Made by a program: the position numbers and the translations under genes
The notes under the pieces: generated by a model
Database searches by the model: none
Told to the model about the DNA's origin: nothing
What the model saw: the letters and a program-made list of their open reading frames with translations, nothing else
Shown here: positions 1 to 64,000 of the stretch, in pieces
How positions within the stretch are numbered: position 1 is the first letter of the stretch
Layout of the letters: every line of letters begins with the position of its first letter
NCBI GenBank assembly: GCA_034667725.1
Contig: JAXDQS010000010.1
Span: forward strand, 217,937 to 281,936
Source of the DNA: Thermoplasmata archaeon
Lineage (GTDB): Archaea > Thermoplasmatota > E2 > JACPAO01 > JAHFTW01
Length of the DNA stretch: 64,000 nucleotides
Direction of reading: 5' to 3'

Positions 1-1
1 C

Positions 2-2008
2 GGCGTGACCGGCCCCTGGAGCAACGCCCTGTCGGTCGCGACCTGGATCGCGCCGCCGGGCCCGGTCACGAACGCCGTCGCCTACAGCAAGAGCATGGCG
101 ACCGGCCGCGTCGAGCACGGGCTCACCGGCATCGTGGACTGGGACGTGCCCACCGCGAACAACTGCCCCGTCGTGGACTACAAGATCTACAAGACGGACA
201 ACACGTTCGCGCCGCTCGGCATCGACCTCTACAACGACCCGCACGCGGTGGTCCCCCACCCGACGACGGTGCTGGAGGACACGCCCAACGTGGTGTGCGT
301 CCGCTACACCTACGACATCCAGGCCGACAACACCGCCCTCGGCGGCGGCCTTGGCCCGGCCGTCCAGGTGAGCTACGTCCACATGATCTACGTCGATGCC
401 GACACCTACGCCGGCGACGCAGAGGCCATCACGGGCCTGCCCATCGCGGCCACCCGCGGCACCGCCTCGGGCGCGACCGGCCTGCCCCTCTCGGACGTGC
501 CCATGGTGGCGCTGCCCGTCTGCGGCCTGCCGTGCATGCCCTTGGACATCGAGCTGTGGGACACCGACGAAGGCCTCGCGTACCACGTCGACCTGGACGA
601 CTTCCCGTTCTACGAGAAGCGCGACCCGGCCGGCTACCCCGCGGGCATCGGCTACGACCTCCTGCTGGAGTCGCAGTGCGTCCCGGACCCGCCGTGCATG
701 AGCCAGCGCGGCGACTACCTCTACGACAACCCGTTCACCGGCACCAGCCTGTGGCTTGAGCTGGCCGGCGCGCCCAAGGTGCACTTCCACCAAGGCGTCC
801 CCGACCCGAACGGGGCCGTGACCCTGCCCACGGAGCCCGTGGGCACCGGCAAGGCCGTCGTCGTGGAGTGCGTCCCCGCCCTCCCCTGCCTGTGGGCCAA
901 CGCCGGCTACACCAACCAGGTGCTCGGCTTCGGCGGCTGGGCCTCGGCGCCGGGCTCCCTCGGGGCCTACGTCCACCAGCCGACCCTCGGCGGCCCCAAC
1001 CCGCTGGGCACGTACTACGCCGGCGCGGCCCTCGGCTGCATCCCGGACGTCCCATGCCTGCGGGGCGGCGGCGGGTACCTCGGCGTCCGCCCGCTCGACG
1101 CCGACGTCTACTGGCCCGGCGCCGACGGCGGCTCGCTGGTGGTGTTCGCGTACACGCCCGACTCGCCCACGGCGACCCCGGGCATCACGAGCACCTCGAC
1201 GCTGCCGACGGTGGACCGCAACTGCGTCGTCGACTGCAGGAGCATCCCGTCCAACACGCTGGTCAACCCGTGCGACCCCTGCCCGGACATGCCCAACCCT
1301 GGCCCGCTGCCGTGCGGCGTCTGCACGCGCGTGCAGGCCCAGGTCGTGTGCGACCCGGTCTGCCCCAACCAGGAATGCATCCCCGACTGCGAGGACCTCG
1401 GCACCTGCCCTCCCCCGTGCGACCCGCGGGACCCGAAGGCGGAGTGCTGCGAGTCGGCCCTCTCGGCCGACTGCCTGGTGCCGACCTGCGAAGACCTCCT
1501 GGGCCGGCCTTGCACGTGCGACAACCTGCTCGGGCGGTCCTGCACCTGCGACAGCCTGGCCGGGCGGTCCTGCACGGTGACGTGCCATGACGTCCCGCGG
1601 CCGAACCCCTCCGTGGACCCGTGCAATCCCTGCCCGCCGTCCACCACAGGCCCGGTCCCGTGCGACGTCTGCCCGCCCGCCCCCCCGCAGGTGTGCAGCC
1701 CGCCGGACTGCGACGACGTGACCAACCCCGTGGCCGGCCACGACCCATGCCGGCCGCCTTGCAGCGTGCCCATCAATGTGAACACCTGCCTGCCGTGCGA
1801 CCCGACACCGATCCAGGGATGCACGGGGACGCTGCCTTGCGTCAACAACCTGGATGACTGCCTGCCGGTGACGACGTGCGACCCCACGCCCATCCAGAAC
1901 TGCATTCCGGAGCTCCCGTGCGGGACCATCCAGGAGTGCATCGTCCGGCAGGAGCCCATCTGCGTCACCGTGGGTGGCCGGAACCCCATCTGCGTCACCA
2001 ACGCCTGA
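2..2008 (+). CDS. Cys-rich secreted repeat protein, 5'-partial (continues upstream of window)
   Basis: Open frame runs from the window edge to the stop at 2006-2008. C-terminal third is dense in Cys with repeated CDPTPIQ and TC(D/E)xL(L/A)GR(P/S)C modules; no C-terminal TM. Confidence 0.5.
   Translation, partial: GVTGPWSNALSVATWIAPPGPVTNAVAYSKSMATGRVEHGLTGIVDWDVPTANNCPVVDYKIYKTDNTFAPLGIDLYNDPHAVVPHPTTVLEDTPNVVCVRYTYDIQADNTALGGGLGPAVQVSYVHMIYVDADTYAGDAEAITGLPIAATRGTASGATGLPLSDVPMVALPVCGLPCMPLDIELWDTDEGLAYHVDLDDFPFYEKRDPAGYPAGIGYDLLLESQCVPDPPCMSQRGDYLYDNPFTGTSLWLELAGAPKVHFHQGVPDPNGAVTLPTEPVGTGKAVVVECVPALPCLWANAGYTNQVLGFGGWASAPGSLGAYVHQPTLGGPNPLGTYYAGAALGCIPDVPCLRGGGGYLGVRPLDADVYWPGADGGSLVVFAYTPDSPTATPGITSTSTLPTVDRNCVVDCRSIPSNTLVNPCDPCPDMPNPGPLPCGVCTRVQAQVVCDPVCPNQECIPDCEDLGTCPPPCDPRDPKAECCESALSADCLVPTCEDLLGRPCTCDNLLGRSCTCDSLAGRSCTVTCHDVPRPNPSVDPCNPCPPSTTGPVPCDVCPPAPPQVCSPPDCDDVTNPVAGHDPCRPPCSVPINVNTCLPCDPTPIQGCTGTLPCVNNLDDCLPVTTCDPTPIQNCIPELPCGTIQECIVRQEPICVTVGGRNPICVTNA
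1484..1573 (+). repeat. Three tandem 30-bp in-frame repeats encoding TC(E/D)xLxGR(P/S)C
   Basis: Units 1484-1513, 1514-1543 and 1544-1573 are near-identical (acctgcga..ggccggccttgc / acgtgcgac..cgggcggtcctgc / acctgcgac..cgggcggtcctgc). Confidence 0.7.
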
Positions 2009-2013
2009 CGGGC

Positions 2014-2064
2014 ATCTTCCCCCTTCGCCCCTCTTTCCCTCCTCCTTTTTCCTTCCCTTTTCGC
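2014..2064 (+). terminator. Pyrimidine-rich tract with T5/T4 runs directly after the stop; putative archaeal intrinsic terminator
   Basis: cttcccccttcgcccctctttccctcctcctttttccttcccttttcgc follows the stop; the CTCCTTTTTCC core recurs after two other genes in the window. Confidence 0.3.
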
Positions 2065-2092
2065 GCCGGGGAGCCTAAGTAGCATCGGCCGG

Positions 2093-3661
2093 GTGCGCGC
2101 AAGCGTGAGCGTCGAGGCGAAGGTCGCGGACCTCCGGCGGAAGAAGGCCGAGTCGCTGGCGGGCGGCGGCGCGGAGCGCGTCGAGAAGCAGCACCAGGCG
2201 GGCAAGCACACGGCCCGCGAGCGCGTCGACCTCTTGCTGGACGCCGGCACCTTCGTCGAGCTGGACGCGCTGCGGGTCCACGAGTCGCACGACTTCGGCA
2301 TGGACAAGAAGCACTACCTCGGCGACGGCGTCGTCACCGGCTGGGGCCACGTCGACGGCCGACTGGTGTACGTGTTCGCGCAGGACTTCACCGTCCTTGG
2401 CGGCTCGCTCGGTGGCGTCTACGCCGAGAAGATCTGCAAGGTGATGGACCTCGCCGTCCAGAACGGCGCGCCCGTGGTTGGCCTCAACGACTCCGGCGGC
2501 GCGCGCATCCAGGAGGGCGTCGTGGCGCTCGGGGGCTACGCGGAAATCTTCTGGCGCAACACGCGGGCCTCCGGCGTCGTGCCGCAGATCTCGGCCATCC
2601 TTGGGCCGTGCGCGGGCGGCGCCGTCTACTCCCCCGCCATCACCGACTTCGTGCTCATGGTGCAGGACACCAGCCACATGTTCATCACCGGCCCCGAGGT
2701 CATCAAGACCGTCACTGGCGAGACCGTCACCTTCGACGAGCTGGGCGGCGCGCACACCCACATGGCCACCTCGGGCGTCGCGCACATGAGCTACGAGGAC
2801 GAGGAGGCCTGCATCAAGGGCATCCGCGAACTCTTGTCCTACCTGCCGTCCAACAACCTCAGCGAGCCGCCGCAGCTCACCCCCACCGACGACCCGTCCC
2901 GCATGGACGAGGCCCTGCTGCGCCTGGTGCCCGACTCGCCCGACAAGCCCTACGACATGCTTGCGGTCATCCGCGCCATCGTCGACGGCGGCCGCTTCCT
3001 CGAGGTCCAGCCCGAGTTCGCCAAGAACATCGTGTGCGGCCTCGCCCGCCTCAACGGCCGCAGCGTCGGCGTCGTCGCCAACCAGCCCGCCAACCTCGCC
3101 GGCGTCCTAGACATCGACGCCTCCACCAAGGCCGCCCGCTTCGTGCGCACCTGCGACGCCTTCAACCTCCCGCTCGTGACCTTCGTCGACGTCCCCGGCT
3201 TCCTGCCCGGCGTCGGCCAGGAGCACCGCGGCATCATCCGCCACGGCGCCAAGCTGCTGTACGCCTACGCCGAAGCCACCGTGCCCAAGCTCACCGTCAT
3301 CACCCGCAAGGCCTACGGCGGCGCCTACGACGTGATGTGCAGCAAGCACGTCCGCGCCGACTACAACGTGGCGTGGCCGACGGCGGAGATCGCGGTCATG
3401 GGCCCCGAGGGCGCGGTCAACATCGTGTTCCGCAACGAGCTCAAGGGCCTGGAGGGCAAGGCGCTCGCCGACCGCCGCTCGCAACTGGTGGCCGAGTACC
3501 GCGCCAAGTTCGCAAGCCCCTACGTCGCCGCCCGCAAGGGCTACATCGACGACGTCATCGAGCCGCAGGAGACCCGCCCCGCCTTGATCCGCGCCCTGGA
3601 GACCTTGGTCAACAAGCGGGCGGACGGGCCGAAGCGGAAGCACGGCAACATCCCGCTCTGA
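2093..3661 (+). CDS. pccB: Acyl-CoA (propionyl-CoA/acetyl-CoA) carboxylase carboxyltransferase beta subunit
   Basis: 522 aa, GTG start. Full-length match to the PccB / methylmalonyl-CoA decarboxylase alpha family (N-terminal [42 protein letters not shown] and carboxyltransferase core). Confidence 0.8.
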
Positions 3662-3748
3662 CAGGGACACGCCTGGTTGCCCCCGGCGCCCGCATTATCC
3701 CGCCCCCGCATTTCGTGGGCCGGGGCGTGGTGGGCGCCCGCAAGGACG

Positions 3749-4954
3749 ATGCGCATGCACCCGCGACCGACATTGAAGCTCCGCCTGCCCTCTGCTGCCC
3801 TGCCGCTGCTGCTCCTGCTGTCCTCCGTGGGCCTGGCCGCCCCCGTCGCTGCGGAGGAATCGCCCCCGGCCGGCTGCGCCCCCACCGGCCTCAGCGGCTT
3901 CTACCAGGACGACGTCGTGTACCTGCAATGGGACGCGACCGCGGGCGCCACGGCCTACGACCTCTACCACGACCCCGGCGACGGCGAACTGGTGTACTTC
4001 ACCACCGTCTATGCGCCCGAGACGCAGACCTACGACCCCACCGTCGTGGCCGGGCGCACCTACCGCTACCTTGCCACCGCCTACGTGGACGGCATCGAGA
4101 CCCAGAGCTGCGGCCCCATCTCCGTGACGACCACGGCGCCGCCCTGCGCTCCCCAGGACTTCACCGCCACGGGCCAAAGCGACGGCATCCTGCTCCAGTG
4201 GACCGCGACGGAGGGCGCGACCCAGTACGACATCTACCGGTGGGACGACACCGACCCCGGCGGGCAGCTGCTGGCGAGCGTGCAGCCGCCCGCCACCCAG
4301 TACTTCGACGGGCAGACCGTCCCGGACGTCTGGTACTGGTACGGCGCGGTGGCCATCGTCGACGGCGCCACGACCGACGGCTGCGGCAGCGTGGTCGCCA
4401 AGATGGACACGTCCGAGACGGGGCCGGCCCCTGACCCGAACGTCTGCGCCCCCGCCGACTTCACGGCGACCCCCATCGGCAGCTTCGTGCAACTCTCCTG
4501 GACCGCCACCGTCAACGCCTCGCAGTACAACATCTACCGCGCCCGCGAGGACGGCGCGTTCCGCCTCGTCATCCTGGGCGACGCCAGCACCACCTCCACC
4601 ATCGACACCCAGGTCGAGGCGCAGACGACGTACCACTACTACGCGACCGCGGAAGGCGGCGGCGTCGTGACCCCGAGCTGCGGCATCGTGACCGTGACGA
4701 CCCAGGGCGAATGCTCCCCGATGCTCACCGTCACGCGCGGCGACGGCGTCAACCACCTGGAGTGGGGCTTCCTGCCCGCGGCGGAGCACTACAACGTGTA
4801 CGTGGGCAAGAACCCGCGGCACATGACGCTCCTGGCCTCGGTGTTCAACGGCAACGAATACCACCACACGGTTCACGACCCCAAGGCCAAGCTCCACTAC
4901 GAGGTGCGCGCGGTGGTGGACGGCGAGGAGAGGCCGGCCTGCAACACCGCCTGA
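3749..4954 (+). CDS. Secreted protein with four FN3/Ig-like ~85-aa repeats
   Basis: Signal peptide (MRMHPRPTLKLRLPSAALPLLLLLSSVGLAAPVAA). Four repeats each start CAP/CSP and contain an aromatic (Y/W)-(D/N)-(I/L/V)-Y-(H/R/V) motif. Start codon approximate. Confidence 0.55.
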   Translation: MRMHPRPTLKLRLPSAALPLLLLLSSVGLAAPVAAEESPPAGCAPTGLSGFYQDDVVYLQWDATAGATAYDLYHDPGDGELVYFTTVYAPETQTYDPTVVAGRTYRYLATAYVDGIETQSCGPISVTTTAPPCAPQDFTATGQSDGILLQWTATEGATQYDIYRWDDTDPGGQLLASVQPPATQYFDGQTVPDVWYWYGAVAIVDGATTDGCGSVVAKMDTSETGPAPDPNVCAPADFTATPIGSFVQLSWTATVNASQYNIYRAREDGAFRLVILGDASTTSTIDTQVEAQTTYHYYATAEGGGVVTPSCGIVTVTTQGECSPMLTVTRGDGVNHLEWGFLPAAEHYNVYVGKNPRHMTLLASVFNGNEYHHTVHDPKAKLHYEVRAVVDGEERPACNTA

Positions 4955-4984
4955 GGCCTCCACGCGCAGCCAAGGCCCTCGGGC

Positions 4985-5110
4985 CCGCCGGCCTTTCCGG
5001 TGCAGCCACTTGTTTTCCGCTCATCGGAAGCTGCGCGACGGCCCCGCCCCCAAGGGCAGGGTTCCACCGGAAGCAAGGGGGTCTCTGAAGGGGGCGGATA
5101 CCTATATTTC
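4985..5110. other. Candidate replication origin region with ORB-like elements upstream of orc1
   Basis: gttccaccggaagcaagggggtc at 5061-5083 resembles the archaeal origin recognition box (TTCCA-N-GGAA dyad plus G-string). A second G-string and partial dyads (ttccggtg at 4994, ttttccgctcatcggaagc) lie nearby. No strongly AT-rich unwinding element is visible. Confidence 0.35.
5102..5109 (+). promoter_or_regulatory. TATA-box-like element upstream of orc1
   Basis: ctatattt is an AT-rich octamer in a ~70% GC background, ~45 nt upstream of the in-frame ATG at 5153. Confidence 0.3.
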
Positions 5111-5152
5111 CCATGCCCGTCTTGGCACGAATCCCGCGGGGGTCCAGGACCC

Positions 5153-6523
5153 ATGGAACCCGTGCAGCCGCTGGGAGGCGGAGGCGCGGCGGAGGGTCCA
5201 CGGCACCGAGCTGGGAGGTTTCCTTCGTTGGCTGTCAATGACTTGTTTGGCCAGTTGCTCCAGGTCGAGCCCCTCTTCGTGAACAAGGAGGTCATGCGGG
5301 CCTCCTACACGCCCGACGACCTGCCGCACCGGGACACGGAGATCCGCTCGCTCGGCAGCCTGCTGGTCCCCGCCCTGCGCGGCGAGACCCCGTCGAACGT
5401 CTTCATCTACGGCAAGACCGGCACGGGCAAGACCGCCTGCGTCAAGTACGTCGGCAAGGAGCTCAGCCACAAGGGCGTCGAGCTCGGCAAGCGCGTCAAC
5501 CTCATCTACATCAACTGCGAGATCGTCGACACCCAGTACCGCGTCCTGCAGAACATCGCCAACGCCTTCGTCCCCGCAGAGAACTGGAACCACCGCATCC
5601 CCTTCACCGGCTGGCCCACGGACGAAGTGTACGAGGCGCTGCGGCGCTACGTCGACGGCTGGATGAAGGCCGACGACACCCAATGGGTCCGCGACCCCAG
5701 CCGCGTCGGCGGCGAGGTCACCATCATCGTGCTCGACGAGGTGGACAAGCTCAAGGGCGACGAGGTCCTCTACAACCTCACCCGCATCAACGGCGACCTG
5801 GCCCAGAACAAGGTCAGCGTCATCGGCATCTCGAACGACCTCAAGTTCACCGAGTTCCTCGACCCCCGCGTCAAGTCGTCCCTCGGCGAGGAATCGATGA
5901 TCTTCGCGCCCTACGACGCCAAGCAGCTCGAGGACATCCTGATGCAGCGCGCCACCATGGCGCTCAAGCTGAACGTCGTCCAGGACGGCGTCGTGCCCCT
6001 GTGCGCCGCCCTGGCCGCCCGCGAGCACGGCGACGCCCGCCGCGCCCTCGACCTCCTCCGCGTCGCCGCCGAATTGGCCGAGCGCGACCGCGCCCCCAAG
6101 GTCACCGACGCCCACGTCCGCATGGCCCAGAACAAGATCGAGCTGGACCGCATCAGCGAGGTCGTGCGCACCCTGCCCACCCAGAGCAAGCTCGTCCTGC
6201 TGGCCACCATCCTCGGCGAGGAGGCCAACCGCGACCAAGGCGTCCACACCCTCACCACCGGCGAGGTGTTCGACGTCTACAAGGACCTCTGCAAGCACAC
6301 CGGCAGCGACGTGCTGACCCAGCGCCGCATCACCGACCTCATCAGCGAGCTCGACATGCTCGGCATCTTCACGGCCCGCGTCATCTCGAAGGGCCGCTAC
6401 GGCCGCACCCGCGAGATCCAGATGAGCTGCCCCATCGACAGCACCAAGCGCGTGCTGGAGGAGGACGAGCTCATCCGGACGGTCGTGCAGCACAAGCCGA
6501 AGAAGCAGCATCGTCTGACTTGA
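5153..6523 (+). CDS. orc1: Orc1/Cdc6 replication initiator (AAA+ ATPase with C-terminal winged helix)
   Basis: Walker A GKTGTGKT, Walker B IIVLDEVD, and the conserved N-terminal YTPDDLPHRDTEI motif. Start uncertain: in-frame ATG at 5153 or TTG near 5228; the ORF-track start at 5000 is probably too far upstream. Confidence 0.85.
   Translation: MEPVQPLGGGGAAEGPRHRAGRFPSLAVNDLFGQLLQVEPLFVNKEVMRASYTPDDLPHRDTEIRSLGSLLVPALRGETPSNVFIYGKTGTGKTACVKYVGKELSHKGVELGKRVNLIYINCEIVDTQYRVLQNIANAFVPAENWNHRIPFTGWPTDEVYEALRRYVDGWMKADDTQWVRDPSRVGGEVTIIVLDEVDKLKGDEVLYNLTRINGDLAQNKVSVIGISNDLKFTEFLDPRVKSSLGEESMIFAPYDAKQLEDILMQRATMALKLNVVQDGVVPLCAALAAREHGDARRALDLLRVAAELAERDRAPKVTDAHVRMAQNKIELDRISEVVRTLPTQSKLVLLATILGEEANRDQGVHTLTTGEVFDVYKDLCKHTGSDVLTQRRITDLISELDMLGIFTARVISKGRYGRTREIQMSCPIDSTKRVLEEDELIRTVVQHKPKKQHRLT
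6485..6519 (+). repeat. Direct repeat copy 1 (last 35 nt of the orc1 coding sequence)
   Basis: gtgcagcacaagccgaagaagcagcatcgtctgac recurs 96 bp downstream. Confidence 0.7.
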
Positions 6524-6580
6524 CCTGGCCGGGGGGCCGCAGGCCTTGCCGCGGGGCGACCCTCGGGGCGGAGCCCCCGG

Positions 6581-6620
6581 GTGCAGCACAAGCCGAAGAA
6601 GCAGCATCGCATCGTCTGAC
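6581..6620 (+). repeat. Direct repeat copy 2 (duplicate of orc1 3' end with a 5-nt insertion)
   Basis: gtgcagcacaagccgaagaagcagcatcgCATCGtctgac; identical to copy 1 except for the inserted catcg. Confidence 0.7.
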
Positions 6621-6626
6621 GCCATC

Positions 6627-6668
6627 CACCGAGGACACCGAGACCACCGAAGTTCGGTGTCCTCGGTG
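6627..6668. terminator. Perfect 14-bp-stem hairpin between convergent orc1 and nob1
   Basis: caccgaggacaccg (6627-6640), 14-nt loop, cggtgtcctcggtg (6655-6668). Lies between two convergent stop codons. Confidence 0.4.
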
Positions 6669-6682
6669 CGCTCGGCGGATGG

Positions 6683-7201
6683 TCAGTCGTTGCCCCGCAT
6701 CGCCGGCTTGTGGGCTCCGCCCTGCACCGGCTTCGCCTTCACCGGCGACCCGCACACGATGCACTCCTCGCGCTTCGGCATCGTGTCGAACCAGCGGCCG
6801 CACCCGATGCAGCGCGGCCGGAAGTCCAGCGTCGCCGCGATGCCTTCGGTGTTGACCGTCTGCGTGCGCACGCCCAGGCGGCGCGCCACATCGAGGAGCG
6901 TGTAGTCGTCCGTGACCAGCGTGCCCGCCAGGTCGACGGCGAGGGCCGCGAGGCTCAGGTCGGCCGCGGACAGGCGGACCAGGTTGCCGGCCGCGGTGGC
7001 GACGTCGCGCACCCGCTCGACGGCCTCGGGTGTTGCGTCGCGGACCTGGAGGCCGGTGGCGATCCAGTTGTCGTAGCGGCGCGCGTCGCGGCCCCCCGTG
7101 GAGATTTCGGCGGCGGCCTCCGGCGTCGTGGCCCAGTTGGCAGAGCGGGGCGGGTCTTTGCCGCCAAGGAGCAGGCTGGTGTCCAGGACGAGCCAGGGCA
7201 C
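6683..7201 (-). CDS. nob1: Nob1-like PIN-domain endonuclease with C-terminal zinc ribbon
   Basis: 172 aa. N-terminal PIN-like acidic residues (VLDTS..., TDDYTLLDVA) and C-terminal CIGCGRWF...ECIVCG zinc ribbon, the archaeal Nob1 architecture. Confidence 0.6.
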   Translation of the reverse strand: MPWLVLDTSLLLGGKDPPRSANWATTPEAAAEISTGGRDARRYDNWIATGLQVRDATPEAVERVRDVATAAGNLVRLSAADLSLAALAVDLAGTLVTDDYTLLDVARRLGVRTQTVNTEGIAATLDFRPRCIGCGRWFDTMPKREECIVCGSPVKAKPVQGGAHKPAMRGND

Positions 7202-7290
7202 GGCGCGGGATTCAGCCCTCGCGGTGATGAGGCTGCCGGGTCGCGTGCCGCCGCGGCGCCCTTTTCAACTTCCCTCCGGTCGCCGCGCCC

Positions 7291-8208
7291 ATGGCCAAAG
7301 TCGGATTCGTCGGCGCGGGCACCATCGGCGCGAACTCCATCTATGCGACGCTGGCGCTCACCGACCGCATCTCCGAGATCGCCGTCGTGGACGTCAACGA
7401 GGCCGCCGCCGTCGGCCGGGCCCTCGACCTCAACACCGCGTCGGTCGCCTTCGGCCGCCGCACCCGAGTCCACGGCGCCACCGATTACGCGATCCTCAAG
7501 GGCAGCCAGGTCGTCGTGGTGTCGGCGGGGATGCCCCGCAAGCCCGGCATGACGCGCGCGGACCTTCTGGGCATCAACATCAAGATCCTCAAGTCGGTGT
7601 GCGCCGAGGTCAAGAAGCACGCCCCCGACTGCATCTTCCTCCTGGTCACGAACCCCGTCGACATCCTGCTCTACGTCTGCTGGAAGGAGCTCGGCTTCCC
7701 CCGCGAGCGCGTCCTCGGCATGACCAGCCTGCACGACTCGGCCCGCCTCACCGACATCGTCCGCGACGCCACCGGCGATCGCGAGCTGCGCGCCACCATC
7801 CTCGGCGAGCACGGCGAGACCATGTTCGTCGCCCCCAGCCTCAGCAGCCCCGAGATCAAGGCCGCCGACTGGGAGGCGCTGGAGAAGAAGACCCGCGGCC
7901 GCGCCATGGAGATCATCGAGCGCGTCGGCGCCACCGCCTACGCCCCCGGCGCCTGCACCGGCCGCATGGTCAAGGCGTTCATCGAGGACACCCACGAGGA
8001 GATTCCCACCGGCGTCATCCTCACCGGCGAGTACGGCCACCGCGATGTTGCCACCGGCGTCCCCGCCGTCCTGGGCCGCGGCGGCCTGGTGCGCGTTGTC
8101 CAGTACGAGCTGCGCCCCGACGAGAAGCAGAAGCTCGAGGTCACGGTCCAGGCGGTCAAGGACAAGATCGCCGAGGGCATGGCGATGCTGGCGGCGCCTG
8201 CGAACTGA
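7291..8208 (+). CDS. mdh: Malate dehydrogenase (LDH-like family)
   Basis: 305 aa. Rossmann GFVGAGTIG; substrate loop GMPRKPGMTR carries Arg at the discriminating position, which points to malate rather than lactate. Confidence 0.8.
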   Translation: MAKVGFVGAGTIGANSIYATLALTDRISEIAVVDVNEAAAVGRALDLNTASVAFGRRTRVHGATDYAILKGSQVVVVSAGMPRKPGMTRADLLGINIKILKSVCAEVKKHAPDCIFLLVTNPVDILLYVCWKELGFPRERVLGMTSLHDSARLTDIVRDATGDRELRATILGEHGETMFVAPSLSSPEIKAADWEALEKKTRGRAMEIIERVGATAYAPGACTGRMVKAFIEDTHEEIPTGVILTGEYGHRDVATGVPAVLGRGGLVRVVQYELRPDEKQKLEVTVQAVKDKIAEGMAMLAAPAN

Positions 8209-8391
8209 GCGGGAAGGGTCGCGCGTCAGCGCGCGCGGCCGCACGCGCAGCCGTGCGCCGCGGCCGTGATGGTCCCTGGCGCCCGCTCAGCCCGCCCGTC
8301 TTCTCGTCAAGATTCGGCCACGGGTTTCTTCATCACTGCGGGCAGGCCCGCCACGCCGGCCCGCTTTAAGCCGTCGCGCCTTCGGGGGACC

Positions 8392-8865
8392 ATGGACGAC
8401 ATCCCGGTCGTGGCCGTGCGCGACACCAAGGACCTGGCGGCGGCGCGGCAGGCGCTCGAGGACGCGGACGGCCCGGTGCTGGTGCGCATCCAGCGCGAGG
8501 GCTTGGCCGTCGTGAAGGCGCTGGCCGACGACGGCGAGCTGTGGGCGGACGCCAAGGACGTCCATGCCGACGAGGCGCTGGACATGGCGGTGGCGGGCGC
8601 GTCGCGCATCGTGCTGCACGCCGACTCCGTCGCGCCGGACATGCTGGACGAGATGGGCGACGTCCTGGGCCCGAGCCTGGCGGTGGTGGCGCGCAAGGCC
8701 GACGCCGCGCTGGCCGAGAAGCTCATGGGCTGGGGCGCGGCCTTGATCGTGCAGGAGCGCGGCGACGCCGGCGACGTCGAGTGCTACCTCGACCACGGCA
8801 GCCGCCTGGAGACGCTGCACGCCGCCGGCGACGGCGACGACGCCGCCGGCGACGCCGAAGAGTGA
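8392..8865 (+). CDS. Hypothetical acidic protein
   Basis: ORF with GC3-biased codon usage; 157 aa from the internal ATG. No family recognised. Confidence 0.4.
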   Translation: MDDIPVVAVRDTKDLAAARQALEDADGPVLVRIQREGLAVVKALADDGELWADAKDVHADEALDMAVAGASRIVLHADSVAPDMLDEMGDVLGPSLAVVARKADAALAEKLMGWGAALIVQERGDAGDVECYLDHGSRLETLHAAGDGDDAAGDAEE

Positions 8866-8867
8866 GC

Positions 8868-9320
8868 ATGGGCGACCTGGAGACGGCGCTCGCCTTCGTG
8901 GCGCGCCGCGCCGGCGCCCGCGCGATGCCGCCGGCGGCGTGGGTCCACCACCTCAGCCTGGAGCTGGCGTGGATGGCCCCCGCGCAGGCGCGCGCGTTCG
9001 TCGAGCGCGCCATGGCCGCCGGCGTGCTGCGGCTGGCTGGCGACGACGCGGAGCTGGCGTTCGACCCGCGCGCGGTCGAGGCGCCGCGCGGCTTCCGCCC
9101 GAACCCCGACACGGGCGCCGCCCCGCCGGAGGACCCGTTCGTGGCGTGGCTCGGCCGCGTGGGCGCCGCCACCGGCAAGGACCGGGCCGCCGTGCTGGCC
9201 GACGTGGCCGCGCGCCAGCAGGCCATGGGCGGGATGCTGACGGCGTGGGCGGCGCTGCTGTGGGCGGCGGCGGACGCGGGCCTCGACGTCAGGTCGGCGG
9301 CGCAAGCGTCCGCAGGATGA
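8868..9320 (+). CDS. Hypothetical protein
   Basis: ATG 3 nt after the upstream stop (operon-like spacing). Ala-rich helical protein; no family recognised. Confidence 0.4.
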   Translation: MGDLETALAFVARRAGARAMPPAAWVHHLSLELAWMAPAQARAFVERAMAAGVLRLAGDDAELAFDPRAVEAPRGFRPNPDTGAAPPEDPFVAWLGRVGAATGKDRAAVLADVAARQQAMGGMLTAWAALLWAAADAGLDVRSAAQASAG

Positions 9321-10518
9321 TGGGCACCGCCAGCGCGCCCACCAAGTGGATGCGGCGCACGCCCCACGCGATTGGCAGCAGGCCGACGAGGGCCGCCGCC
9401 ACCAGGATGGCCAGCCCGAGCGGCCCGGCCAGCACGCCGACGAGCGCCACCAGCAACGCGAGGGCGGCGAGCGGCACGCGGCGCGGGTCCCACTGATGGA
9501 CGCGCGCCGCCACCAGGCGGTCGAGCCCGCGCACCGCGGCCCAGCCGAGCACGGCGGCGGCCACGGTCGCGGCCAAGGCGTCGAGCATGGCCGTCGGCGG
9601 GCGGCCCGCCGTCCACGGCTGCGCCTGGCCTTGCGCGACGACGGCGAGCGCGATGCCGGTGCGTGCCTGGCCGGTCGTCCAAAGCAGCCCGAGCGACAGC
9701 GCGTGGTGGGCGGCGCCCACGGCCGCCAGCGCGGCGGCGGAGGCGCGCGCGTCGCCGCGTCCGTAGGCGAGGGTTGCGCCCATGGCTGGGGTGGCGCCCG
9801 GCGTCACCGCGGTCCAGAGGGCGGCCGCGCTGCCGCGCAGCGTCGCGGCCCAGCCGGCCAGGAAGGCGTGCCGGCTCCAGCGGCGCGGCGCCGGCTGCTG
9901 CGGCGGCAGCCGCGCCGCGCGCAGGCTGGCCAGCAGGCCGGCGGCGCCGAACAGGCCGGACAGCAGCGGCAGCAGTGGGCTGGCCGGGATTGGCAGCAGG
10001 CCGGCGGGGCGCAGGCCGAGGCAGGCCCAGCCGAGGGCGGCGCTGGCGGCCAGGACGGCGGCGGCGCGCAGCCGCTGCTGCTCGCGGGCGAGGACCCACG
10101 CGAGGGCGGCAAGGACGGTCCAGGGCGCCGCGGCCGCCGCCACGCCGCGCAGGTTGCCGGGCTCCAGCAGCAGCCACTTCAGCAGCCATCCGAGCGGGAC
10201 CGCGACCAGGGTCGCCGCCAGCGTGGCGTCGGCGGCCGCGCGCACCGCCTCGCGGCCGCGGCCGGCGAGCACGAGGCGGTGGGCCGGCAGCGCGCCCAGG
10301 TCGTCGTCGGGCACGCCGAGGTAGGTGCCGGGCAGCAGGCTCGCGAACGATTGGGTGGCGGCCATCGCGGCGAGGCCCGGGACGAGCGCTTCGTGCGGCG
10401 CGAGCGTGGCGGTCGCGACGGCGGCGAGCGTGTTGGCGTGCAGGCCCGGCAGCAGGCCGAGCAGCCCGGCGGCTGCACCGACGAGGGTGGCGGCCGCCAG
10501 GGTCGCAAGGTCGATCAT
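9289..10518 (-). CDS. Polytopic membrane protein, possibly TctA/DUF112-like transporter
   Basis: ~409 aa with many Gly/Ala-rich TM helices. Start overlaps the upstream stop by ATGA at 10515-10518. The long ORF-track frame 9289..12582 is a run-on through the upstream genes. Confidence 0.45.
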   Translation of the reverse strand: MIDLATLAAATLVGAAAGLLGLLPGLHANTLAAVATATLAPHEALVPGLAAMAATQSFASLLPGTYLGVPDDDLGALPAHRLVLAGRGREAVRAAADATLAATLVAVPLGWLLKWLLLEPGNLRGVAAAAAPWTVLAALAWVLAREQQRLRAAAVLAASAALGWACLGLRPAGLLPIPASPLLPLLSGLFGAAGLLASLRAARLPPQQPAPRRWSRHAFLAGWAATLRGSAAALWTAVTPGATPAMGATLAYGRGDARASAAALAAVGAAHHALSLGLLWTTGQARTGIALAVVAQGQAQPWTAGRPPTAMLDALAATVAAAVLGWAAVRGLDRLVAARVHQWDPRRVPLAALALLVALVGVLAGPLGLAILVAAALVGLLPIAWGVRRIHLVGALAVPIILRTLAPPT

Positions 10519-11057
10519 GGGACGGGCGCGAAGGTGTGGCAGAGGCAGGCGGGCGCGTAGCGCACGAGGCCGGCGCCCCGGAACGGCCCAGCCGGCGCGG
10601 CGCCCGCGAGCCGGATGCGGTGGCCTTCCTGGTCGCGCAGCTGGTCGCCTTGCACGACGCCGGCCAGCACGACGGGCCGGCCGGCCCATGCGTCGGGGTC
10701 GGCGGCGAGGGCGTGCCAGCCGGGCTCGGGCAGGGCCGTGGGCGCGGCGGCGTCGACGTCGAGGGCGTCGGCCCACAGCACCAGGCTGCCGCCGAGGCGG
10801 AGGACCCGGCCCGTCGCCGTGGCCTGCGCGCCCACGGGGACCTCGGCGGCGCGCACGGCCAGCTCGACGCCGTCGCGCGCCAGCCAGACGGTGCCGTCGC
10901 GGGCGCGGACGACCGTGCCCGTCACCTGGATGGCGCCTTGGCCTTCGTAAAGCGCCGCGTCGCGCGGGTGGACCTCCGGCGGCGGGGCGTGGGCTAGCAC
11001 CGAGAGCGTGCCGGCAAGCAGGAGGCCGAGGGCGGGCAGGAGGCGGGGTCCGAGCAC
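10515..11057 (-). CDS. Secreted hypothetical protein
   Basis: 180 aa with N-terminal signal peptide (MLGPRLLPALGLLLAGTLSVLAHA); operon-like with the flanking genes. Confidence 0.45.
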   Translation of the reverse strand: MLGPRLLPALGLLLAGTLSVLAHAPPPEVHPRDAALYEGQGAIQVTGTVVRARDGTVWLARDGVELAVRAAEVPVGAQATATGRVLRLGGSLVLWADALDVDAAAPTALPEPGWHALAADPDAWAGRPVVLAGVVQGDQLRDQEGHRIRLAGAAPAGPFRGAGLVRYAPACLCHTFAPVP

Positions 11058-11108
11058 GGGCGGGCAAGGGGCGCGTGCGGGGTTGGCCGGGAACGGACGG
11101 GCCTTGGC

Positions 11109-12563
11109 TCAGGCGAGGCGGGCCACGACGGCCGGGATGGCCTCGGCCACGTCGGTGGCAAGCGCCCCGTCGCCGCGCAAGGCGGCCGCGATCTCCCCGG
11201 CGGCCCCGAGGAGGTAGGCCGCTGCTGCTGCCGCCTCGAACGGCTTGGAGCCCACCGCGAGAAGCTGGGCGGTGATGCCCGCGAGCACGTCGCCCGTGCC
11301 GCCGACCGTGAGCGTCGGGTGGCCGCGGCGGCAGAAGCGGGCGCGGGCGCCGTCGGTGACCAGGTTGGCATGGCCCTTCCCGAGGACGCCCTTGCACATC
11401 ACCACGACGCCGTGGCGGCGGGCGTAGGCTTGCACGTTCGCTGGTGTCGCCTCCCTCCCGGAAAGGTCCAGGAACTCGCGGGCGTGGGGGGTCAGCACCA
11501 TGCGCCGGCCGTGGCTGCGGAACAAGGCGGGCGAGAGGGCGTCGAGGCCGTCGGCGTCCACCACGGTCGGCTTGCGGGCCTGGGCGGCGGTGGCGAGCGC
11601 GCCGTGGGCGAGCGCGATGCTCTCCGGGTCGTGGCCGAGGCCGGGGCCCAGCAGCAGGGCGGTGGACTTCGGGAGCAGGCGGCGCAGCGGCTGGAGCGCG
11701 GTCGGCGTGAGGTGGCGGCCCGGGTTGCCGTCGTGGACGATGGCGTGCGGGCCCCAGTTGCGCATCACGGCGGCGGCGTCGGCGGGGGCCACGCAGTGGA
11801 CGAGGTCCGCCCCGGTGCGGTAGGCCGCCATCGCACTGTAGTAGGGCGCCCCCACCAACGGGAGCGAGCCGCCCACCACCAGCACGACGCCGTTGTCGCC
11901 CTTGTGCGAGTCGGCGCGGCGCGCGATCCAGCCTTCGTGCAGGTCGCCGACCCCGACGTCCGCGGCGGCCGGCGGGACGCCGATGTCCGCCACCACGATG
12001 CGCCCGGCGTTCGCGGCCGCCATGCCCTCCTTCGGGGCGTGGAACGTCACGGTCGCGTCCGGCCGGACCGCCATCGCGGTGCCCAGCCCGCTCGGCAGGT
12101 CGCAGGCGACCCGGACCGCGTCCTTGCGCGCCTTGAGCCAGCGCAGCATCGACGCGTACGGCCCGCGCGGCACGCCCTTCAGGCCGGAGCCCAGGAGGCA
12201 ATCGACGACCGTCGGCGCCGCGGCCCACGCCGGGTCCGGCTTGCCGGCCCAGGTCACGACCGTGTCCTCCTGCAGGTGCCCGAGGTAGCCGGCGCCCGGC
12301 CCCTGGAACGCGGCGCGCGGCTCGGCCAGCACGGCCCAGGCGCGGCGCCCTTGGCGTTGCAGCAGCGCCGCGGCGGCCAGGCCGTCGCCGCCGTTGTTGC
12401 CCTTGCCGCACAACAGCACGATGTCGCCGGGCGGCGCGATGCGCAGCACCTCGGCCGCCAGCGCCTTGCCGGCCCGCGCCATCAGGTCGGCAACAGGGAC
12501 GCCAAGCTCCGCCGCGTTGCGGTCCAGGCGCCGCGCCTCTGCCCACGGGATGGCCTTCGGCAC
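11109..12563 (-). CDS. nnr: Bifunctional NAD(P)H-hydrate repair enzyme (epimerase plus ADP-dependent dehydratase)
   Basis: 484 aa. N-terminal YjeF-N domain (LLCGKGNNGGDG) and C-terminal carbohydrate-kinase-like domain (GKGHANLV...GGTGDVLAG). Confidence 0.8.
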   Translation of the reverse strand: MPKAIPWAEARRLDRNAAELGVPVADLMARAGKALAAEVLRIAPPGDIVLLCGKGNNGGDGLAAAALLQRQGRRAWAVLAEPRAAFQGPGAGYLGHLQEDTVVTWAGKPDPAWAAAPTVVDCLLGSGLKGVPRGPYASMLRWLKARKDAVRVACDLPSGLGTAMAVRPDATVTFHAPKEGMAAANAGRIVVADIGVPPAAADVGVGDLHEGWIARRADSHKGDNGVVLVVGGSLPLVGAPYYSAMAAYRTGADLVHCVAPADAAAVMRNWGPHAIVHDGNPGRHLTPTALQPLRRLLPKSTALLLGPGLGHDPESIALAHGALATAAQARKPTVVDADGLDALSPALFRSHGRRMVLTPHAREFLDLSGREATPANVQAYARRHGVVVMCKGVLGKGHANLVTDGARARFCRRGHPTLTVGGTGDVLAGITAQLLAVGSKPFEAAAAAAYLLGAAGEIAAALRGDGALATDVAEAIPAVVARLA

Positions 12564-12608
12564 CCAGCCTGCAAAGGGTCAAGCGCCATTCAAGCTTCGC
12601 CCTGGCCG

Positions 12609-13004
12609 ATGATGCCTGGAATGGGCGACACCCGCCAGATGGCCGCCATGATGAAGCGCATGGGCATCGAGATGCGCGACGTCGAGCAGGTCGAGGAGGT
12701 CGTGGTGCGCACCGCCACCAAGGAGTACCGCTTCAAGCGGCCCGAGGTGTCGATCATGAAGGCCCAAGGCCAGGAGACCTGGCAGATTCAGGGCAAGGCC
12801 GTCGCGTCCGACCGGGCCGGCGCCGCCGTGCCCCCGCCCGCCGTGCCTTCCGTGTCCTCCGCTCCTGCCGCGCCTTACGCCCCCTCGCCCGACGACGTCA
12901 AGGTCGTCATGGAGGCAGCCAAGGTCCCCGAGGCGAAGGCCTGCGAGGCGCTCCTGGCCACCGGCGGCGACCTGGCCGAGGCCATCCTGCGGCTGTCCGC
13001 CTAG
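12609..13004 (+). CDS. nac: Nascent polypeptide-associated complex protein (archaeal NAC alpha) with C-terminal UBA-like domain
   Basis: MMPGMGDTRQMAAMMKRMGIEMRDVEQVEEVV... matches the archaeal NAC N-terminus; C-terminal tail has the UBA-like AKACEALLATGGDLAEAILRL. Confidence 0.8.
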   Translation: MMPGMGDTRQMAAMMKRMGIEMRDVEQVEEVVVRTATKEYRFKRPEVSIMKAQGQETWQIQGKAVASDRAGAAVPPPAVPSVSSAPAAPYAPSPDDVKVVMEAAKVPEAKACEALLATGGDLAEAILRLSA

Positions 13005-13008
13005 AGAC

Positions 13009-13223
13009 GATTTCAAAATTCCAAGTGGCCTGCGCGCGCCGGTTTGCAAGGAGTGCAAGGAAGGCCGCAATCCGCCGCAAAGCGGCGCGCCCTTCGGGGC
13101 GGTTTGCCGCCCCCCAATACGGCGTCAGGGGGTCCTTGGCGGGCCTCCAGCCCGCCGGCGGACCCCCTTCCTTGGACTGCGATGGCCGGAAACCGCCGCA
13201 GGCCTTCTTGGAATTTTGAAATC
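13009..13223. repeat. ~215-bp imperfect palindromic element with AT-rich 17-bp terminal inverted repeats (MITE-like or structured RNA)
   Basis: GATTTCAAAATTCCAAG at 13009-13025 is the exact reverse complement of CTTGGAATTTTGAAATC at 13207-13223. Further arm pairing GGCCTGCG/CGCAGGCC, CGGTTT/AAACCG, CAAGGAAGG/CCTTCCTTG; internal hairpins GCCGCaaaGCGGC and CGCCCttcgGGGCG. Confidence 0.5.
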
Positions 13224-13228
13224 ATCTC

Positions 13229-14752
13229 TTAGGCCGTTTCGGCCTGGTCCGCCGCCAGCTGCCGGTCCCGGCTGCGCTGCACGAAGAACATCGGCACGCC
13301 GGCCAGGATCAGGCCGGACGCGATCAGCGCCTGCGCGAGGAACTTGAAGTAGATGATGCCGACCACGAACGCCGAGGCCGCCATGAACAGCAGCGGCACG
13401 AACGGGTAGAGCGGCGTCTTGAACGGGCGCTCGACGTCGGCGTGGGTGCCCTTGATCCCCAGCCATGGGACGCCGCGCATCCGGACGTGGGCCCACGAGG
13501 TCGGCACGTAGAACAGGAAGATGGCGAACACCACCATGATGACGAGCTGCTCGTAGCCGCCGGTCATCACGAGCAGGCTGGCCCAGATGGCGGTGAAGTA
13601 GATGGCCCACCCCGGGACCGAGTGCTTGTTGAGCGTGCCCATCGAGCCTAGCAGGCTGCCGTCGCGGCTGAAGGCGTAGAACACGCGGGGCCCCGTCAGC
13701 AGGAAGCCGTTGACCGTGCCGAACACCGACACGAGGGCGACGGCGCTGATGAAGTCGTAGCCGCCGATCCCCAGCACGGCGCCTGCCGCCTCGGGGGCGA
13801 TGCGCTGGTTGGCGACCCCAAGCTCGACCGCCCGGTCGATGGGGATGACGTGGAAGTAGCTCGACGCCAGCGCGATGTAGATGGCGCTCGTGATGAGCGG
13901 GCCGACGATGAGTGCCACGGGCAGGTTGCGCCGGGCGTTGCGGACCTCGGAGGCGACGTAGGTGGCCTGCGGCCAGCCGTCGAACGCGAACAGCGACAAC
14001 GCAAGGGCGCCGCCGAACGCGGCCACGAGGGCGCCGCCGCCCATGCCCTCCGGCGCGAAGCCGCCGCCTTGGGCCTGGTAGGCCTGCGGGTGGGCGGTGC
14101 CGAACACGAACACGATGACGACCAGGCTGGCCAGGCCCAGCACCTTGGCGATGGTGCTGACGTTCTGGATGCGGCCGGCGATGGCGGCGCCGCGCGAGTT
14201 GATGAACGCCAACAGCAGGATGACGGCGATGGCCAAGAACGCAGGCCCGTAGGCGGGGATCGTGATGGGGTCGATGTGGACCAGCTTGCGGGTGCAGGCG
14301 CCGGCGAGGCTCTCCTCGACGCAGGGGCCGGTGTCCACGAGGCTCGTGAGGGCGAACTTCGTGCCCGGCATCGTGCCGCCCATACGCTCGACGAAGTAGG
14401 TGGCGAACCGGCTGAACGCCACCGCGACGCCGGCGATGATGCCGCTCTGGATGACCCAGAACTGCGACCACCCGAACAGGTAGGCGCTGAACCGGCCGAT
14501 GCCCTCCTTGAGGAAGTGGTACTGGCCGCCGGCGCGCGGGAACATGCTCGACAGCTCCGCGAACGTCAAGGCACCCAGCACCGTCAGCACCGCGCCGGCC
14601 ACCATCACCAAGAGGATGAGGCCCGGGCTCGGCAGCACCTCCGCCATGTCCGCGGGCAGCAGCAGGATGCCGGAGCCGATCATCGAGCCGACGATGATCG
14701 TGATGGCCTCGAACAGCCGCAGGTTCTGCTTGAACTTGATAGGCCCGCCCAT
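13229..14752 (-). CDS. Amino acid permease (APC superfamily transporter)
   Basis: 507 aa, ~12 TM segments, typical APC N-terminal region (ITIIVGSMIGSGILLLP...FAELSSMFPRAGGQYHFL). Confidence 0.75.
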   Translation of the reverse strand: MGGPIKFKQNLRLFEAITIIVGSMIGSGILLLPADMAEVLPSPGLILLVMVAGAVLTVLGALTFAELSSMFPRAGGQYHFLKEGIGRFSAYLFGWSQFWVIQSGIIAGVAVAFSRFATYFVERMGGTMPGTKFALTSLVDTGPCVEESLAGACTRKLVHIDPITIPAYGPAFLAIAVILLLAFINSRGAAIAGRIQNVSTIAKVLGLASLVVIVFVFGTAHPQAYQAQGGGFAPEGMGGGALVAAFGGALALSLFAFDGWPQATYVASEVRNARRNLPVALIVGPLITSAIYIALASSYFHVIPIDRAVELGVANQRIAPEAAGAVLGIGGYDFISAVALVSVFGTVNGFLLTGPRVFYAFSRDGSLLGSMGTLNKHSVPGWAIYFTAIWASLLVMTGGYEQLVIMVVFAIFLFYVPTSWAHVRMRGVPWLGIKGTHADVERPFKTPLYPFVPLLFMAASAFVVGIIYFKFLAQALIASGLILAGVPMFFVQRSRDRQLAADQAETA

Positions 14753-14776
14753 GGACGCGGCGCCACCGCCAGGCTT

Positions 14777-14785
14777 GCATAAAGG
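14777..14785 (-). promoter_or_regulatory. TATA-like box for the permease gene (leaderless spacing)
   Basis: Minus-strand CCTTTATGC centred ~29 nt upstream of the ATG at 14752. Confidence 0.3.
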
Positions 14786-14852
14786 CTGGCTGAACTTGCA
14801 CGTTCACTTGGGCCTGGCCAGGGCCTAAGGGCTGCACCAAAGGTGCGAGCGC

Positions 14853-15152
14853 ATGGCCGATCCACGGCTCGACCCTGCCATCTTGGAGTTCCTGAACCTT
14901 CCAAGCAACCGAGGGCGTTGGCACTACACCCGCGACATCGCCCAGCAACTGTTTGGCACGGACTGGGCATCTCCGGAGGAGATCGTGCGGGTCCGGGCAG
15001 CCCTGAAACGCCTGGAACGGGATGAGAAGGTGGCCGGGTTCGGCTACTTCCGCGAATGGCGGTCCACCCAGCATCCTGAGGCCGAAGCCCCCGAGGCGGT
15101 TCGGGCGGTCCTTGCCATCATGCGCGAGCAGAGGACAACCCGGCCTTCGTAG
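14853..15152 (+). CDS. Hypothetical small protein
   Basis: 99-aa ORF; no family recognised. Confidence 0.35.
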   Translation: MADPRLDPAILEFLNLPSNRGRWHYTRDIAQQLFGTDWASPEEIVRVRAALKRLERDEKVAGFGYFREWRSTQHPEAEAPEAVRAVLAIMREQRTTRPS

Positions 15153-15192
15153 CTGCGAAACCCTCCTGAAGGGGTGCCTCCTCGCCGCTTCC

Positions 15193-16002
15193 ATGGACCG
15201 CGGCCGCCTTCTCTGGGAGTACCGCCCGCCGCGCGCCCATCCCATCCTCTACGCCGGCCTGCTGGTGTTCAGCTTCGTGTTCGCCACCGGCTCGCTGGAG
15301 AACCTTGCCCGCGACAACGTGCCGCGCCTGTACGCGGTCTACGCCGCCCCCGTCGCCGCCGTCCTCGTCCTCATGGCCGCCCTCTGGCCGACCCCCGTGC
15401 GCATCCACGAGAACGGTGTCGCCCCCAGCCGCGCCCTGGTGCTGCGGTGGTGGCGCCCGTTCGTCCCGTGGCCCCAGGTCGCCGCCTGCTACGCTGTCTC
15501 CTACGACGTGACCGGCGCCTTCGTGTCGCCGTTCGCCTCCTCCGACGGCAAGGTCACCCAGACCGGCATCGGGCTGGAGCTGCACGGCGGCGCCCTCGAG
15601 ACGCTGCGCTTCACGCCCACCCGCTTCGCCCTCACGAGCCGCCGCAGCCGCGGCTACCGCGAGGCCATCGAGGTGGTGCGCGAGCGCTTCGCCCTGCTTG
15701 GCCGCCCGCTCGTGGCCCAGGCCGAGCGGCTCGCCCCGGCCGACCGCGAGACCCTGCTGGCCGAGGCGCGCAAGCCGTTCCTGCCGTTCTTCGCCATCGT
15801 GTTCCTGTTCGCGAGCGCCGCGCCCGTGGTGTGGCTCCTGATGGAGACGCTGCGCTGGGAGCCGCCGGGCGCCATCGCCGCCGCCCTGCTGCTGCCACTT
15901 GGCACCAGCCTCCGGAGCTACCTGCAGAGCCGGCGCCGCAACGCCATCCTCAACCGCCTCAGCAAGGCCGCCGAGTTCGAGCGCCGCACGGGGCCGGCAT
16001 GA
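15193..16002 (+). CDS. Hypothetical membrane protein
   Basis: Internal ATG followed by several hydrophobic helices; stop overlaps the next start (ATGA at 15999-16002). Confidence 0.4.
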   Translation: MDRGRLLWEYRPPRAHPILYAGLLVFSFVFATGSLENLARDNVPRLYAVYAAPVAAVLVLMAALWPTPVRIHENGVAPSRALVLRWWRPFVPWPQVAACYAVSYDVTGAFVSPFASSDGKVTQTGIGLELHGGALETLRFTPTRFALTSRRSRGYREAIEVVRERFALLGRPLVAQAERLAPADRETLLAEARKPFLPFFAIVFLFASAAPVVWLLMETLRWEPPGAIAAALLLPLGTSLRSYLQSRRRNAILNRLSKAAEFERRTGPA

Positions 16003-16346
16003 GCAAGGTGTCGATGCCGCGGCCGCGCTACCTCGCCTTCGAGGTGGCGGCGGGCGCCCCCGTCCCGCGCAAGGCCTTCGCCAGCGCCCTGCGCGCCGCG
16101 GCGCGCGCGGGCGGCTGGGCCGAATCCGACGCGCCGCAGCTCACGCGCTACGCCTGGCCGCACGGCGTCGTGCGCGTCGAGCACCTGCACGCGGCGCGGG
16201 CGCGCGGCCTGCTGGCGGGCATCACGTGGGCGCAGGACGGGGCGGGGCCGCGCGCCGAGGTGCGGGTGCGGACGTTGGCGACGTCGGGGACCCTCAAGGC
16301 GCTCGCGGCGCGCACGGGCGTGCTGGGAAGCCGGGACGCCTCCTGA
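15999..16346 (+). CDS. RNase P protein component Pop5-like
   Basis: ~115 aa. RPRYLAFEV near the N-terminus, VVRVEH in the middle and a C-terminal TLATSGTLKAL fit the archaeal Pop5 pattern as I recall it (RYIAFEI ... HTLGVSGTIK). Confidence 0.55.
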   Translation: MSKVSMPRPRYLAFEVAAGAPVPRKAFASALRAAARAGGWAESDAPQLTRYAWPHGVVRVEHLHAARARGLLAGITWAQDGAGPRAEVRVRTLATSGTLKALAARTGVLGSRDAS

Positions 16347-16356
16347 GCCCGGCCGG

Positions 16357-17721
16357 TCAGGCCTTCCGCTTCGCCGCCGGCTTGGCGGGCACGACCATCT
16401 CCGACTCCTTCTCGAACCGGTCCTGCGCCCGCTCCTGCCGCCACACCACCAGCCCCGAGGCCGCCACCGTCAGCAGCACCAAGAGCAGGCTGAGATTGGT
16501 GAAGGCGGCCTCCCACGGGCTGAACAGGTCGTGGAAGGCGCTGCCGGGGACGTACGCGGGCGCCACGAACGGCAGGGTCGCAAGCACGGCGGTGTCGAGG
16601 CCGCGGCCGAACACGCCGAACAGGTCGGCCTGGGCGGGGTCGCGGATGGAGGCGAGGCGGACGCTGAGGTAGCGGGCGGCGACGATGACGGCGAGGAACA
16701 GGAACGCCGCCGCCAGGAACAGGGCGCCGGGGCTGAGGCCTTGGAAGAACGCGACGGGGGTGGCGGGCCAGAGGCCGCCCTCGAAGGTGAAGCTGGCGCC
16801 CAGGAACAGGAAGAACATCGTGCGCACCAGGAACGTGATCTCGTCGTGGAACGCGACCACCTTGCCGTGCTCGTGGTCGTCCTCGCGCACGCGGGCGAAG
16901 CGGCGCAGGATGGCGGTGCGGTTGCCGACCAGGATGCCGAACAGCAGGATGCTCAAGGCGCCGGAGCCGCCCAGGAGCTCGGAGGCGCCGTAGACGCCGA
17001 TCATGGTGGCGAACGTGAGCATGTAGGAGTGCGGGTGGCCGCTCAGGGTCCGGAGCGCGAACAGCCACGGGATGCCCGCCGCCAGGCCGACGGCGAGCGA
17101 CACGGACAAGAGGACGGCGAACTGGCGGACGAACAGCGCGGGCGTCCCGGTGCCGTCGGCGAACGCCAACAGCGACACGATGAGCGGGATGCACACCAGG
17201 TCGTACACCGCCATCTCGATGGTGTAGATGGCGCGTTGGCGGTCGGGGATGCGCAGGTCCCGGAGAACGCCGCTGGAGACCACCTGGTCGACGTTGGTCA
17301 GGGCGACCGCGAGGATGGCGGCGACCAGGGGCGGCATCCCCAACAGCAGGACGCCGACGCCGGCGATGCCGAGGGCGGTCAGGAAGAAGATCGGGAGGGT
17401 GTGCAGCAGCGCCGGGCGCAGGCCTTTGCGGAACGGCCCGAAGTCGAGCTGCAACCCGGCGTCGAACACCAGCACGACCAAGGCGATGCCGGCGAGCACC
17501 GGCGTGGCGGCGCGCAGGATGGCCGGGTCCAGGGCGGCGGCAAGCTGGTCGGAGCCCCAGCCGCGGCCCGCCAGCACGCGGTTGACCGGGCCCAACATCA
17601 GCCCGAGGCCCAAGAGCAGCAGGACGTCGGGGACGCGGGTGCGCTGGAAGATGCGGCCCGCCACGAAGCCGGCGAACGTCAGCAACGCGATGGCGAGGAA
17701 CCCGGCCGCCACGTCCGCCAT
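16357..17721 (-). CDS. Cation:proton antiporter (Na+/H+ exchanger family)
   Basis: 454 aa, ~12 TM helices, CPA1-like composition; C-terminal cytoplasmic tail. Confidence 0.7.
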   Translation of the reverse strand: MADVAAGFLAIALLTFAGFVAGRIFQRTRVPDVLLLLGLGLMLGPVNRVLAGRGWGSDQLAAALDPAILRAATPVLAGIALVVLVFDAGLQLDFGPFRKGLRPALLHTLPIFFLTALGIAGVGVLLLGMPPLVAAILAVALTNVDQVVSSGVLRDLRIPDRQRAIYTIEMAVYDLVCIPLIVSLLAFADGTGTPALFVRQFAVLLSVSLAVGLAAGIPWLFALRTLSGHPHSYMLTFATMIGVYGASELLGGSGALSILLFGILVGNRTAILRRFARVREDDHEHGKVVAFHDEITFLVRTMFFLFLGASFTFEGGLWPATPVAFFQGLSPGALFLAAAFLFLAVIVAARYLSVRLASIRDPAQADLFGVFGRGLDTAVLATLPFVAPAYVPGSAFHDLFSPWEAAFTNLSLLLVLLTVAASGLVVWRQERAQDRFEKESEMVVPAKPAAKRKA

Positions 17722-17744
17722 CGCGGGACGACAGCCGGATGGCC

Positions 17745-17750
17745 ATTATA
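17745..17750 (-). promoter_or_regulatory. TATA-like element in the divergent intergenic region
   Basis: attata/tataat lies 27 nt from the antiporter start (17721) and ~46 nt from the plus-strand start (17794). Confidence 0.3.
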
Positions 17751-17793
17751 GCCCCGCCACAACGCTTACAGGCGCCCGGCCTGCGTCCCGGCC

Positions 17794-19233
17794 ATGCGCG
17801 TGCTTGCCGTCCTCCTCCTTGCCCTCCTGGTCCTGGTCCCCGCGGCCGACGCCCAGCACGCCCACGAGGAGGGCGGCAGCGTGCGCATCCTTGCGGAGGG
17901 GCCGGTCCACGCCGGCGTCCTGGCCGGCTTCGCCGCCTTGGCCTTGGGCGACGACGACGCGCCGGACTTCCACCAGCAGAACCACCTGCGCGTGACGCAG
18001 GGCGGCCTGGTGCTGTTCGAGACCACGCCCGACTCCGGCCACGACTACGACGGTGTTGCCCGCTTCGCGCTCGCCTTCCCCGCCCCTGGGCCGTACCGCG
18101 TCGAGGCGCTGGACGACGCCGGCGCGGTCCTCGGCGCGCTGGAGGGCGAAGCGTTGCCCGTCCCCACCGAGGCCGGGACCTTGGCCGTCGCCCACAGCCT
18201 GGTCGACGGCATGGTGCGCTTCGACGCCATCGTGTCCGTCGGCGGCGTCCAGGTGCCGTCCCGGCTGCAGCTCGAGGCGATGGCGGACGGGAAGCCCGCG
18301 GCCCGCCTCGCGACCGTGGCCGTCGCGCACGTGGTGGAGCTTGGGCTCGACCCCGGCGTGACCTACCGGTTCCGCCTGCTCGCGACCCCGCTCGACGCGC
18401 CGTTCGCGCCCGTCGTCCACGAGGAGACGTTCGCTGTCGAGGCCGCCCCGCGCGCCGACCCGCCCGCCCTGCCGTCCCCCAGCCCCATGCCGGGCAACGC
18501 CGTGGTGCGCGCCGGCGCGGGCAACGCCACCCTGCTCGGCACCTACGACCCCTGGACCGCGGTCGGCCCGGACACCCGCGCCCGCTTCGCCGCCGTCGGC
18601 CCCGCCGGCCCCATCGCCGTCCGGATGCACGACGCCGCCGGCCGGGTCCTGCTGGCCACCGACCAGCTCGCCGGCCCCGTCGCCGAGGTCACGACCACCC
18701 GCCCGCCCGGCGCCTACACCATCGCGTACACCGCCGGCGGCGAAACCGTCGAGCTGCCGTGGACCGTGCTGCCGCCCAGCGACCCGTCCGCCGTCGGCCC
18801 GCAGGACCTCGTCTTCACCGCCCCCGCCGCCCAGGCCGGCGTCCCGTTCGACCTCGCGCTGGCCTCGCACGACCTCGCCGGCCGCCCGTTCGACCACACC
18901 GAGGTCGAGCTCGAGGTCGCCCGCGCCGGCGTCCCCGTCGTCCAGGCCAAGCTGCACACCCACGGCGACGGCAGCTTCCCGCTCCGCCTCGCCCTTCAGG
19001 AAGGGCGCCAGGACGTGCGCGCCCAGGTCTACCCGCTGGAGGCGCGCACCGCCCTGGCCGGCCCCGCCCTGCTGGCAAGCTTCGACGTGGCCCCCGGCGC
19101 CCCCGCCGAGCCCACCCCTGCCCCACAGGACCAAGAGGCCGAGGCGGCGCCCTTGGGCGCGCCCCTGGCCGTGCTGGCCGTGCTGGCGGCGGGCGGGCTG
19201 CGGCGCGGGGGCCGCGGCTGCAAAGGATTTTGA
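17794..19233 (+). CDS. Secreted protein with C-terminal membrane-anchor tail
   Basis: Signal peptide MRVLAVLLLALLVLVPAADA; C-terminus GAPLAVLAVLAAGGLRRGGRGCKGF (short motif, hydrophobic helix, basic end). Confidence 0.5.
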   Translation: MRVLAVLLLALLVLVPAADAQHAHEEGGSVRILAEGPVHAGVLAGFAALALGDDDAPDFHQQNHLRVTQGGLVLFETTPDSGHDYDGVARFALAFPAPGPYRVEALDDAGAVLGALEGEALPVPTEAGTLAVAHSLVDGMVRFDAIVSVGGVQVPSRLQLEAMADGKPAARLATVAVAHVVELGLDPGVTYRFRLLATPLDAPFAPVVHEETFAVEAAPRADPPALPSPSPMPGNAVVRAGAGNATLLGTYDPWTAVGPDTRARFAAVGPAGPIAVRMHDAAGRVLLATDQLAGPVAEVTTTRPPGAYTIAYTAGGETVELPWTVLPPSDPSAVGPQDLVFTAPAAQAGVPFDLALASHDLAGRPFDHTEVELEVARAGVPVVQAKLHTHGDGSFPLRLALQEGRQDVRAQVYPLEARTALAGPALLASFDVAPGAPAEPTPAPQDQEAEAAPLGAPLAVLAVLAAGGLRRGGRGCKGF

Positions 19234-19265
19234 GGCACCAGCGCCGTGGGCCGCTCGGTCTGTCG

Positions 19266-21383
19266 ATGCGTCCAGCGATGCTGCTTCCAGCCTTGGCCCT
19301 GGTGGGCCTGGGGCTTCTCACGATGATCCCGCACGAGGCCCAGGCCCAGGCGGTCATCGACAACGGCTTCGTCCAGGTCGGCGTCCGCGCCGACGGCGCC
19401 CTCATCGCCTCCCCGGTCTCGACCGACGGCGACTGCACCGTCGTCGGCGGCGTCACGGTCTGCACCGGCGGCGCCGGCACGGGCCTGGTCGGCCTGCGCC
19501 ACATGGCCACCGGCTACGAGTCGACGGCCGACGGCTGCGCCTGCGAGACCTGGGGCGTGTCGTACGACGGCGCCGTGTCGGGCTACGCCCGCAGCGGCAG
19601 CGCCGGCCCCGGCTCCGGCCTCACGCCGGTGGCGTTCTCGAACACCGCCAGCACCGCCGTGGCCACCGTGCGCGCCGGCGACCTGCTGGTCACCCACGAC
19701 TTCCACCCGACGGCACTCACCAACGACCTGTACGAGGTCAACGTCACCATCGAGAACACCGGCCCCGCCCACGTCGACCTGCGCTACCGCCGCGCCATGG
19801 ACTGGGACATCCAGCCCACCGCCTTCAGCGAGTTCGTCACCATCGAGGCCAAGAGCCCGCTGCCGACCGCGCTGTCCTGCTCCAGCGACGACGGCTTCGC
19901 CACCGGCAACCCCCTCAGCGGCCTCGGCTCGATCCTGATGTACGGCCCCGGCTGCGGCTCCGACTTCATCGACTCCGGCCCGAGCGACCACGGCGCCGCC
20001 TTCGACTTCCACTTCGGCGTCATCGCGGCCAGCGAGAAGCGCGAGTTCCGCATCTACTACGGCGCCGCCTCCTCCGAGATCGACGCCTACGCCGCCATGG
20101 CCGCGGTGGGCGCCGGCGTCTGGACCTTCGGGCAGTGCAACCCGGGCAGCAACCCCGCCTGCGACACCAGCACGGGCGCGCCGGCCACCTTCATGTTCGG
20201 CTTCGACGACGTCGACATCATCCCGGTCAAGCCCGCCAACATCCCGCCCGTCGCCGCCGGCACCTACCTCGCCCGCACCGCCTGCGAGGACTCCCGCGTC
20301 TCGTTCGACGGGAGCAAGAGCACCGACCCCGACGGCTTCGTCCGCACCCACGCCTGGACCTTCGGCGACGGCGGCAACGCCACCGGCGAGAAGGTCGACC
20401 ACCTCTACAAGGCGCCGGGCCCCTACACCGTGACGCACACTGTGATGGACAACAACGGCGCCCTCACCACCCGCACCTTCACCATCGTGAGCGCCGGCGA
20501 CCCCGACTGCTGCCTCAACCTCAACCCGGTCCCGCCCATCGACGCGATGGAGTTCGACGCCGTCGGCTTCCTGCCCATCGTCTGGGACTTCGAGGACGGC
20601 CCCTACAGCTTCGACCTGTTCCCGCTGCCGACGGGCGCCACCTTCAACCCCGCCACCGGAGAGTTCGGCTGGCCCACCGCGGCCGGCGACGCTGGCGCCT
20701 ACACCCTCACCCTGCTGGCCACGGACGGCGGCGGCTGCACCGTCGGCACCGAGGTCGACATCGCCGTCCGCCCGTACCCGCCGCCGCTGCCGCCCGCCGA
20801 GGACCATGACCTCGACGGCATCGCCAACGCGCAGGACAACTGCCCCGACCGCGTCAACCGCGACCAGGGCGACGCCGACCGCGACGGCCTCGGCGACCTG
20901 TGCGACGACGACCCCGGCCTCACGGGCCCGGAGGCCGAGGCCGCGCGCCGGCTGCGCGCCGGCGGCGCGCGCGACCGCGACCGCGACGGGGTCGCCGACG
21001 TGGCCGACGTCTGCCCCGACGTGGCCGACCGCGACCAGAAGGACCTCGACGGCGACCGCCTCGGCGACCTGTGCGACCCGGACGCCGACGGCGACACGGT
21101 GCGCGACCAGCCCGCCGCCGGCATCCCGGCCGACAACTGCCTCCAACTGGCCAACGCGGACCAGGCCGACGCGGACGGCGACGGCGTCGGCGACGCCTGC
21201 GCCGCCGACCGCCTCGCCGCCGCCCAGGCGCGCAGCAGCGACGCCGAAGGCCGGCCCGCCGTCCTGGCCGCCGAGCAAGGCGGCCTCGGCTCGGGCGCCA
21301 AGGCGTTCATGCTGGCGTTCGCCGCCGCAGGCCTCCTGGGCCTGCTGGTGGTCTTGGCCATCCTGCGCCGCAACGAAGCGTAG
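19266..21383 (+). CDS. Surface protein with PKD domain, Ig-like domain, TSP3 calcium-binding repeats and C-terminal TM anchor
   Basis: Signal peptide; PKD motif (FDGSKSTDPDGFVRTHAWTFGDGGNATGEKVDHLYKAPGPYTVTHTV); Asp-rich DxDxDGxxDxxDNCP repeats; C-terminal AFMLAFAAAGLLGLLVVLAILRRNEA. Paralogous to 57188..59221 and 61203..63659. Confidence 0.6.
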   Translation: MRPAMLLPALALVGLGLLTMIPHEAQAQAVIDNGFVQVGVRADGALIASPVSTDGDCTVVGGVTVCTGGAGTGLVGLRHMATGYESTADGCACETWGVSYDGAVSGYARSGSAGPGSGLTPVAFSNTASTAVATVRAGDLLVTHDFHPTALTNDLYEVNVTIENTGPAHVDLRYRRAMDWDIQPTAFSEFVTIEAKSPLPTALSCSSDDGFATGNPLSGLGSILMYGPGCGSDFIDSGPSDHGAAFDFHFGVIAASEKREFRIYYGAASSEIDAYAAMAAVGAGVWTFGQCNPGSNPACDTSTGAPATFMFGFDDVDIIPVKPANIPPVAAGTYLARTACEDSRVSFDGSKSTDPDGFVRTHAWTFGDGGNATGEKVDHLYKAPGPYTVTHTVMDNNGALTTRTFTIVSAGDPDCCLNLNPVPPIDAMEFDAVGFLPIVWDFEDGPYSFDLFPLPTGATFNPATGEFGWPTAAGDAGAYTLTLLATDGGGCTVGTEVDIAVRPYPPPLPPAEDHDLDGIANAQDNCPDRVNRDQGDADRDGLGDLCDDDPGLTGPEAEAARRLRAGGARDRDRDGVADVADVCPDVADRDQKDLDGDRLGDLCDPDADGDTVRDQPAAGIPADNCLQLANADQADADGDGVGDACAADRLAAAQARSSDAEGRPAVLAAEQGGLGSGAKAFMLAFAAAGLLGLLVVLAILRRNEA

Positions 21384-21438
21384 CCGAAAAAATCGAAGGA
21401 AACGGAAGGAAAAGGGAAGAAGGGAATGTCAGCTTGGC
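21384..21438 (-). terminator. T-rich/pyrimidine-rich tract downstream of the minus-strand gene
   Basis: Minus-strand reading ...cattcccttcttcccttttccttccgtttccttcgattttttcgg directly after the stop of 21439..22041. Confidence 0.3.
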
Positions 21439-22041
21439 TCAGAACAGGCTCGCGACCCCGGACACCATGCCGGAGAAGAACGCCTCGACCTGGCCCATGA
21501 AGCTCGCGTCGGCCTCGACGTCCGCCTGGGCGTCGACCGAGGCGTCCGCCTGCAGGCCCGCGTCGAGCTGGGCGTCGGCCGCGACGTCCGCGTCGACCGC
21601 CGCGTGGGCGTCCGCGGCCACGTTGGCGGCCGCGTCGAGCGCGCCGTCGACCGTGCCGTGGACCGTCGACTGGGCGGTCGCGGTGGCGGTGCCGGCCAGG
21701 CCGAGGCCCGTGCCGAGGGCACCGGTGGCGGTCGCCTGCGCGTCCGCCGTCACGTCGGCCGCGGCGTGGGCCGCGGCGTCGAGCTGGGCGTCGGCGTCGA
21801 CGCTGGCGTCGAGGGCCGCGTCGAGGTTGGCGTCGACGTTGGCGTCAAGGCTGGCGTCCGCATCCGCGGCGGCGTCCAGGCCAGCGTCCGCGGCGGCGTC
21901 GGCGGCAGCGTCCGCCGCGCCGGTCGCGCCGAGGCCGAGCATGGCCGTGCCCGGGATGGCCAGGGCCAGCAGGGCAGTCAGGGCAAGGGCAGCAAGGCCC
22001 GCCTTCTTCCAGGGTTTCTTGGGGGTGTGTTGGGGTTCCAT
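21439..22041 (-). CDS. Ala/Asp-rich low-complexity secreted protein
   Basis: Signal peptide after the internal Met (MEPQHTPKKPWKKAGLAALALTALLALAIPGTA), then ~150 aa of D-A-rich degenerate repeats; hydrophobic C-terminus. Confidence 0.4.
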   Translation of the reverse strand: MEPQHTPKKPWKKAGLAALALTALLALAIPGTAMLGLGATGAADAAADAAADAGLDAAADADASLDANVDANLDAALDASVDADAQLDAAAHAAADVTADAQATATGALGTGLGLAGTATATAQSTVHGTVDGALDAAANVAADAHAAVDADVAADAQLDAGLQADASVDAQADVEADASFMGQVEAFFSGMVSGVASLF

Positions 22042-22252
22042 CGGGGTCACCTTGTCTCCTGGTCCGACGGCGCGGCACATAAGGCGACGCGATACGCCGG
22101 GAAACTCCCAGCACCTCCTCAGGCAGGCTTATCTACGAACCATCCTGAGCCGGCCCCCGACGCCTGTGCCGGGTCCCCCCGGGTCGGTCGTTGAAAGATG
22201 AAGGAGGGCGGGGCGCCACCGCGGCCCAAACTCCCTATGGAGACAGACAACT

Positions 22253-22621
22253 ATGGCAATGTTCGTTCGTTTTGAGACCCCCAAGGAGCTTGGGGCGCAG
22301 ATCTACGAGACCATCGAGAAGGCCCGCAGCACGGGCCGGGTCGCCAAGGGCGCCAACGAGGTCACGAAGCAGGTGGAGCGCGGCGTGGCGAAGTTCGTCG
22401 TCATGGCCGAGGACGTCACCCCCGAGGAGATCCTCGCCCACATCCCGCTTTTGTGCGAGGAGAAGGGCATCCCCTACGGCTACGTCCCCTCCAAGGCCGA
22501 GCTCGGCAACGCCGCCGGCCTCGCCGTCGGCACCGCCGCGGTCGCCATCGTCGACGCCGGCACCGCCGCCGAGTCCGTCGAGGACGTCGCCAAGAAGACC
22601 AGCGCCCTCAAGAGCGCGTAA
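22253..22621 (+). CDS. rpl7ae: Ribosomal protein L7Ae
   Basis: 122 aa; the [37 protein letters not shown] region is the conserved L7Ae/L30e fold signature. Confidence 0.85.
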
Positions 22622-22634
22622 GGAGGCAGTTCCC

Positions 22635-22973
22635 ATGGCTGAAGAAGCGAAGAAGGGCAAGGCCCCCGCCGACGACAAGCCGGCGAAGGCGGCCAAGGCC
22701 CCGAAGGACGCCGACGCGGCACCCGCCTCGGCACCCGCCACGCCCCAGGCCGGCGAGACCGACGCCTTCCCCGCGGAGGTCGTCGAGGTCGTCTCGCGCG
22801 GCGGCATGACCGGCGAGGTCACCCTCGTCAAGGTCCGCGTCCTTGCGGGCCGCGACAAGGGCCGCATCATCGCCCGCAACGCGATGGGCCCCATCCAGAT
22901 GGGCGACATCCTGATGCTGCGCGAGACCGAGCGCGAGGCGCGCACCATCGGCGGCGGGGGTCGGAAGAAGTGA
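22635..22973 (+). CDS. rps28e: Ribosomal protein S28e with Lys/Ala-rich N-terminal extension
   Basis: C-terminal 70 aa ([57 protein letters not shown]) is canonical S28e. AGGAGG at 22621-22626 precedes the ATG. N-terminal ~40 aa is KA-rich. Confidence 0.8.
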
Positions 22974-23281
22974 GCAACTGCTCCTTCTGCGGCAAGCCCG
23001 TCGAGGCCGGCACCGGCAAGATGTACATCAAGCGGGACGCGACCGTGTTCCACTTCTGCAGCAGCAAGTGCCAGCGCAACCAGGTCGAGCTCGGCCGCGT
23101 CAACCGGCACGTCGGCTGGACCAAGGCCTACGCCGAGCACAAGGGCGACCGCCAGACGACGTCCGCCCGCGCCGCCGGCAAGGGCACCGCGACCGGCAAG
23201 GCCGTCGCCGCCGCCAAGCCTGCCAAGCCCGCGAAGCCCGCCAAGGCCGCCAAGAAGACGGCCGAGGCCCAGGCCGAGTAA
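22970..23281 (+). CDS. rpl24e: Ribosomal protein L24e
   Basis: [37 protein letters not shown] zinc-ribbon N-terminus; GTG start overlaps the S28e stop. Confidence 0.85.
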
Positions 23282-23294
23282 GCGCGCGCCAGCG

Positions 23295-23328
23295 CCTCCT
23301 TTTTCCCTCTCCTTCCTCCCCTCTTTTG
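23295..23328 (+). terminator. Pyrimidine-rich T-tract after the ribosomal protein operon
   Basis: cctcctttttccctctccttcctcccctcttttg shares the CTCCTTTTTCC core with the tracts at 2041 and 28070. Confidence 0.3.
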
Positions 23329-23351
23329 AACGCGGCCGGCTTCGGCGCCCC

Positions 23352-23906
23352 GTGGCCCTGACGCCGTCCACGATGGTGGAGCTCGGCACGCCCGCCCCCG
23401 ACTTCGCGCTGCCCGACACCGAGGGCCGCGCCGTCCGCCGCGCCGACTTCGCGGGCCGGCCGCTGCTGGTGATGTTCCTCTGCAACCACTGCCCCTACGT
23501 CAAGCACGTCGCCAAGGGGCTCGCCGACGCCACCGCCAAATACCTCCAGAAGGGGCTCGCCGTGGTCGCCATCAACGCCAACGACGCCGAGCGCTACCCC
23601 GAGGACTCCCCCGCCAACATGCGTCGCGAGGCCCGCGACCGCGGCTACCGCTTCCCCTACCTGTTCGACGAGACCCAGGAAGTGGCCCGCGCCTACCACG
23701 CCGCCTGCACGCCGGACTTCTTCCTCTACGGCCGCGACCACCGCCTGGTCTACCGCGGCCAGTTCGACGACTCGCGCCCAGGCAACGGCAAGCCCGTGAC
23801 CGGCATCGACCTCACGATGGCCGTGGAAGGATTGCTGGCGGGCCGGGCGCCGATCGAGCCGCAGGTGGCGTCGATGGGATGCAACATCAAGTGGAAGGCG
23901 GCCTAG
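23352..23906 (+). CDS. Thioredoxin-fold thiol-disulfide oxidoreductase / peroxiredoxin-like protein
   Basis: CxxC-type motif in FLCNHCPYV within a thioredoxin-like fold signature; start may be the ATG at 23373. Confidence 0.6.
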   Translation: MALTPSTMVELGTPAPDFALPDTEGRAVRRADFAGRPLLVMFLCNHCPYVKHVAKGLADATAKYLQKGLAVVAINANDAERYPEDSPANMRREARDRGYRFPYLFDETQEVARAYHAACTPDFFLYGRDHRLVYRGQFDDSRPGNGKPVTGIDLTMAVEGLLAGRAPIEPQVASMGCNIKWKAA

Positions 23907-23994
23907 CGCGAGGACGAAGCGCCGGTCGTGCCCTTCACACCCCAAAGCCTTGCCGGTCCTTCGCATCGGCACGCCCAAATGACGGGGCCGAATC

Positions 23995-24330
23995 GTGCAG
24001 GCCGTGGTGACGTACCGGGCGGTGGCCTTCGCGCTGGGCGCCCTGGGGCTGCTGGCGTTCGCCGCCGCCGGCGTGCTGGCCCTCACCGCGCAGCCGGACG
24101 CGTCCTGCGGCGCCATCGTCACCTGCAAGCGGGAGTCGCTGGCGAAGCAGGAGTTCCCGGTGGCGCTCGCCGCCGCGTTGGGCGCGGCGCTGATGGCGGC
24201 GGCCGTGCTGTTCCTGTTCCTGCAGTTCCGCCAGGACCGGCGCCGGCCGAAGCGGGCGGCGGCCGCGGCGCCTGCGCGCTCGCATGGGCCCATCGTCACG
24301 ACGACGCGGCCGCGCCCGCCCCGGCCCTGA
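23995..24330 (+). CDS. Hypothetical small membrane protein
   Basis: 111-aa ORF with two hydrophobic helices and a basic C-terminal tail. Confidence 0.3.
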   Translation: MQAVVTYRAVAFALGALGLLAFAAAGVLALTAQPDASCGAIVTCKRESLAKQEFPVALAAALGAALMAAAVLFLFLQFRQDRRRPKRAAAAAPARSHGPIVTTTRPRPPRP

Positions 24331-25839
24331 TCACATCAAGGGCGGGATGTCGCCCGGCAGCCCCGACGCGGAGCCGGGCGCGTCGTCGGAGCCGCGCAGG
24401 CCGCGCTGGCTGCTGGCCCGCTTGCGGTAGCGCCCGTCGATGCGGAGCTGTTGGATCGCGGTCTCGAACGCGGCGGTGACGGCGATGCGCACCGGCGCCG
24501 CGGGGTCGAGCACGCCGTCGGCGTCGGGCAGCAGCGGCTCGACGATCGGGTCGTGGCCGGCGTTGGCCACCAGCAGGTCGGCCAGGCGGGCGAAGCCGTC
24601 GGCGGCGGCGCGCAACGCCCACGGCGTCTTGCCGGGCCCGGCGTCGGCCGCGGCGCGCAAGGCCTTGGCGAGGTGGCGCTGCCAGCGGCCGCCGCCCGGG
24701 ACGCAGGAGGGGTCGCCGAGGTGGGCGCCGGCGGCGCGCAGCAGGCGCTCGGCGTCGTCCTTGGCGCGGTCTTGCGCCATGGCGTTGTGCGCCGGCACGA
24801 CGAGGGTGGCGGACGGGCCGGCGCCCTGCACCATCCAGCCGGCGTGGCCGGGGCGGCGCACCAGGGTGCCTGTGCCCAAGTCGGCGGCCGTGGCCTCCTC
24901 CAGGCGCGGGACGGGGGTCGCGCCGGTGGCGCCGCGCAGGCGGTCGAGCGCGCTGCGCGGGGCGTCGTTCCACACGGTGATGCCGCGGGTGGCGGCGCGC
25001 TCGGCCAGCTCGGGGTTGACCTCGCGGGCGCAGACGACCAGGTTGACGCCGAGCCGCTGGAGGTGGCCGAGGGCCTCCGTGCGCCTGCGGTCCTCCCCGT
25101 CGGTCCAGGCCGCAAGCGCGTGGTCGGCCGTCATGCGGTAGGACATGCGCTCGTTCCATGGGCCGGGCTTCCAGTCGTCGGTCAGGAGCAGCACGCGCAC
25201 CGGCGTCGCGGCGGGCACGTCGCGCGGGAGGTGCTGGGGCGCCACCGCGACGCCGGGCAGCCAGGCGGGGCCGTCGGCCTCGGCCCGCACGTCGACGGCG
25301 TCGAGCCGGATTTCGCCGTCGAGGCTGAGATGGGCGAGGCCGCGCAGCACGGTGGCGGCAAGGTCGGGCTGGCCCGGCAGCACGCTGCGCAGGCTGGCGC
25401 CGGCCGCGTCGCGGCTCGCCATGGCGTTGAGTTCCGCGCGCGCCTGGCGCAGCGCGAGCTGGTAGCCGTCGAGCAGGGCCGCGACCGGGACGCCGGCTTG
25501 CCGGGCGCGGTCGGCGGCCCGCATCAGGTGGGCCGCGAGCAGGATGGCGCCCGTCGCCTGGTCGCCCGCGTGCTCCTGGACGGCGTGCGCGAGGTCGAGG
25601 TACGGCTGCAGGTCGGGATGGCGGATGCCGGCCTCGCGCAGCGCCGAGGCGCCCGACTTGAGGATCCGGCCGGAGCCGTCGCCCTGCTCGATGCACTTGT
25701 CCAGGCCGTGCGGCCCGTAGGTGGGCCCCGCGAAGCCGGCGACCCAGTCCGCGACCCATGCCGTGACGGCCCGCTCCTCGCCCGCTTGGCCTTCCTCCAC
25801 GCGGCGCCGAAGCAAGGGCTTCCCAAAGGCTTTCAGCAA
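24331..25839 (-). CDS. Divergent group II chaperonin (thermosome/TCP-1 family) paralogue, probably ATPase-degenerate
   Basis: 502 aa. GPHGLDK (thermosome GPKGMDK), GASALREAGIRHP, apical-domain region and C-terminal VPGGG...LVANAGHDP...IQQLRID all align to thermosome signatures. The nucleotide-binding GDGTTT is replaced by GDQATG. Confidence 0.55.
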   Translation of the reverse strand: MLKAFGKPLLRRRVEEGQAGEERAVTAWVADWVAGFAGPTYGPHGLDKCIEQGDGSGRILKSGASALREAGIRHPDLQPYLDLAHAVQEHAGDQATGAILLAAHLMRAADRARQAGVPVAALLDGYQLALRQARAELNAMASRDAAGASLRSVLPGQPDLAATVLRGLAHLSLDGEIRLDAVDVRAEADGPAWLPGVAVAPQHLPRDVPAATPVRVLLLTDDWKPGPWNERMSYRMTADHALAAWTDGEDRRRTEALGHLQRLGVNLVVCAREVNPELAERAATRGITVWNDAPRSALDRLRGATGATPVPRLEEATAADLGTGTLVRRPGHAGWMVQGAGPSATLVVPAHNAMAQDRAKDDAERLLRAAGAHLGDPSCVPGGGRWQRHLAKALRAAADAGPGKTPWALRAAADGFARLADLLVANAGHDPIVEPLLPDADGVLDPAAPVRIAVTAAFETAIQQLRIDGRYRKRASSQRGLRGSDDAPGSASGLPGDIPPLM

Positions 25840-25859
25840 GACCTGCCTCGCGCGGCCCG

Positions 25860-26891
25860 ATGCAGCTCGAGGTGGCCCTCCTGGCCGTCGTCGCTGTCGG
25901 GACCGCCATTCTGGTGGTCGCCGCCGCCGGCCTGCTGTTCCGCATGGCCCGCCGCCACGCCGACGTCGTCCCCGCCGCCCGCGCCAAGGCCGTCGGCGCC
26001 CTCGTGGCCAGCCTGGTGCTCGGCGGCGTCGGCATCGTGGCCCTGCACGGCTTCGAGTCCGCCGGCCACGACGGCATCCACGCCACCTTCACCCAGAACC
26101 TCAACAAGACCGTCGGCGAGTCCGACTACCTCGAGGCCCAGAAGGCGCGCGTCAGCAAGACCAACGCCATCGACAACATCCTGCCCGCCAAGATCCTGGC
26201 CGCCCAAGACGCGGTCAACGCGACCCCGGAAGGCACCAAGCAGCGCACCAACGCCGAGGGCAACCTCACCGCCCTCCAGGCCGCCCTCGTCACCGCCCAC
26301 GCCGACCTTGCCGCCGCGGAGGCCACCATGAAGCGCCTCGCCGGCAACCACCTCCTCTGGCTCAAGGTCCAGCCGCACTTGGCCAAGCACACGCCCGAAG
26401 GCGACGCCGAGGCCCACGACCTCATCGAGCGCTCCCTGCACGCCAGCACCGTCGGCGGCGTCCTCTCCATCGGCCCCGACGGCGCCTGCGCCCGCGACGC
26501 CAAGACCGGCGACTGCACCCAGCCCGTCACCGCGGCGGCGCTCGAGCACGACTTCAAGGACTCCCACCAGCAGCCGCTCACCATGGAGCAGGGCTTCGAG
26601 GACGCCTACCACCACAAGGCGGAGTTCACCCACCAGATGGAGAGCCAGATGGCCTGGTTCTTCTACCCCAGCCTGACCGGCCTGTTCCTCGCGCCGTTCG
26701 CCTTCGTCGGCGGCCACTTCCTCAGCCGCGCCTTCGTCCCCAGCGACTCAGTCGGCTTCAAGAAGTACCCCGGCACCAGCGCCGGCTTCTTCCTGCTGCT
26801 GGGCGGGTTTGGCTTGCCGGCGCTGCCCTTCAGTGCATGGCTGCTGCGCGACTTCGCGAAGCGCAGCGCCGAAGGGCAGATCGCGCTGTAG
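25860..26891 (+). CDS. Hypothetical membrane protein
   Basis: 343 aa; N-terminal and C-terminal TM helices flank a soluble middle domain. No family recognised. Confidence 0.4.
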   Translation: MQLEVALLAVVAVGTAILVVAAAGLLFRMARRHADVVPAARAKAVGALVASLVLGGVGIVALHGFESAGHDGIHATFTQNLNKTVGESDYLEAQKARVSKTNAIDNILPAKILAAQDAVNATPEGTKQRTNAEGNLTALQAALVTAHADLAAAEATMKRLAGNHLLWLKVQPHLAKHTPEGDAEAHDLIERSLHASTVGGVLSIGPDGACARDAKTGDCTQPVTAAALEHDFKDSHQQPLTMEQGFEDAYHHKAEFTHQMESQMAWFFYPSLTGLFLAPFAFVGGHFLSRAFVPSDSVGFKKYPGTSAGFFLLLGGFGLPALPFSAWLLRDFAKRSAEGQIAL

Positions 26892-26964
26892 GACACGCGG
26901 GTGTAGCCACATCGGCCGCAAGCCTGAACCCTTGCCTTGCACCTGCCGCCACGGTCGGTCGGAC

Positions 26965-27759
26965 ATGCAAAGCACCCCCATCCTTTCCAGCATCGCAACC
27001 GTCGCCTTGGCGCTCGCCTTGGCGGTGCCGGGCGCCGCGTACCACGTCACGCCGGACGCCTTCAACAACCAGAACGGCCTCGACGCCCAGGAGTGGGGCC
27101 GGTCCCCGAGCGTGTACTTCCCGCTTGGCGACCCGTTCACCGACGACCAGCCCCTCTGCATCACGCTGCGCGCCATCGCGAACTTCGTCCCGGACCCATC
27201 CCTGCGGACCACCCTGAACGCCCTGCTAAGCCTCGTCTGCAAGCCCTACTATGCCTGGAACGCCGCCGACGCCATCTTCGCCTTCCCCGTCTGCGAGGCG
27301 CCGCCTGCCTTCCCGGACCCGGGCCACAGCGGCTTCGGCAAGCTTTGCTTCATGAGCCCCGGCTTCGCGGGCGTCACATGCGCCTTCGTCGGCACCGGCG
27401 TCGACCAAGGCGGCTCGAACGGCTTCTACAACCCCTACACGGGCGGAGCCTGCGCCGCGGCCCCGCCCACCATGGCGCCGATGGGCGGGCCCGCCTGGTT
27501 CAGGATCACCATGCAGTCGACCCATCCCGCTACGCCAGGCAGCGACGTGCAGTTCGTCGCCTCCATCGGCGGGATCTCCTGCCCGCCCGCCACCGCCCTC
27601 GTGTACGACGACCTCTTCGCCCAGACCGTGGCCAACGGCCACGTCACGGGCGTCCCGGACGTCGAGCCGGCGCCCGCCAGCTTCGGCGGCTACACGGTCG
27701 AGAGCGTGGCCGGCCCCGCCGGCCTCACGGCGTGCGGGGCGTCGCCGATGTACGTCTGA
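26965..27759 (+). CDS. Secreted Cys-containing hypothetical protein
   Basis: Signal peptide MQSTPILSSIATVALALALAVPGAA; about 10 Cys residues. Confidence 0.45.
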   Translation: MQSTPILSSIATVALALALAVPGAAYHVTPDAFNNQNGLDAQEWGRSPSVYFPLGDPFTDDQPLCITLRAIANFVPDPSLRTTLNALLSLVCKPYYAWNAADAIFAFPVCEAPPAFPDPGHSGFGKLCFMSPGFAGVTCAFVGTGVDQGGSNGFYNPYTGGACAAAPPTMAPMGGPAWFRITMQSTHPATPGSDVQFVASIGGISCPPATALVYDDLFAQTVANGHVTGVPDVEPAPASFGGYTVESVAGPAGLTACGASPMYV

Positions 27760-27820
27760 CGGCGGCCACGTCGCGCGCCGCTCGCCAGAATAGTCATAAG
27801 CGACCCGCCCGTCGAAGCCC

Positions 27821-28057
27821 TTGATGGTCCTGCGCTTCTTCCGCCGCAAGCCTGCCGCCAAGCCCCAGCCGCCTGCCGACAAGTCGCTCCCGGAGGTCTC
27901 GCGTCCCCAGCCCCCGCCCGTCGTGGCGCCCGAGCTGACCGAGTCCCCCAAGGCCCCTAAGCAGGTCAAGAAGGCCCCCGCCAAGAAGGCGGCCGCGAAG
28001 AAGGCCTCGGCCAAGAAGGCGCCTGCCAAGAAGGCGGCCGCGAAGAAGGCCAAGTAG
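27821..28057 (+). CDS. Small Lys/Ala-rich basic protein (histone H1-like KAAAKK repeats)
   Basis: 78 aa ending KKAPAKKAAAKKASAKKAPAKKAAAKKAK. Confidence 0.4.
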   Translation: MMVLRFFRRKPAAKPQPPADKSLPEVSRPQPPPVVAPELTESPKAPKQVKKAPAKKAAAKKASAKKAPAKKAAAKKAK

Positions 28058-28095
28058 GCCCGTTCCCCCTCCTTTTTCCCCGCTTCGTCTTCCGC
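28058..28095 (+). terminator. Pyrimidine-rich T-tract between the KA-rich gene and uvrB
   Basis: gcccgttccccctcctttttccccgcttcgtcttccgc with the shared CTCCTTTTTCC core. Confidence 0.3.
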
Positions 28096-28100
28096 AGCGC

Positions 28101-30179
28101 GTGGCCTACCAGCTCAAGGCCCCCTTCGAGCCCGCGGGCGACCAGGGGCCCGCCATCGCCGCCATCGTCAAGGCCGTCCGAGCGGGCCAGCGCTTCATCA
28201 CGCTCCAAGGCGTGACCGGCGTCGGCAAGACCTACATCATGGCGCAGGTGGTCTCGCAGGTCCGCAAGCCGACCTTGGTGATCAGCCACAACAAGACCTT
28301 GGCGGCGCAGCTCTACGAGGAGCTGAAGGCGTTCTTCCCCCAGAACGCGGTCGAGTACTTCGTCAGCTACTACGACTACTACCAGCCCGAGGCGTACGTC
28401 CCGCAGTCGGACACCTACATCGCGAAGGAGTCGGACGTCAACAAGGAGATCGAGAAGCTGCGGCACTCGACGACGCAGTCGCTCATGACGCGCGACGACG
28501 TGGTGGTGGTGTCGTCGGTGTCGTGCATCTACGGCCTGGGCTCGCCGGAGAACTACCGCGCCAACAACCTGCTCTTGCACGTGGGCGAGAAGATCGAGCG
28601 CCGCACCTTGACCGGCCGGCTGGTGGACATCTACTACGAGCGCAACGACGCCGAGCTGAAGCCGGGCACGTTCCGGGTCCGCGGCGACACCATCGACATC
28701 CTGCCCCCCGGCGACGAGGACCCGCTGCGCGTGGCGTTGTGGGGCGACGAGGTCGAGTCGATTCGCCGCGTCCACCGCCTCACCGGCGACACCCTGGTGG
28801 ACTACCAAGGCGCGACCGTGTTCCCAGCCAAGCATTTCGTGTTGCCGCCGGACCAGCTCGAGGCCGCCATCCAGCGCATCCAGGAGCAGCTCAAGGACCG
28901 CCTGTCCGAGCTGCGCGGCCAAGGCAAGATCCTGGAGGCGGCGCGGTTGGAGCAGCGCACCCGGTTCGACGTCGAGATGCTGCGGGAAATCGGCTACTGC
29001 AACGGCATCGAGAACTACAGCCAGCCCTTGAGCGGCCGCCCGCGCGGCGACCCCGGCGCCTGCCTGATGGACTACTTCCCCGACGACTACCTGTTGATCA
29101 TGGACGAGTCGCACGTGACGGTCCCCCAGGTGCGCGGCATGTACAACGGCGACCGGATGCGCAAGGAGACGCTCATCGAATACGGCTTCCGCCTGCCCAG
29201 CGCCCTCGACAACCGCCCCCTGAAGTTCCACGAGTTCGAACGCAAGTTCCGCCAAGTGGTGTTCACGAGTGCCACGCCAGGCCCCTACGAGGCGGAGAAG
29301 GAGGAGCTGCGCGTGCAGGCCGTGGTGCGCCCCACCGGCCTCATCGACCCCGAGGTCGAGGTCCGCCCCGTCCAAGGCCAAGTCGATGACCTCTACGGCG
29401 AGATCGTCAAGACCGCCAAGCGCGGCGAGCGCATCCTCATCACGACGCTCACCAAGAAGATGGCCGAGGAGCTCACCAAGCACTACCAAGGCCTCGGCCT
29501 CAAGGTCGCCTACCTGCACTCCGACATCGACACGCTGGAGCGCGTCATCATCCTGGAGAAGCTCCGCAAGGGCGAGCACGACGTCCTCGTCGGCATCAAC
29601 CTGCTGCGCGAAGGCCTCGACCTGCCCGAAGTGAGCCTGGTGGCCATCTTCGACGCCGACAAGATCGGCTTCCTCCGCAGCCACACCAGCCTCATCCAGA
29701 CCATCGGCCGCGCCGCCCGCAACGTCCACGGCCGGGTCCTGATGTACGCCGACCGGATGAGCGACGCCATGAAGGTGGCCATCGACGCCACCAACGAGCG
29801 GCGCGCCAAGCAGGTCGCGTACAACAAGGAGCACGGCATCACCCCGACGAACGCCGTCCGCAGCATGAAGGGCCTCGAGATCGACGGCCGCCGCATCGGC
29901 GAGAAGATCCCCGCCATCCCCAAGGAGGCCATCGCCAAGATGGGCAAGACCGACTTCGACCGCCTCATCCGCGACTTGGAGCACGAGATGCAGGCCGCCG
30001 CCAAGGCGTGGGACTTCGAGAAGGCCGCCCTGCTCCGGGACGAGATCCTGCAGCTCAAGACCGACGCCGGGTCGCACAAGGACGAGCCTTCCGAGCGCCA
30101 GGCCGCGGCGCAGGAGAAGGTGGAGGAGCGGGTCGGGCCGCGGCGTGGGAAGGGGAAGCCGAAGGAGCCGCTGCTTTAG
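28101..30179 (+). CDS. uvrB: Excinuclease ABC subunit B
   Basis: 692 aa, GTG start. Helicase motifs (GVTGVGKTYIMAQV, DESH), beta-hairpin region and C-terminal UvrB/UvrC interaction domain (DFEKAALLRDEILQLK). Confidence 0.9.
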   Translation: MAYQLKAPFEPAGDQGPAIAAIVKAVRAGQRFITLQGVTGVGKTYIMAQVVSQVRKPTLVISHNKTLAAQLYEELKAFFPQNAVEYFVSYYDYYQPEAYVPQSDTYIAKESDVNKEIEKLRHSTTQSLMTRDDVVVVSSVSCIYGLGSPENYRANNLLLHVGEKIERRTLTGRLVDIYYERNDAELKPGTFRVRGDTIDILPPGDEDPLRVALWGDEVESIRRVHRLTGDTLVDYQGATVFPAKHFVLPPDQLEAAIQRIQEQLKDRLSELRGQGKILEAARLEQRTRFDVEMLREIGYCNGIENYSQPLSGRPRGDPGACLMDYFPDDYLLIMDESHVTVPQVRGMYNGDRMRKETLIEYGFRLPSALDNRPLKFHEFERKFRQVVFTSATPGPYEAEKEELRVQAVVRPTGLIDPEVEVRPVQGQVDDLYGEIVKTAKRGERILITTLTKKMAEELTKHYQGLGLKVAYLHSDIDTLERVIILEKLRKGEHDVLVGINLLREGLDLPEVSLVAIFDADKIGFLRSHTSLIQTIGRAARNVHGRVLMYADRMSDAMKVAIDATNERRAKQVAYNKEHGITPTNAVRSMKGLEIDGRRIGEKIPAIPKEAIAKMGKTDFDRLIRDLEHEMQAAAKAWDFEKAALLRDEILQLKTDAGSHKDEPSERQAAAQEKVEERVGPRRGKGKPKEPLL

Positions 30180-30353
30180 CCCAGGCTTGGCCTAGGACAA
30201 CCTGGGCGCAAAGACCGCGGATTCGCCCGCCTAGGCTTGTCCCAGCCCCCCATCCCGCCCGCAACCGCGGAATCCGCGGCGAATCCCGGGGCGCGGCTTC
30301 TGCCCTTGCCGGAGGCGGCCCCGTTCAAGCCCGCCCGCACCCAAGGGGTCGGC

Positions 30354-30539
30354 ATGGCCGACAGCTACGAGCTGCGCAAGGGTGCCCGCACCCTGAATGT
30401 CATCGAGGACGACCTGGCCGCCGAGATCGTGGCCGCCGTGGCCCGCGACCGCCTGGAGGAGGACCTCGCGTCCCAGGCCCGCGTCGAGCGCGACCGCGAG
30501 GCGGCCGAGGCGGACGACAGCCTGGGCTGCGACTGCTGA
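30354..30539 (+). CDS. Hypothetical small acidic protein
   Basis: 61-aa ORF from an internal ATG in a structured intergenic region; weak support. Confidence 0.25.
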   Translation: MADSYELRKGARTLNVIEDDLAAEIVAAVARDRLEEDLASQARVERDREAAEADDSLGCDC

Positions 30540-30573
30540 AGCGTTTTCCCTCGCCCGCCGCTTCGCCGCCGCG

Positions 30574-30966
30574 TTGACCGACGCCACCGTGTGGTTCGAC
30601 GGCGCCTGCAGCGGCAATCCCGGCCCCATGGGCGCCGGCGCCGTGGTCGAGGTCGCCGGCCGGCGCGAATCGTTCAGCCGCAACATGGGCCACGGCACCA
30701 ACAACGAGGCAGAATACCACGCCATCATCCTGGGCCTGTTGCGCGCCCACGCCGCCGGGGCGACCCGGGTGACGATCCGCGGCGACTCCCAACTGGTCCT
30801 GCGGCAACTGGAGGGCCGCTACGCCGTCAAGGCCGCGAACCTCCAGCCCTTGGTGGCCGAGGCCAAGCGCCTGTTGGGGCAGTTCGAGCGCGCCAAGCTG
30901 GAATGGGTCCCGCGGCTCGAGAACGCCGAGGCCGACGCCGCCGCCCGCCACGCCATCGGCATGTGA
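30574..30966 (+). CDS. rnhA: Ribonuclease HI
   Basis: WFDGACSGNPGPMGAGAVV...NNEAEYHAIILGL...EWVPRLENAEADAAARHA matches the RNase H type 1 catalytic residues. Probable TTG start. Confidence 0.7.
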   Translation: MTDATVWFDGACSGNPGPMGAGAVVEVAGRRESFSRNMGHGTNNEAEYHAIILGLLRAHAAGATRVTIRGDSQLVLRQLEGRYAVKAANLQPLVAEAKRLLGQFERAKLEWVPRLENAEADAAARHAIGM

Positions 30967-31037
30967 GCCCTCCTGGGCGCGGACGTCCCGCGGGGCGCAG
31001 CCCCCGGTTGGGGAGAAAACCAACCTCCAACCCTCTC

Positions 31038-31043
31038 TTATAT
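31038..31043 (+). promoter_or_regulatory. TATA-like box, leaderless spacing to the ATG at 31069
   Basis: ttatat in a GC-rich context ~29 nt upstream of the ATG that begins the signal peptide MRPLLLVATALLMF. Confidence 0.3.
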
Positions 31044-31068
31044 GGGGACGGCGCCCATCGACCTACCC

Positions 31069-33003
31069 ATGCGCCCCCTCCTCTTGGTGGCCACCGCCCT
31101 GCTGATGTTCGCGTTCGTGGCCAGCGCCCCGCACGCGGACGCCCAAGGCGCTTCCACACTTACCGTCACCATCTGCGCCCAGCCGACCTATTCCGAGTCC
31201 AAGGACACGGCCCTGTGCGAGGGCCGCGGCTTGGCGGGCGCCACCGTCCGCGTCACCCGCAACGGCCCGCTCGGCAACAACGTCGGCGCCGTCGACCGCA
31301 GCGCGACCACCGACGCCAACGGTGTCGCCGCCTTCGACGCCTTGGCGGACGGCACCTACAACCTCCAGGCGACCCGCGCCGGCTTCGCCGCGCGCACGGC
31401 CACCGTCGAGGTCGCGGGCGCCACCAAGGCGGCCTACACCCTCGCCGGCGTCCCGGTCGAGTTCCAAGGCATCGTCAAGGACGCCGCCGGCAAGCCGGTG
31501 GCCGAGGCCATCGTCACGGTGTGCTGCTCGCGCGACTCCTCGTACCAGCCGCCCGTCGCCACCGGCGAGGACGGCCTGTTCCGGGTCGCGACCACGGGCG
31601 GCTACCAGTCGGTCGGCGCCTACGACGCCCCAGGCTTCGTGCCTTACAACGCCGAGGTGCTGGTGGACGGCAGCCGCCAGGACATCACCCTGGAGCGGGT
31701 CCCCGCCCAGGACGCCGAACTCCACGGCGTCGTGCGCGACCAGGACGGCAAGCCCGTCGCCGGCCTGCGCATCGACGCCAACCCCTCGTGCTGCCACACC
31801 GAGCCGATGCCGGCCGACGAGCCGGGCGCGCCCGCGTCGTCGGTGCCCCCCAGCCCCGGCTACGCCTACTACGGCAACCACACCACGACCGCCAGCGACG
31901 GCTCCTACGCGATCCACGTCTACGGCGGCGCCACCGTCGGCCTGCGCGTCGGCTCCGAGGACTTCGCCCCGCTCTACAAGGACGTCCAGGTCGGCAAGGG
32001 CGCCTCCGTGCGCGCGGACCTCGACGTCAAGCGCTACCCGCCCCGCGACGCCCGCATCGAGGGCCGCGTCACCGACGGCGACGGCCACGGCATCGGCTCG
32101 GTCGCGATCACGGTCAACAACCCCGAGTTCGGCCGCACCGAGCAAGGCGGCCAATGGTGCGCCGCCGCCCCCGTGCCGATGATGGCAGAGGGCGACGCCA
32201 TCGCCAAGCCCGCCATCTGGGCCGGCCCGGAGTGCTCCCTCAGCGTGCAGGCCGACGGCAGCTTCTCCGGCCTCGTGACCCCCGGCTACAGCATCGTCAC
32301 CGTGTACTACGTCTGCATGGAGGGCGACTGCGCCGACGGCTACTACCCGTCCGTCCGCACCCTGGTGCTGCGCTCCGGCACCCAGCGCCTCGACGTCGCC
32401 CTCGTGCCCCGCCCCGGCCCCGACGCCACCCTGTCCGGCTACCTCGTGGACGCCGACCAGCGCGAAGGCATCGCCGGCCCCGACGCCCGCATCGACCTCT
32501 ACAACCTCGACAACGGCGCCTGGGGCAGCGCGGTCGCCGACGCGCAAGGCTCCTACAAGATCCGGCTCCGCAGCGGCCTCCACCAGGTCACCGCCTACGC
32601 CGACGGCCACCTCCACTGGGAAGGCATCGTCAGGGTCGAGCCCGGCGACAACGCGCTCGACATCCTCATGACGGCCGGCCAGGACACCGGCTACGGCGGC
32701 TGCTGCTACCTCGCGCAGGACAGCAAGGGCATGGCCACCACCGCCACCGCCTCCCCGGCCCCGATGACGCCGGGCGACGACGGCGGCAGCCGCGTCGCCG
32801 AGCAGGAGCTGCGCCAGAACCTCGCCGCCAACACGCCCGCCTTCGAGGACCTCAACGGCGGCCTCGGCCCGTACGACCCGGACGAGCGCCCCGCCCCGAA
32901 CAACGGCACCGGCACCCGCGCCAGCCCGGCGCTGGGCCTGCTGACGGTGCTGGGCGTCGCGGCCGCGATGGTCGTGGCGCGGCGCAAGGGCCGCGAATCC
33001 TAG
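31069..33003 (+). CDS. Surface protein with carboxypeptidase-regulatory-like beta-sandwich repeats and C-terminal TM anchor
   Basis: Signal peptide; repeated GxxGAxVxV...DxxGxxxF...DGTYxL modules; C-terminus SPALGLLTVLGVAAAMVVARRKGRES. The ORF-track start at 31042 would begin inside the TATA-like box. Confidence 0.55.
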   Translation: MRPLLLVATALLMFAFVASAPHADAQGASTLTVTICAQPTYSESKDTALCEGRGLAGATVRVTRNGPLGNNVGAVDRSATTDANGVAAFDALADGTYNLQATRAGFAARTATVEVAGATKAAYTLAGVPVEFQGIVKDAAGKPVAEAIVTVCCSRDSSYQPPVATGEDGLFRVATTGGYQSVGAYDAPGFVPYNAEVLVDGSRQDITLERVPAQDAELHGVVRDQDGKPVAGLRIDANPSCCHTEPMPADEPGAPASSVPPSPGYAYYGNHTTTASDGSYAIHVYGGATVGLRVGSEDFAPLYKDVQVGKGASVRADLDVKRYPPRDARIEGRVTDGDGHGIGSVAITVNNPEFGRTEQGGQWCAAAPVPMMAEGDAIAKPAIWAGPECSLSVQADGSFSGLVTPGYSIVTVYYVCMEGDCADGYYPSVRTLVLRSGTQRLDVALVPRPGPDATLSGYLVDADQREGIAGPDARIDLYNLDNGAWGSAVADAQGSYKIRLRSGLHQVTAYADGHLHWEGIVRVEPGDNALDILMTAGQDTGYGGCCYLAQDSKGMATTATASPAPMTPGDDGGSRVAEQELRQNLAANTPAFEDLNGGLGPYDPDERPAPNNGTGTRASPALGLLTVLGVAAAMVVARRKGRES

Positions 33004-33803
33004 CGAAGCGAGGACGCGGCCTTCGCCAGCTCCACGAGCCCCGCCGCCGTGCGCGTGCCGAACCAGGTGAGCGCCTCGCCGTCCACCACCCGCACCCGCC
33101 CGGGCGCGCCGCACGGCCCGAGGCCGGCGGTGTCGACCGGCTTGCGGTGGAACGGGAACGGCTCCGTGGGCAGCAGCGTCCACGCCGCCCCGGCGGCGCG
33201 GACCTCGGCGTCCGTGACCTCGAAGTAGCGCGGCCCCGCGTGGTCCCCGAAGACGTTGCGCAGGCCCGCCGCCGCCAGCATCGCGCTGGGGTAGCTGGTG
33301 CCGTCGAACGTCATCCACGGATGCCAGATCGGGCAGAACACCGGCACCGGCGACGCGGGCCGGGGCAGCGCCGCGACGGCAGCGTCGAAGCCGGCCCGCC
33401 AATGCTGGGCGGCCGCCTCGGCGCCGCCGCCGACCCGCCGCGCCAGGCGCAGCACGAAGGCCGCCGCGTCGTGCGGGGTCGCGATGTCGCTCCACAGCAC
33501 CTCGACGCCGTGGGCTTCCAGCGCGTCCACCAGCGCCTTGGGGTTCTCGTCCTTGTCGGCCACCACGAGCGTGGGCCGCAGCGCGAGGATCTTGTCGAGG
33601 CTGGCGTCCTTGGTGCCGCCCACGTGCGGGACCGTCTTGGCGGCCTCCGGCGCGATGCAGAACCGGGTGCGGCCGACGACCTGGCCGCCGGCGCCGAGGT
33701 CGAACAAGGTCTCGGTGTGGCTCGGCACCAGGCTCACGATGCGCTGCACGGACGGGGCAAGGCGTCGCGCGCTTGGGCCTTCCGTCGCGTCCTCCGACCA
33801 CAA
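33000..33803 (-). CDS. Periplasmic-binding-protein-like (BtuF/TroA-fold) ABC substrate-binding protein
   Basis: 267 aa, class III SBP-like pattern (IVSLVPSHTETLFDLGAGGQVVGRT..., LRPTLVVADKDEN). No obvious signal peptide. Confidence 0.55.
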   Translation of the reverse strand: MWSEDATEGPSARRLAPSVQRIVSLVPSHTETLFDLGAGGQVVGRTRFCIAPEAAKTVPHVGGTKDASLDKILALRPTLVVADKDENPKALVDALEAHGVEVLWSDIATPHDAAAFVLRLARRVGGGAEAAAQHWRAGFDAAVAALPRPASPVPVFCPIWHPWMTFDGTSYPSAMLAAAGLRNVFGDHAGPRYFEVTDAEVRAAGAAWTLLPTEPFPFHRKPVDTAGLGPCGAPGRVRVVDGEALTWFGTRTAAGLVELAKAASSLR

Positions 33804-33835
33804 CCGTTCTAAGGGTGGGGGAAGTGAGAACCGCG

Positions 33836-35119
33836 ATGGAGGAGGCGGCGCCCACCGAGAGCCCCTTGCCGGGCGCCGGCGCCAAGGGCAAGCCGGTGCG
33901 CGTCCACCCCTACGCGCTCGAGCTGTCCACGGCCGCCGAGCTGCGCCGCGACCCGCGCATGGTCACCCTGTTCTGGGCCGGCCTGGGCACGGCGCTGGTG
34001 CTGCTGGGATTGGGGCTCGCCAACCGCTTCAGCCCCTGCCTGAACGGCGTCGGCCCCGAGCCCTGCGCCACCCCCGCGGCATGGACCAGCTGGGTCCAGC
34101 TTCCCCTGTTCGGCGGCCTTGCCCTGCTGGGCTTCGGCTTCGTGCAGCGCCAATGGGCCCGCCGCGTCACGCTTGCCGGCTGGCTGCTGTTCGGGTTCTA
34201 CTGGGCGCTCACCGCGCAGGACCTGTTCGTGGCCGAGGGCGGCGACATCGTCAACCTCTGCTTCGCCATCGTCGGCGTCTACTTCTTCGTCTACCTGGCC
34301 TACCACCAATGGCTCTCCGAGGCGCGCGGCATCGAGAACCTCACCGTCCGGTTCCTCAACATCGCCACCTTCGTCGCCGCCGGCTCCTACTTCGTCATCG
34401 ACAAGATCGAGCCGGTCCGCAAATGGCTCATCCTCACCGTCAGCCGCCACACCGAATGGATGCTGGGGCTGTTCGGGCAAGGCGCCGACGCCGGCCTCCG
34501 GGCCGTCTACAACCCCGCCGGCAGCACGAGCGACTTCCAGGCCGACCTGGCCCGCTTCTACTACGAGGGCCACCTCAACCACTGCCCCTCGCAGCCGAGC
34601 GACTGGTTCTCCAGCCTGATGCACTGGGACCCGTTCGCCCGCCAAGCCCTCGACGCCTGCCGCGACTTCTCGGCCCACGAGGCCGTCATCGTCCCCGTCT
34701 CGATCATCCTGGCCTGCACCGCCCTCCAGTCCATCATGCTGTTCGTCGGCCTGTTCATGGGCACCCCGGCCCCATGGAAGCGGCGCCTGCTGGCGTCGGC
34801 CATCGTCGCCGCCGTCGTGTACGTCCTCAACCTGCTGCGGAACACCGGCATCGTGTGGTTCTACGGCCAAGGCGAGGCCTCGTTCTGGATGATGCACGAC
34901 GCCGTCGGCAAGGGCGGCAGCCTGGTCGCCATGATCCTCATCGCGTTCGCCGCCTTCGCCTGGTTCCCCGAGTTCCTCAAGGCGCTCGTCGGCGTGCTGG
35001 ACCTGCCGCACCGCGACGGCCCCATCGAGCGCACGCTGCGCCTTGGCAGGCGGCGGCCCGACCAAGGCGCGCCGCCAGCGGAGCCGCCGGCCGAGACGCC
35101 GGCACCCCCCGTCCACTGA
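33836..35119 (+). CDS. Polytopic membrane protein, candidate exosortase/archaeosortase-family enzyme
   Basis: 427 aa, ~8 TM helices. Cys293 sits in a TM helix (SIILACTAL) and NLLRN lies 42 residues later, reminiscent of the archaeosortase catalytic Cys/Arg arrangement recalled from the literature. Family assignment is tentative. Confidence 0.4.
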   Translation: MEEAAPTESPLPGAGAKGKPVRVHPYALELSTAAELRRDPRMVTLFWAGLGTALVLLGLGLANRFSPCLNGVGPEPCATPAAWTSWVQLPLFGGLALLGFGFVQRQWARRVTLAGWLLFGFYWALTAQDLFVAEGGDIVNLCFAIVGVYFFVYLAYHQWLSEARGIENLTVRFLNIATFVAAGSYFVIDKIEPVRKWLILTVSRHTEWMLGLFGQGADAGLRAVYNPAGSTSDFQADLARFYYEGHLNHCPSQPSDWFSSLMHWDPFARQALDACRDFSAHEAVIVPVSIILACTALQSIMLFVGLFMGTPAPWKRRLLASAIVAAVVYVLNLLRNTGIVWFYGQGEASFWMMHDAVGKGGSLVAMILIAFAAFAWFPEFLKALVGVLDLPHRDGPIERTLRLGRRRPDQGAPPAEPPAETPAPPVH

Positions 35120-35177
35120 AGGCGGGGTCGCGCCCGGCCTCCGATTTAATCATTTGCGCTCTGGGCCAGTGTTGGAC

Positions 35178-38100
35178 ATGGGCTGCAAACGGTCAAGAAG
35201 GCACGGCGGTCGCTGGGCCTTGACAATGGTCGTCCACCGCTTGTCCCCGCTCGCCGCTGCCTTCATCCTGGCAGTCTCCACCCTCGCCGCCGCGCCGGCG
35301 TCGGCCCTCATCGTCGGCCCCGTCGGCCCCATCGACCCCGACCTCATCAACGTAGACTGCGAGGACAGTGCCGCCGTTAGGGCCGCCTGCAACGCGGTGG
35401 CCACCCTCACGGAGGACCCTGGCGAGATCACCGTCGGGTGCGGCGACGGGTACGCCGGCAACGCCTGCCGCGAAGCCTTGGACACCCTCGAGGACCCGCC
35501 CGCGGCCTGCGAGGCCGTCACGTTCGCGATCTGCGAGGCGGTGGCCCGGCTGCTGGCCGACGACGGCGGCGACCCCGTCGGCCAGTGCCTGCACGACCTC
35601 GGCTTCGACACCGTCGTGATGCCCCAGCCCGGCACCAGCATCGTCAACCTGGACTGCTCGCAGCTTGGCGAGACCCTGGCGAGCCTCTACGTCATCCTGG
35701 ACAACCTGGCGGCGCGGGGCGGCGCCACCCTGAACTCCTGCCTGGCGCTGTTGGGCGACGGCATTGCCAACCTGGAGTCGAGCGGCCCGCCACTGGTGGA
35801 TTGCGAAGGCCTCGGCGAGACCGCCCGCGACACCGTCCAGGCCGCCATGGACCTGGTGGACCGCGAAGCCGACGACGCCATGCGCACCGTCGAGGCGTGC
35901 GTCTACGGCGCGCCCCCGCCGTCCGCCGGCGCCGCGCTGTGCCGCTCCCTCTACAACACGCTCGTCCTCTACCTCGCCTTCGCCGTCCAGACCGGCCTCC
36001 AGGCGGCCAACCACCAGCTTGAGTGCCAAGGCCTCGACACCGTCTCCATCACGGCGCCCGCCCCCGAGGGCGACCCGCCCGCCACCTTCGGCCTGCCGGA
36101 GGAGTGCGTGACCGCCCACCTGCTCTTGACCGCCGTCCAGGAGGCCGTCGCCAACGTGCTGCGCATCGCCGGCGACCTCGCGCCCTCCGTCTCGCTCTGT
36201 GTCGCCGAGGTCCCCGGCGGCCCCACCACCGTCACCCTCGACTGCCGCTACGTCGAGCGCGTCGTGCGCACCGTCGGCGACGCCGAGGCCACCGTCATGC
36301 TCGTCGTGCAGCAATACCTCGACGACTGCCAAGGCCGCGGCGCGCCCCCCGAGGGCCTGCCGAGCTGCCGCGAGCAGGTCGAGAACCTGCAGCGCATCGT
36401 GGACCGCAACTTCGCCGGCGCCTGGCGTGCCGCCCAGGAAGCCGCCGCCGACCTGCAGGCCTGCGCCGCGGCCGCCGCCGCGAGCACCTGCGCGGCCACG
36501 CAAGACTGCGCCCTGCTGCCCTGCGTCCTGCCCGGCGCCTGCGACACCGGCTGCGCCAGCAACGGCACCACCTCCTACCCGGCGCGCGCCAACGGCACCG
36601 CCACCGACGCCCGCATCGGCAACGTCTTCGAGTTCGTGGCCCCCGTCACGGGCGCCGCGGTCCCGGTCGACGTCCACGACTACGACGGGGACGGCATCCC
36701 CGACCTGCTGGACCCCGTCAACCTCCCCTCCGAGACCCTGCGCACGACCTCCGGCGCCGACAACCTGACGCTGCTGGACGGCCTCGGCGAGCAAGGCTTC
36801 GTCCTCTTGATCGAGCCCGGCCACCGGGAGGCCCAGCTCGTGGCCGCCGACCCGCTCGGCGTGGCCCTGTCGCTGCTGCCCGTCGAGGTGCTCGACGCCG
36901 CCACCACCCTCCAGCTTTTGGGCCAGACCCACGGCGGCCACGTCGCCGACCTGCTGGCCAGCGCCCTCAACGAGAACATGACGGTGAACGTCACCTGGGT
37001 CGTCCCGCAGCTGCCCACCGTCGTCCCCCTGCATTGGGCCGGCGGCGCCATCCCCGCCGACGGCAGCTGGCTCATGGCCCGCTCCGACCCGACCCGCCGC
37101 GTCACGTTGGCGCTCTCCGGCCTTGACGTCAAGCTGGAGGCCCCCAGCGCCAGCCACGCCAGCACCGACCCCGACCTGTCGTACCGCTGGGAGTTCCTCA
37201 ACCTCTGGGGCAAGAAGGGCTTCTGCTTCGACCCCACCACCTACACCGGCGGCACCGGCCAGTGCGAAGGCAAGGCCGAGCCCGGCTGGCTGCGCGCCTA
37301 CAGCGGCCGCGCCCACTACGCCCTCCAGGCCGTCGCCGAGAACCTGGAGCGCGGCCTGTCCGACCTGGCGGCGACCCCGGCGGGCACCAACGGCACCGCC
37401 CTGGAGCCCATCCTGGCGCCGACCGAGGGCCTGCGCGGCGACGAGGTCCCCGCCGACGCCATCGACCTGTTCGACCCCTCCTCGCTGGTGCACGCCATCG
37501 GCGACAACAGCACCTCGTTCCCGCCCGGCGTCGGCGTCGACTACCAGGTCCCGGCCCGCGAGCCGCGCTCCCTGCCGCGCCCCGCCATCCTGCAAGCCCC
37601 CGACGCCCTGCTCACGACCGACGTGGACCTGTCGGCCTACCGCCCGACGCGCACCTTCCGCTTCGACGCCCAGTTCTACGAGACCCCCGGCACGCCGCGC
37701 GACCTGCAGCTGCTGACGCTGCACATCACGCCGGCCGACGGCAACGACGCCGCCCAGACCTTCGTGCTCGACGGCCGCGCCTTCACGGAGTACCTGCGCC
37801 TGCTGCCCGGCGAGCAGCTCGCCCTCGATATCGACGCCGATCACTTGGACGGCTTCGTCCAGGTCTCCAAGGACGTCAACGCCGACGGCTGGGAGGACCT
37901 CGTCGTGCAGGTGCCCCACTTCAGCACCGTCACCATGGACGTCCACAGCGACAACTCGATCGCCTACCCCATGTGGACCATGGTCAAGATGACCAGCGCC
38001 ACCGAGGGCTGGCTCACCGGCCCTTACGGCGCCATGTACAAGTACAGCGCCGGCCGCGTCTACCGTCACGACATCCCCGGCCTCGCGGGCCAGATGCGCT

Positions 38101-41100
38101 CCATCGCGCTGCACGTCGTCGGCCCCAACGACGTCTGGGTGGCGGGCGACGGCGACTGCAACCTCGCCGACCCGTCGCCGTTCATCGCCCACTACTACTA
38201 CGGCAGCTGGAGCATCTTCCGCACGTCGCAGGTCGGCCCCGGCTGGGCCTGCGAGGGCTTCATCACCATCTGGATGGACCCCACCGGCTCCTTCGGCTAC
38301 GCGGGCGGCACCGACGGCATGTGGTTCAAGTACGCCAGCGGCGCGTGGAACCCCGCCCCCAGCCCCGCGCCCGGCGCCTGCGTCCGCGACATCGCCTTCG
38401 ACAGCAGCGGCCGCGGCTACGTCGGCGCCAACACCGACTTGTGCCTGGCCAGCGGCCGCCCCGCCATCAGTTACTGGGACGGCAGCTCGTGGAGCAGCCA
38501 CAGCACCTACGGCAGCACCGAGATCTGGAGCGTCATGGACGGCTCCGGCCAATGGGCCGCCGCCATTCCCAAGGACCCGGCCACCCACGGCATCCTGCAA
38601 CAGTCCGGCTCGTCCTGGTCCCTCGCCTCCGTCCCCGTTCCGGCGGGCCATTACTACGGCATGACGCGCGCGCCCGACAGCCGCCTCTGGTTCAGCGCCA
38701 CCGACCGCAGCAACCGCGGCTTCCTGGTCGAACGCGACCCGTCCGGCACCTGGACGACGCACTGGTTCCAGACCCGCATCGGCTTCCTGCGCGACGTCTC
38801 GATGTCGTCCAGCACGGCGGGCCTCGTCGTCGGCGACAAGAACATCCTGGCCATCCAGGTCTCGTCGGCCGCCGCCGCCTCCGCCGACTGGATCTGGGAC
38901 AGCCTGTCGCCGACCTCCGGCACCACCAGCACGACGTTCGCCGGCCGCGACTCCGGCACCCGCGACCCCGACAGCGGCAGCGGCACCGTCGCGCACACCT
39001 GGAACTGGGGCGACGGCTCGGCCAACGACCTGGCCGCCAACGCCGACCACGTCTACCAGGCGCCCGGCACCTACGCCGTCACCCACCAGGTGCGTGCCAG
39101 CAGCACCGGCCAGGCCAACGCGCACGGCTGGACCGTCACGGTGAACCCCCAGTCCACCAGCATCGGCCCCAGCACCTCGGACTCGCTGCCCGCCGGCACC
39201 CGCGTGGCCCCGAAGTACTACCAGTACACCAACGCGGCCAGCGACGGCCAGGCGCATGACTTCCGCGTCGTGCTCGGCGGCGCTGCCGGCGTCAAGATGA
39301 CGATCCGCAAGGGCACCGGCATGGGCGACTTCAGCGCCGGCGGCAACTGGCCCAACTACGGCGCCGCCGGCCGCGACCTGTCCGGCCCCATCGCCTACGG
39401 CCAGTCCATCACCATCCGGGTCGAGCAGGACACCAGCGTGAGCCCCTACGGCGGCTCCTACACCCTCACGGTGACGCAGCTGCCGCCCCCGCCCAACCCG
39501 GCCTTGAGCAGCCTGGTGCCGCAGCCGATGGAGGCGCTGACCCGCGGCTACGAGGAGCTGACGTTCCGCGTCACCTGGACCGACACGCAAGGCTACCAGC
39601 CCCGCGACGCCAGCGGCGCCACCAGCCCGCCCACCATCACGCTGGACACCAACGGCGACGGCGCCCTGGAGACCTACTCCATGCACCTGGACCGGCCGCT
39701 GTTCACCGGCTCCACCTACAAGGCGATCTACTCGTACTCGACCTACCTCAAGGAAGGCAGCGGCACCCAGCCGATCTACAAGGCTTGGGACACGCAGCCC
39801 TACCAGCAGGTCGCCACCGGCGCCTGGATCTACGCCCGCGCCACCGTCCTCAAGGCCTACGACTTCGAGGCCGACGCCGTCGACCGCCTCCCGGCAGGCT
39901 TCGCCAACGTCCCGCTGGCCGGCCACCCGGTGAGCTACTGGCACGTCACCGACACCGCCAAGGCGGGCACGCCCGACCGCGTCGCCTTCGGCGCGCACGG
40001 CAAGGCCCTCTGGTTCGGCCAGGAGTCCTCCGGGAACTACGTCGACGCCGACGGCCGCGCCCCGGGCGGCGCCCTCGAGACGCCGGTGCACGACCTGAAC
40101 CGCATGGACAAGCCGGTGCTGTCGTTCGCGTCGCTCTACGAGACCCAGGACGACGGCAGCAGCATCGACGTCAAGCAGGTCCACATCAAGGCCCGCGACC
40201 CCGGCGGCGTCTGGGGCGGCTGGGTGCTGCTGCAGGCCGTCCACGGCCCCGGCTTCCTGCCCGGCCGCTGGAACACCGTGGCCGCCAGCCTCGCCGACTA
40301 CGCCGGCAAGGAGGTCGTGCTGCGCTTCCAGTTCCAGGCCGACAACGCCAACAACGGCTACCTCGGCTGGTACGTCGACGACATCGTGCTCGGCAGCGAC
40401 GCCGACGGCGACCTGATCCCCGACCTGAAGGAGGCCAACCGCGTCATCGGGCTCCGCAACGGCGCCGTCGGCCCCGTCAACGTCGCCCCCGGCCAGACCG
40501 GCGCCAGCTACGTCAACCGCGTCAGCACCTCCGGCTTCCAGGGTGTCGTCGCCGAGGCCGTCCTCTACTCCGAGCGGCCGCAGGACCTGCGCGTCGAGCT
40601 GCTGGTGCCGCCGGCGGGCACGCTCCCCGGCGACTTCCCCGCGCTCACGACCGAATTCCGGCCGTTCAAGCTGAACCCGGCCGCGGCGCCCGCCACCGAC
40701 ACGGTGTGCGGCGTCACCAGCCCGGTGCGCAACTCCCTGTCGCCCTGGTACGCGACCTACCCGAACCTGCTCTTGGACCCCGCCACCGGCTTCGACAACC
40801 CCCGCATCGGCGGCGGCTTCGGCCCCGACTCGCGCCCGACCGTCGTGCCGATCCACGCCCTGGAGTTCAAGCGGGTCGACGGCGTCGGCCTTGCCATCAA
40901 GGCGGACCTCACCGAATGCCTCAAGGCCGCCGGCTTGAGCGAGTTCGGCGTCCACGACGTCGTGCTGCGCGTCCAGAACACCGCCGCCTCCGGCACCGCG
41001 ACCATCGAGTCGTTCGCGGTCACCGGCGTCGGCCGGTCGTCGATGTTCAGCGCCCGCAGCGCCGCCATCGGCATGGGCGACTACCGCGCCAGCGACGGCG

Positions 41101-42806
41101 GCTGGCTGGGCGGCGGCACGCCGCTGGGCCCCGACGCCGACTGGGACGGCATGGCGCGCGGCGAGGACGGCAACGACATGGTGCCGACCTACGTGCCGTT
41201 GGTCTTCGTCGACTACAACAAGCCCGAGGAGGGCCTGCAGTTCGCCCTCGACAGCAAGCGCGTCGTGCTGTCCGTCGACATCCTGGCCACCACCGGCACC
41301 ACCACGCGCGACGTCGCGACCCCGGTGGCCCAGGCCTACGGCGAGTGGCGCAACTACGTCCTGCCGGCCAGCCGGTTCGCCGGCGCCGACAGCCTGCGCA
41401 TCGTCGTCAGCCTGGCCGGCGGCTCGGTCATGACCATCGAGGCGGCCTTCAAGGACCGCCAGCCGCAGCTGGCCAGCCTCACCGAGTCCTTCCTGGCCGA
41501 CCCCGGCAACCCCTCGCCGGAGCCTGGCAGCCACTACCTGACCGACGCCGAGCGCAACCTCGGCTACATCATGGGCGGCGCCAAGGCCCTCTACTGGGTC
41601 TACAAGGCGGGCAAGCTCATCACGGGCGTCGGGGCCGCCGAGACCGCCCTCGAAGGGGCCACCCTGGTCGTCAAGACCGTCGGCAAGTGGGCCATCGTCA
41701 AGGTCGCCAAGGAGGGCCTCAAGTCGGCCTACGCCTCCAGTGGCGAGCTCACCATCTACGAGAAGACCTCGCGCCACAACATCTACAAGGGCCGGACCTC
41801 GCGCGGCGACTACCCCGAGGTCTACGACCTCTTGGACGAGGCCATCACCAACGCCCAAGGCCCGTACCCCACCATCGGCGGCAACAACGTCTGGTTCTAC
41901 GAGAAGGCGGTGGACCCGTCGACGGGCGCCATCGCCAAGCTCTACGTGCTGGAGACCCGCCAGGACGGCGACCTGTTCCGCGGCTGGGGCCACTCGCTTG
42001 CCAGCTGGGGCCAGATGGTGTCGCGGCCCTACACGGCCGGCGCGGACGCCAACACCGTCCACGCCACCGACGTCTCGGACATCCAGAGCATCGAGCGGCT
42101 GGCCAAGGTCGCCGGCCCGTACCCGAGCTTCGGGAGCTTCCTGTGCGCCGTCACTTGCTATGCCGAGGTGGACGGCGACCCCGGCCGCGTCCACCTGCAA
42201 GCCTACGGCGTCAACTGGGACAACCGCCACGACAGCAAGCTCGACGTCGACGCCGGCTGGGTCACGGCGGCGCGCTACGCCGCCTACCGCCCGAACTCGT
42301 GGGTGCCTTCCATCAACGAGGGCCAGCGCGACCTCCAGCTCGCGGGCTGGATCCGGTCGTACCGCTTCATCCACGACAACGGCGTCCACGCCTCGGCCTC
42401 GCAGGACGCGAAGGCCTTCTGGGGCGACGACTACGCCTCGAACCCAGGATGCGCTGCCGAGACCACGCGCCGCTGCCAGGCGCCGACCGCGACCTTCGAC
42501 GGCCACGGCGTCTTCGCCCAGGGCTTCACCCTGCGCTGGACGACCTCGTCGAGCCCCACGGTCCTCAAGACCGACAAGGCGGCCAGCTTCGGCCTCTACA
42601 CCAACTCCGACCGCGGGCCCTGGGATGGCCGCTCCGGCATCGAAAAGAGGCGCGACACCCTGGCGACGTCGCTCGGCACCCCGGGCTCCGGCCATGACGC
42701 GAACCTCATCCTGGCGCTCGACGCCAGCGGCGCCACCTGGGAGGACGACCACTACTACCCAGAGTACGGCCCGCACACCTTGGAGGAGTTCTACGACGTC
42801 CCGTAG
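35178..42806 (+). CDS. Giant secreted multidomain protein (~2540 aa)
   Basis: Single uninterrupted frame. Signal peptide, Cys-rich helical N-terminal ~450 aa, propeller-like W/Y/G-rich repeats, a PKD-like domain (TVAHTWNWGDGSANDLAANADHVYQAPGTYAVTHQV), a GWYVDDIVLG motif and a ~600-aa K/Y/I-rich C-terminal module. The antisense ORF is low-complexity. Confidence 0.7.
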   Translation: MGCKRSRRHGGRWALTMVVHRLSPLAAAFILAVSTLAAAPASALIVGPVGPIDPDLINVDCEDSAAVRAACNAVATLTEDPGEITVGCGDGYAGNACREALDTLEDPPAACEAVTFAICEAVARLLADDGGDPVGQCLHDLGFDTVVMPQPGTSIVNLDCSQLGETLASLYVILDNLAARGGATLNSCLALLGDGIANLESSGPPLVDCEGLGETARDTVQAAMDLVDREADDAMRTVEACVYGAPPPSAGAALCRSLYNTLVLYLAFAVQTGLQAANHQLECQGLDTVSITAPAPEGDPPATFGLPEECVTAHLLLTAVQEAVANVLRIAGDLAPSVSLCVAEVPGGPTTVTLDCRYVERVVRTVGDAEATVMLVVQQYLDDCQGRGAPPEGLPSCREQVENLQRIVDRNFAGAWRAAQEAAADLQACAAAAAASTCAATQDCALLPCVLPGACDTGCASNGTTSYPARANGTATDARIGNVFEFVAPVTGAAVPVDVHDYDGDGIPDLLDPVNLPSETLRTTSGADNLTLLDGLGEQGFVLLIEPGHREAQLVAADPLGVALSLLPVEVLDAATTLQLLGQTHGGHVADLLASALNENMTVNVTWVVPQLPTVVPLHWAGGAIPADGSWLMARSDPTRRVTLALSGLDVKLEAPSASHASTDPDLSYRWEFLNLWGKKGFCFDPTTYTGGTGQCEGKAEPGWLRAYSGRAHYALQAVAENLERGLSDLAATPAGTNGTALEPILAPTEGLRGDEVPADAIDLFDPSSLVHAIGDNSTSFPPGVGVDYQVPAREPRSLPRPAILQAPDALLTTDVDLSAYRPTRTFRFDAQFYETPGTPRDLQLLTLHITPADGNDAAQTFVLDGRAFTEYLRLLPGEQLALDIDADHLDGFVQVSKDVNADGWEDLVVQVPHFSTVTMDVHSDNSIAYPMWTMVKMTSATEGWLTGPYGAMYKYSAGRVYRHDIPGLAGQMRSIALHVVGPNDVWVAGDGDCNLADPSPFIAHYYYGSWSIFRTSQVGPGWACEGFITIWMDPTGSFGYAGGTDGMWFKYASGAWNPAPSPAPGACVRDIAFDSSGRGYVGANTDLCLASGRPAISYWDGSSWSSHSTYGSTEIWSVMDGSGQWAAAIPKDPATHGILQQSGSSWSLASVPVPAGHYYGMTRAPDSRLWFSATDRSNRGFLVERDPSGTWTTHWFQTRIGFLRDVSMSSSTAGLVVGDKNILAIQVSSAAAASADWIWDSLSPTSGTTSTTFAGRDSGTRDPDSGSGTVAHTWNWGDGSANDLAANADHVYQAPGTYAVTHQVRASSTGQANAHGWTVTVNPQSTSIGPSTSDSLPAGTRVAPKYYQYTNAASDGQAHDFRVVLGGAAGVKMTIRKGTGMGDFSAGGNWPNYGAAGRDLSGPIAYGQSITIRVEQDTSVSPYGGSYTLTVTQLPPPPNPALSSLVPQPMEALTRGYEELTFRVTWTDTQGYQPRDASGATSPPTITLDTNGDGALETYSMHLDRPLFTGSTYKAIYSYSTYLKEGSGTQPIYKAWDTQPYQQVATGAWIYARATVLKAYDFEADAVDRLPAGFANVPLAGHPVSYWHVTDTAKAGTPDRVAFGAHGKALWFGQESSGNYVDADGRAPGGALETPVHDLNRMDKPVLSFASLYETQDDGSSIDVKQVHIKARDPGGVWGGWVLLQAVHGPGFLPGRWNTVAASLADYAGKEVVLRFQFQADNANNGYLGWYVDDIVLGSDADGDLIPDLKEANRVIGLRNGAVGPVNVAPGQTGASYVNRVSTSGFQGVVAEAVLYSERPQDLRVELLVPPAGTLPGDFPALTTEFRPFKLNPAAAPATDTVCGVTSPVRNSLSPWYATYPNLLLDPATGFDNPRIGGGFGPDSRPTVVPIHALEFKRVDGVGLAIKADLTECLKAAGLSEFGVHDVVLRVQNTAASGTATIESFAVTGVGRSSMFSARSAAIGMGDYRASDGGWLGGGTPLGPDADWDGMARGEDGNDMVPTYVPLVFVDYNKPEEGLQFALDSKRVVLSVDILATTGTTTRDVATPVAQAYGEWRNYVLPASRFAGADSLRIVVSLAGGSVMTIEAAFKDRQPQLASLTESFLADPGNPSPEPGSHYLTDAERNLGYIMGGAKALYWVYKAGKLITGVGAAETALEGATLVVKTVGKWAIVKVAKEGLKSAYASSGELTIYEKTSRHNIYKGRTSRGDYPEVYDLLDEAITNAQGPYPTIGGNNVWFYEKAVDPSTGAIAKLYVLETRQDGDLFRGWGHSLASWGQMVSRPYTAGADANTVHATDVSDIQSIERLAKVAGPYPSFGSFLCAVTCYAEVDGDPGRVHLQAYGVNWDNRHDSKLDVDAGWVTAARYAAYRPNSWVPSINEGQRDLQLAGWIRSYRFIHDNGVHASASQDAKAFWGDDYASNPGCAAETTRRCQAPTATFDGHGVFAQGFTLRWTTSSSPTVLKTDKAASFGLYTNSDRGPWDGRSGIEKRRDTLATSLGTPGSGHDANLILALDASGATWEDDHYYPEYGPHTLEEFYDVP

Positions 42807-43938
42807 CCGCGCCCTCTTGGCCGTCGCGGCGGCGCTGCTGCTGGCCGGCTGCCTGGGGTCGGTGGACGACGGCAGCCAGGCCCCGCCGCCGGACGCCTGC
42901 GCGGACGGCGTGCCGCCGTGCGTCCGCAACGCCGACGCCGAGCTGCTGGAGGCCAAGTACGGCTTCCGGCAACTCAGCAACGGCACCGGCCGGCCGCTCC
43001 AGCCGTGGGTCACGAACGGCTTCGCCGGCTGGTCGGTGTTCTACTCGGACGCCTCCCCCCGCGTGGACCTCGCGGCGCGGACCCTGGCGGAAGATGACGA
43101 CGACGGCGCGGCCCGCGGGCTCACGCTGGCGGCCGGCGGCAAGGTCGCCTACACCTTGACGCCGCTGGCCAACGACGCGCTCGACCACGCCCACGCCCGC
43201 CTGCTGCTGCAGGACGCCGCCACCGGCGAGGCCACGCCCCTCGTGGAGGACCGCGGGCTGTATCCTCGCGCCTTCGGCCCGCCGTGGCTGCTGCTGCAAG
43301 AAGACAAGGGCGACGGCGCGCCGCGCGACCTCTGGGCCCTCCACGTCGAGACGCGGGCGCTGCAACTGGTCTCCGACCGCAGCGGCGAGGCCCACGGCGG
43401 CCCCGTCGTGACCGGCCACGCCGTCGCCGGCCACCACGCCGTCTGGGCCGAGGCCGAGCCCCAGCCGGACGGAAGCTTCGCCTACTCGGTGCGCACCCGC
43501 GACCTGGAGGCCCAAGCCGACGGCCCGACGTTCCGCGTCGCCGGCGGCGGCGAGGTCGACTGGATCGCCAGCACCGGCGCCGCCGCGGCCATCCTGGTCG
43601 GCCACGACGCGGGCGCCGACCTTTTGCTCTTCGACCCCGCCACCGGCCAGGCACGCCCGCTGGGCCCCGAGCCCGGCTGGAACGCGGTGCTCGCCGCCGC
43701 GGGCGGCGGCGCCGTCGTCGTGGCCGAGCGCCGCGGCGACGACGAGGCCCGGCTGCGCCTCATCCGCGCCGACGGCACGTCGGAGGCGCTGGCGGACCTG
43801 GAGGAGCTGGCGGTGGCGTCGATGGCCACCGACGGCCACGACCTCGTGCTGGTGGCCTACGCGTCGCCAAGCCGCGGCCTGCGCTACGAAGGCACCCAGG
43901 TCTACTGGAAGCCGCTCGACCTCGGCAATCGCGCTTAA
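42693..43938 (+). CDS. Putative lipoprotein (beta-rich), start uncertain
   Basis: Lipobox LLLAGC after a basic n-region (TSRSRALLAVAAALLLAGCLG). The only upstream in-frame ATG (42693) overlaps the giant gene's 3' end by 113 nt in another frame; a TTG at 42816 is the alternative. Confidence 0.45.
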
Positions 43939-43941
43939 GAG

Positions 43942-44598
43942 TTGCACCTCCGTCGCGCCGCCGTGGCGCGCTTTGCGCGGGGGTCCGCCCCCTGGCTGCT
44001 GGCCCCCGTGACCCTCGCGGTCGTGCTGGTGGCCTACGGTCTGCAGTCGAAGGACGTCTGGCCGTTCGTCGCCGCGGTCCTGCCGCTCTTGGTGTTCGCG
44101 TTCTTCATCGTGTTCTTCCGCGACCCCGACCGCCTGGCCTCGGAAGGCATCGCGAGCCCCGCCGACGGCACCGTGAGCTTCATCGACGAGGTGGACGACC
44201 CCGACCTCGGCCGGGTCGAGCGCTTCTCGATCTTCATGTCGCCTAAGGACGTCCACGTCAACCGCTACCCGGTGGACGGCACCGTCGTGTCGGTGCTGCA
44301 CAAGCCCGGCGGCCACGTGCCCGCCTTCAACAAGGAGGCCGAGCGCAACGAGCGGGTCGAGACCCTGCTGGCCACCGCCCACGGCCGCGTCAAGGTCATC
44401 CAGATCGCCGGCACCGTGGCCCGCCGCATCGTGCCCTACCACAAGGCCGGCGAGGCCGCCGTCAAGGGCGAGCGCTTCGGCCTCATCCGCCTCGGCTCGC
44501 GCTGCGACATCCTGGTCGCGCCCGGCACGGTGCGCTGGACCGTCCCGCCCGGCACCCAGGTCTACGCCGGCACCACCAGCCTGGGGGCGTTCAAGTGA
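43942..44598 (+). CDS. psd: Archaetidylserine (phosphatidylserine) decarboxylase proenzyme, short form
   Basis: 218 aa; N-terminal membrane helices, Psd-like core and a near-C-terminal GTTS motif consistent with the self-cleavage site of short PSDs. Confidence 0.65.
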   Translation: MHLRRAAVARFARGSAPWLLAPVTLAVVLVAYGLQSKDVWPFVAAVLPLLVFAFFIVFFRDPDRLASEGIASPADGTVSFIDEVDDPDLGRVERFSIFMSPKDVHVNRYPVDGTVVSVLHKPGGHVPAFNKEAERNERVETLLATAHGRVKVIQIAGTVARRIVPYHKAGEAAVKGERFGLIRLGSRCDILVAPGTVRWTVPPGTQVYAGTTSLGAFK

Positions 44599-45443
44599 CC
44601 CAGCCGCCGCCCGGCGCCCCTGGCGCCCCCGCCGCGGGCGACGGCGACACCTGGCGCGGCTACTTCCGCGCCGCCCTGCGCGACGAGTGGGACGGCCTCG
44701 ACCGCATCAACCGCGACCTCCGGCTGGCGGACCTGTTCACGCTCACCAACGCCCTCATGGGCCTCGCCGCGCTGCTGCTGATCGCCACCGCGCCCTACGA
44801 GGCCCGCTGGGACCGCATCCACCTCGCCATCGAGCTGGTCCTGGTCGGCGTCATCATGGACGGCGTCGACGGCGCCGTGTCCCGCATGGGCAAAGGCAAC
44901 GGCCCGCTCGGCGCCGTCCTCGACACGCTCGCCGACGCCTTGACCTTCGTCGCCACCAGCGCCGTCGTCACCTTCGTCTTCATCGACACCGCCCGCGGCG
45001 GCGAGACCGACCCGTTCCTCGACCGCTGGGGCAGCCTGCTCGCCCTCGGCTTCTACGTCGTGTGCGGCCTGCTGCGCCTGGCCCGCTTCGAGTCGCTCCG
45101 GGACACCGGCAAGCCCCGCGACTACTTCTCCGGCATCCCGACGCCCGCCGCCGCCCTCATGCTGCTGGCCATGGTGCTGGTCGAGTCGCCCGACTGGCTG
45201 CTGCTGTCGGCCGCGTTCGTGCTCGGCATCCTCATGACGACCCGCGCCCGCTACCCGAAGATCCGCGGCTGGATCGCCGTCGGCACCGTCGCCATCCTGC
45301 TCGCCATCCTCGTGAGCTTCAGCAACCCCGACTTCCAGGCGTGGCTCGCGCGCGGCCTCCTGGCCCTCATGGCGCTCTACGTCCTTGCCGGCCCCTTCGT
45401 CGTGCTCGCCCGCCACGGCGCCAACTTCCCGGGGTCCCGGTAG
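44595..45443 (+). CDS. pssA: CDP-alcohol phosphatidyltransferase (archaetidylserine synthase-like)
   Basis: DGxxAR...G...G...D...D signature in DGVDGAVSRMGKGNGPLGAVLDTLADALTF; multiple TM helices. Start overlaps the psd stop. Confidence 0.75.
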   Translation: MTQPPPGAPGAPAAGDGDTWRGYFRAALRDEWDGLDRINRDLRLADLFTLTNALMGLAALLLIATAPYEARWDRIHLAIELVLVGVIMDGVDGAVSRMGKGNGPLGAVLDTLADALTFVATSAVVTFVFIDTARGGETDPFLDRWGSLLALGFYVVCGLLRLARFESLRDTGKPRDYFSGIPTPAAALMLLAMVLVESPDWLLLSAAFVLGILMTTRARYPKIRGWIAVGTVAILLAILVSFSNPDFQAWLARGLLALMALYVLAGPFVVLARHGANFPGSR

Positions 45444-45444
45444 G

Positions 45445-46896
45445 ATGCCCAAGGCCCCGCGCCAACGACGCACCAGCATCCGCACCGCCAGCGACGCCGT
45501 CCAAGACCAGTACGTCGCCCGCATCCGCGCCCTCGCCGACGACCCCACCGTCGTGCTCCCCGAGCCCGTCGGCCCCGAGCACCCCGTCCTTGCCAAGCTG
45601 CGCCGCCGCCTAAAGGCCGGCAAGCTCCCCGTCACCGCCCGCTTCGACAAAGGCCTCGTCGGCGCCGTCCGCGTCGCCCTGTCCCTCGCCGACGTCGACT
45701 CGGCGCCCCGCATGGTGGACGCCCGCGTCGACGGCAACCGCCGCTTCTACCTCCAGCGCGGCCACGTCGTCCGCCTGTGCAACCTCGGCGTCCAGAACTG
45801 GGACGACCCCCTCAGCCTGATGCTCGCCTACGGCCGCCTCGCCCCCAAGCACGGCCTCCACCTGTTCGCCGGCGACAAGCTCTGGTGCAGCGGCGCCAAG
45901 CCCAACCCCCCGCCCGAATGGTTCGCCGCCCTGGCCCGCCGCACCGGCGTCCCCCTCACCCCCAACGACGACGGCGCCGCCTGCCCGCACGGCGACCGCC
46001 CCCGCCTCGAGCTCCGTATGCGCAACGGCCCCGCCCTCCTCGTGTGCGGCCCCTGCGGCGCCAAGTCCGCCAGCGGCGGCATGAACCTCCACGGCCACCT
46101 CCTGCAACGCTACCTCAGCGACCGCCCCGCCCGCCCCGTCGAGCTCGCCGTCCGCCTCCCCGACGGCAAACGCCACGACCTGCCCGACACCCTCCAGGCC
46201 AGCTACCGCGCCGGCCGCGCCGACGAAGCCGCCATCCTCGAGGTCGCCCTCCAGGCGTTCCACGGCTCGCGCGCCGACGGCGGCTACGTCGCCGCCGGCC
46301 GCACCTACCCCACCCAGTCCGCCTTCCTCGACGCCCTCGGCCTCGCGCCCTGGGAAATGGAGGCCGTCCGCCGCATGACCGCCGACGGCCACATCGGGCC
46401 CAGCCTCGACGTGCCCGTGGTGCTGGCGGCGCACGCCGACAAGCTGCCCGAGGCCGTCGAGGCGCTGCTGCCCGGCGACGGCGCCGCGTTCGCAAGGAAG
46501 CACGCCGGCACCGAGGCGCGGACTTTGCTGCGGATGGCGCACGACGAGGCGCAACGGCGGGCGCGGACCCGCGACTTGCCTGTGCTGGAGGGCGTGGGCC
46601 CGTTGGGGCAGTGGATGGACGCGTTCGTCCGGCAGGCGCGGACTTTGGACCGCGGCGAGCTGCTGCAACAAGTCCGCAAGGAGATCGGCAACCCACGGCA
46701 CCCGGCGCACCTGTACGCTTTTTTGTGCGCGGCGGGATTGGAAAGCGAGGGGGAACGGAGCTTCACCTTGGACCAAAGGGAGGCCGGCAAGCACTGGTCA
46801 GGCGCTGCGGCGAAGGTGATGGCTTCCACTGGTGAAGGGTATCGGCTGGCCGTGCTGGAGTATCTCAGGGAGACGGGGGCGGGGGAGGGGGCGTAG
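45445..46896 (+). CDS. Hypothetical protein with Cys cluster
   Basis: 483 aa; CSGAKP...CPHGDRP...LVCGPCG suggests a metal-binding site. No family recognised. Confidence 0.45.
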   Translation: MPKAPRQRRTSIRTASDAVQDQYVARIRALADDPTVVLPEPVGPEHPVLAKLRRRLKAGKLPVTARFDKGLVGAVRVALSLADVDSAPRMVDARVDGNRRFYLQRGHVVRLCNLGVQNWDDPLSLMLAYGRLAPKHGLHLFAGDKLWCSGAKPNPPPEWFAALARRTGVPLTPNDDGAACPHGDRPRLELRMRNGPALLVCGPCGAKSASGGMNLHGHLLQRYLSDRPARPVELAVRLPDGKRHDLPDTLQASYRAGRADEAAILEVALQAFHGSRADGGYVAAGRTYPTQSAFLDALGLAPWEMEAVRRMTADGHIGPSLDVPVVLAAHADKLPEAVEALLPGDGAAFARKHAGTEARTLLRMAHDEAQRRARTRDLPVLEGVGPLGQWMDAFVRQARTLDRGELLQQVRKEIGNPRHPAHLYAFLCAAGLESEGERSFTLDQREAGKHWSGAAAKVMASTGEGYRLAVLEYLRETGAGEGA

Positions 46897-46958
46897 TCCC
46901 CTCCGCTTCGACGGCCTCTCCCCTCCCCTTCAAATCCCGTTCCCCCCTCAAGCCCGCC

Positions 46959-48311
46959 ATGGTCATGGAAGGCCTCGGCGAGTCCCTGAGGTCCACCCTT
47001 CGCAAGCTCGCCAACGCCGGCCGCATCGACGCCGAGCTGATCAAGGAGGTCACGCGCGACATCCAGCGGGCGCTCATCCAGGCCGACATGAACGTCCGCC
47101 TCGTCCTAAGCCTCTCCAAGACCATCGAGCGGCGGGCGCTTGAGGAAAAGCCCCTGTCCGGGATGTCGAACCGGGAGCACGTGGTCCGCATCGTCCACGA
47201 CGAGCTGGTCAAGCTCCTGGGCGAGCCGCGCACCATCCCGCTCAAGAAGCAGGTCATCATGATGGTCGGCCTCTACGGCCAGGGCAAGACGACGACCACG
47301 GGCAAGCTGGCGCTTCACTTCAAGAAAAAGGGGATGCGGGTGGGCGTCATCGCCGCCGACGTCCATCGGCCTGCGGCGCACGCGCAGCTCAAGACGCTTG
47401 CCGACAAGGTGCAGGTCATGTTCTACGGCGAGGAGGGGGCGCGCGACGCCGCCGGCATCGTGACCCGCGGCTTGGCCGAGTTGCGCAAGAAGAACGACAT
47501 CCTCATCGTGGACACGGCCGGCCGCGACAAGCTGGAGGCCTCGCTCATCGACGAGATGAAGGACATCTTCGAGGCGGCCAAGCCGGACGAGAAGTTCCTC
47601 GTCATGGACGCCGCCGTCGGCCAGCAGGCGGAGTCGCAGGCCAAGGCGTTCCACGACGCCGTGCAGGTCACGGGCGTCATCATCACGAAGCTCGACGGCA
47701 CGGCCAAGGGCGGCGGCGCGCTGTCGGCGGTCGCGGTCACGAAAGCCCCCGTGGTCTTCATCGGCACCGGCGAGCATGTCGACGAGCTGGAGCCCCTCGA
47801 CCCGAAGCGCTTCATCGGCCGCCTCCTGGGCATGGGCGACCTGGAGGCGCTCTTGGAGAAGGCGAACGCCGCCATGGAGGGCAAGGACGCGGAGAAGGTG
47901 GCGCGCAAGATGCTCACCGGCCGCTTCACCCTCAACGACATGATGGCGCAGATGGAGATGGTCAACAAGATGGGGCCGCTCGGGAAGGTCGCCCAGATGC
48001 TGCCCGGCAACCTCGGCCAGGCATTGCAAGGCCGCGACATGGAAGGGACCCAGAAGAAGCTCGCCACCTACAAGACCATCATGACCTCGATGACGGACGA
48101 CGAGCGCGAGGACCCCAACCTCCTCAAGGCGCCCCGCATCGGCCGCATCGCGCGCGGCTCCGGCCGCACCACCAACGAGGTCCGCGAGCTCTTGAAGTAC
48201 TACGAGGCGACGAAGGGCATGATGAAGGGCATCGGCAGCAACCGCAAGATGCAGCGCAACCTGATGCGCCAGATGGGCCAGAAGGGCGGCGGCCGCGGCG
48301 GGAAGGCCTAG
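46959..48311 (+). CDS. srp54: Signal recognition particle protein SRP54
   Basis: 450 aa. N domain, GTPase motifs (GLYGQGKTTTTGKLA, DTAGR, TKLDG) and Met-rich M domain (MMAQMEMVNKMGPLGKVAQMLPG). Confidence 0.9.
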   Translation: MVMEGLGESLRSTLRKLANAGRIDAELIKEVTRDIQRALIQADMNVRLVLSLSKTIERRALEEKPLSGMSNREHVVRIVHDELVKLLGEPRTIPLKKQVIMMVGLYGQGKTTTTGKLALHFKKKGMRVGVIAADVHRPAAHAQLKTLADKVQVMFYGEEGARDAAGIVTRGLAELRKKNDILIVDTAGRDKLEASLIDEMKDIFEAAKPDEKFLVMDAAVGQQAESQAKAFHDAVQVTGVIITKLDGTAKGGGALSAVAVTKAPVVFIGTGEHVDELEPLDPKRFIGRLLGMGDLEALLEKANAAMEGKDAEKVARKMLTGRFTLNDMMAQMEMVNKMGPLGKVAQMLPGNLGQALQGRDMEGTQKKLATYKTIMTSMTDDEREDPNLLKAPRIGRIARGSGRTTNEVRELLKYYEATKGMMKGIGSNRKMQRNLMRQMGQKGGGRGGKA

Positions 48312-48934
48312 TGCGCCGCTTCGTCTTCGTCTCGCACACCGGCGACTCCAGCGGCGACTGGCACCTCAACGACCTGTCCGCCGGCGCCGGCCGCGTCGAC
48401 TTGCTGTGCCGCAACGTCCAGTCGGCGTTCTTCCTCAGCCATGGCTTGCGGGAGGACGTCGAGGCCTACCTCGTGTTCGCGGCCAGCCCCGTGCGCCAGA
48501 AGGTCGTCCGCATCCAAGGCAACGCCATCCAGATGCTGCATCCCGACGAGCGCAGCACGGCGGCCCGCATCCAGCAGGCGCTCAAGGTGCAGTGGTCCGT
48601 GCCCGACTGGAAGGAGGTCCAGCGCGGCTTGGCGGTCGCGCGCTTCGGGCTGGAGGAACTGCTGGAGGAGCTGAAGGGGAAGGGCACGCTCGTCCTCTTG
48701 GACCCGCAGGGGCAGCCGGTGCAGGAGTGGAGCCCGCCGGCGGACCCGATCCTGCTGCTGTCCGACCATGTGCCGTTCACCAAGGCCGAGTACCAACTGC
48801 TGGACGGCATGGGCGCGCAACGGGTGAGCCTCGGCCCCTACTGGTATCATGGCAACCATGCGGCGGCGGTCGTGCAGTGGCGCATCGACCAGGTGGTGGC
48901 GCCGGTGTCCAGCGATCCCCGCAACGCCAAGTAG
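48311..48934 (+). CDS. trmY: tRNA pseudouridine(54) N1-methyltransferase TrmY-like (SPOUT family)
   Basis: GRVDLLCR, SAFFLSHGLREDV, PDERS and C-terminal VSLGPYWYHGNHAAAVVQWRID match my recollection of TrmY/DUF358. GTG start overlaps the SRP54 stop. Confidence 0.6.
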   Translation: MRRFVFVSHTGDSSGDWHLNDLSAGAGRVDLLCRNVQSAFFLSHGLREDVEAYLVFAASPVRQKVVRIQGNAIQMLHPDERSTAARIQQALKVQWSVPDWKEVQRGLAVARFGLEELLEELKGKGTLVLLDPQGQPVQEWSPPADPILLLSDHVPFTKAEYQLLDGMGAQRVSLGPYWYHGNHAAAVVQWRIDQVVAPVSSDPRNAK

Positions 48935-48955
48935 CGCAACTTCGTCCTGCCCCTC

Positions 48956-49579
48956 GTGGGCACCGAGGTCCAAGGCACCGTCACCGTCGGCGGCCAGAAG
49001 GTGCAGGTCAAGGCCGACTTCGCGAGCGACCACGTCACGTTCAGCGGCGGCCGGCGCGGCGAGGTGCCCTACAGCAAGATCCAGGTGGTGGGCACCGGGA
49101 AGGGCGTGCTGCGGCTGCGGGTCGACGACGCGCTCATGGAGTTCCCGCTCGGCGAGAAGGTCGACCGGATGGCGAACAAGATCCGCTCGCCGCCCACGCT
49201 GGTCGAGAAGCTCGGCGTCAAGCCAGGCATGAAGGTCGCGGGCCTCGACCTGCCGTCCGCCCTCGTGAAGCAGCTCAAGACGGCCGCGACGTTCTCCGAG
49301 CGCGAGCCGGCGCAGCCGGTGCAGATGATGTTCCTGGGCATCAAGGGCGTCGAGGGGTTGGAGCGGCTCGAAGGGCTTGTGCGCAGAATCCATCCGGACG
49401 GCGCCATCTGGGTGGTCTACCCGAAGGGCAAGCGCGACATCCGCGAGTCGGACGTGCTGGCGGCGGGGCGCGCCGTGGGCCTCAAGGACGTCAAGGTGGC
49501 GCGCATCTCGACCAACCACACGGCGCTCAAGTTCATGATCCCGGTCGCAGACCGCCAGGCGCCGCCCGCCGAGGCATGA
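48956..49579 (+). CDS. Hypothetical protein
   Basis: 207 aa, GTG start, coding-like composition. No family recognised. Confidence 0.4.
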   Translation: MGTEVQGTVTVGGQKVQVKADFASDHVTFSGGRRGEVPYSKIQVVGTGKGVLRLRVDDALMEFPLGEKVDRMANKIRSPPTLVEKLGVKPGMKVAGLDLPSALVKQLKTAATFSEREPAQPVQMMFLGIKGVEGLERLEGLVRRIHPDGAIWVVYPKGKRDIRESDVLAAGRAVGLKDVKVARISTNHTALKFMIPVADRQAPPAEA

Positions 49580-49866
49580 CGGTCCGCTGCGCCTGCCTGC
49601 ATTGGACCTCGCCGCTCGACCTCGTGTCGTTCCGGTTCGCCTGCTGCGCGCCGTGGTGGCCATGCGATTTGTGCCACCAGGAGGCCGCCGGCCATCCGGC
49701 CGAACCGTGGCCGAGCGCCCGGTTCCACGAGCCGAGCGTCTTGTGCGGCGCCTGCGGCAACGCCATGACGGCGCCGGCCTACGTCGCGTCGGGGTCGCGG
49801 TGCCCGTCGTGCGCCGCGCCGTTCAACCCGGGCTGCCGGCCGCATTGGCCGCGCTATTTTCAGTAG
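49576..49866 (+). CDS. Small Cys/His-rich protein, CHY zinc-finger-like
   Basis: 96 aa with ~12 Cys and several His in CxxC/CxH spacing; ATG overlaps the upstream stop. Confidence 0.4.
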   Translation: MTVRCACLHWTSPLDLVSFRFACCAPWWPCDLCHQEAAGHPAEPWPSARFHEPSVLCGACGNAMTAPAYVASGSRCPSCAAPFNPGCRPHWPRYFQ

Positions 49867-51011
49867 ACCTCGAACAGGATGGCGAAGCCTTGGCCGCCGC
49901 CGACGCACATGGTCTCGACGGCGAGGCCGCCCCCCTTCTTGCCGAGGGCGTCGAAGATGTGCGCCGCGATGCGCGCGCCGGAGGCGCCGAGGGGGTGCCC
50001 GAGCGCGATGGCGCCGCCGTCCGGGTTGACGATCTCCTCGGGGACTTGCAGTTCGCGGATGCAGGCGAGCACTTGGCTGGCGAACGCCTCGTTGATCTCG
50101 AAGTGGTCGAGGTCGGACACCTTGGTGTTGGTCTGGGCGAGGAGCTTGCGGACGGCGGGGACGGGGCCGATGCCCATGACCTCCGGCGCGACGCCGGCGA
50201 CCGCGGCGCCCAGGATGCGGCCCTTGGGTTCCAGGCTGTGCTGCTCGGCGAACTTGCTGCTCGTGATGAGGCTCATGGCGGCGCCGTCGCTCATCTGGCT
50301 GGCGTTGCCGGCGGTGACGACGCCGTCCGGGCGGAACGCGGGCTTCAGGGCCGCGGTGGCCTCGTAGGTCGAGCCGTAGCGGATGCCTTCGTCCTTGGAC
50401 ACCACCGTGCCGTTCACCGTGACGGGGACGATCTCGCCGTCGAACCGGCCCGCCTTCTGGGCGGCCTCGGCGCGGGTGTGGCTGCGCACGCCCCAGCGGT
50501 CCATGTCCTCGCGGCTGACCTTGTAGCGCGACGCGACCTCCTCCGCGGTGATGCCCATTGCGTTGTAGTAGGATTTGCGGACCTCGACCATGCGCGGGTT
50601 GAGGTAGAGCTCCGGGGTCATGCCGACCATCGGGATGAGGCTCATGGTCTCGACGCCGCCGGCGACGATGCAGTCGTTCCAGCCCGACTCGATGGTCGAG
50701 TGCGCGACGGCCATCGCGTAGGCGCTGCTGGAGCAGAAGCGGTTGATGGTCGCGGCGCCCGCCGTGTCCGGCAGGCCGCCGAGCAACGCGACTTGGCGGG
50801 CGACGTTGTAACCTTGCGGCCCCTCCGTCATGGCGCACCCGACCAAGACGTCCTCGACGGTGTTGGGGTCGAGCTTGGTGCGGCGCATCAGGCCCTCGAT
50901 GCACCAGGCGCCCAGGTCGTCGCTGCGGGTCTTGGCGAACGCGCCCTTGAACGCGCGTCCGATCGGCGTGCGGCAGGCGTCGATGACGACGGCGTCCGGC
51001 TTCACGGCCAT
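49860..51011 (-). CDS. Acetyl-CoA C-acetyltransferase (thiolase)
   Basis: Thiolase N-terminus VIDACRTPIGRAF, active-site Cys region NRFCSSSAYAM, C-terminal catalytic His/Cys (GHPLGASGARI, CVGGGQG). Start taken at the internal Met (MAVKPDAVV). Confidence 0.85.
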   Translation of the reverse strand: MAVKPDAVVIDACRTPIGRAFKGAFAKTRSDDLGAWCIEGLMRRTKLDPNTVEDVLVGCAMTEGPQGYNVARQVALLGGLPDTAGAATINRFCSSSAYAMAVAHSTIESGWNDCIVAGGVETMSLIPMVGMTPELYLNPRMVEVRKSYYNAMGITAEEVASRYKVSREDMDRWGVRSHTRAEAAQKAGRFDGEIVPVTVNGTVVSKDEGIRYGSTYEATAALKPAFRPDGVVTAGNASQMSDGAAMSLITSSKFAEQHSLEPKGRILGAAVAGVAPEVMGIGPVPAVRKLLAQTNTKVSDLDHFEINEAFASQVLACIRELQVPEEIVNPDGGAIALGHPLGASGARIAAHIFDALGKKGGGLAVETMCVGGGQGFAILFEVY

Positions 51012-51094
51012 CGCAACCCGGGCTTGCACATGGTCGCTTCGGCTGGGGAGAGAGCCTTCAACCCCCAAGCGGTTGGGCCGCCTGGAGCCGCCCG

Positions 51095-52084
51095 ATGGTG
51101 GACCTCAACGACCAGCGCGCGCCGGAGCTTACGGACATCCATGTCGGGCAGTTCCGGCTGAGCGATTCCGGCTCCGGATGGGTTCCACCGGGCGACGGCA
51201 GCAGCCCGTCCGACTGGACGCCGGGCGCCCAGGCCTTGTTCTACACGGGGGTCGTCGTCATGGTCGGCGGCTTTGGGGTCGGGCTGATGACGGAGGCGTT
51301 CGAGATGCTCTTGGTCGGCATGTTCGGCGGCCCGCTCCTCATCCTTGCCGGCGGCATCGTGAACAAGAACTCCACCCGGCCCCGCGCGCCCAAGCCCGCC
51401 CGCGCGGCCCGTCCCTCCCCGCCGCCTGGCCCGTCCCCCGAGGAGCGGGCGCGGCAGCGGCGCCGCGCGCGGGAGCGGCGGCAAGAGGCGCGGCGGGAGC
51501 GGCAGGCCAAGCGGGTCTTGCGGATGCAGCGCCAGACGCCGCCCGAGGCGATCCTTCGGCTGCACCGCGAACCCCGCCTGCCGCTCGTGCCCAAGGTGGC
51601 GCGCTACCGCGTCGCGATCAAGCCGTTGGGGTCGCTGCGCGCGATGCGGCAGGCCGCCGCGGCGTTGCGGCCGGAAGAAGACGCCCGCCTGCCGTTGGAA
51701 ACGCTCCGGGAAGAATCGGGCCGCACGTTCGTCAACCCGGGCGACGCCGACGTCCCCGTCATGGCCGTGCCCGACGCCGGCCTTGCCCCGTTGCCGCCCG
51801 CCGTCGCCAACGACCCGGTGTACCTCCACTTGGCGGAGAAGGACCGCGCCCTGCAAGCCGAGGCGGCCCGCCTGGACGCGGCGGTCGTCACGGCCCGTGC
51901 GCTGGCGGCGGCGCGGCCCGGCGGCCGGGCGGACGTCGAGCTGGCGCAGGCCAAGCAGGCGCGGAGCCAGGCCGAGTACCTGCACAAGGTCAACCGCAAG
52001 GAGCTGGAGGCGCGCCACGAAGTGCTGCGCAAGAGCTTCACCGCGAAGACCCTGCCGATCGACGGTCCCGGGACGCCGCGATGA
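51095..52084 (+). CDS. Hypothetical membrane-anchored protein with basic/coiled-coil region
   Basis: 329 aa; one TM region (FYTGVVVMVGGFGVGLMTEAFEMLLVGMFGGPLLILAGGIV) followed by an Arg-rich helical stretch. Confidence 0.4.
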   Translation: MVDLNDQRAPELTDIHVGQFRLSDSGSGWVPPGDGSSPSDWTPGAQALFYTGVVVMVGGFGVGLMTEAFEMLLVGMFGGPLLILAGGIVNKNSTRPRAPKPARAARPSPPPGPSPEERARQRRRARERRQEARRERQAKRVLRMQRQTPPEAILRLHREPRLPLVPKVARYRVAIKPLGSLRAMRQAAAALRPEEDARLPLETLREESGRTFVNPGDADVPVMAVPDAGLAPLPPAVANDPVYLHLAEKDRALQAEAARLDAAVVTARALAAARPGGRADVELAQAKQARSQAEYLHKVNRKELEARHEVLRKSFTAKTLPIDGPGTPR

Positions 52085-53025
52085 GCGCCGAGCCGCCGCC
52101 CCTGCCCCAGGTGCCCGCGACCTTGGCGGACCCGCCGCGCGCCGCCTTGGCCGCCCAGCGCGCCGGCTTGGCGCAAGAGTACCTCGCCCTCAACCGGCGG
52201 GTCGAGGCGTTCGTGTCCCGTTGCGCCGACGTCGAGGTGGGCTCGGCGCGGGACGTGGAGTGCACCGTGGAGGACGGCGCCATCGCGCAGGCGAAAGCCG
52301 GCGTCGCCGCCCGGGCGTGGGCCTTCGTCGCGACGCTGGACGCGGCCTTGCAAGCAGAGCGGGCCCGCCGGCGCCGGGCGTTGGAGGTCGAGATGGAAGG
52401 GCTGCGCACGAGGGGCCTGGCGACGCGCGCGGCGGAGTTCGAGGCCTGGGCCGAGCTGGCAAGCGACGCCAAGGACGACCTGGCCCGCGACGCGGTCGGC
52501 AAGGCCATCCGGTTGACCCTCGCGGCCGCGCAGGCTGGCGCCGCGGCGTTGCCGGCCTTCACGCCCGCGCAGGCGGCCCGCCTCGAGCTGCTTCTGATGG
52601 AGCACGAGGTCGCGGCGCCCGAGACCATCGCCCTCCTCAACGCGGTGGCGGACAACGCGAAGGGCCGGGAGGCGGTCGCGCGCGCCGCGCAGCAGCTTCT
52701 TCCCCAGATGCCCGCGGTGCTGGACAAGCTGCTGGCCAAGCCCTCCTCGCATCCGGGGCTCGACGCCTTGCTGGCGCTGGCCCAAGTGGTCGGCGGCATC
52801 TGGGGCGGCCCCGCCGCCGCCGTCGTGATGGTGGTCGGCCCGACGGTCGGCGCCTGGCTTCCGGCCGCCTACGTCCTGGCCGTGGACGCGCCCCGCCTGG
52901 CCGCACTTGAGAAGGCGACCGAGGCGGACCTGGGGCGGGTGCGCCGCCACGCGGCCCGCATCGAGGCGGAGGTCCACGGCCTGCGCGACGCCGAGGCCGC
53001 GCTGCACGCGTTGCCGGCGCGCTGA
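52081..53025 (+). CDS. Hypothetical helical protein with C-terminal hydrophobic segment
   Basis: ATG overlaps the upstream stop; Ala-rich helical sequence with a hydrophobic stretch near the C-terminus. Confidence 0.4.
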   Translation: MSAEPPPLPQVPATLADPPRAALAAQRAGLAQEYLALNRRVEAFVSRCADVEVGSARDVECTVEDGAIAQAKAGVAARAWAFVATLDAALQAERARRRRALEVEMEGLRTRGLATRAAEFEAWAELASDAKDDLARDAVGKAIRLTLAAAQAGAAALPAFTPAQAARLELLLMEHEVAAPETIALLNAVADNAKGREAVARAAQQLLPQMPAVLDKLLAKPSSHPGLDALLALAQVVGGIWGGPAAAVVMVVGPTVGAWLPAAYVLAVDAPRLAALEKATEADLGRVRRHAARIEAEVHGLRDAEAALHALPAR

Positions 53026-53027
53026 CG

Positions 53028-54362
53028 CTAGCCGGCCGGGCGCACCTGGTCGGGGTCGAGCGGCACGAAGACCACGGCGGGCCGGCCCCGCCCGCCCGTG
53101 GCGGCGGCCAGCAGCCCGGTCGGGACCACGCCGGCCTTGAGCGTGGCGGCGGGGTTCCGCACCGTGCGCTCCACGGTTCGGCGCAGGCGGGGCGACAGCG
53201 GCTCGTCCAGCAAGGGCGAATGGGATTGGTTGTGGCCGACGAAGGCGACGAACAGGCGCACGTCGCGGACGGGCCGGCCCCAGCGGTTGCGCACGCGGGC
53301 CGTGAGGGTGCCGTCCTGGAGGTCGCCGTCCAAGCGGAGGTCGAGGCGCAGCCGGCTTGCCGGCAGCAGGAAGCGGCCACCCAGCCAGCCGGCCAGCGCC
53401 GCCAGGGGCGCGAGGTTGGTGGCATCGGCCCAGTCGCCGCCTCCGACGACGAACAGCGAGCCGTGCAGGAACAGCTCGTCGGCCTGGATCGGGGCGCGCA
53501 ACAGCGCCGACACCGCGTCGGAGCCGAGCAGGATGCCGAGGAAGGCCGCGAGCATCGCGGCCAGCGCGGCGCCGAGGCCCTGCGAGCGGTTGCCGGTCCA
53601 GGCGCCGGCGGCGAACGCCGCCAGCAGCAAGGGCCGCGTGTCGGGATACGCCGACGGGGCCAGCAGCCACGCCCCAAGCGTGTACGCCCCGGCGACGGCC
53701 GCGACCCCAAGCAGCGGCCGGAGGAACGGCGCCCGGCTGCGCCCCGCCGGCCAAGCCAAGGCGAGCGCGGCGGCGGCCAGCACGATGGTGATGCCGCTGA
53801 CGGCGTAGCCGATGAGGCCGGGCAGCTCGTAGAACGGAGCCTGCCGGAGGACTGCGGCGCGCAGGTCGTCGGGGCTGCTGGCGAAGCCCGGCGTGAACAG
53901 GTCCGTGAGGGTGAACGCCAAGGTCGCGTTGGCGTGGGCGCGGACGCCGGCGGACGGGAAATCCGAGTTGTCCAGGACGAGGACATAGTCGCCGGCGGGG
54001 AGCATGGTGAAGCGCGCGTCCAGGCTGCGCACGTTCAGGTGGCCATCGACCCATGGGACGCTGGCGCCCGCGCTGAAGTCGGCGAACTGACCCGCGGTGA
54101 GCAAGAGCACGTCGATGGGGACGTCCGACACCAGCGTCAGGTCGAACCGCTCGATGCCCTCGGTCGCGTTGTAGTAGAAGTATTCGAAGAAGTTGTCCGG
54201 CAACACGTCGTCGTGCGGCCACTCATGCACCCCCGCCGCGTGCGCGGGCAGGGCGGCCAGCGGCAGCCCCGCAAGCGGCGCCAGCAGCACGGCGGCCGCG
54301 ATGGACGCGTGCCAGCGGCGGGGCTTCACGCCGGCCCATCCGCCCGCGGCGTCTTCAACCAT
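53028..54362 (-). CDS. Hypothetical membrane protein with N-terminal signal peptide
   Basis: Internal Met start (MVEDAAGG...); signal-like segment, soluble beta-rich domain, then several TM helices. Confidence 0.45.
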   Translation of the reverse strand: MVEDAAGGWAGVKPRRWHASIAAAVLLAPLAGLPLAALPAHAAGVHEWPHDDVLPDNFFEYFYYNATEGIERFDLTLVSDVPIDVLLLTAGQFADFSAGASVPWVDGHLNVRSLDARFTMLPAGDYVLVLDNSDFPSAGVRAHANATLAFTLTDLFTPGFASSPDDLRAAVLRQAPFYELPGLIGYAVSGITIVLAAAALALAWPAGRSRAPFLRPLLGVAAVAGAYTLGAWLLAPSAYPDTRPLLLAAFAAGAWTGNRSQGLGAALAAMLAAFLGILLGSDAVSALLRAPIQADELFLHGSLFVVGGGDWADATNLAPLAALAGWLGGRFLLPASRLRLDLRLDGDLQDGTLTARVRNRWGRPVRDVRLFVAFVGHNQSHSPLLDEPLSPRLRRTVERTVRNPAATLKAGVVPTGLLAAATGGRGRPAVVFVPLDPDQVRPAG

Positions 54363-55321
54363 TCCCGCGCAGCACGCACGCCTTGCACGCGGCGCCGCTG
54401 GTGGGCTCGCCGCATTCGGGGCAGGACCGCATCGTCTCGCGCGGCAGGGCGGCGGCAAGGATCGGCTTGAGGCGCTCCTGCGCCTTGACGAGGGCGTGCC
54501 TTGTGCCTGGCGTGCGCTCCTCCAACCCGGCCAGCACGTCGCGCAACGCGAACCGGCCGCTGCGCACGGCGTACGGACACTCGGCCTCGTGGTGCAGTGG
54601 CAGCCCGTGCAGCACCGCGTACAGCAGCACCTCCTTCTCCGGGATGGTCCGGAACGGCATCAGGCGCGGCACCAGCCCCTCCACCGGGTCGCGGGGGTCG
54701 TGCGGCGCCAGCCGGGCCAGCCGCTCCAGGTCGCCCTTGAGGTGGTTCATCAGGATGGTCTGCGCCTGGTCGTCGAGGTTGTGGCCCGTCACGATGGCCG
54801 TGCAGCCCAGGTCGCGGGCGAGGCGGTTCATCCCAAGCCGCCGGTACACGCCGCACGGCCCGCACGCCGGCCGCGGCACGCCCGCCTTGGCTTCGCCGGC
54901 GGGGCCATCGGTGCCGGCCGCGTAGCCGTCGATGTCGTAGCCGGCCAGGTCGCGGACCTTGACGACGTGCCACGGCACGTCGAGGTCGCGCGTCACCTGC
55001 CGGCAGATCTCCAGCGCGCCGTCGCGGTAATTGGCGATGCCCTCGTCCACCGACACGGCGGCCAATTCGATGCGCGGGTGGTCCTTGGTCAGATGGCGCA
55101 GGAAATGCAGCGCGCTCACCGAGTCCTTGCCGCCCGACAACGCGACGGCGATGCGGCCTTCGGGCAGGCGGCCCTGGCGGGACAACTCCAGCTTGGCGCG
55201 GCGGCCGAACCCCTCCAGGAAGTGCCGGTCGCACAACGACGTGCCGGCGTAGCGCAGGCGGACGACGGCGGGCCGGTCGCACTTGGCGCAGCCGGCCGGC
55301 GCCGGCGCCATCAAAGTTCCC
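54355..55321 (-). CDS. tRNA 2-thiolation PP-loop ATPase (TtuA/NcsA family)
   Basis: N-terminal zinc finger CAKCDRPAVV...CDRHF, PP-loop ALSGGKDS, C-terminal CPECGEP...CKAC. Confidence 0.65.
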
Positions 55322-55679
55322 GCGCCGTCTCGTGGGCGTGCGGCCGCGGCTTGGTCACGAGGTACAGCTCGCGCGCCACCAGGATCGCCATCACGTACGC
55401 CAAGATGGCGGCGCCGATGCGCAGGTAGATGGCCCAGGCTTGCGCCGACAGCGGCCAGCGGGCAAGCTGCTCCAGGTCGCCGGTCAGCCACGAAGCCGCC
55501 AGCACGCCGAGGTAGTACACGAAGATGGCCCACGCCATGAAGCGCAGGTTGCGCGCCGCGCGCCGCAGGTGCCCGAACGCCTCGCGCTGGAAGCTGCGCA
55601 CCTGCCGGTCGACGACGAACGCCAGCGCCAACGGCGCGGCGGCGACCACCGATGCCACCGCCGCCAGGACCAGCTGCAT
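55311..55679 (-). CDS. Hypothetical small membrane protein
   Basis: 122 aa with three hydrophobic helices; overlaps the ttuA-like start by 11 nt. Confidence 0.35.
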   Translation of the reverse strand: MQLVLAAVASVVAAAPLALAFVVDRQVRSFQREAFGHLRRAARNLRFMAWAIFVYYLGVLAASWLTGDLEQLARWPLSAQAWAIYLRIGAAILAYVMAILVARELYLVTKPRPHAHETAREL

Positions 55680-55681
55680 CC

Positions 55682-56671
55682 CTAGAGCAGGCCCGCCTTC
55701 TGCAGCGTCAGCAGGTCCTCGGTGGAGAGCTTCTCGCCCTTCTTGAAGCGCTGGAACACCATCTCCGCCGCCGCCTCGTTCTTGGCCTGGGTGGCCGCCG
55801 AGGGCTGCCCGCCGCCGTGCTGGCCGGTGGCGTCCTCGATCTCGTGGATGGCGTTGACGAACTGGATGTACGTCTTGTGAATCTCGTCCGCCTCCATCTT
55901 GGCGACGACGAACTTCTCCTGGAGCTTGTCCGCCTTCTTGCGGAGCTTGTCGGACTCCTTGTAGAGCTTGATCATGGCGTCGTGCTCCGACTGGGCCTTC
56001 TCCGCCATCTCGCCGACCTTGGCGTGCGCCTTCTCGGCCTTCTCCTTGAGCTCCTCCGCCTTCTCCAGGCTGGCCTTCAGCTCGGGGTCGGCGCGCAGCA
56101 GCTTCTCCTTCTCGCGGATGAGCTTGCCGATCTCCTTGAGGCGCTCCATCAGCGCCTTCTCCTTGGCGACCGTCAGCACCGAGGTCATCTGCTGGAACTC
56201 GAGCTGCTTGGCCTCCTTCTTGAGCTTCGCGACCGTCAGGGTGGCGTCGCCCTCGGGCATCCGGGTGCGCCGCAGCACCTCCGCGGACTTCTGCGCCTCG
56301 TCGGCCGCCCGGTTGGCCTCGTCCCGCAGCTCCTTCGAGCGCTTGACGCCCTCGTTCATCTCGTCGCGGCGCTTCTTGTGCTCGTTGGCCTGGTTCACGA
56401 GCCCGCGGACCTCTGCGTTGTAGGTGTCGCGCTCCTCGGCGTGCTTGCGCGCCTCGTCGTTGAGGCGGTCGCGCTCGCGCCGGAGCATGTTGGCGCGGCT
56501 CTGGAGGTCCTCCTTCTTCATGCCGGGCTTGGGCCCGTTGGGGTTCGGCTTGGGAGGCTCGGGGGTCGCCTCGACGGGGGCGGCCGCGGTCTCGGTCTCA
56601 GGGGCTTCGGGCGCGGGGGGCGACTCGGGCGCCGGCGGCGCCGCCGAGGCCACATCGGTGGTCTCACTCAT
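55682..56671 (-). CDS. Archaeal coiled-coil protein
   Basis: ~330 aa. Pro/Ala-rich N-terminus, long K/E/R-rich heptad region, conserved-looking C-terminus (VFQRFKKGEKLSTEDLLTLQKAGLL). The ORF-track frame extends antisense through the next gene and is a run-on. Confidence 0.55.
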   Translation of the reverse strand: MSETTDVASAAPPAPESPPAPEAPETETAAAPVEATPEPPKPNPNGPKPGMKKEDLQSRANMLRRERDRLNDEARKHAEERDTYNAEVRGLVNQANEHKKRRDEMNEGVKRSKELRDEANRAADEAQKSAEVLRRTRMPEGDATLTVAKLKKEAKQLEFQQMTSVLTVAKEKALMERLKEIGKLIREKEKLLRADPELKASLEKAEELKEKAEKAHAKVGEMAEKAQSEHDAMIKLYKESDKLRKKADKLQEKFVVAKMEADEIHKTYIQFVNAIHEIEDATGQHGGGQPSAATQAKNEAAAEMVFQRFKKGEKLSTEDLLTLQKAGLL

Positions 56672-56832
56672 GGTCCAGTCACCAGGATGGGCGTTCGCAC
56701 AAGGGCCCCCTAGATAACGGGTGCGGCTGAGGAGGGCACCATAATCCCCGCGCCCTAACGGTGCATGAGGGGACAGAAGGAGGATGTAGGCGGCAAAAAG
56801 GTGGCCAAAATGTGCTACGGTGCCGCCGATTC

Positions 56833-56897
56833 CCACAGAACTCTGTGGAATTTTGGCTAGGCCTGCCAAATCAATGTCGAGGTCTGTGGAATCTGTG
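56833..56897. promoter_or_regulatory. Cluster of TCTGTG/CACAGA hexamers (dyad plus direct repeats) in a divergent promoter region
   Basis: CCACAGAacTCTGTGG palindrome at 56833-56848 and TCTGTGgaaTCTGTG at 56883-56897, in a relatively AT-rich island. Confidence 0.3.
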
Positions 56898-57154
56898 TCC
56901 AGTCGGCGGTGCGCGACGGGCCAGCGGCTCCAGGCGACCTGCACGGCCTTCGGTCCAACCCCCCTCGTGCCGCGCCACCGTCTCCGCGTACAGCTCCAGC
57001 TGCCGCAACAGCCGCCCGGCCGTGCCATGCGACAGGCCGCCCCGTTCGCGCCCCGCCCCCCCAACCTCGCGCGTGGCCCCAGCAACGGGAACCCCAAGCC
57101 CAAGGCCGAAAGTCGTAGCCGGCCCGCTGTCCGCCCAGGACGCCGCCTGCAATG

Positions 57155-57162
57155 CTTTATTT
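57155..57162 (+). promoter_or_regulatory. TATA-like box (within hairpin CCTGCAAtgctttatTTGCAGG), leaderless spacing to the ATG at 57188
   Basis: ctttattt centred ~30 nt upstream of the ATG that begins the signal peptide. Confidence 0.35.
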
Positions 57163-57187
57163 GCAGGACAGGGTGGTGACGCCCAGA

Positions 57188-59221
57188 ATGACATCGTCTG
57201 CCGCCTGGGCCGCCTTCGGCGTCCTGGCCGCCCTTGCCGCCACCGGCATCGTCCTGTTGGCGACCCCCGCCGAGGCCGCGGTCATCCTGGAGCCGGCCGG
57301 CCCGCTGGAGCAAATCCACATCTCGCGCTCCAAGACGCTCGACTGCCAGGTGATGTACATCGGCACGGTGTACAGCTTCCCCGGCAGCGAGGCGGACGGC
57401 GAGTTCTGGGGCGTCGGCTCGGGCTCGTGCGGCACTTTCCTGCACGTGGTGGGCGACCAGACCTACGGCCCGCCGGTCGAAGGCTACGGCCCGCCCTACA
57501 TGGCGGGCGGCATCCCGCCCACGCCCTACACGCCCGTCAGCCAGGTCGGCCCCACCGGCACCGGCACCGTCGCGGACCCGTGGACCATCGACACGGTGGC
57601 GCGCGCCGTCGGCCCCGGCACCTTGGTCGAGCTGCACCAGGTGGACGAGTACGTCAAGGGCGACGAGTACTACACCACCACCGTCACCGTCAGCAACCTC
57701 GGCGCCGCCGCGGTGGACCTCATCCTCTACCGCGCCGGCGACTGCTACCTCACCACCACGAGCGCGGACCCCGACTCGGGCTACGGCTACCTCGACGTCG
57801 CCAACCACACCGTGGCCTGCACCGAGACGCCCGGCGGCGCCACCGGCCGCATCATCGAGTGGGTGCCCCTCACGCCCGGCGCGCACGCCGAGCACAACGA
57901 GTGGGACGACATCTGGATGCGCCCGATGTACGGCGACGAGATGGCCGACACCTGCCTGTGCGCCACGTTCCTCGACAACGGCGCCGGCCTGAGCTGGGCG
58001 TTCAGCCTCGGCGTGGGCCAGGACAAGACCTACGCCAACAACAACGTGTTCTCGCCGACCGGCGTCCCGCCGCCCCCCGACCCGGACGTCCCGCCCGTCG
58101 CCCGCGCCACCGCCGCCCCCGGCGAGCGCACCTGCTTCTCGGCGCCGTTCTTCTTCAGCGGCACGGCCTCCACCGACTCCGACGGCACCATCGTCTCCTA
58201 CCTGTGGGACTTCGGCGACGGCTCCCCCGTCGGCGCGGGCGCCACCACCAGCCACGACTACCCCGCCGCCGGCACCTACACCGTGCGCCTCACGGTGACC
58301 GACGACGACAAGCTTGCGCACACGGTCACCTTCACCATCACGAGCCTCGGCGACACCGACTGCCCGTTCACGCTGCGGGTGTTCGACTCGACGGTGCGCG
58401 AGGGCGCCCTGCTGCGCTTCTGCATCCAGGCCGAGGACCTCGACGGCGGCGCGTTCACCTACGCCGCGACCTACCCCGGCGGCCTGCCGGCCGGCCTCGA
58501 GTTCGATGTCGCCGGCTGCCTCGACTGGACCCCCGCCCAAGGCCAGGCCGGCAAGTACGACTGCCTCACCTTCACGGCCATGCAGGGCGGCGGCCCCACC
58601 GGGGCGCCGTTCCAGACCGCCACCGACTGCGCCACCATCACCGTCGTGGCCGTCCCGCCCGTCCAGGCGACCGACGACACCGACATGGACGGGGTCGCCG
58701 ACGAGGCCGACAACTGCCCGTCGCACGTCAACCGCGACCAGGCCGACAGCGACCGCGACGGCCCCGGCGACGCCTGCGACCCCGTGGCGCCGCAGGCCCG
58801 CGACCCCAGCGTCCCGACGCGCAACCTCGCCGGCCCCGGCGACCAGGACGGCGACCGCGTCGCCGACCGCCTCGACAACTGCCCGGAGCGCCCGAACGCC
58901 TCGCAGGACGACCGCGACCGCGACGGCCTCGGCGACGGCTGCGACCCCGACGAGGACGGCGACGGCATCATCGTCGGCGGCCCCTTCACCGACAACTGCC
59001 CGCTCGCGGCGAACCGCGACCAGGCCGACGCCGACCGCGACGGCGTCGGCGACGCCTGCGACCTGGCCGGCGTGACGGCCGCGTTCGTGCCCGCGCGCGG
59101 CAACGAGCCCGCCCTGCACTCCGCCCGCGCCGGCCCCTCCGTGTGGCCGTGGGTCGCGGCGGCGGCGCTGGGCGCGCTGGCCGCGGCGGCCTTGGTGGCG
59201 GTCGTGCGCCGGCGGGCCTAG
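57188..59221 (+). CDS. Surface protein with PKD domain, Ig-like domain, TSP3 repeats and C-terminal TM anchor (paralogue 2)
   Basis: Signal peptide MTSSAAWAAFGVLAALAATGIVLLATPAEA; PKD motif (YLWDFGDGSPVGAGATTSHDYPAAGTYTVRLTV); CPxT...RFC Ig-like region; DxDxDGxxDxxDNCP repeats; C-terminus GPSVWPWVAAAALGALAAAALVAVVRRRA. Confidence 0.6.
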   Translation: MTSSAAWAAFGVLAALAATGIVLLATPAEAAVILEPAGPLEQIHISRSKTLDCQVMYIGTVYSFPGSEADGEFWGVGSGSCGTFLHVVGDQTYGPPVEGYGPPYMAGGIPPTPYTPVSQVGPTGTGTVADPWTIDTVARAVGPGTLVELHQVDEYVKGDEYYTTTVTVSNLGAAAVDLILYRAGDCYLTTTSADPDSGYGYLDVANHTVACTETPGGATGRIIEWVPLTPGAHAEHNEWDDIWMRPMYGDEMADTCLCATFLDNGAGLSWAFSLGVGQDKTYANNNVFSPTGVPPPPDPDVPPVARATAAPGERTCFSAPFFFSGTASTDSDGTIVSYLWDFGDGSPVGAGATTSHDYPAAGTYTVRLTVTDDDKLAHTVTFTITSLGDTDCPFTLRVFDSTVREGALLRFCIQAEDLDGGAFTYAATYPGGLPAGLEFDVAGCLDWTPAQGQAGKYDCLTFTAMQGGGPTGAPFQTATDCATITVVAVPPVQATDDTDMDGVADEADNCPSHVNRDQADSDRDGPGDACDPVAPQARDPSVPTRNLAGPGDQDGDRVADRLDNCPERPNASQDDRDRDGLGDGCDPDEDGDGIIVGGPFTDNCPLAANRDQADADRDGVGDACDLAGVTAAFVPARGNEPALHSARAGPSVWPWVAAAALGALAAAALVAVVRRRA

Positions 59222-59274
59222 GCCGGCAGCCCCCGGCGACAACCGTTAAGGGCGAAGGCCGCCGTCGGCCGCAT

Positions 59275-61125
59275 ATGCGCCTTGGCGCCATCCTTCCCGT
59301 CGCCCTCCTGGGCCTTGCCCTTCTCGCCGGCTGCACGCAGCCCGAAGCCGAGCCGCCCGTCGCCCAGGACGAGCCCCGCCTGGTGCCCGTCGCCGAGCGC
59401 AACGGCCTGCCGTACAACGTCACCGGCTACTACTCGCGCACCTTGGTGGACGGCGTCCTCGGGATGCTGCCCGTGGAGTCGGTGTTCGTCGACGTCGAGC
59501 TGCCCGCCACCGAGGGCGGCGCCGCCTTGATGGGCGGGGCCCGCGTCCACATGGGCCTGTGGCGCCCGAACGTGCCCGCCGGTACCAAGGTCCCCGTCAT
59601 CGCGGACATCGGCCCGTACTACGGCGACTCCGACGACCCCGCCGTGAGTCCGGCGCACCGCCTGGGCGGCTTCCTGATCGAGAACTTCGTCCCGCACGGC
59701 TACGCGGTGGCCCAAGTGTCGGTGTTCGGCTCCGGCCTCTCCAACCACTGCATGGACCTCATGGGCAACGCCGAGCAGCTCGGCATCGACGCCGCCGTCA
59801 CCTGGCTCGGCACCCAGGAGTGGTCCAACGGCAAGGTCGGCCTCGTCGGCCGCAGCTACGACGGCTCCACCCCATGGGAGGCCGCCACCTTCGGCAACGA
59901 GCACCTGGCCACCATCGTCCCGATCTCCGGCCTCATCGGCATGCACGACCTGATGTGGCGCAACGGCAGCGCCGAGACCCGCGGCCCCATCATGCACAAC
60001 GTCGTCTACGGCACCTTCGGCATCGACACGCCCGACCCCACCGGCCCCGAGGGCCCGCAGGTGGACGACGGCGAGATGGTGGAGAACCTCCAGACCCTCT
60101 GCCCCGACTACGTCGCCGGCCTGCCCGAGGGCGCTGGCGCCACCGTCACCGGCGACCAGGTCGTCCCCGCCGTCAACCCGTACTGGGCCGAGCGCAGCTT
60201 CCTGCCGCGCGCCCTTGCCAACTACAAGGGCTCGGTGTACCTCATCCACGGCCTGCAGGACTGGAACGTCGACCCGCACATGGCGTTCCCGACCTACCAG
60301 AAGCTAGAGGCCGCCGGCCTGGAGGTCAAGGGGCTGTTCGGCCAATGGAACCACATGTACCCCGACCGCCCCAGCGAGCACGTCAGCACCCCTGACGGCG
60401 AGGGCCACGAGGCCTACCCCGCCTCGGTGCGCTACGACTGGGCCCAGGACCTGCTGGAGTGGTTCGACCACTACCTCATGGGCGACCCGCTGGCGCCTGC
60501 CCTCCACGCCGAGGTGCAGGACAACCACGGCGCCTGGCGCGTCGAGGCCACCTACCCGCCCGCCGACGCCACCCCGCTGGCCATCGGCCTCGACGCCGCG
60601 ACCAGTGTTGCGCCCAATGGCGCCGCCGCCCCCGCCGGCCAGCCCATCGTCAGCCCGAACGACGGCATGGCCCTCGCGTTCGCGCCGCTTGCCGCCGACA
60701 CCCGCATCGCCGGCCTGCCCACCTTGCACGTCCAGGTCACACCCACCGGCCCCGGCGGCCAAATCTACGCCGAGCTGACCGACGTGGCGCCCGACGGCAA
60801 GACGCTGCGCCTCGGCCACGCCATCATGGATCTTCGGTTCGCCGCCGGCGGCACCGAGGCCCAGCCCGTCACCCCCGGCATGCCGCTCGTGGCCCGCATG
60901 GAGTTCGAGGCGTTCGACGCCGTCGTGCCCGCCGGCCACAGCCTCCGCCTGGAGCTGGCCGGCTTCGGCCGCGACTACCTGCCGAGCGCGGTGTCGGCGC
61001 CGGTGCTGGTGGACCTGTCGGCCGCCAGCGTGCTGACCCTGCCCACCATCGAGCGCGGCGCGGAGGCGTTCTTCACGCCGCCGGCGTGGTCGGGCGAGGC
61101 CGAGGCGACCGCGCAGGAACCGTAG
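59275..61125 (+). CDS. S15-family (CocE/NonD, X-Pro dipeptidyl-peptidase-like) hydrolase lipoprotein
   Basis: Lipobox LLAGC; GRSYDG nucleophile elbow (GxSYxG) in an alpha/beta-hydrolase context; C-terminal beta-sandwich region. Confidence 0.6.
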   Translation: MRLGAILPVALLGLALLAGCTQPEAEPPVAQDEPRLVPVAERNGLPYNVTGYYSRTLVDGVLGMLPVESVFVDVELPATEGGAALMGGARVHMGLWRPNVPAGTKVPVIADIGPYYGDSDDPAVSPAHRLGGFLIENFVPHGYAVAQVSVFGSGLSNHCMDLMGNAEQLGIDAAVTWLGTQEWSNGKVGLVGRSYDGSTPWEAATFGNEHLATIVPISGLIGMHDLMWRNGSAETRGPIMHNVVYGTFGIDTPDPTGPEGPQVDDGEMVENLQTLCPDYVAGLPEGAGATVTGDQVVPAVNPYWAERSFLPRALANYKGSVYLIHGLQDWNVDPHMAFPTYQKLEAAGLEVKGLFGQWNHMYPDRPSEHVSTPDGEGHEAYPASVRYDWAQDLLEWFDHYLMGDPLAPALHAEVQDNHGAWRVEATYPPADATPLAIGLDAATSVAPNGAAAPAGQPIVSPNDGMALAFAPLAADTRIAGLPTLHVQVTPTGPGGQIYAELTDVAPDGKTLRLGHAIMDLRFAAGGTEAQPVTPGMPLVARMEFEAFDAVVPAGHSLRLELAGFGRDYLPSAVSAPVLVDLSAASVLTLPTIERGAEAFFTPPAWSGEAEATAQEP

Positions 61126-61202
61126 CAAAAGGCAACGTTCTCGCAGGGTGCGCCGTCGCCTGCCTGCCAAGGTTCAAGAGCCGGAATCAAAATCCGGGGC
61201 TG

Positions 61203-63659
61203 TTGTCGCTTGGTCGGTGGCTGCTTGCCCTTGGGCTCGTGCTGCTCGGCGTCGCCGTGGCCGTCGAGGCGCGCGAGTACTGGACGGCCGACCTGCCGAC
61301 CTTCTGCGGCACCAAGGGCCCCACCATCGACCTCCTGAACCCGTCCCCCACGATCGCCACCGCCACCGTCACCACGGAAGGCATCTCGACGGTCTACGTG
61401 GTGCTGCCCGACTCGGCCTTCGTGATCAAGCCCGCGTCCCCGATCCCAGGCAGCGGCATCGGGGTCGCGGGCGTCTACCACATCGACACCGGGACGGGCC
61501 CTGTCGTGCCCCTGCTGGCCGGCGACGAGGTGCCGTCGTGCGGCGACGCCAACCGCATCCTGCCCACCGACGCCTTGGGCACCAACCACGTCCTCCACAC
61601 CTTCCCCGCGACCACCTACGCCACCGACCGCTCGTTCTTCACGGTCATCGCCACCGAGGACGACACCACCGTCGGCATCTTCCTGCAAGGCACCCCGACG
61701 ACGCCGGGCGGCGGCCTGCCTCCCATGGTCCCCGGCGTCAGCTACTCCTACGTCCTTGCCCGCGGCGTCGCGCTCACCGCAGTCTCCGGCCCCTCCACGG
61801 TGCTGGCGATGGCGGCGTTCGACGGCACCAACATCGTCTCCGACAAGCCCGTGAGCGTCTGGTCCGGCAACTTCCACAGCACCTACGGCATGGCCTCCGG
61901 CGGCGCGGACCAGATCTGGAACCAGCACCCGCCCACGCGGCTGTGGGGCACCGAGTACGTCGCCTGCTCCACCCTGGACCCGATGGTGCGCGCCAGCGGC
62001 ACCGAGCGGCTCCGGTTCGGCAACGCGTTCGTCCCGGCCACCGTCACCTTGGACCCGCCTCCCGTGGGCGCGGCAAGCGGCGTCTACGCCCTCGCCGCCA
62101 ACGCGTGGCTGGAGGTCAACGTCGACAGCAACACCCGCATCACCTCGACCGAGCCGATCCAGGCGCTGCACATCATGGTCCCCGACTCGCCGCCGCCGCT
62201 CGGCGACGTCGACATCCTGCCGCTGGCGCCGACCTCGCTCTGGACCGAGGAGCACCTGCTCTACGCCTCGCCCAACTACCCCGTGCGCCACCTCGCCATG
62301 GTGGTCCCGGCCGGCGGCGCCGCGGCGCTCGACGGCACCCTGGTCACGGGCGGCACCCCGGTCGGCGCCTCCGGCTACCGGTGCGCGCTCCAGCCGGTGG
62401 CGGCCGGCCTGCACCGCGTCACCGGCACCCAGCCGCTCGGCAACTGGATGATGGGCCAGACCCCGTTCTCCGGCTCCTACTGGTACGAGGACGCCGGCCT
62501 CCCCAAGGTGCTGCCGCCTCCGCCGCCGCCCCCGCCGCCCCGCCCGCCGGTGGCGGTGCCGGCCGTGGCCGGCGCGGGCACGAGCTGCGTGGACAGCGCC
62601 GTGCTGCTCACCGGCATCGCCTCGTTCGACCCCGACCTCGGCGGCACGGTCGTGGCGTGGGCGTGGGACTTCGGGGATGGCGTGAAGGGCGCCGGCAAGA
62701 CCGTCGCGCACGAGTACGCGCTCGCCGGCGATTACACCGTCACCCTCACCGTCACCGACAACGACGGCATGACGCACACGGCCACGCTCCTGGTCCACGT
62801 CGCCGTCGACGCCGACTGCCCCGCCACCCTCGTCACCGGCCATTCCTTGGTGCGCGAGCGCGACACCGTCCGGTTCTGTGTTGCCGCCAGCGACCCCGAC
62901 GGCGGCCCCTTCACCTTCACCCTCGCCTGGCCCGACGGCGAGCCCGCCGGCGTCACCTTCACGCCCGACGGCTGCCTCAGTTGGCGCACCTCCGTCGGCC
63001 AGGCCGGCTTCTACCCGTGCCTGCTGTTCACGGCCCTCGGACCCGGCGGCCCCGTGGCCGGCTGCGCCACCGTCGAGGTGCTGCCGTGGCCCCGCCCCGA
63101 TCCGACCCTCGACACCGACCTCGATGGCGTGGCCGACACTCAGGACAACTGTCCTTACGACGCCAACCGCGACCAGGCGGACGACGACCTCGACGGCCTC
63201 GGCGACCTGTGCGACCCGACGCCCCTGCGGCGCGACCTCGCCAATCCCGGTCCCGAACGGCTTGGCCGCGCCCGCGACGCCGACCGCGACGGCATCGCCG
63301 ACCCCGCCGACAACTGCCCGCTGGCGCCCAACACCTCGCAGGCCGACCGCGACCGCGACGGCGCCGGCGACGCCTGCGACCCGGACGCCGACGGCGACGG
63401 CGTCGCGACGGCGGGCGCGTTCCCCGACAACTGCCCCGACGCCGCCAACCCCGACCAGCGCGACGCCGACGCCAACGGCCACGGCGACGCCTGCGACGCC
63501 GCCGCGCCCGCCGCGCCGCGCGCCCTGGCGCGCGGCCGCGAGGCGGCGGCGTCGGTCGGCGGCGGCGCGCCGTGGGCCGTGGCGGCCGTCGGGCTGGGGG
63601 CGGCAGCGCCCCTGCTGGCGTGGGCCGTCGTGCGCCGCAAGTTCGCTGCCAAACCTTAA
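61203..63659 (+). CDS. Surface protein with PKD domain, Ig-like domain, TSP3 repeats and C-terminal TM anchor (paralogue 3)
   Basis: Probable TTG start giving a signal peptide (LSLGRWLLALGLVLLGVAVAVEA); PKD motif (AWAWDFGDGVKGAGKTVAHEYALAGDYTVTLTV); CPATL...RFC region; TSP3 repeats; C-terminus GAPWAVAAVGLGAAAPLLAWAVVRRKFAAKP. Confidence 0.55.
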   Translation: MSLGRWLLALGLVLLGVAVAVEAREYWTADLPTFCGTKGPTIDLLNPSPTIATATVTTEGISTVYVVLPDSAFVIKPASPIPGSGIGVAGVYHIDTGTGPVVPLLAGDEVPSCGDANRILPTDALGTNHVLHTFPATTYATDRSFFTVIATEDDTTVGIFLQGTPTTPGGGLPPMVPGVSYSYVLARGVALTAVSGPSTVLAMAAFDGTNIVSDKPVSVWSGNFHSTYGMASGGADQIWNQHPPTRLWGTEYVACSTLDPMVRASGTERLRFGNAFVPATVTLDPPPVGAASGVYALAANAWLEVNVDSNTRITSTEPIQALHIMVPDSPPPLGDVDILPLAPTSLWTEEHLLYASPNYPVRHLAMVVPAGGAAALDGTLVTGGTPVGASGYRCALQPVAAGLHRVTGTQPLGNWMMGQTPFSGSYWYEDAGLPKVLPPPPPPPPPRPPVAVPAVAGAGTSCVDSAVLLTGIASFDPDLGGTVVAWAWDFGDGVKGAGKTVAHEYALAGDYTVTLTVTDNDGMTHTATLLVHVAVDADCPATLVTGHSLVRERDTVRFCVAASDPDGGPFTFTLAWPDGEPAGVTFTPDGCLSWRTSVGQAGFYPCLLFTALGPGGPVAGCATVEVLPWPRPDPTLDTDLDGVADTQDNCPYDANRDQADDDLDGLGDLCDPTPLRRDLANPGPERLGRARDADRDGIADPADNCPLAPNTSQADRDRDGAGDACDPDADGDGVATAGAFPDNCPDAANPDQRDADANGHGDACDAAAPAAPRALARGREAAASVGGGAPWAVAAVGLGAAAPLLAWAVVRRKFAAKP

Positions 63660-63686
63660 GCCGCCATCAAAGTCGGTAGGGGCGTC

Positions 63687-64000
63687 ATGCGTGCCGCGCT
63701 CCTGGCCTTGCTGTTGAGCCTCCCGTTGGCGACCGCCAGCCTCGTCCCCGTCCTGCCCAGCGCGGTCCCGGACACGCCGCTGGCTTCGGTTGCGCCGCCA
63801 GCGCCCCCGGCCATGCCCACCCTGGCGGACCTGCTGGCCGACCCCAACGTCGGGCCCGTGCTGCGCACGACGCCGGGCGTCCGCGGCCTCGAGCGCCTCC
63901 AGGCCAGCGCGCAGGCGGAAGGCAGCGAGCCCGCCCCCGCGCCCGCCACCGACCTTGGCGCCGACGGCCTCCAGCTCGCCTGGCTCCAGGCGTTCCTTGG
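63687..64000 (+). CDS. Secreted hypothetical protein, 3'-partial (continues beyond window)
   Basis: ATG followed by signal peptide MRAALLALLLSLPLATASLVP; frame stays open to the window end. Confidence 0.3.
   Translation, partial: MRAALLALLLSLPLATASLVPVLPSAVPDTPLASVAPPAPPAMPTLADLLADPNVGPVLRTTPGVRGLERLQASAQAEGSEPAPAPATDLGADGLQLAWLQAFL

Follow-up and report, generated by a model that had tools for sequence, protein, structure and literature searches.

The window analyzed here is a 64,000-nucleotide stretch of a Thermoplasmata archaeon contig (JAXDQS010000010.1, positions 217,937 to 281,936). The first-pass annotation had picked out five genes in it whose surface proteins end in a common tail, and all five open reading frames are present where it had placed them (Table 1; tail sequences were checked by translation of the window coordinates). 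A signal-like hydrophobic segment stands at the N-terminus of each product, and the domains are of extracellular type, with no Pfam domain recognized in protein 1. All five also finish, as had been claimed, with the same C-terminal design of a small-residue/proline motif, a hydrophobic stretch, two arginines and an end of 4–10 residues, a design found in no other called gene of the window. A sixth tail-bearing gene, which had gone unnoticed, crosses the window edge; in the source contig (L044, 16536..19373) its product is 945 residues long and ends in ...APAPDAIVAALALAVAVLLSRRKAGRLLRTD. The start of protein 4 is at 57152 in the JGI call as against 57188 for the open reading frame, and the TTG start of protein 5 is the same in both. 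Because proteins 2, 4 and 5 are paralogues, the five tails are not five independent observations.

Table 1. Tail-bearing genes, their C-terminal tails and the sorting-related genes of the window.
Feature	Position	Strand	Tail sequence	Description
Surface protein 1	17794..19233	+		479 aa; without Pfam domain
Tail 1	19144..19230		AAPLGAPLAVLAVLAAGGLRRGGRGCKGF	AAPLGAP + hydrophobic stretch + RRGGRGCKGF
Surface protein 2	19266..21383	+		705 aa; PKD_4, He_PIG, TSP_3 repeats
Tail 2	21288..21380		GSGAKAFMLAFAAAGLLGLLVVLAILRRNEA	GSGAK + TM + RRNEA; without Pro; weakest member
Surface protein 3	31069..33003	+		644 aa; CarboxypepD_reg repeats
Tail 3	32917..33000		RASPALGLLTVLGVAAAMVVARRKGRES	RASPALG + TM + RRKGRES; best-supported substrate candidate
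Surface protein 4	57188..59221	+		677 aa; PKD_4, He_PIG, TSP_3
Tail 4	59126..59218		RAGPSVWPWVAAAALGALAAAALVAVVRRRA	RAGPSVWPW + TM + RRRA
Surface protein 5	61203..63659	+		818 aa; IgGFc_binding, PKD_4, TSP_3; He_PIG sub-threshold
Tail 5	63558..63656		GGGAPWAVAAVGLGAAAPLLAWAVVRRKFAAKP	GGGAPW + TM + RRKFAAKP
Sixth tail-bearing gene	63687..64000	+		start only
Peripla_BP_2 / TroA-like substrate-binding protein	33000..33737	-		NF038402, 107.9 bits; between protein 3 gene and artA
Archaeosortase A (artA), long form	33836..35119	+		427 aa; TIGR04125 123.5 bits, cutoff 75
pssD, phosphatidylserine/archaetidylserine decarboxylase homologue	43942..44598	+		PF02666, 133.4 bits
pssA, archaetidylserine synthase homologue, CDP-alcohol phosphatidyltransferase	44595..45443	+		PF01066; overlaps pssD stop codon

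A scan of the 364 stop-to-stop open reading frames of at least 80 codons in the window for this design recovered the five tails. Three further hits were put aside: 25872..26891 encodes a different, conserved membrane protein, and 6519..6905 and 21501..22082 are not called genes, the latter having low GC3. The basic end had been described as RR followed by Lys or Arg; RR is present in all five tails and the third basic residue in only three. The small motif had been listed as GAP, AGP, ASP or GAK. The first three, written [GA][AGS]P, correspond to positions -1 and 0 of the lineage consensus given below, and GAK of protein 2 is excluded because it lacks Pro.

Like a PGF-CTERM protein, these secreted proteins carry a hydrophobic helix and then a basic cluster at the extreme C-terminus. 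What is missing is the Pro-Gly-Phe at the outer end of the helix. The signature regions of the six tails read APLGAP, GSGAK, ASPALG, AGPSVWPW, GAPW and APAPDA; only Pro is retained (5 of 6), and Gly is kept in none. As had been stated, neither PGF nor PEF nor PIP occurs in the last 50 residues of the five tails. Scanned as whole proteins or as tails, none of the five was listed by the PGF-CTERM model TIGR04126 at E ≤ 10, and no tail of the window reached the cutoff of any curated CTERM model. The absence of the signature Gly from all six tails explains why the curated models are blind to them. Judged on the window alone, the motif exceeds chance only marginally: Pro lies 17–21 residues ahead of the first Arg in four of five tails (p = 0.03 against proteome composition), and an alignment of the tails, which the first-pass annotation had proposed as a check, gives only 18–23% identity of tails 2–5 to tail 1. 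The signal becomes convincing only once orthologues are included.

The motif is indeed carried by orthologous tails, contrary to the refuting outcome that the first-pass annotation had named. Counting protein 3 itself, the tail is present in 125 of 135 listed relatives of at most 1000 residues, and we analyzed 124 representative orthologues of protein 3 clustered at 50% identity. Pro falls at -25 to -15 relative to the Arg cluster in 123 of these 124 tails; positions -19 and -18 together account for 100 prolines, compared with ~10 per position in the flanking linker. By signature the tails divide into PGF (12), PG followed by another residue (58), PA (20) and other Pro-containing forms (33), so that PG stands at the signature position in 70 of 124. 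TIGR04126 matches 12 of them (best E-value 7.9e-10), the same number as read PGF. Canonical PGF tails have Pro at -18 to -20, a geometry equal to that of the protein 3 orthologues. For most orthologue tails the lineage consensus is [A/S/V]-P-[G>A]-[L/A/F/P]-[G/A], 18–19 residues ahead of the Arg cluster. In 112 of 124 tails the first basic residue opens a terminal segment of only 3–6 residues, short and uniform as would be expected of a discarded signal.

The other families give a similar picture. Ten orthologues of protein 1 in Thermoplasmatota MAGs end in PGF, PG[ALQ] or PxGF, then TM and RRR, with PGF, PGA, PGL or PxGF at the homologous position; among 26 lineage tails TIGR04126 matches two. 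Of 12 members of the protein 4 family, 7 open the helix with P-x(0-4)-W. With the reservation that orthologue tails share phylogeny and the p-values overstate their independence, Trp after Pro is enriched in this PKD/TSP3 family (7/12, p = 4e-6) and Pro occurs at -21 to -17 in 24 of 32 lineage tails versus 2 of 9 internal hydrophobic runs that precede two basic residues (Fisher p = 0.006). In addition, one relative (L047) has SPGFG and SPGLG tails on adjacent genes ~5 kb from a long-form ArtA, and in another (L045) a protein 3 orthologue with an APGFG tail adjoins such an enzyme. Going by these gene neighbourhoods, canonical PGFG and variant PGLG signals appear to share one ArtA type.

The window's own artA, which the first-pass annotation had missed, starts 833 bases downstream of the gene for protein 3, placing ArtA on the same contig as the tails, the co-occurrence that goes with PGF-CTERM. 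TIGR04125 is the best model for its product, which gives 59.5 bits with TIGR04178. The next specific model, ArtH, reaches 34.2 bits against a cutoff of 200, and across the ArtH, ArtE, heimdallarchaeosortase and pacearchaeosortase models scores were about 34 bits at most, all below cutoffs. A relative of the enzyme on L013 scores 130.6 bits with TIGR04125, and a protein identical to the window ArtA (P0001) is named archaeosortase by both NCBI and JGI. No substitution of Cys294, Arg335 or His354 occurs among 16 archaeosortases, long and short (alignments A1 and A3). The Cys and Arg stand 41 residues apart, as do Cys173 and Arg214 in Haloferax volcanii ArtA (HvArtA), two residues critical in that enzyme (PMC9263693). 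Arg399 is likewise invariant and is a candidate counterpart of HvArtA Arg253. At 427 residues the window enzyme exceeds the ~270–310 typical of archaeosortase A; unlike the ArtA of the known system, it is ~120–170 residues longer, with an N-terminal extension containing an R..HPY..E.S motif and a 55–95 residue loop inserted before the catalytic helix. Both additions are common to ~90 Thermoplasmatota homologues.

The surroundings of artA are conserved as well. The gene for protein 3 is its usual upstream neighbour, a neighbourhood common to L013, L014, L015, L045, L048 and L049. The Peripla_BP_2 gene, which we regard as genomic context only, is also a conserved neighbour, lying upstream of artA on the opposite strand in those contigs and in L047. 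On the downstream side, artA is followed by pssD-pssA in six of seven relatives' contigs with sufficient flank, L050 being rearranged. In L013, L014, L015, L047, L048 and L049, i.e. 6 of 6 syntenic long contigs, pssD is less than 2 kb from artA with 0–2 genes between. The window has the same artA-pssD-pssA order, the linkage looked for in sorting-system PssA and PssD, with the pair ~9 kb downstream of artA owing to a ~9 kb insertion that holds the gene for a 2,521-residue secreted protein and a lipoprotein gene. PssD, whose start is at 44008 in the JGI call, gives 151.4 bits with NF038088 (anchor_synt_D; cutoff 240), and PssA gives 112.8 bits with TIGR04217 and 88.8 bits with NF038086 (anchor_synt_A; both cutoffs 200). 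By sequence the two are clear members of the wider PssA and PS-decarboxylase families. They fall short of the cutoffs set for the 'protein sorting system' models and could simply be housekeeping lipid genes. An artA-pssA-pssD cluster is known from Methanosarcina (Haft et al. 2012; Abdul-Halim et al. 2020; PMC7157517), and the present locus resembles it in linking a sortase gene to archaetidylserine synthase and decarboxylase homologues. It differs in gene order, in the insertion and in having a CarboxypepD_reg candidate substrate gene and the Peripla_BP_2 gene as extra conserved neighbours.

The individual tails were scored against a profile of the protein 3 orthologue tails, using as controls copies in which linker and motif were shuffled. 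Tail 3 outscored all 500 shuffles, the sixth gene's tail had a score reached by 1.6% of shuffles, tail 1 was marginal (0.09), and tails 2, 4 and 5 did no better than their shuffled copies (0.41, 0.22 and 0.26). Overall, tail 3 is strongly supported as a sorting signal, tail 1 well supported and the tails of the three PKD/TSP3 paralogues weakly so.

The directly observed tail anatomy, Pro position, continuum with PGF, intact ArtA catalytic residues and artA-pssD-pssA linkage make it probable that the tails of this window are sorting signals of the PGF-CTERM type, now diverged, for the window's own archaeosortase A, and most likely a relaxed-signature variant of the known system. The proteins would be exported via their N-terminal signal peptides and held in the membrane by the C-terminal helix and its RR stop-transfer cluster. 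Homology to Haloferax volcanii suggests that ArtA, a transpeptidase-like polytopic enzyme with Cys/Arg/His, would then recognize the short Pro-containing signature at the outer helix end and remove helix and basic tail. The new C-terminus would be joined to an archaetidylethanolamine-type lipid made by the neighbouring PssA/PssD pair, so that the protein ends up on the cell surface with a lipid anchor. The P-G-F signature would in this clade have loosened to [A/S/V]-P-[G/A/x]-[aliphatic or aromatic]. The tripartite sorting or anchoring signal proposed earlier stands in so far as the tails share more than generic hydrophobicity. The proposal of a separate lineage-specific system does not hold: among orthologues of proteins 1 and 3 a genuine PGF occupies the same position and is detected by the PGF_CTERM model, and the cognate enzyme is encoded in the same window.

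The tails share with the PGF-CTERM/ArtA system of H. volcanii and other Euryarchaeota (TIGR04126/TIGR04125) the order of signature, helix and extreme C-terminal basic cluster, Pro 18–20 residues ahead of that cluster, the conserved Cys and Arg of ArtA at the same spacing (PMC9263693), diverse secreted surface proteins as candidate substrates, and PssA and PssD homologues (PMC7157517). They differ in that Gly-Phe is missing from all six tails here, and just 10% of the tails of protein 3 orthologues have PGF. Only for H. volcanii substrates is it known that ArtA activity leads to cleavage at the C-terminus and attachment of a lipid (PMC7157517, PMC9263693), and it is by analogy with these that we infer processing of the window tails. 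Permuting the PGF motif is reported to prevent both cleavage and lipidation in the S-layer glycoprotein of H. volcanii (Abdul Halim et al. 2015, cited in PMC7157517), so a tail without Gly and Phe might escape processing. We regard it as less likely than not, but conceivable, that in one Thermoplasmatota sub-clade, this genome included, ArtA has come to recognize a signature with neither Gly nor Phe in place of P-G-F: (K/R)-A-S-P-x-aliphatic for the protein 3 family, P-x-W for the PKD/TSP3 family. Such a shift would coincide with a remodelled extracytoplasmic ArtA loop, in which NPxGSTSD replaces a Cys-containing FFYPD.YC...YC loop.

The tails could also be plain type-I membrane anchors, a stop-transfer helix with a positive-inside cluster, perhaps decayed PGF-CTERM signals, that ArtA leaves uncut. 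We consider this unlikely, though it would account for the failure to reach any curated sorting-signal model, for the loss of the signature PG and F from all six tails of this genome and for tails 2, 4 and 5 being indistinguishable from motif-shuffled copies. Weak MYXO-CTERM matches in 18 of 26 lineage tails also indicate that much of the similarity is a generic GC-rich helix plus RRR. Against it, Pro keeps its distance in all but one of the protein 3 orthologue tails regardless of the residues that follow, the cytoplasmic ends are very short and uniform, tail 3 stays beside artA throughout the clade, and PGLG variants occur alongside PGFG near the same ArtA type.

The resemblance to MYXO-CTERM deserves comment. 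Myxosortase is not known to be related to archaeosortase. The MYXO-CTERM proteins of Myxococcota, among them the TSP3-repeat protein MtsC, likewise combine GC-rich tripartite tails, an RRR end and thrombospondin type 3 repeats, and proteins 2, 4 and 5 match the MtsC model NF047638 through their TSP3 repeats (95–106 bits, cutoff 350). Tail 3 gives 11.7 and 9.6 bits with TIGR03901 and TIGR03382 (cutoffs 15.85 and 20). Membership was rejected: the system is bacterial, all matches are far below cutoff, and no window tail has a Cys at the helix start, the signature Cys of MYXO-CTERM being invariant (PMC11980579). The other archaeosortase systems (PEF-CTERM/ArtC, VPXXXP-CTERM/ArtB, PIP-CTERM/ArtD, ArtE, ArtH, Heimdall-/Loki-CTERM) share the general architecture and enzyme superfamily, but none of their signatures occurs in the window tails and the enzyme scores as ArtA.

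That a distinct lineage-specific signal is read by an enzyme other than ArtA, the stronger form of the earlier proposal, seems very improbable to us. In their literal motif, [GA][AGS]P or, for the PKD/TSP3 family, P..W, the tails are unlike PGF, PEF, PIP and VPXXXP; no curated model fits them, and our inspection covered ~70 kb, a minor part of the genome. However, ArtA was the only sortase-type enzyme found in a scan of part of the 52 called proteins, none of the six genes has another candidate enzyme linked to it, and the tails of orthologues pass without a break into canonical PGF at the same position. There is similarly little chance that the motif is a compositional artefact of 72% G+C, with Ala/Leu/Val/Gly helices, Pro/Ala/Gly linkers and Arg as the basic residue: the window's G+C of 0.69–0.78, the modest p-value for Pro placement in the window and the low identity to tail 1 would fit, but the pile-up of Pro at -19/-18, the Trp enrichment and the scarcity of Pro before internal helices that precede RR would not.

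Reading the tails as a relaxed PGF-CTERM signal refines a known system and introduces no new principle. The usual way to count archaeosortase A substrates is by the PGF-CTERM model, which finds 12 of 124 in one artA-adjacent family and none of the six tails in this genome; annotation of uncultured Thermoplasmatota therefore probably mistakes their surface proteomes for ordinary membrane proteins. The conserved locus of substrate, artA, pssD and pssA extends the linkage of sortase and lipid synthesis, earlier noted in Methanosarcina, to another phylum-level lineage, and the natural series PGFG, PG[LIVA]G, PALG and SPH[LIV]E at one position offers ready substrate variants for the residue requirements of ArtA. 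Should these tails still undergo processing, all that archaeosortase A truly requires at a minimum would be a Pro and the helix geometry, and ArtA clients would be heavily under-annotated, with ~10% detected in the protein 3 orthologous family.

The window is archaeal, with a G+C content of 69-78%, and its proteins have their relatives in MAGs of uncultured Thermoplasmatota. JGI metagenome contig Ga0467041_0000015 also carries this stretch. A gene call based on codon-position G+C places 52 genes in it. All five open reading frames for which the first-pass annotation had described a shared C-terminal tail are present as described, each with a signal-like hydrophobic segment at its N-terminus, and its remark that PGF, PEF and PIP are missing was borne out by translation for the last 50 residues of all five proteins. 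Proteins 2, 4 and 5 are paralogues with PKD_4, thrombospondin type 3 repeats and He_PIG, the last of which stays sub-threshold in protein 5; an IgGFc_binding domain is extra in protein 5. CarboxypepD_reg repeats make up protein 3, and protein 1 has no Pfam match. The public gene call for protein 4 begins 36 bases further upstream. One more protein built in this way, the sixth, continues past the window edge, and its C-terminal end was taken from the source contig. When all 364 ORFs of at least 80 codons were scanned for the tail design, we recovered the five proteins, an unrelated conserved membrane protein and two uncalled ORFs. The evidence from the window by itself is thin. Three of the five proteins are paralogous, tails 2-5 share 18-23% identity with tail 1, and the placement of a Pro 17-21 residues ahead of the first Arg in four of the five tails reaches p = 0.03 against proteome composition.

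Features of the window discussed here, with C-terminal tails (W1-W6) from translation
Feature	Position	Strand	Remarks	C-terminal tail
Protein 1 (W1)	17794..19233	+		AAPLGAPLAVLAVLAAGGLRRGGRGCKGF
Protein 2 (W2)	19266..21383			GSGAKAFMLAFAAAGLLGLLVVLAILRRNEA
Asp/Ala-rich protein	21439..22041	-	200 aa; N-terminal anchor; directly downstream of tail gene 2	
Conserved membrane protein	25872..26891	+	339 aa; no family match	
Protein 3 (W3)	31069..33003			RASPALGLLTVLGVAAAMVVARRKGRES
ArtA	33836..35119	+	427 aa	
Large secreted protein	35241..42806	+	2,521 aa; signal peptide, many Cys, weak PKD_4 match, no C-terminal anchor	
Lipobox protein	42817..43938	+	373 aa; LLLAGC; directly after the 2,521-aa protein gene	
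pssD, phosphatidylserine decarboxylase homologue	43942..44598		downstream of artA; under 'protein sorting system' model cutoff	
pssA, archaetidylserine synthase homologue	44595..45443		downstream of artA; under 'protein sorting system' model cutoff	
Protein 4 (W4)	57188..59221			RAGPSVWPWVAAAALGALAAAALVAVVRRRA
Peptidase_S15 / Xaa-Pro dipeptidyl-peptidase-like protein	59275..61125	+	between tail genes 4 and 5	
Protein 5 (W5)	61203..63659			GGGAPWAVAAVGLGAAAPLLAWAVVRRKFAAKP
Sixth protein (W6)	from 63687		end lies beyond the window	APAPDAIVAALALAVAVLLSRRKAGRLLRTD

Through their thrombospondin type 3 repeats (DxDxDGxxDxxDNC), the archaeal proteins 2, 4 and 5 reach 95-106 bits with the model for MtsC, a cell-cohesion protein of Myxococcus. 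The repeats and the MtsC-model scores suggest that the three may be calcium-binding adhesin-like surface proteins. Protein 1 and its orthologues on ten relatives' contigs (L001-L010) match no Pfam or NCBIfam family and carry a conserved His-rich motif (AQHAHEEGG, AQHEHHEAG, QQHDHAAG or AQAHEHG) just past the point where the signal peptide is predicted to be cleaved. Together with the likewise conserved stretches PDFHQQNH and DSGHDYDG, this motif suggests a putative metal-binding surface protein.

The curated NCBIfam models served as the reference set for CTERM sorting signals, with whole proteins and isolated tails as queries. None of these models was reached by the five proteins in either form, and PGF_CTERM (TIGR04126), the model of the signal cut by archaeosortase A, was unlisted for the window tails even at E <= 10. 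Weak matches to LPXTG, MYXO-CTERM, GPS-CTERM and CoaP were all sub-cutoff and of the generic helix-plus-Arg kind.

A scan of the unassigned membrane proteins identified an archaeosortase A (ArtA). It scores 123.5 bits against TIGR04125, whose cutoff is 75, and 59.5 bits against TIGR04178, the signature of exosortases and archaeosortases. Its gene lies 833 bases downstream of tail gene 3 with an opposite-strand Peripla_BP_2 gene in between, and the protein is identical to a public one which NCBI names 'archaeosortase [Thermoplasmata archaeon]'. Cys294 (ILACTALQS), Arg335 (LNLLRN) and His354 are invariant in an alignment with 15 long and short homologues. The Cys-to-Arg distance of 41 residues equals that between Cys173 and Arg214 of H. 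volcanii ArtA, in which Cys173, Arg214 and Arg253 are critical (PMC9263693); placement of the Arg253 counterpart in the window ArtA is uncertain. The enzyme is of a long form, ~120-170 residues longer than usual and common to ~90 Thermoplasmatota sequences, with an N-terminal segment in which the motif R..HPY..E.S is conserved, and with a loop of 55-95 residues ahead of the catalytic helix. This loop (residues ~225-285 in the window ArtA) has two versions among Thermoplasmatota long forms: FFYPD.YC...YC with paired Cys in most of them, and NP(N/S)GSTSD in the sub-clade of the window ArtA (public sequences P0001-P0010), where Cys is placed differently and the FFYPD.YC...YC segment is missing. 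A metagenome scan with the long-form alignment returned three long-form loci only, all short and with few usable tails.

Orthologues of the tail-bearing proteins were more informative about the signature. At 30-37% identity, ten proteins orthologous to protein 1 have the C-termini ...APGPGFPLAL...RRRA, ...TPGFEALPLL...RRR, ...TPGLG..., ...SPGAPGA..., ...AAPLGF... and similar sequences, and syntenic protein 3 orthologues end in GAPG[I/V/L]G, a helix and RRR. For protein 3 a word-index search gave 7 matches only; an exhaustive search of representatives gave 913 at E <= 0.001. Among the best 150 of these 913, 135 are <= 1000 aa, and 125 of the 135, the window protein included, carry a tripartite tail (signature, hydrophobic helix, basic cluster), which gives 124 orthologue tails. 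Counted from the first basic residue, 123 of the 124 have a Pro at -25..-15, with 51 at -19 and 49 at -18 against ~10 per linker position. The tails give the consensus [A/S/V]-P-[G 70, A 20]-[L 36, A 31, F 16, P 16]-[G 48, A 22], and the signatures fall into PGF (12), PG-other (58), PA (20) and P-other (33). The exact SPALG of window tail 3 recurs in several representatives (e.g. P0264, P0268, P0363). Of the short motifs that the first-pass annotation had listed, 'ASP' corresponds to a conserved (K/R)-A-S-P of protein 3's nearest relatives (KASPHLEL, KASPSLQV, RASPAAGL).

PGF_CTERM finds 12 of the 124 tails, a number equal to that of the PGF-reading tails, with a best E-value of 7.9e-10. In PGF tails the Pro lies at -18..-20, a geometry identical to that of the variant tails. 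On one relative's contig (L047) neighbouring genes ~5 kb from a long-form ArtA have SPGFG... and SPGLG... ends, and on another (L045) a protein 3 orthologue with APGFG adjoins a long-form ArtA. Canonical and variant signals thus occur together beside one ArtA type, and we rejected the idea that the long form as such is tied to a degenerate signature. Pro-Gly is kept in none of the six tails of the window's genome, compared with 57% of protein 3 orthologue tails. Both sampled genomes of the NPxGSTSD-loop sub-clade (the window and the contig of its closest relative, L050) have Gly-less SP-type signatures. That this loop correlates with the Gly-less signature is offered as a hypothesis, since these two genomes set against five PG-type loci are in effect one evolutionary event.

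We built a profile from the 124 tails and scored each window tail against 500 shuffled copies in which the linker and motif were scrambled without touching the helix core or the basic end. The real score was reached by 0/500 shuffles for W3 and by fractions of 0.016 for W6, 0.09 for W1, 0.22 for W4, 0.26 for W5 and 0.41 for W2; W4, W5 and W2, the tails of the PKD/TSP3 paralogues, are therefore unsupported by the protein 3 profile. A homologue search with protein 4 was dominated by bacterial PKD-repeat proteins and left nine usable full-length relatives. In the PKD/TSP3 family, 7 of 12 members have P-x(0-4)-W at the helix start (SPWW, VPGPW, VPTWPW, GPSVWPW, GAPW, IPAGIW, PGRNQW; p = 4e-6 against Trp frequency, p-values here being optimistic because orthologues are not independent samples). 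The motif is absent from W2 and three relatives. As a sequence pattern, Pro followed by an aromatic residue is reminiscent of PGF.

Eight relatives' contigs around long-form artA were compared for synteny. In six of them (L013, L014, L015, L047, L048, L049) artA is followed by pssD and then pssA with 0-2 genes between; the opposite-strand Peripla_BP_2 gene is upstream of artA in seven, and a CarboxypepD_reg orthologue of protein 3 lies just upstream of that gene in six. L050 is rearranged, yet its CarboxypepD_reg gene and its Peripla_BP_2 gene both remain within 5 kb. In Methanosarcina, artA was noted before to be linked with pssA and pssD (PMC7157517), as it is in these Thermoplasmatota contigs. 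In the window artA and pssD are separated by an insertion, consisting of a large secreted protein and a lipoprotein. This gap is empty or holds one short gene in most relatives examined (L015: a 499-aa gene), and the conserved operon seems to have taken up the pair as an insert. The large protein was checked for an HVO_0405-like internal tripartite signal, which was rejected, its hydrophobic peak at residues 533-551 being Cys/Ala-rich and not a helix with a basic cluster.

The 339-aa membrane protein was not counted among the tail-bearing proteins. Besides an N-terminal anchor it shows a hydrophobic stretch behind YPGT(S/A)AGFF and a conserved 14-residue end (RDFAKRSAEGQIAL, against DAKQRSIEGQIAL in its orthologue at 18288..19127 of contig L004). 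Its C-terminal segment superficially resembles a PG-aromatic signal and differs in design. The 200-aa protein has an Asp/Ala-rich quasi-periodic body (DAAADAAADAGLDAAADADASLDANVDANLDAALDASVDADAQLD...). Since several secreted proteins begin with a lipobox-like LAGC (the Peptidase_S15-like and 373-aa proteins, for example, and others in L013-L015 and L046-L049), the organism seems to use N-terminal lipobox anchoring besides C-terminal anchoring.

Taken together, the tails would probably be diverged PGF-CTERM signals, which the window's ArtA would serve, with the lipid coming through PssA and PssD. Cleavage of the Gly-less window tails is left as a prediction because permuted PGF blocks processing in H. 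volcanii, judging by the title of the 2015 paper by Abdul Halim et al. that PMC7157517 cites. The main rival, that some or all tails are now uncleaved membrane anchors, is a good deal less likely and concerns above all W2, W4 and W5, the three that the profile leaves unsupported. A separate sorting system with another enzyme is very improbable, as the orthologues grade continuously into PGF at the equivalent position; of the lineage-specific sorting signal proposed at first, the tripartite tail, kept in orthologues, stands, and the separate system is disfavoured. We give hardly any credence to a shared motif that is composition only, given the positional Pro peak in orthologue tails. The preferred reading, diverged PGF-CTERM signals, extends a sorting system that is itself already known, with Thermoplasmatota ArtA already named in public annotation; a full-text literature search found no paper joining 'archaeosortase' with 'Thermoplasmatota'. 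What is new is a relaxed signature missed by the curated model, together with the long form of ArtA and the conserved substrate-artA-pssD-pssA locus.

Follow-up and report, generated by a model that had tools for sequence, protein, structure and literature searches.

Three genes in the DNA analysed here, a window of 64,000 nucleotides from a Thermoplasmata archaeon (contig JAXDQS010000010.1, positions 217,937 to 281,936), encode genuine paralogs that belong to a multigene family of surface proteins, and these are old paralogs of an already known kind of surface protein. We consider it probable that they represent a modular family of high-GC Thermoplasmata, in which interchangeable binding heads sit on a Ca2+-stiffened stalk anchored at its C-terminus, and which grew by old duplications. 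Thermoplasmata of this kind are mostly uncultured and their contact with the surroundings is read entirely from genomes; the pattern of surface building suggested here is that of one calcium-binding stalk and anchor re-used beneath several outer domains. The three genes (P1, P2 and P3) are present as open reading frames in the window together with the neighbours discussed below:

17794..19233, forward strand: exported protein upstream of P1, 479 aa, on the same strand with a gap of 32 nt
19266..21383, forward strand: P1, 705 aa
19266-19346 (about aa 1-27): P1 signal peptide, called by eye, ending ...AQA before QA
19347-20225 (aa 28-320): P1 head, an unnamed supersandwich domain
20226-20501: P1 PKD domain
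20502-20783: P1 He_PIG-type Ig domain
20784-21206: P1 TSP3 region
21207-21383: P1 linker, helix and RR tail
30967..33003, forward strand: CarboxypepD_reg-repeat surface protein, 678 aa, with the same helix and an RRK tail
33836..35119, forward strand: archaeosortase A homolog, a 427-aa polytopic membrane protein (TIGR04125, TIGR04178)
57188..59221, forward strand: P2, 677 aa
57152: alternative ATG start of P2, 12 codons earlier, giving 689 aa (NCBI/JGI gene call QOD77_1861)
About aa 1-30: P2 signal peptide
57278-58075: P2 head, a second unnamed supersandwich domain, with six invariant Cys
58076-58354: P2 PKD domain
58355-58660: P2 Ig domain
58661-59065: P2 TSP3 region
59066-59221: P2 tail
59275..61125, forward strand: S15 (X-Pro dipeptidyl-peptidase family) lipoprotein between P2 and P3, a neighbour and not a family member
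61203..63659, forward strand: P3, 818 aa, also 818 aa in the JGI gene call
61203: TTG start of P3, the first start codon past the S15 stop
About aa 1-23: P3 signal peptide
61548-62456 (aa 116-418): P3 IgGFc_binding head
62529-62810: P3 PKD domain
62811-63095: P3 Ig domain
63096-63500: P3 TSP3 region
63501-63659: P3 tail

An exact look-up of P1 in a public gene collection returned no record, and P1 is absent among the listed matches of its own head, which makes it probable that its public gene call is different or absent.

The cassette common to the three proteins comprises about 370 C-terminal amino acids: a PKD domain, a He_PIG Ig-like domain, three full TSP3 repeats, a hydrophobic helix and an RR tail. 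Pfam PKD_4 scored 78.5, 74.0 and 69.3 bits in P1, P2 and P3, respectively (cut-off 27), and the WxFGDG motif of PKD domains (PF18911 / PF00801) was found in all three, while TSP_3 (PF02412) scored 47.6, 64.0 and 69.6 bits (cut-off 25). He_PIG (PF05345) was matched by P1 (32.4 bits) and P2 (40.5 bits); P3 fell just under the cut-off of 24 (21.4 bits), and its Ig region aligns throughout with that of P2 at 49% identity. Exactly three full DNCP..(N/D)xxQxDxDxDGxGDxC cores occur in each protein and none in any other ORF of the window, and each stalk has 5-6 DxDxDG loops and 10-12 cysteines. In BLASTP comparisons, P2 and P3 were 52% identical over 310 aa (E 4e-79), P1 and P3 46% (E 2e-47) and P1 and P2 33% over 587 aa (E 6e-46), with 40-52% pairwise identity over the shared cassette. 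By domain, identity was 42-47% for PKD, 29-49% for Ig and 52-60% for TSP3; similarity thus reaches the PKD and Ig domains, beyond the Asp-rich stretches. The Pfam domains and BLASTP matches bear out the preliminary description of three paralogous PKD/Ig-like/TSP3 proteins. The order it gave (signal peptide, PKD, Ig, TSP3, transmembrane tail) is indeed shared, but the head domain between signal peptide and PKD was overlooked, and its 'CPxT...RFC' pattern for the Ig-like region applies to P2 and P3, whereas in P1 a 'DCC' variant stands in its place and RFC is missing.

In solved animal TSP3 proteins the Asp loops wrap Ca2+ ions. The TSP3 region of the paralogs is homologous to the Ca-binding wire of COMP (PDB 3fby; E 3.7e-35) and to thrombospondin-2 (E 1e-28), and it shares with the COMP/thrombospondin type 3 repeats (PDB 3fby, 1yo8, 1ux6) the same DxDxDGxxDxxDNCPxxxNxxQxDxDxDGxGDxCD unit, with paired Cys and Asp loops. 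Unlike those proteins, P1-P3 are archaeal and apparently membrane-anchored, with PKD and Ig domains upstream of TSP3; they have only three complete repeats and lack both the C-terminal lectin-like globe and the coiled-coil oligomerisation domain. According to matches to solved structures, the PKD domain is a homolog of the PKD-like domains of collagenases. We propose that the signal peptides of P1, P2 and P3 would lead to export, presumably by Sec, and that a single C-terminal hydrophobic helix with an Arg-rich cytoplasmic stop would retain the proteins at the surface. The stalk of PKD, cadherin-like He_PIG Ig domain and three complete TSP3 repeats, with five or six putative DxDxDG calcium loops and paired cysteines, would be stiffened by calcium, and the cassette would hold the differing N-terminal heads off the membrane. 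The heads are likely to bind external ligands, e.g. glycans, particles or other cells. The label 'adhesin', used in the preliminary description, and a role in adhesion are suggested by this domain content.

The heads between signal peptide and PKD domain span about 290 aa in P1, 265 aa in P2 and 420 aa in P3. That of P3 is an IgGFc_binding domain (PF17517; 123.8 bits against 25.6, model positions 2-297 of 297). Searches of Pfam and NCBIfam at E up to 10 assigned no named model to the P1 or P2 head, and a sequence search against PDB chains found no match for either. Their structure models were confident and gave strong matches to the galactose mutarotase-like beta-supersandwich fold, and they are two divergent, distantly related domains of this type. 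Such a fold is characteristic of modules that bind carbohydrates or act on them. The P1-type head contains strongly conserved polar motifs (CxCEGWG, RYRRxMDWD and DHGxxFDF), and its residues C64, C66, E67, W69, R149, D152, W153, D154, E162, D214 and H215 are invariant or nearly so, while the invariant residues of the P2-type head are mainly cysteines and glycines.

These polar residues may belong to a catalytic or metal site and not to a lectin site, and the P1 and P2 heads might then be surface-tethered enzymes that modify or cleave glycans, in a family of anchored exoenzymes acting alongside the S15 peptidase. We regard this as unlikely. The supersandwich fold is common to mutarotases and polysaccharide lyases but also to non-catalytic domains, and in structure both heads best match the non-catalytic N-terminal domains found in GH15, GH94 and GH65 enzymes, at an identity of 8-16% that makes residue-level transfer impossible. 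No catalytic motif could be matched, and the prevalence of cysteines and glycines among the invariant residues of P2-type heads likewise speaks against this reading. An exported peptidase is indeed encoded between P2 and P3, as the preliminary description stated: the protein at 59275-61125 matches Peptidase_S15 (E 5e-40) and PepX_C (E 1.9e-20) in Pfam and has the N-terminus MRLGAILPVALLGLALLAGC with an LLAGC lipobox. However, this adjacency is missing from five other contexts of family genes (L001, L002, L083, L085 and L088), and on this ground we reject a conserved functional link between the family and the S15 peptidase.

The preferred reading, in which the heads are displayed for binding, is consistent with their distribution. 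P1-type heads are found in hundreds of bacterial PEP-CTERM or LPXTG proteins, on PEP-CTERM, VPLPA-CTERM, PEPxxWA-CTERM, LPXTG-annotated, RTX and autotransporter ends, and P2-type heads, with about 1800 sequence clusters, occur together with DUF11, Big_9, Calx-beta, RTX, cadherin and dockerin domains. The same heads thus stand on quite different anchors and stalks, a pattern expected of self-contained displayed modules. In this the P1-type head resembles choice-of-anchor domains (e.g. Choice_anch_L, PF26766), where one globular domain comes with several anchor types, although P1- and P2-type heads differ from those families in having no named Pfam or NCBIfam model. Being large, widespread and still unnamed, both head types lend themselves well to the definition of new domain families and to tests of glycan binding.

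Heads and stalks have been combined in different ways in this family. The same MAG carries at least one further member, a fourth paralog of this architecture on a different contig (QOD77_177), and in a related archaeon with 72% GC (locus L088) a tandem array of at least six such genes displays three head types, P1-type and true Choice_anch_L heads being carried on the same kind of stalk. The stalks of P2 and P3 are sisters (99-100% bootstrap), yet the two proteins have unrelated heads, and that of P2 clusters with heads encoded in other genomes (98% bootstrap). Since the histories of head and stalk disagree, these trees support past module shuffling by recombination. The family would have grown by old duplications and head replacement, and P3 most likely arose by tandem duplication of a P2-like neighbour, followed by head exchange.

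The preliminary description had also pointed to repeats that are similar at the DNA level, and the motifs it quoted are real: GACAACTGCCC occurs 6 times against 0.03 expected, and sequences of the type GAC-CGC-GAC-GGC-NNN-GGC-GAC 8 times against 0.01 expected, both confined to P1, P2 and P3. This shared repeat DNA is due to conserved D, N, C and G residues together with extreme codon bias, GC3 of the source genome being about 96%. In the codon alignment, nucleotide identity among the three genes is 60-65% and third-position identity 62-66%. Identical codons at conserved residues number 121, 122 and 146 in the three pairs, where codon usage alone predicts 111.8, 124.2 and 141.6 (z = 2.05, -0.43 and 0.82); the observed identity equals the prediction, and synonymous sites are saturated. 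The longest stretches of identical DNA measure 19-25 nt and all fall within the TSP3 consensus; compared with column shuffles, no pair shows a clear excess in length (P = 0.03, 0.03 and 0.50, not corrected for making three comparisons). No gene conversion tracts were found among P1, P2 and P3 by codon alignment, longest-identical-run permutation or codon-usage comparison. Saturated synonymous sites and the absence of conversion tracts mean that the duplications are old.

A recently expanding adhesin family, with members homogenised by gene conversion or recombination between repeats, is accordingly very improbable and, for the source genome, largely refuted. The common repeat motifs, the nearness of P2 and P3 with their sister stalks, and the tandem array in a relative could all be expected of such a family, but even within that array the longest shared DNA run is at most 28 nt, and on the codon counts, run lengths and overall nucleotide identity given above we reject gene conversion and recent duplication. 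The suggestion of an expanding, possibly recombining family therefore survives only in that modules were shuffled in the past; nothing points to expansion or gene conversion, whether recent or ongoing. At 96% GC3, DNA motifs common to paralogs say nothing on recent recombination, and a tempting over-reading is thereby corrected.

Since the window also encodes an archaeosortase A homolog, the C-terminal tail may be removed by cleavage instead of being kept. The homolog scored 123.5 bits with TIGR04125 (cut-off 75) and 59.5 bits with TIGR04178 (cut-off 23) in NCBIfam, with Pfam Exosortase_EpsH under threshold (21.4 bits), and is a possible processing enzyme for tails of the helix and RR type. 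The exported protein upstream of P1 has a signal peptide, a tail of the same type and no known domain, and the CarboxypepD_reg-repeat protein ends likewise, which shows the tail to be general to exported proteins of the source organism. In 15 of 17 family tails the helix starts with an aromatic residue, mostly Trp and often right after Pro (PW, WPW, LPF, WPY, PGPW), which is where PGF stands in ArtA substrates; interfacial Trp is, however, also common in ordinary membrane helices. PGF is absent in about 25 tails examined from the window and related loci, the PGF-CTERM model TIGR04126 matched no tail even at E up to 10, and among named C-terminal sorting domains the tails gave only sub-threshold, generic helix and RR resemblances.

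The tails of P1-P3 nevertheless share the tripartite layout of ArtA / PGF-CTERM substrates, and the S-layer glycoprotein of Haloferax volcanii, which for a long time was wrongly believed to be held by a transmembrane helix (PMC6098224), offers a precedent for a sorting signal that would be removed by the archaeosortase A homolog, leaving lipid-anchored proteins. We consider this doubtful: permutation of PGF stops ArtA processing in Haloferax (PMC6098224), and the archaeosortase gene lies 12-22 kb away from P1, P2 and P3. A more far-reaching version is less probable still, namely that the PKD-Ig-TSP3 cassette is a lineage-specific display scaffold onto which unrelated choice-of-anchor heads were repeatedly grafted, with a variant tail signal (an aromatic residue after Pro, replacing PGF) processed by the divergent ArtA homolog and the whole family lipid-anchored. 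If true, this would be a previously undescribed variant signal, with a lipid anchor in place of a transmembrane helix. Retention by the helix itself is the reading that we keep.

Rinke et al. 2019 (PMC6461757) interpreted TSP3 ('thrombospondin') genes across Ca. Poseidoniales / Thermoplasmatota as genes for adhesion. Those genes agree with P1-P3 in phylum, repeat type and proposed surface role; that work, however, was at the level of gene annotation and concerned Ca. Poseidoniales, whereas the genes described here belong to a different, high-GC lineage. New relative to it are the cassette of head, PKD, Ig, TSP3 and helix, the head types and the head exchange. A similar layout is known from Myxococcus TraA, which has a variable N-terminal recognition head, a Cys-rich stalk and a C-terminal sorting/anchor segment (PMC6372800), and TSP3 repeats are present in Myxococcus TraB and in the MYXO-CTERM protein MtsC. 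These proteins differ in being bacterial and outer-membrane, and TraA has a PA14-like head and stalk repeats unrelated to those of P1-P3. The MtsC model (NCBIfam NF047638) gave partial matches of 101, 106.3 and 94.9 bits, covering the TSP3 part only and under its cut-off of 350, so that P1-P3 do not count as members, and the tails of P1-P3 scored at most 9.6 bits for the MYXO-CTERM signal (cut-off 20) and have no Cys motif.

A search for family members with a profile of the Ig domain only gave no match at E 1e-3 or better. In a scan of public genome contigs with the three stalks, one of the 80 loci listed, from a Thermoplasmatota MAG (L003), had a full-length stalk match, and the source MAG was not among these 80. 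The matches listed in the stalk scan were mostly generic PKD or TSP3 proteins from bacteria.

All three ORFs (P1, 19266-21383; P2, 57188-59221; P3, 61203-63659; all on the plus strand) translate cleanly and encode PKD_4/PKD, He_PIG and TSP_3 domains (Pfam) in that order, each ending in a hydrophobic helix and RR; the He_PIG score of P3 (21.4 bits) falls just short of the cut-off of 24, and this region of P3 is 49% identical to that of P2. The C-terminal module is shared between P2 and P3 (BLASTP E 4e-79, 52% identity), P1 and P3 (E 2e-47, 46% identity) and P1 and P2 (E 6e-46), which together with the common domain order bears out the preliminary description of three paralogs. The order given there is correct from the PKD domain through Ig and TSP3 to the transmembrane tail, but the PKD domain does not directly follow the signal peptide, as a large head lies between them in all three; likewise, the CPxT...RFC pattern is found in P2 and P3 but not in P1. 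Similarity is not limited to Asp-rich low-complexity stretches, since PKD (42-47%), Ig (29-49%), TSP3 (52-60%) and tail (27-44%) all show identity among the three proteins. A six-frame motif scan of the window found exactly nine complete TSP3 cores, three per gene, and none outside P1-P3. The exact sequence of P1 has no record in the public gene collection, and P1 is absent among the homologs found with its own head; its frame is already open from 17739 (17739-21383, 1214 codons), which means that P1 may have a different public gene call or none.

The heads set the three proteins apart. P3 has an IgGFc_binding domain as its head, matching PF17517 over the entire model (124-126 bits). The heads of P1 and P2 matched no Pfam or NCBIfam model with E allowed up to 10, and nothing in PDB by sequence. 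The P1 head has 229 homologs, mostly bacterial proteins of about 330 aa, in which the domain is combined with a PEP-CTERM, VPLPA-CTERM or PEPxxWA-CTERM signal, an LPXTG-type annotation, RTX repeats or an autotransporter barrel, as is typical of "choice-of-anchor" cargo domains; polar motifs (CxCEGWG, RYRRxMDWD, DHGxxFDF) are strongly conserved in its alignment. The P2 head has six invariant cysteines when aligned with eight Thermoplasmatota homologs. Profile searching against 1.84 billion representatives gave 1808 clusters with E ≤1e-3, of which 787 reached E ≤1e-30. The domain is N-terminal in nearly all cases, in proteins of 300-1357 aa, and among 60 proteins scanned (59 matches plus P2 itself) it is followed by DUF11 (33), PKD (6), Big_9 (5), TSP_3 (4), and also Calx-beta, RTX, cadherin-like, dockerin and other domains.

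Head and stalk (PKD, Ig and TSP3) have different histories, because sister stalks carry different heads. In neighbour-joining trees with direct bootstrap counts, simple distance trees from short alignments in which we rely only on strongly supported pairs, the P2 and P3 stalks are sisters (99% for PKD plus Ig, 88% for TSP3 alone, 100% for the whole stalk), as are those of the homologs P0024, with a P2-type head, and P0113, with a P1-type head (97-98%). The P2 head clusters with heads of other genomes (P0003, P0005, P0016; 98%), not with that of P0272 (QOD77_177, 669 aa), a fourth member encoded elsewhere in this MAG, on a different contig, that has a P2-type head, PKD, a "CC"-type Ig domain, three TSP3 cores and a helix-RRR tail. 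The mixed state is also seen in L088 (1-13235, ENA ERZ27256803 k141_4819269), a locus from a relative with 72% GC, carrying at least six family genes in tandem with the layout head-PKD-(Ig)-TSP3-helix. The head of its gene F shares 60% identity with the D and E heads, and the stalk is nearer to B and C (49-53%) than to D and E (41-44%). Genes D and E are 71% identical in the head and 52% in the stalk, so the stalks are the faster-evolving part. For P2 and P3, an old tandem duplication with subsequent head replacement would be the simplest account.

Two L088 genes have P1-type heads, three have Choice_anch_L heads and one is truncated, ending in TSP3, helix and RRR; PKD and TSP3 occur in 5/5 genes for which the contig includes the N-terminal part, and a helix-RR end in 5/5 for which it includes the C-terminus. 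Other Thermoplasmatota MAGs encode full-length homologs, some with extra PKD domains and some without TSP3 repeats.

The repeats are indeed similar at the DNA level, as had been noted: the two motifs quoted earlier have 6 and 8 occurrences, all within P1-P3 (expected 0.03 and 0.01). The shared module shows 60-65% nucleotide identity and 62-66% at third positions (codon alignment), the latter close to saturation because about 96% of third positions in the source genome are G or C. Identical codons at same-amino-acid columns number 121, 122 and 146 for the three pairs, against 111.8±4.5, 124.2±5.1 and 141.6±5.3 predicted from the codon usage of nine unrelated window genes; Asp, Asn, Cys, Phe, Tyr and Ile each use practically a single codon here (homozygosity 0.95-0.97). 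The longest stretches of identity (24, 25 and 19 nt), all within the TSP3 consensus, are not clearly longer than in codon-column shuffles (P = 0.03, 0.03 and 0.50, without correction for three tests). The DNA similarity thus follows from the conservation of D/N/C/G residues combined with extreme codon bias, and codon alignment, codon-usage comparison and shuffles gave no indication that P1-P3 were duplicated recently or underwent gene conversion. Of the suggested "expanding, possibly recombining adhesin family", the family and its past shuffling are real; current expansion and conversion find no support in these analyses, and the adhesin function is inferred from domain content.

P1-P3 are new members of an already known class of modular surface proteins in prokaryotes. 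Their TSP3 region shares homology with the calcium-binding wire of COMP (3fby, E 3.7e-35) and of thrombospondin-2 (E 1e-28), with 5-6 DxDxDG-type loops and 10-12 cysteines per stalk and 23-27% Asp plus Glu in the TSP3 stretch; their PKD domain is homologous to PKD-like domains found in clostridial collagenases. In its head-stalk-anchor layout the family works in the manner of myxobacterial TraA, and both TraB and MtsC have TSP3 repeats (PMC6372800); P1-P3 themselves are not MtsC members (95-106 bits vs. a cut-off of 350). For another Thermoplasmatota order, TSP3-repeat genes have been reported to be widespread and adhesion-related (PMC6461757). What is modestly new is the pair of large, still unnamed families of supersandwich heads, together with clear evidence for head exchange on a conserved archaeal stalk.

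Neighbouring features relevant to anchoring and setting are as follows.

17794-19233, plus strand: 479-aa exported protein with signal peptide and helix-RR tail, no match in a Pfam search
22253-22621: archaeal ribosomal protein L7Ae, followed by S28e (read from translations)
33836-35119, plus strand: archaeosortase A homolog, 427 aa, polytopic membrane protein (TIGR04125, 123.5 bits vs. a cut-off of 75)
16536-19373 of locus L090, from about 63687 past the window end: FG-GAP/PQQ-like beta-propeller protein, 945 aa, with signal peptide and helix-RRK tail

The helix-RR tail is not restricted to family members, being found also on the 479-aa protein upstream of P1, a CarboxypepD_reg protein (30967-33003), the 945-aa protein and neighbours of homologs in other MAGs. 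The archaeosortase homolog, about 100 aa longer than typical ArtA proteins, is encoded between the CarboxypepD_reg gene and a giant ORF (34935-42806, plus strand, 2623 aa). The latter overlaps the end of the archaeosortase gene directly upstream, has a strong coding signal from about 35066, and shows one PKD_4 domain (E 7.7e-8) as sole Pfam match and no C-terminal helix. An HMM scan of the tails found no PGF-CTERM or other named sorting domain above threshold, the PGF motif is in none of the tails examined in the window and related loci, and the window itself showed no canonical PGF-CTERM substrate. An aromatic residue, mostly Trp and often right after Pro, starts the helix in 15/17 family tails. 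It may be an ordinary interfacial Trp; that it represents a variant sorting signal is a minority hypothesis, since in Haloferax ArtA processing is lost when PGF is permuted (PMC6098224).

The window has 72% GC, and P2 is matched identically by an NCBI protein (QOD77_1861 [Thermoplasmata archaeon]); the 487-kb MAG contig that encodes it is present in JGI metagenome 3300044738 as well. The neighbours of P1-P3 are ordinary chromosomal genes (amino-acid permease, Na/H exchanger, UvrB, thermosome, NAD(P)HX repair, SRP54, TtuA-like protein) with several other exported-protein genes interspersed. The gene for the 479-aa protein, which shares the strand of P1, stops 32 nt upstream of it and may be co-transcribed with it. 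Convergent with the P1 3' end is a minus-strand gene (21439-22080) for a 213-aa protein of mostly short Asp/Ala-rich repeats (DAxxDA...) with a hydrophobic N-terminus, scoring 24.8 bits with the bactofilin model, below the cut-off of 27.9.

As the preliminary description stated, an S15 lipoprotein (S15/PepX peptidase with an LLAGC lipobox) lies between P2 and P3. With the 945-aa protein these make four co-directional exported-protein genes in a row, a run that looks more like a local surface-gene cluster than a conserved operon. An S15 peptidase is absent nearby at 5/5 other family loci (L001, L002, L083, L085, L088), which have no conserved neighbours in common, the L088 array itself excepted. 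On L085, another Thermoplasmatota contig, a lysyl oxidase (PF01186) homolog (6081-7337) is encoded about 2.7 kb upstream of P0024.

Follow-up and report, generated by a model that had tools for sequence, protein, structure and literature searches.

The closest relatives in kind of the Asp/Ala protein analysed here are Paracoccus BapA and the staphylococcal Ser-Asp stalks, which are analogues and not homologues. According to PMC5588039, which cites Yoshida et al. 2017, BapA of Paracoccus denitrificans is a biofilm adhesin that leaves the cell by type I secretion and contains 891 Asp-Ala dipeptide repeats. It has a pI of 2.4, was detected by MS and is required for Ca2+-stimulated biofilm; most annotations missed it, the SEED annotation being the sole one to include it (PMC5588039, which also mentions Aspein). 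BapA comprises 2,211 aa. Its repeat consists purely of dipeptides, both termini form hydrophobic adhesin-like domains, the type I secretion signal is C-terminal, and the bapBCD secretion genes lie next to the gene. Asp alternating with small residues is likewise found in the eukaryotic Aspein/Asprich shell-matrix proteins and in the synthetic peptides RADA16-I and EAK16, all of them unrelated by descent to the archaeal protein; in-register carboxylates on one face have been suggested to bind Ca2+, or amphipathic beta-sheets to self-assemble. RADA-type peptides form beta-sheet fibres, and (Asp-Y)n sequences have been proposed as beta-sheet templates in shell matrix proteins. The use of RADA-type Arg-Ala-Asp-Ala peptides as self-assembling hydrogel scaffolds is described in PMC10113214.

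Within the window, i.e. the whole stretch of 64 kb that was analysed, an ORF of 200 codons on the minus strand (21439-22041) extends from an ATG (22041-22039) to a TGA stop (21441-21439), exactly at the coordinates of the initial annotation. It is a complete CDS of 200 aa plus TGA. Probably this is a small orphan gene of one uncultured Thermoplasmata archaeon, encoding a membrane-tethered, very acidic alternating protein. The JGI caller sets the start at ATG 22041 and the caller of the Logan assembly at GTG 22050 (203 aa). A longer form of 213 aa from ATG 22080, of which no collection holds a record, was rejected in favour of ATG 22041, because ATG 22080 lies inside a TATA-like box and has no Shine-Dalgarno-like site. 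The independent Logan assembly SRR24887408 is 100% identical over the whole spacer, so the repeat is no assembly artefact, and the data reached held one sequence version of the gene only. Exactly one NCBI accession number lies between those of the neighbours, MEA3191246.1 (PKD) and MEA3191248.1 (L7Ae), a gap that would fit one annotated gene at this place.

The protein is composed of a Lys-rich hydrophobic N-terminus, Asp/Ala block 1, a Gly/Thr hinge, Asp/Ala block 2 and an amphipathic C-terminus, with 33.5% Ala and 13% Asp overall. The N-terminus (residues 1-41; 21919-22041, minus strand, as all features of the gene) shows a KKPWKK n-region, a hydrophobic stretch (LAALALTALLALAIPGTAMLGL) and A-L-A at 26-28; the LAALALTALLALAIPGTAM stretch at residues 16-34, with a 19-residue Kyte-Doolittle mean of 2.02, is combined with this A26-L27-A28. 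It looks like a signal peptide, as the initial annotation had it, of the Sec type, or like an uncleaved N-terminal signal anchor. A lipoprotein is ruled out by the lack of Cys in the whole protein, since a lipobox needs an invariant Cys, and Tat export by the lack of RR in the N-terminus. Block 1 (residues 42-101; 21739-21918) is built from 4-aa (12-nt) units of the type (Asp/polar)-Ala-x-(Ala/Leu/Val) and contains 48% Ala and 25% Asp. The following hinge (residues 102-131; 21649-21738; QATATGALGTGLGLAGTATATAQSTVHGTV) is rich in Gly, Thr and Ala, has no Asp, mostly keeps the odd/even alternation and coincides with a break in the helix predicted by AlphaFold2; repeat analysis assigned residues 132-181 (21499-21648) to block 2. 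Ala and Asp make up 59% of residues 42-181, 73% of block 1 and 62% of block 2. The earlier description of the mature part as almost entirely Asp and Ala is overstated, in view of the Asp-free 30-residue hinge and of Leu and Val, which account for 15% of the repeats. Its polyanionic character was borne out: the mature part contains 29 Asp and Glu residues, Lys and Arg are lacking beyond residue 13, and the protein has a net charge of about -25. The C-terminus (FMGQVEAFFSGMVSGVASLF) is hydrophobic as described, at a moderate level (Kyte-Doolittle mean of 1.14 for the last 19 residues, MGQVEAFFSGMVSGVASLF; 21442-21498), and may form an in-plane membrane helix. These 19 residues show small-xxx-small spacing (S190/S194/S198, G191/G195) and no basic tail, and residues 181-200 have a hydrophobic moment of 0.32 at 100 degrees and 0.28 at 180 degrees. 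Archaeosortase substrates carry a C-terminal motif (PGF, PEF etc.), a transmembrane helix and a basic tail in that order; no PGF-type sorting motif and no Lys/Arg was found at the C-terminus (…FFSGMVSGVASLF).

The periodicity of the repeats is visible in DNA and protein. Autocorrelation of the DNA at lag 12 was 0.627, compared with 0.476 +/- 0.021 in codon shuffles (z = 7.3), and the protein periodicity at lag 4 reached z = 7.7 versus shuffles. TRF and a second repeat finder identified tandem arrays with a period of 12 nt and occasional 18-nt steps. Imperfect DNA repeats are real, as initially described, but their period is 12 (and 18) nt and not 12-15 bp. The ggcgtc basis of these degenerate repeats was confirmed, with the hexamer GGCGTC, the reverse complement of GAC-GCC (Asp-Ala), occurring 21.6 times per kb in the ORF versus 1.7 times per kb elsewhere in the window. 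A 69-nt stretch of block 2 (21560-21628) shares 80% identity with 21776-21844 in block 1, suggesting an internal duplication with an offset of 216 nt (72 aa). The DNA thus bears the marks of 12-nt (and 6/18-nt) slippage and of one larger internal duplication. The most striking regularity, absent from the initial annotation, is a strict two-residue alternation of polar and small hydrophobic residues that spans about 140 positions. Each of the 26 Asp, and also every Glu, Gln, Asn and His, occupies an even position, and all 22 Leu, Val and Phe of residues 43-181 occupy odd positions. Asp represents 38% of the polar residues in the alternating region. In the repeats the Asp-Asp spacings are all even and those between large hydrophobic residues almost all even; Asp-Ala dipeptides number only 22 and are embedded in the 4-residue units.

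Measured against the systems named above, the archaeal protein is a curiosity with known bacterial analogues and not a new kind of system. With BapA it has in common that it would be a prokaryotic surface protein with its bulk Asp alternating with Ala, extremely acidic and encoded by GAC-GCN repeats in a high-GC genome, and that the suggested role is Ca2+-dependent surface adhesion. In contrast to BapA it is only 200 aa long, carries a Sec-type signal or anchor at its N-terminus, repeats in a 4-residue super-period that includes Leu/Val, contains a Gly/Thr hinge and has no flanking domains; sequence homology is not demonstrated. Membership of the BapA type is also opposed by the 22 Asp-Ala dipeptides, by the N-terminal position of the signal and by the neighbouring genes, among which there is no ABC exporter or membrane-fusion protein. 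In NCBIfam only the Ser-Asp regions of SdrC, SdrD, ClfA and ClfB matched (E ~2-4e-5, residues 43-178). These matches (NF000535, NF012181, NF033609, NF033845) scored 21.5-22.7 bits versus cut-offs of 999-2500 and are confined to the repeat region of the models, and the sequence has no LPXTG. The likeness to Sdr/Clf proteins consists in an X-Asp dipeptide repeat generated by short-unit DNA slippage and in an acidic stalk leading from a membrane or wall anchor to the exterior, whereas the ligand-binding A domain, the B repeats and the LPXTG sorting signal are lacking in the archaeal protein. It also has no Sdg-type O-GlcNAc sites, because the alternating partner is Ala/Leu/Val and not Ser. A further comparison is offered by P0006, a high-GC bacterial lipoprotein with a low-complexity linker of the DAxLDA type (148 aa; …DASLDATLDASSDASLDASSDAALDAS…, followed by a Cys-rich domain), which displays the Asp-Ala-x-Leu motif after its signal peptide with 42% identity over 95 residues (E = 1e-3). 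There the repeat is a short linker (~40 residues) to a folded domain and comes with a lipobox Cys, whereas in the archaeal protein it forms the whole mature part and Cys is absent. Such linkers indicate that the Asp-Ala-x-Leu motif arises repeatedly in GC-rich genomes.

The real gene very probably lies in the minus frame, where the codon log-odds amount to +0.76 (+0.758) per codon, compared with 0.38-1.19 in 16 confident genes, while the two antisense frames score +0.09 and -0.53, like non-coding frames of real genes, and the six-frame codon profile of the locus is that of a real gene; the high score is partly circular, because the repeat consists of the genome's favourite codons (GAC, GCC, GCG). 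Neither Arg nor Cys occurs in the 200 residues, although the off-frames of the ORF stretch, with its GC content of 74%, are Arg-rich. The JGI and the Logan-assembly callers both chose this ORF, on two independent, identical assemblies. A GGTGA Shine-Dalgarno-like site (22047-22051; context AAGGTGACCCCGATG) lies 5 nt upstream of the ATG, and GGAGG or GGTG occurs at comparable distances before other genes in the window. Some 40 nt before the ATG, an AT-rich TATA-like box (CCTTATGT; 22077-22084) may represent the promoter; the amino-acid permease gene is preceded by a similar element, CCTTTATGC. Beginning 7 nt past the stop codon, a pyrimidine/T-rich tract (…TTCCCTTCTTCCCTTTTCCTTCCGTTTCCTTCGATTTTTTC; 21386-21432) resembles archaeal terminators; there are only four such tracts in the 64 kb, each on the sense strand just 3' of a stop codon. 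With its own Shine-Dalgarno-like site and terminator-like tract the gene is a putative complete transcription unit. Rfam and tRNA scans of the window gave no match, so the repeat is no known RNA.

At 72% GC long ORFs are cheap (153 of at least 150 aa in the 64 kb), and two of them, 20900-22201 with its Ala/Ser-rich frame and 20806-22194, are open on the plus strand across 21439-22041. That one of these is the real gene is hardly credible. Frame +1 also has a GC3 of 0.94, but only because its third codon positions are common to the minus frame (GC1/GC2/GC3 of 0.81/0.55/0.94); GC2 on the plus strand (0.81) exceeds GC1 (0.55), unlike in every confident gene of the window, and the codon scores of both plus frames are those typical of antisense shadows of real genes. 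Both ORFs begin within the PKD gene in other frames and extend across the promoter region of L7Ae, the terminator-like tract belongs to the opposite strand, and no gene caller picked them. The antisense gene considered in the initial annotation thus fails on codon scores, on the strand of the terminator-like tract and on the gene callers. Improbable, but well short of negligible, is that no functional protein is made. Gene callers would then have been misled by a GC-rich minisatellite of 12-nt units in an intergenic spacer, or the ORF would be a very young proto-gene, translated without a selected function if it is translated at all. No homologue was found, the gene is missing at the syntenic site in all relatives examined, and a collection of 15 billion proteins contains neither the exact 200-aa nor the exact 213-aa sequence; the sequence is of low complexity, high GC yields many long chance ORFs, indels of repeat units leave any frame open automatically, and the odd/even register could stem from the amplification of one 12-nt unit rather than from selection. 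Against this, the non-repetitive N- and C-termini show protein-like features, the n-region is rich in Lys and not in Arg, and a Shine-Dalgarno-like site, a sense-oriented terminator-like tract and the six-frame codon profile of a real gene are present. Moreover, codon changes of several steps (Leu CTC/CTG, Gln CAG, Thr ACC, Ser AGC) separate the repeat units, and yet in no unit does a charged residue fall on an odd position or a large hydrophobic one on an even position. The ratio of Val to Thr at the odd positions is 10 to 1, though both are single transitions from GCC. Finally, discounting the gene would leave an unusually long spacer of 870 nt, compared with 130-330 nt in relatives. Taking the minus-strand gene as real, lineage-restricted and encoding an exported, membrane-tethered Asp/Ala polyanion that binds cations or charges the surface, we regard this reading as a whole as about evenly balanced between right and wrong.

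The idea of a disordered spacer was not supported. In a charge-hydropathy (Uversky) plot residues 42-200 have a mean hydropathy of 0.542 versus a boundary of 0.477 (0.54 vs 0.48), and all sub-blocks lie on the ordered side as well. AlphaFold2, run without alignment on residues 2-200 (model numbering = protein numbering - 1), gave two long, confident helices at residues 30-112 and 119-199 (model 29-111 and 118-198) that break at the Gly/Thr hinge, with a pLDDT of 76.5, a pTM of 0.33 and a pLDDT of 83-94 in the repeats. Contrary to these helices, the pattern of the sequence itself is an amphipathic beta-strand signature: the hydrophobic moment is 0.54 (0.537) at 180 degrees versus 0.09 (0.093) at 100 degrees. 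A real exported protein may then not form a helical stalk but amphipathic beta-sheets like those of silk, chaplins or RADA16/EAK16, with an Ala/Leu/Val face and an Asp face; Ca2+/Mg2+ or low pH would neutralise and cross-link the sheets, resulting in a film on the cell surface, a fibre of the matrix or a template for mineral nucleation. We consider this possible, though doubtful. It draws on the perfect alternation over 139 residues, on the even spacings and on the hydrogel-forming RADA-type peptides; on geometric grounds, a period-4 stripe should be unable to keep to one face of an alpha-helix because it drifts by 40 degrees per repeat, and the sub-threshold Pfam match is to a beta-helical family, Bactofilin. 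AlphaFold2, with a pLDDT of up to 94 in the repeats, speaks against it, as do the strong helix propensity of Ala and Leu and the low beta propensity of Asp. The charges are all alike, without the complementary basic residues (Arg opposite Asp) that RADA16 has, and the blocks contain no Gly, Pro or Asn turn positions.

The Bactofilin match (PF04519; E = 2.3e-5; residues 109-187 vs profile positions 3-82 of 98) could be taken to indicate a diverged known filament, namely a bactofilin-like beta-helix or else a protein resembling type IV pilins, with a class III signal peptide (KKAG/LAAL…), but either is very unlikely. The score of 25.0 bits is below the gathering cut-off of 27.9 bits, the match falls in low-complexity alternating sequence, and bactofilins are cytoplasmic, whereas an export signal is predicted here. 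AlphaFold2 gives helices only and no beta-helix, a Foldseek search of the model against the PDB found no match, and phmmer against PDB sequences found nothing below E = 0.9. Canonical archaeal prepilins are cleaved at [K/R]-[G/A], followed by about 20 hydrophobic residues. The N-terminus corresponds to this in having basic residues, Gly and then ~22 hydrophobic residues (K12-K13-A14-G15, then L16…L37), but Ala precedes Gly15 where canonical prepilins carry Lys/Arg, so that the -2 position would be Ala upon cleavage after Gly, and no pilus or archaellum assembly genes are found among the called neighbours.

Returning to the exported polyanion, we infer that it binds cations or sets the surface charge. 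The N-terminal segment would carry the protein across the membrane and, by the positive-inside rule, probably keep it tethered. The two acidic blocks would make up an elongated projection whose fold-back at the Gly/Thr hinge could bring the amphipathic C-terminal segment to the surface of the membrane again. Lacking any basic residue as a counter-charge, the 26 in-register Asp carboxylates may bind divalent cations, which is plausible by analogy with the systems compared, and the bound or fixed charge would provide a negative surface charge or a hydration layer, or cation-bridged adhesion. If real and expressed, this would be a minimal natural Asp/Ala alternating polyanion (~160 mature residues) on an archaeal cell surface, and it could inform surface charge, cation capture or attachment in uncultured soil/groundwater Thermoplasmatota; its importance is modest, since it is a single-genome orphan of low-complexity sequence. 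As no Lys or Arg follows residue 13, the protein would be invisible to tryptic proteomics, and low-complexity filters easily lose such proteins, which is a practical warning.

On the sequence searches made, the gene is an orphan, seen in one genome only. A word-indexed homology search with the full protein revealed nothing significant among the 8,000 low-complexity candidates listed. A full HMMER scan of 1.84 billion cluster representatives detected six matches, all to unrelated repeat proteins (among them phage-fibre-like and silk-like sequences and a lipoprotein linker), and no homologue; we judged the six to reflect likeness of composition or period, not homology. The lack of HMMER homologues is weaker evidence than it seems, because the 200- and 213-aa versions, two of the three possible forms, are absent from the 15-billion-protein collection and the query did not recover its own sequence. 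Metagenomes were scanned twice, once with the full protein and once with a chimera assembled from its non-repetitive parts; among the 600 pattern matches listed there was no confirmed relative, and not even the source contig was recovered. Low-complexity matches flooded or saturated the searches for homologues and for loci, which weakens their negative results. A blastn match of the spacer to locus L006 (7390-7499) was dismissed as GC-rich chance similarity, as there is no comparable ORF at that place. That the gene arose from the thrombospondin-3 repeats, rich in Asp, of the adjacent PKD genes was likewise unsupported: the best blastn match had 63 bits, and codon-shuffled versions reached 48 +/- 4.7 bits with a maximum of 63 at the same places, so that the similarity is mostly shared codon composition.

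The locus was compared in 80 GTDB loci around L7Ae and in 10 further loci obtained via L7Ae variants of at least 90% identity. The gene is missing from the same locus in about 30 relatives. In the 80 GTDB loci, tblastn without complexity filter gave one weak match only (L018, E = 2e-4, in another gene context) and a six-frame composition scan detected no Asp/Ala repeat ORF; nor was the gene found in the 10 further loci, by called genes or by tblastn with the non-repetitive protein parts. The gene may have arrived or arisen recently, and together with the neighbouring PKD/thrombospondin-3 surface protein it would represent an insertion separating two genes that lie side by side in most relatives examined. 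It could be a clean case of gene birth by short-repeat expansion. We give little credence to the more far-reaching proposal that it was born recently by GAC-GCS-NNS-STC slippage beside a signal anchor, in a lineage-specific insertion, and yields a Ca2+/Mg2+-bridged beta-sheet film or mineral template as a minimal counterpart of silk or BapA. The called neighbours are the PKD/TSP3 protein and ribosomal proteins. In relatives with 80-97% identical L7Ae the gene order is NAC, h269, h115, Na/H exchanger, h479 and L7Ae, with a gap of 130-330 nt, or other genes, at the site of the PKD and Asp/Ala genes.

The Asp/Ala repeat ORF runs from ATG 22041 to TGA 21439 on the - strand (200 aa) and is flanked on both sides by + strand genes. 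The gene convergent with it (19278-21383, +) encodes a 701-aa surface protein that carries PKD, He_PIG and thrombospondin-3 (TSP3) domains and is anchored in the membrane at its C-terminus; the ribosomal operon L7Ae-S28e-L24e (from 22253, +) is divergent. The source is an uncultured Thermoplasmata/Thermoplasmatota archaeon; identical DNA is present in JGI metagenome 3300044738 (contig Ga0467041_0000015), and the neighbouring proteins in the NCBI MAG 'Thermoplasmata archaeon' are MEA3191245.1 (QOD77_1827), MEA3191246.1 (QOD77_1828), MEA3191248.1, MEA3191249.1 and MEA3191250.1. Over the whole 870-nt spacer, run SRR24887408 gives the same sequence in an independent Logan assembly, so the repeat is no assembly artefact. 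The gene is known from one sample only.

At the GC content of the window (66-78%) three of six frames are open across the region, as is usual for such GC, and the initial annotation had considered that the antisense frame could be the real gene. A codon model trained on 16 confident window genes, with their own five off-frames as background, gave the - frame +0.758 log2 units per codon (within the 0.38-1.19 range of the confident genes), a score that is partly circular since the repeat consists of favoured codons. The three + strand frames scored +0.09, -0.53 and -2.63 per codon, the same off-frame profile as in every real gene. GC1/GC2/GC3 of the - frame are gene-like (0.81/0.55/0.94; GC1 > GC2 << GC3), and the + frame sharing its third positions has the inverted order, GC2 > GC1. 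The product contains neither Arg nor Cys, and Lys accounts for all four of its basic residues, which lie between positions 8 and 13; the off-frames are rich in Arg. Both the JGI caller (start ATG 22041) and the Logan-assembly caller (start GTG 22050) chose the - strand, and the NCBI accession numbering appears to leave room for one CDS between the neighbours. Judged from such sequence features, the - strand ORF is quite likely a real gene; codon scores and GC1/GC2 order disfavour the antisense ORF, which is very improbable as a gene.

Upstream of the ATG lies AAGGTGACCCCG, which matches the archaeal anti-Shine-Dalgarno sequence well; other genes of the window carry GGAGG or GGTG at equal distance from their starts. 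About 40 nt upstream, an AT-rich CCTTATGT box resembling boxes before other genes lends weak support to a - strand gene. Starting 7 nt past the Asp/Ala stop, a tract of 47 nt (21386-21432, -) is rich in pyrimidines and T and has T4, T3 and T6 runs. With a criterion of at least 21/24 pyrimidines, at least 11 T and one T4 run, just four such tracts occur in the 64 kb, each in sense orientation and within ~20 nt past a stop codon; the other three (2027-2068, 23294-23327 and 28068-28093, +) lie directly 3' of + strand stops, including that of L24e. Such a tract after the stop is the expected appearance of archaeal oligo-T terminators. The tracts look like this organism's terminator signature, helpful for strand calls in a high-GC genome.

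The protein is composed of 33.5% Ala and 13% Asp over all 200 residues. The Asp/Ala-rich composition described in the initial annotation was confirmed for two blocks (Ala + Asp 73% in residues 42-101 and 62% in residues 132-181); the 30-residue Gly/Thr/Ala hinge between them has no Asp. The imperfect DNA repeats are likewise present, with a period of 12 nt and occasional 18-nt steps rather than the 12-15 bp claimed (lag-12 identity 0.627 vs 0.476 +/- 0.021 in codon shuffles, z = 7.3; protein-level lag-4 periodicity, z = 7.7). The hexamer GGCGTC, which reads GAC-GCC (Asp-Ala) on the opposite strand, reaches a density in the ORF 12 times that of the remaining window. Block 2 has a 69-nt stretch that shares 80% identity with one in block 1 at an offset of 216 nt, and therefore a larger internal duplication lies on top of short-unit slippage. 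A feature absent from the earlier description is a strict polar/apolar register: in residues 43-181 all 26 Asp and every Glu, Gln, Asn and His occupy even positions, and Leu, Val and Phe (22 together) without exception odd ones, where Ala/Leu/Val account for 63/70 residues (64 including the single Phe). The hydrophobic moment over this 139-residue stretch is 0.537 at 180 degrees/residue vs 0.093 at 100 degrees.

Residues 1-41 comprise KKPWKK followed by ~22 hydrophobic residues with Pro-Gly and A-L-A at 26-28. The signal peptide proposed earlier thus has Sec-type features, with an N-in signal anchor as the alternative, and the N-terminus is predicted to be one or the other; a lipoprotein or Tat signal was ruled out from sequence. 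Residues 42-181 form an alternating polyanion (net charge about -25). The hydrophobic C-terminus was borne out as moderately hydrophobic (residues 182-200), with small-xxx-small spacing and without a basic tail or sortase-type motif. Pfam returned Bactofilin alone, below threshold (25.0 vs 27.9 bits), and NCBIfam matches were confined to Ser-Asp repeat regions of staphylococcal adhesins (~22 bits vs cut-offs of at least 999).

We consider a putative exported, N-terminally tethered acidic surface protein most likely. The N-terminus would direct export and then tether the protein to the membrane, from which the two acidic blocks would stick out, turning back at the Gly/Thr hinge, with the C-terminal segment ending up on or in the membrane. 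In-register carboxylates could then take up divalent cations, resulting in fixed negative charge, hydration or cation-bridged adhesion. A precedent is Paracoccus denitrificans BapA: mass spectrometry confirmed the protein, and Ca2+-stimulated biofilm depends on it (PMC5588039). The protein may act like acidic X-Asp dipeptide-repeat surface proteins such as BapA, the Sdr/Clf SD regions and shell-matrix Asp-rich proteins; none of the features tested placed it within these groups. Unlike them, it is archaeal, very small and probably Sec-anchored; its repeats follow a 4-residue super-period that includes Leu/Val, a hinge lies at the centre, and there is no functional head domain.

The disordered spacer suggested initially is not supported by the charge-hydropathy plot, where the protein falls on the ordered side, or by AlphaFold2 (no alignment), which gave two long helices (residues 30-112 and 119-199) with pLDDT up to 94 within the repeats and a pTM of just 0.33; Foldseek found no match to this model. 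The polar/apolar dyad repeat, a hallmark of amphipathic beta-strands, argues against the helices, as a 4.0-residue period cannot hold one face along an alpha-helix. The main mechanistic rival to the tethered polyanion is Ca2+- or pH-dependent amphipathic beta-sheet assembly; the moment at 180 degrees speaks for it and the helical model against it. The chief sceptical alternative is that the ORF spans a minisatellite and is very young or has no function, against which the Shine-Dalgarno-like and terminator-like signals speak. A specialist would find little surprising in an acidic, low-complexity orphan from a high-GC MAG; the only unusual points are a dyad register that is perfect over ~140 residues and a possible origin by repeat expansion, with one sequence known.

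Word-indexed search found no homologues and was saturated with low-complexity word matches, which also flooded two metagenome scans that gave none; HMMER against 1.84 billion representatives returned unrelated repeat proteins only. A 15-billion-protein collection contains neither the exact 200-aa nor the exact 213-aa sequence, despite the 200-aa version being called by the JGI caller and a 203-aa version by the Logan-assembly caller. Homologues may be under-represented likewise, so that for such proteins 'no homologue' carries less weight. Synteny offers a cleaner route: relatives with 80-97% identical L7Ae share the gene order NAC, h269, h115, Na/H exchanger, h479, L7Ae, and their h479-L7Ae gap is 130-330 nt or occupied by other + strand genes. 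No such locus carries a divergent gene on the - strand or an Asp/Ala repeat ORF. The PKD/TSP3 and Asp/Ala genes thus constitute a ~3-kb lineage-specific insertion. In the relative's locus L002 the site is filled by two PKD/TSP3 paralogues and the repeat gene is absent. Derivation of the repeat DNA from Asp-rich TSP3 coding repeats is not supported, the similarity being due mostly to common codons.

An AT-rich 23-nt inverted repeat, AGAGACGATTTCAAAATTCCAAG, occurs at 13003-13025 and 13207-13229 (96% complementary, 181 nt between arms; two copies in the window vs none expected). Each arm adjoins a stop codon of the convergent genes NAC (12621-13004, +) and amino-acid permease (13229-14752, -). 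It has no match in Rfam; candidate explanations are a structured RNA, a bidirectional terminator and a MITE-like insertion. The giant ORF 35043-42806 (+; 2,587 aa), with one detectable PKD domain, is shadowed at equal length by an antisense ORF (35193-43013, -; 2,606 aa); ORF length says little at such GC. Among the collected loci, L036 (JAJPHT010000010.1), titled 'Proteobacteria bacterium isolate Centralia_MAG_189', carries an archaeal L7Ae 65% identical to that of the window; this MAG has probably been mislabelled or is contaminated. Several near relatives are named 'uncultured Halobacteriales archaeon' yet group with Thermoplasmatota loci.

Paralogous surface proteins with PKD, He_PIG and thrombospondin type-3 domains are encoded at 19278-21383, 57152-59221 and 60459-63659 (all +), the last also with an IgGFc_binding domain. 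The 19278-21383 copy, adjoining the Asp/Ala ORF and part of the insertion between h479 and L7Ae, ends in a hydrophobic anchor followed by Arg-Arg, as do the two L002 paralogues. One of these, upstream of L7Ae, contains ~50 consecutive Pro (L002 ~4320-4790; poly-Gly in antisense), a further extreme low-complexity insert within the PKD/TSP3 family.
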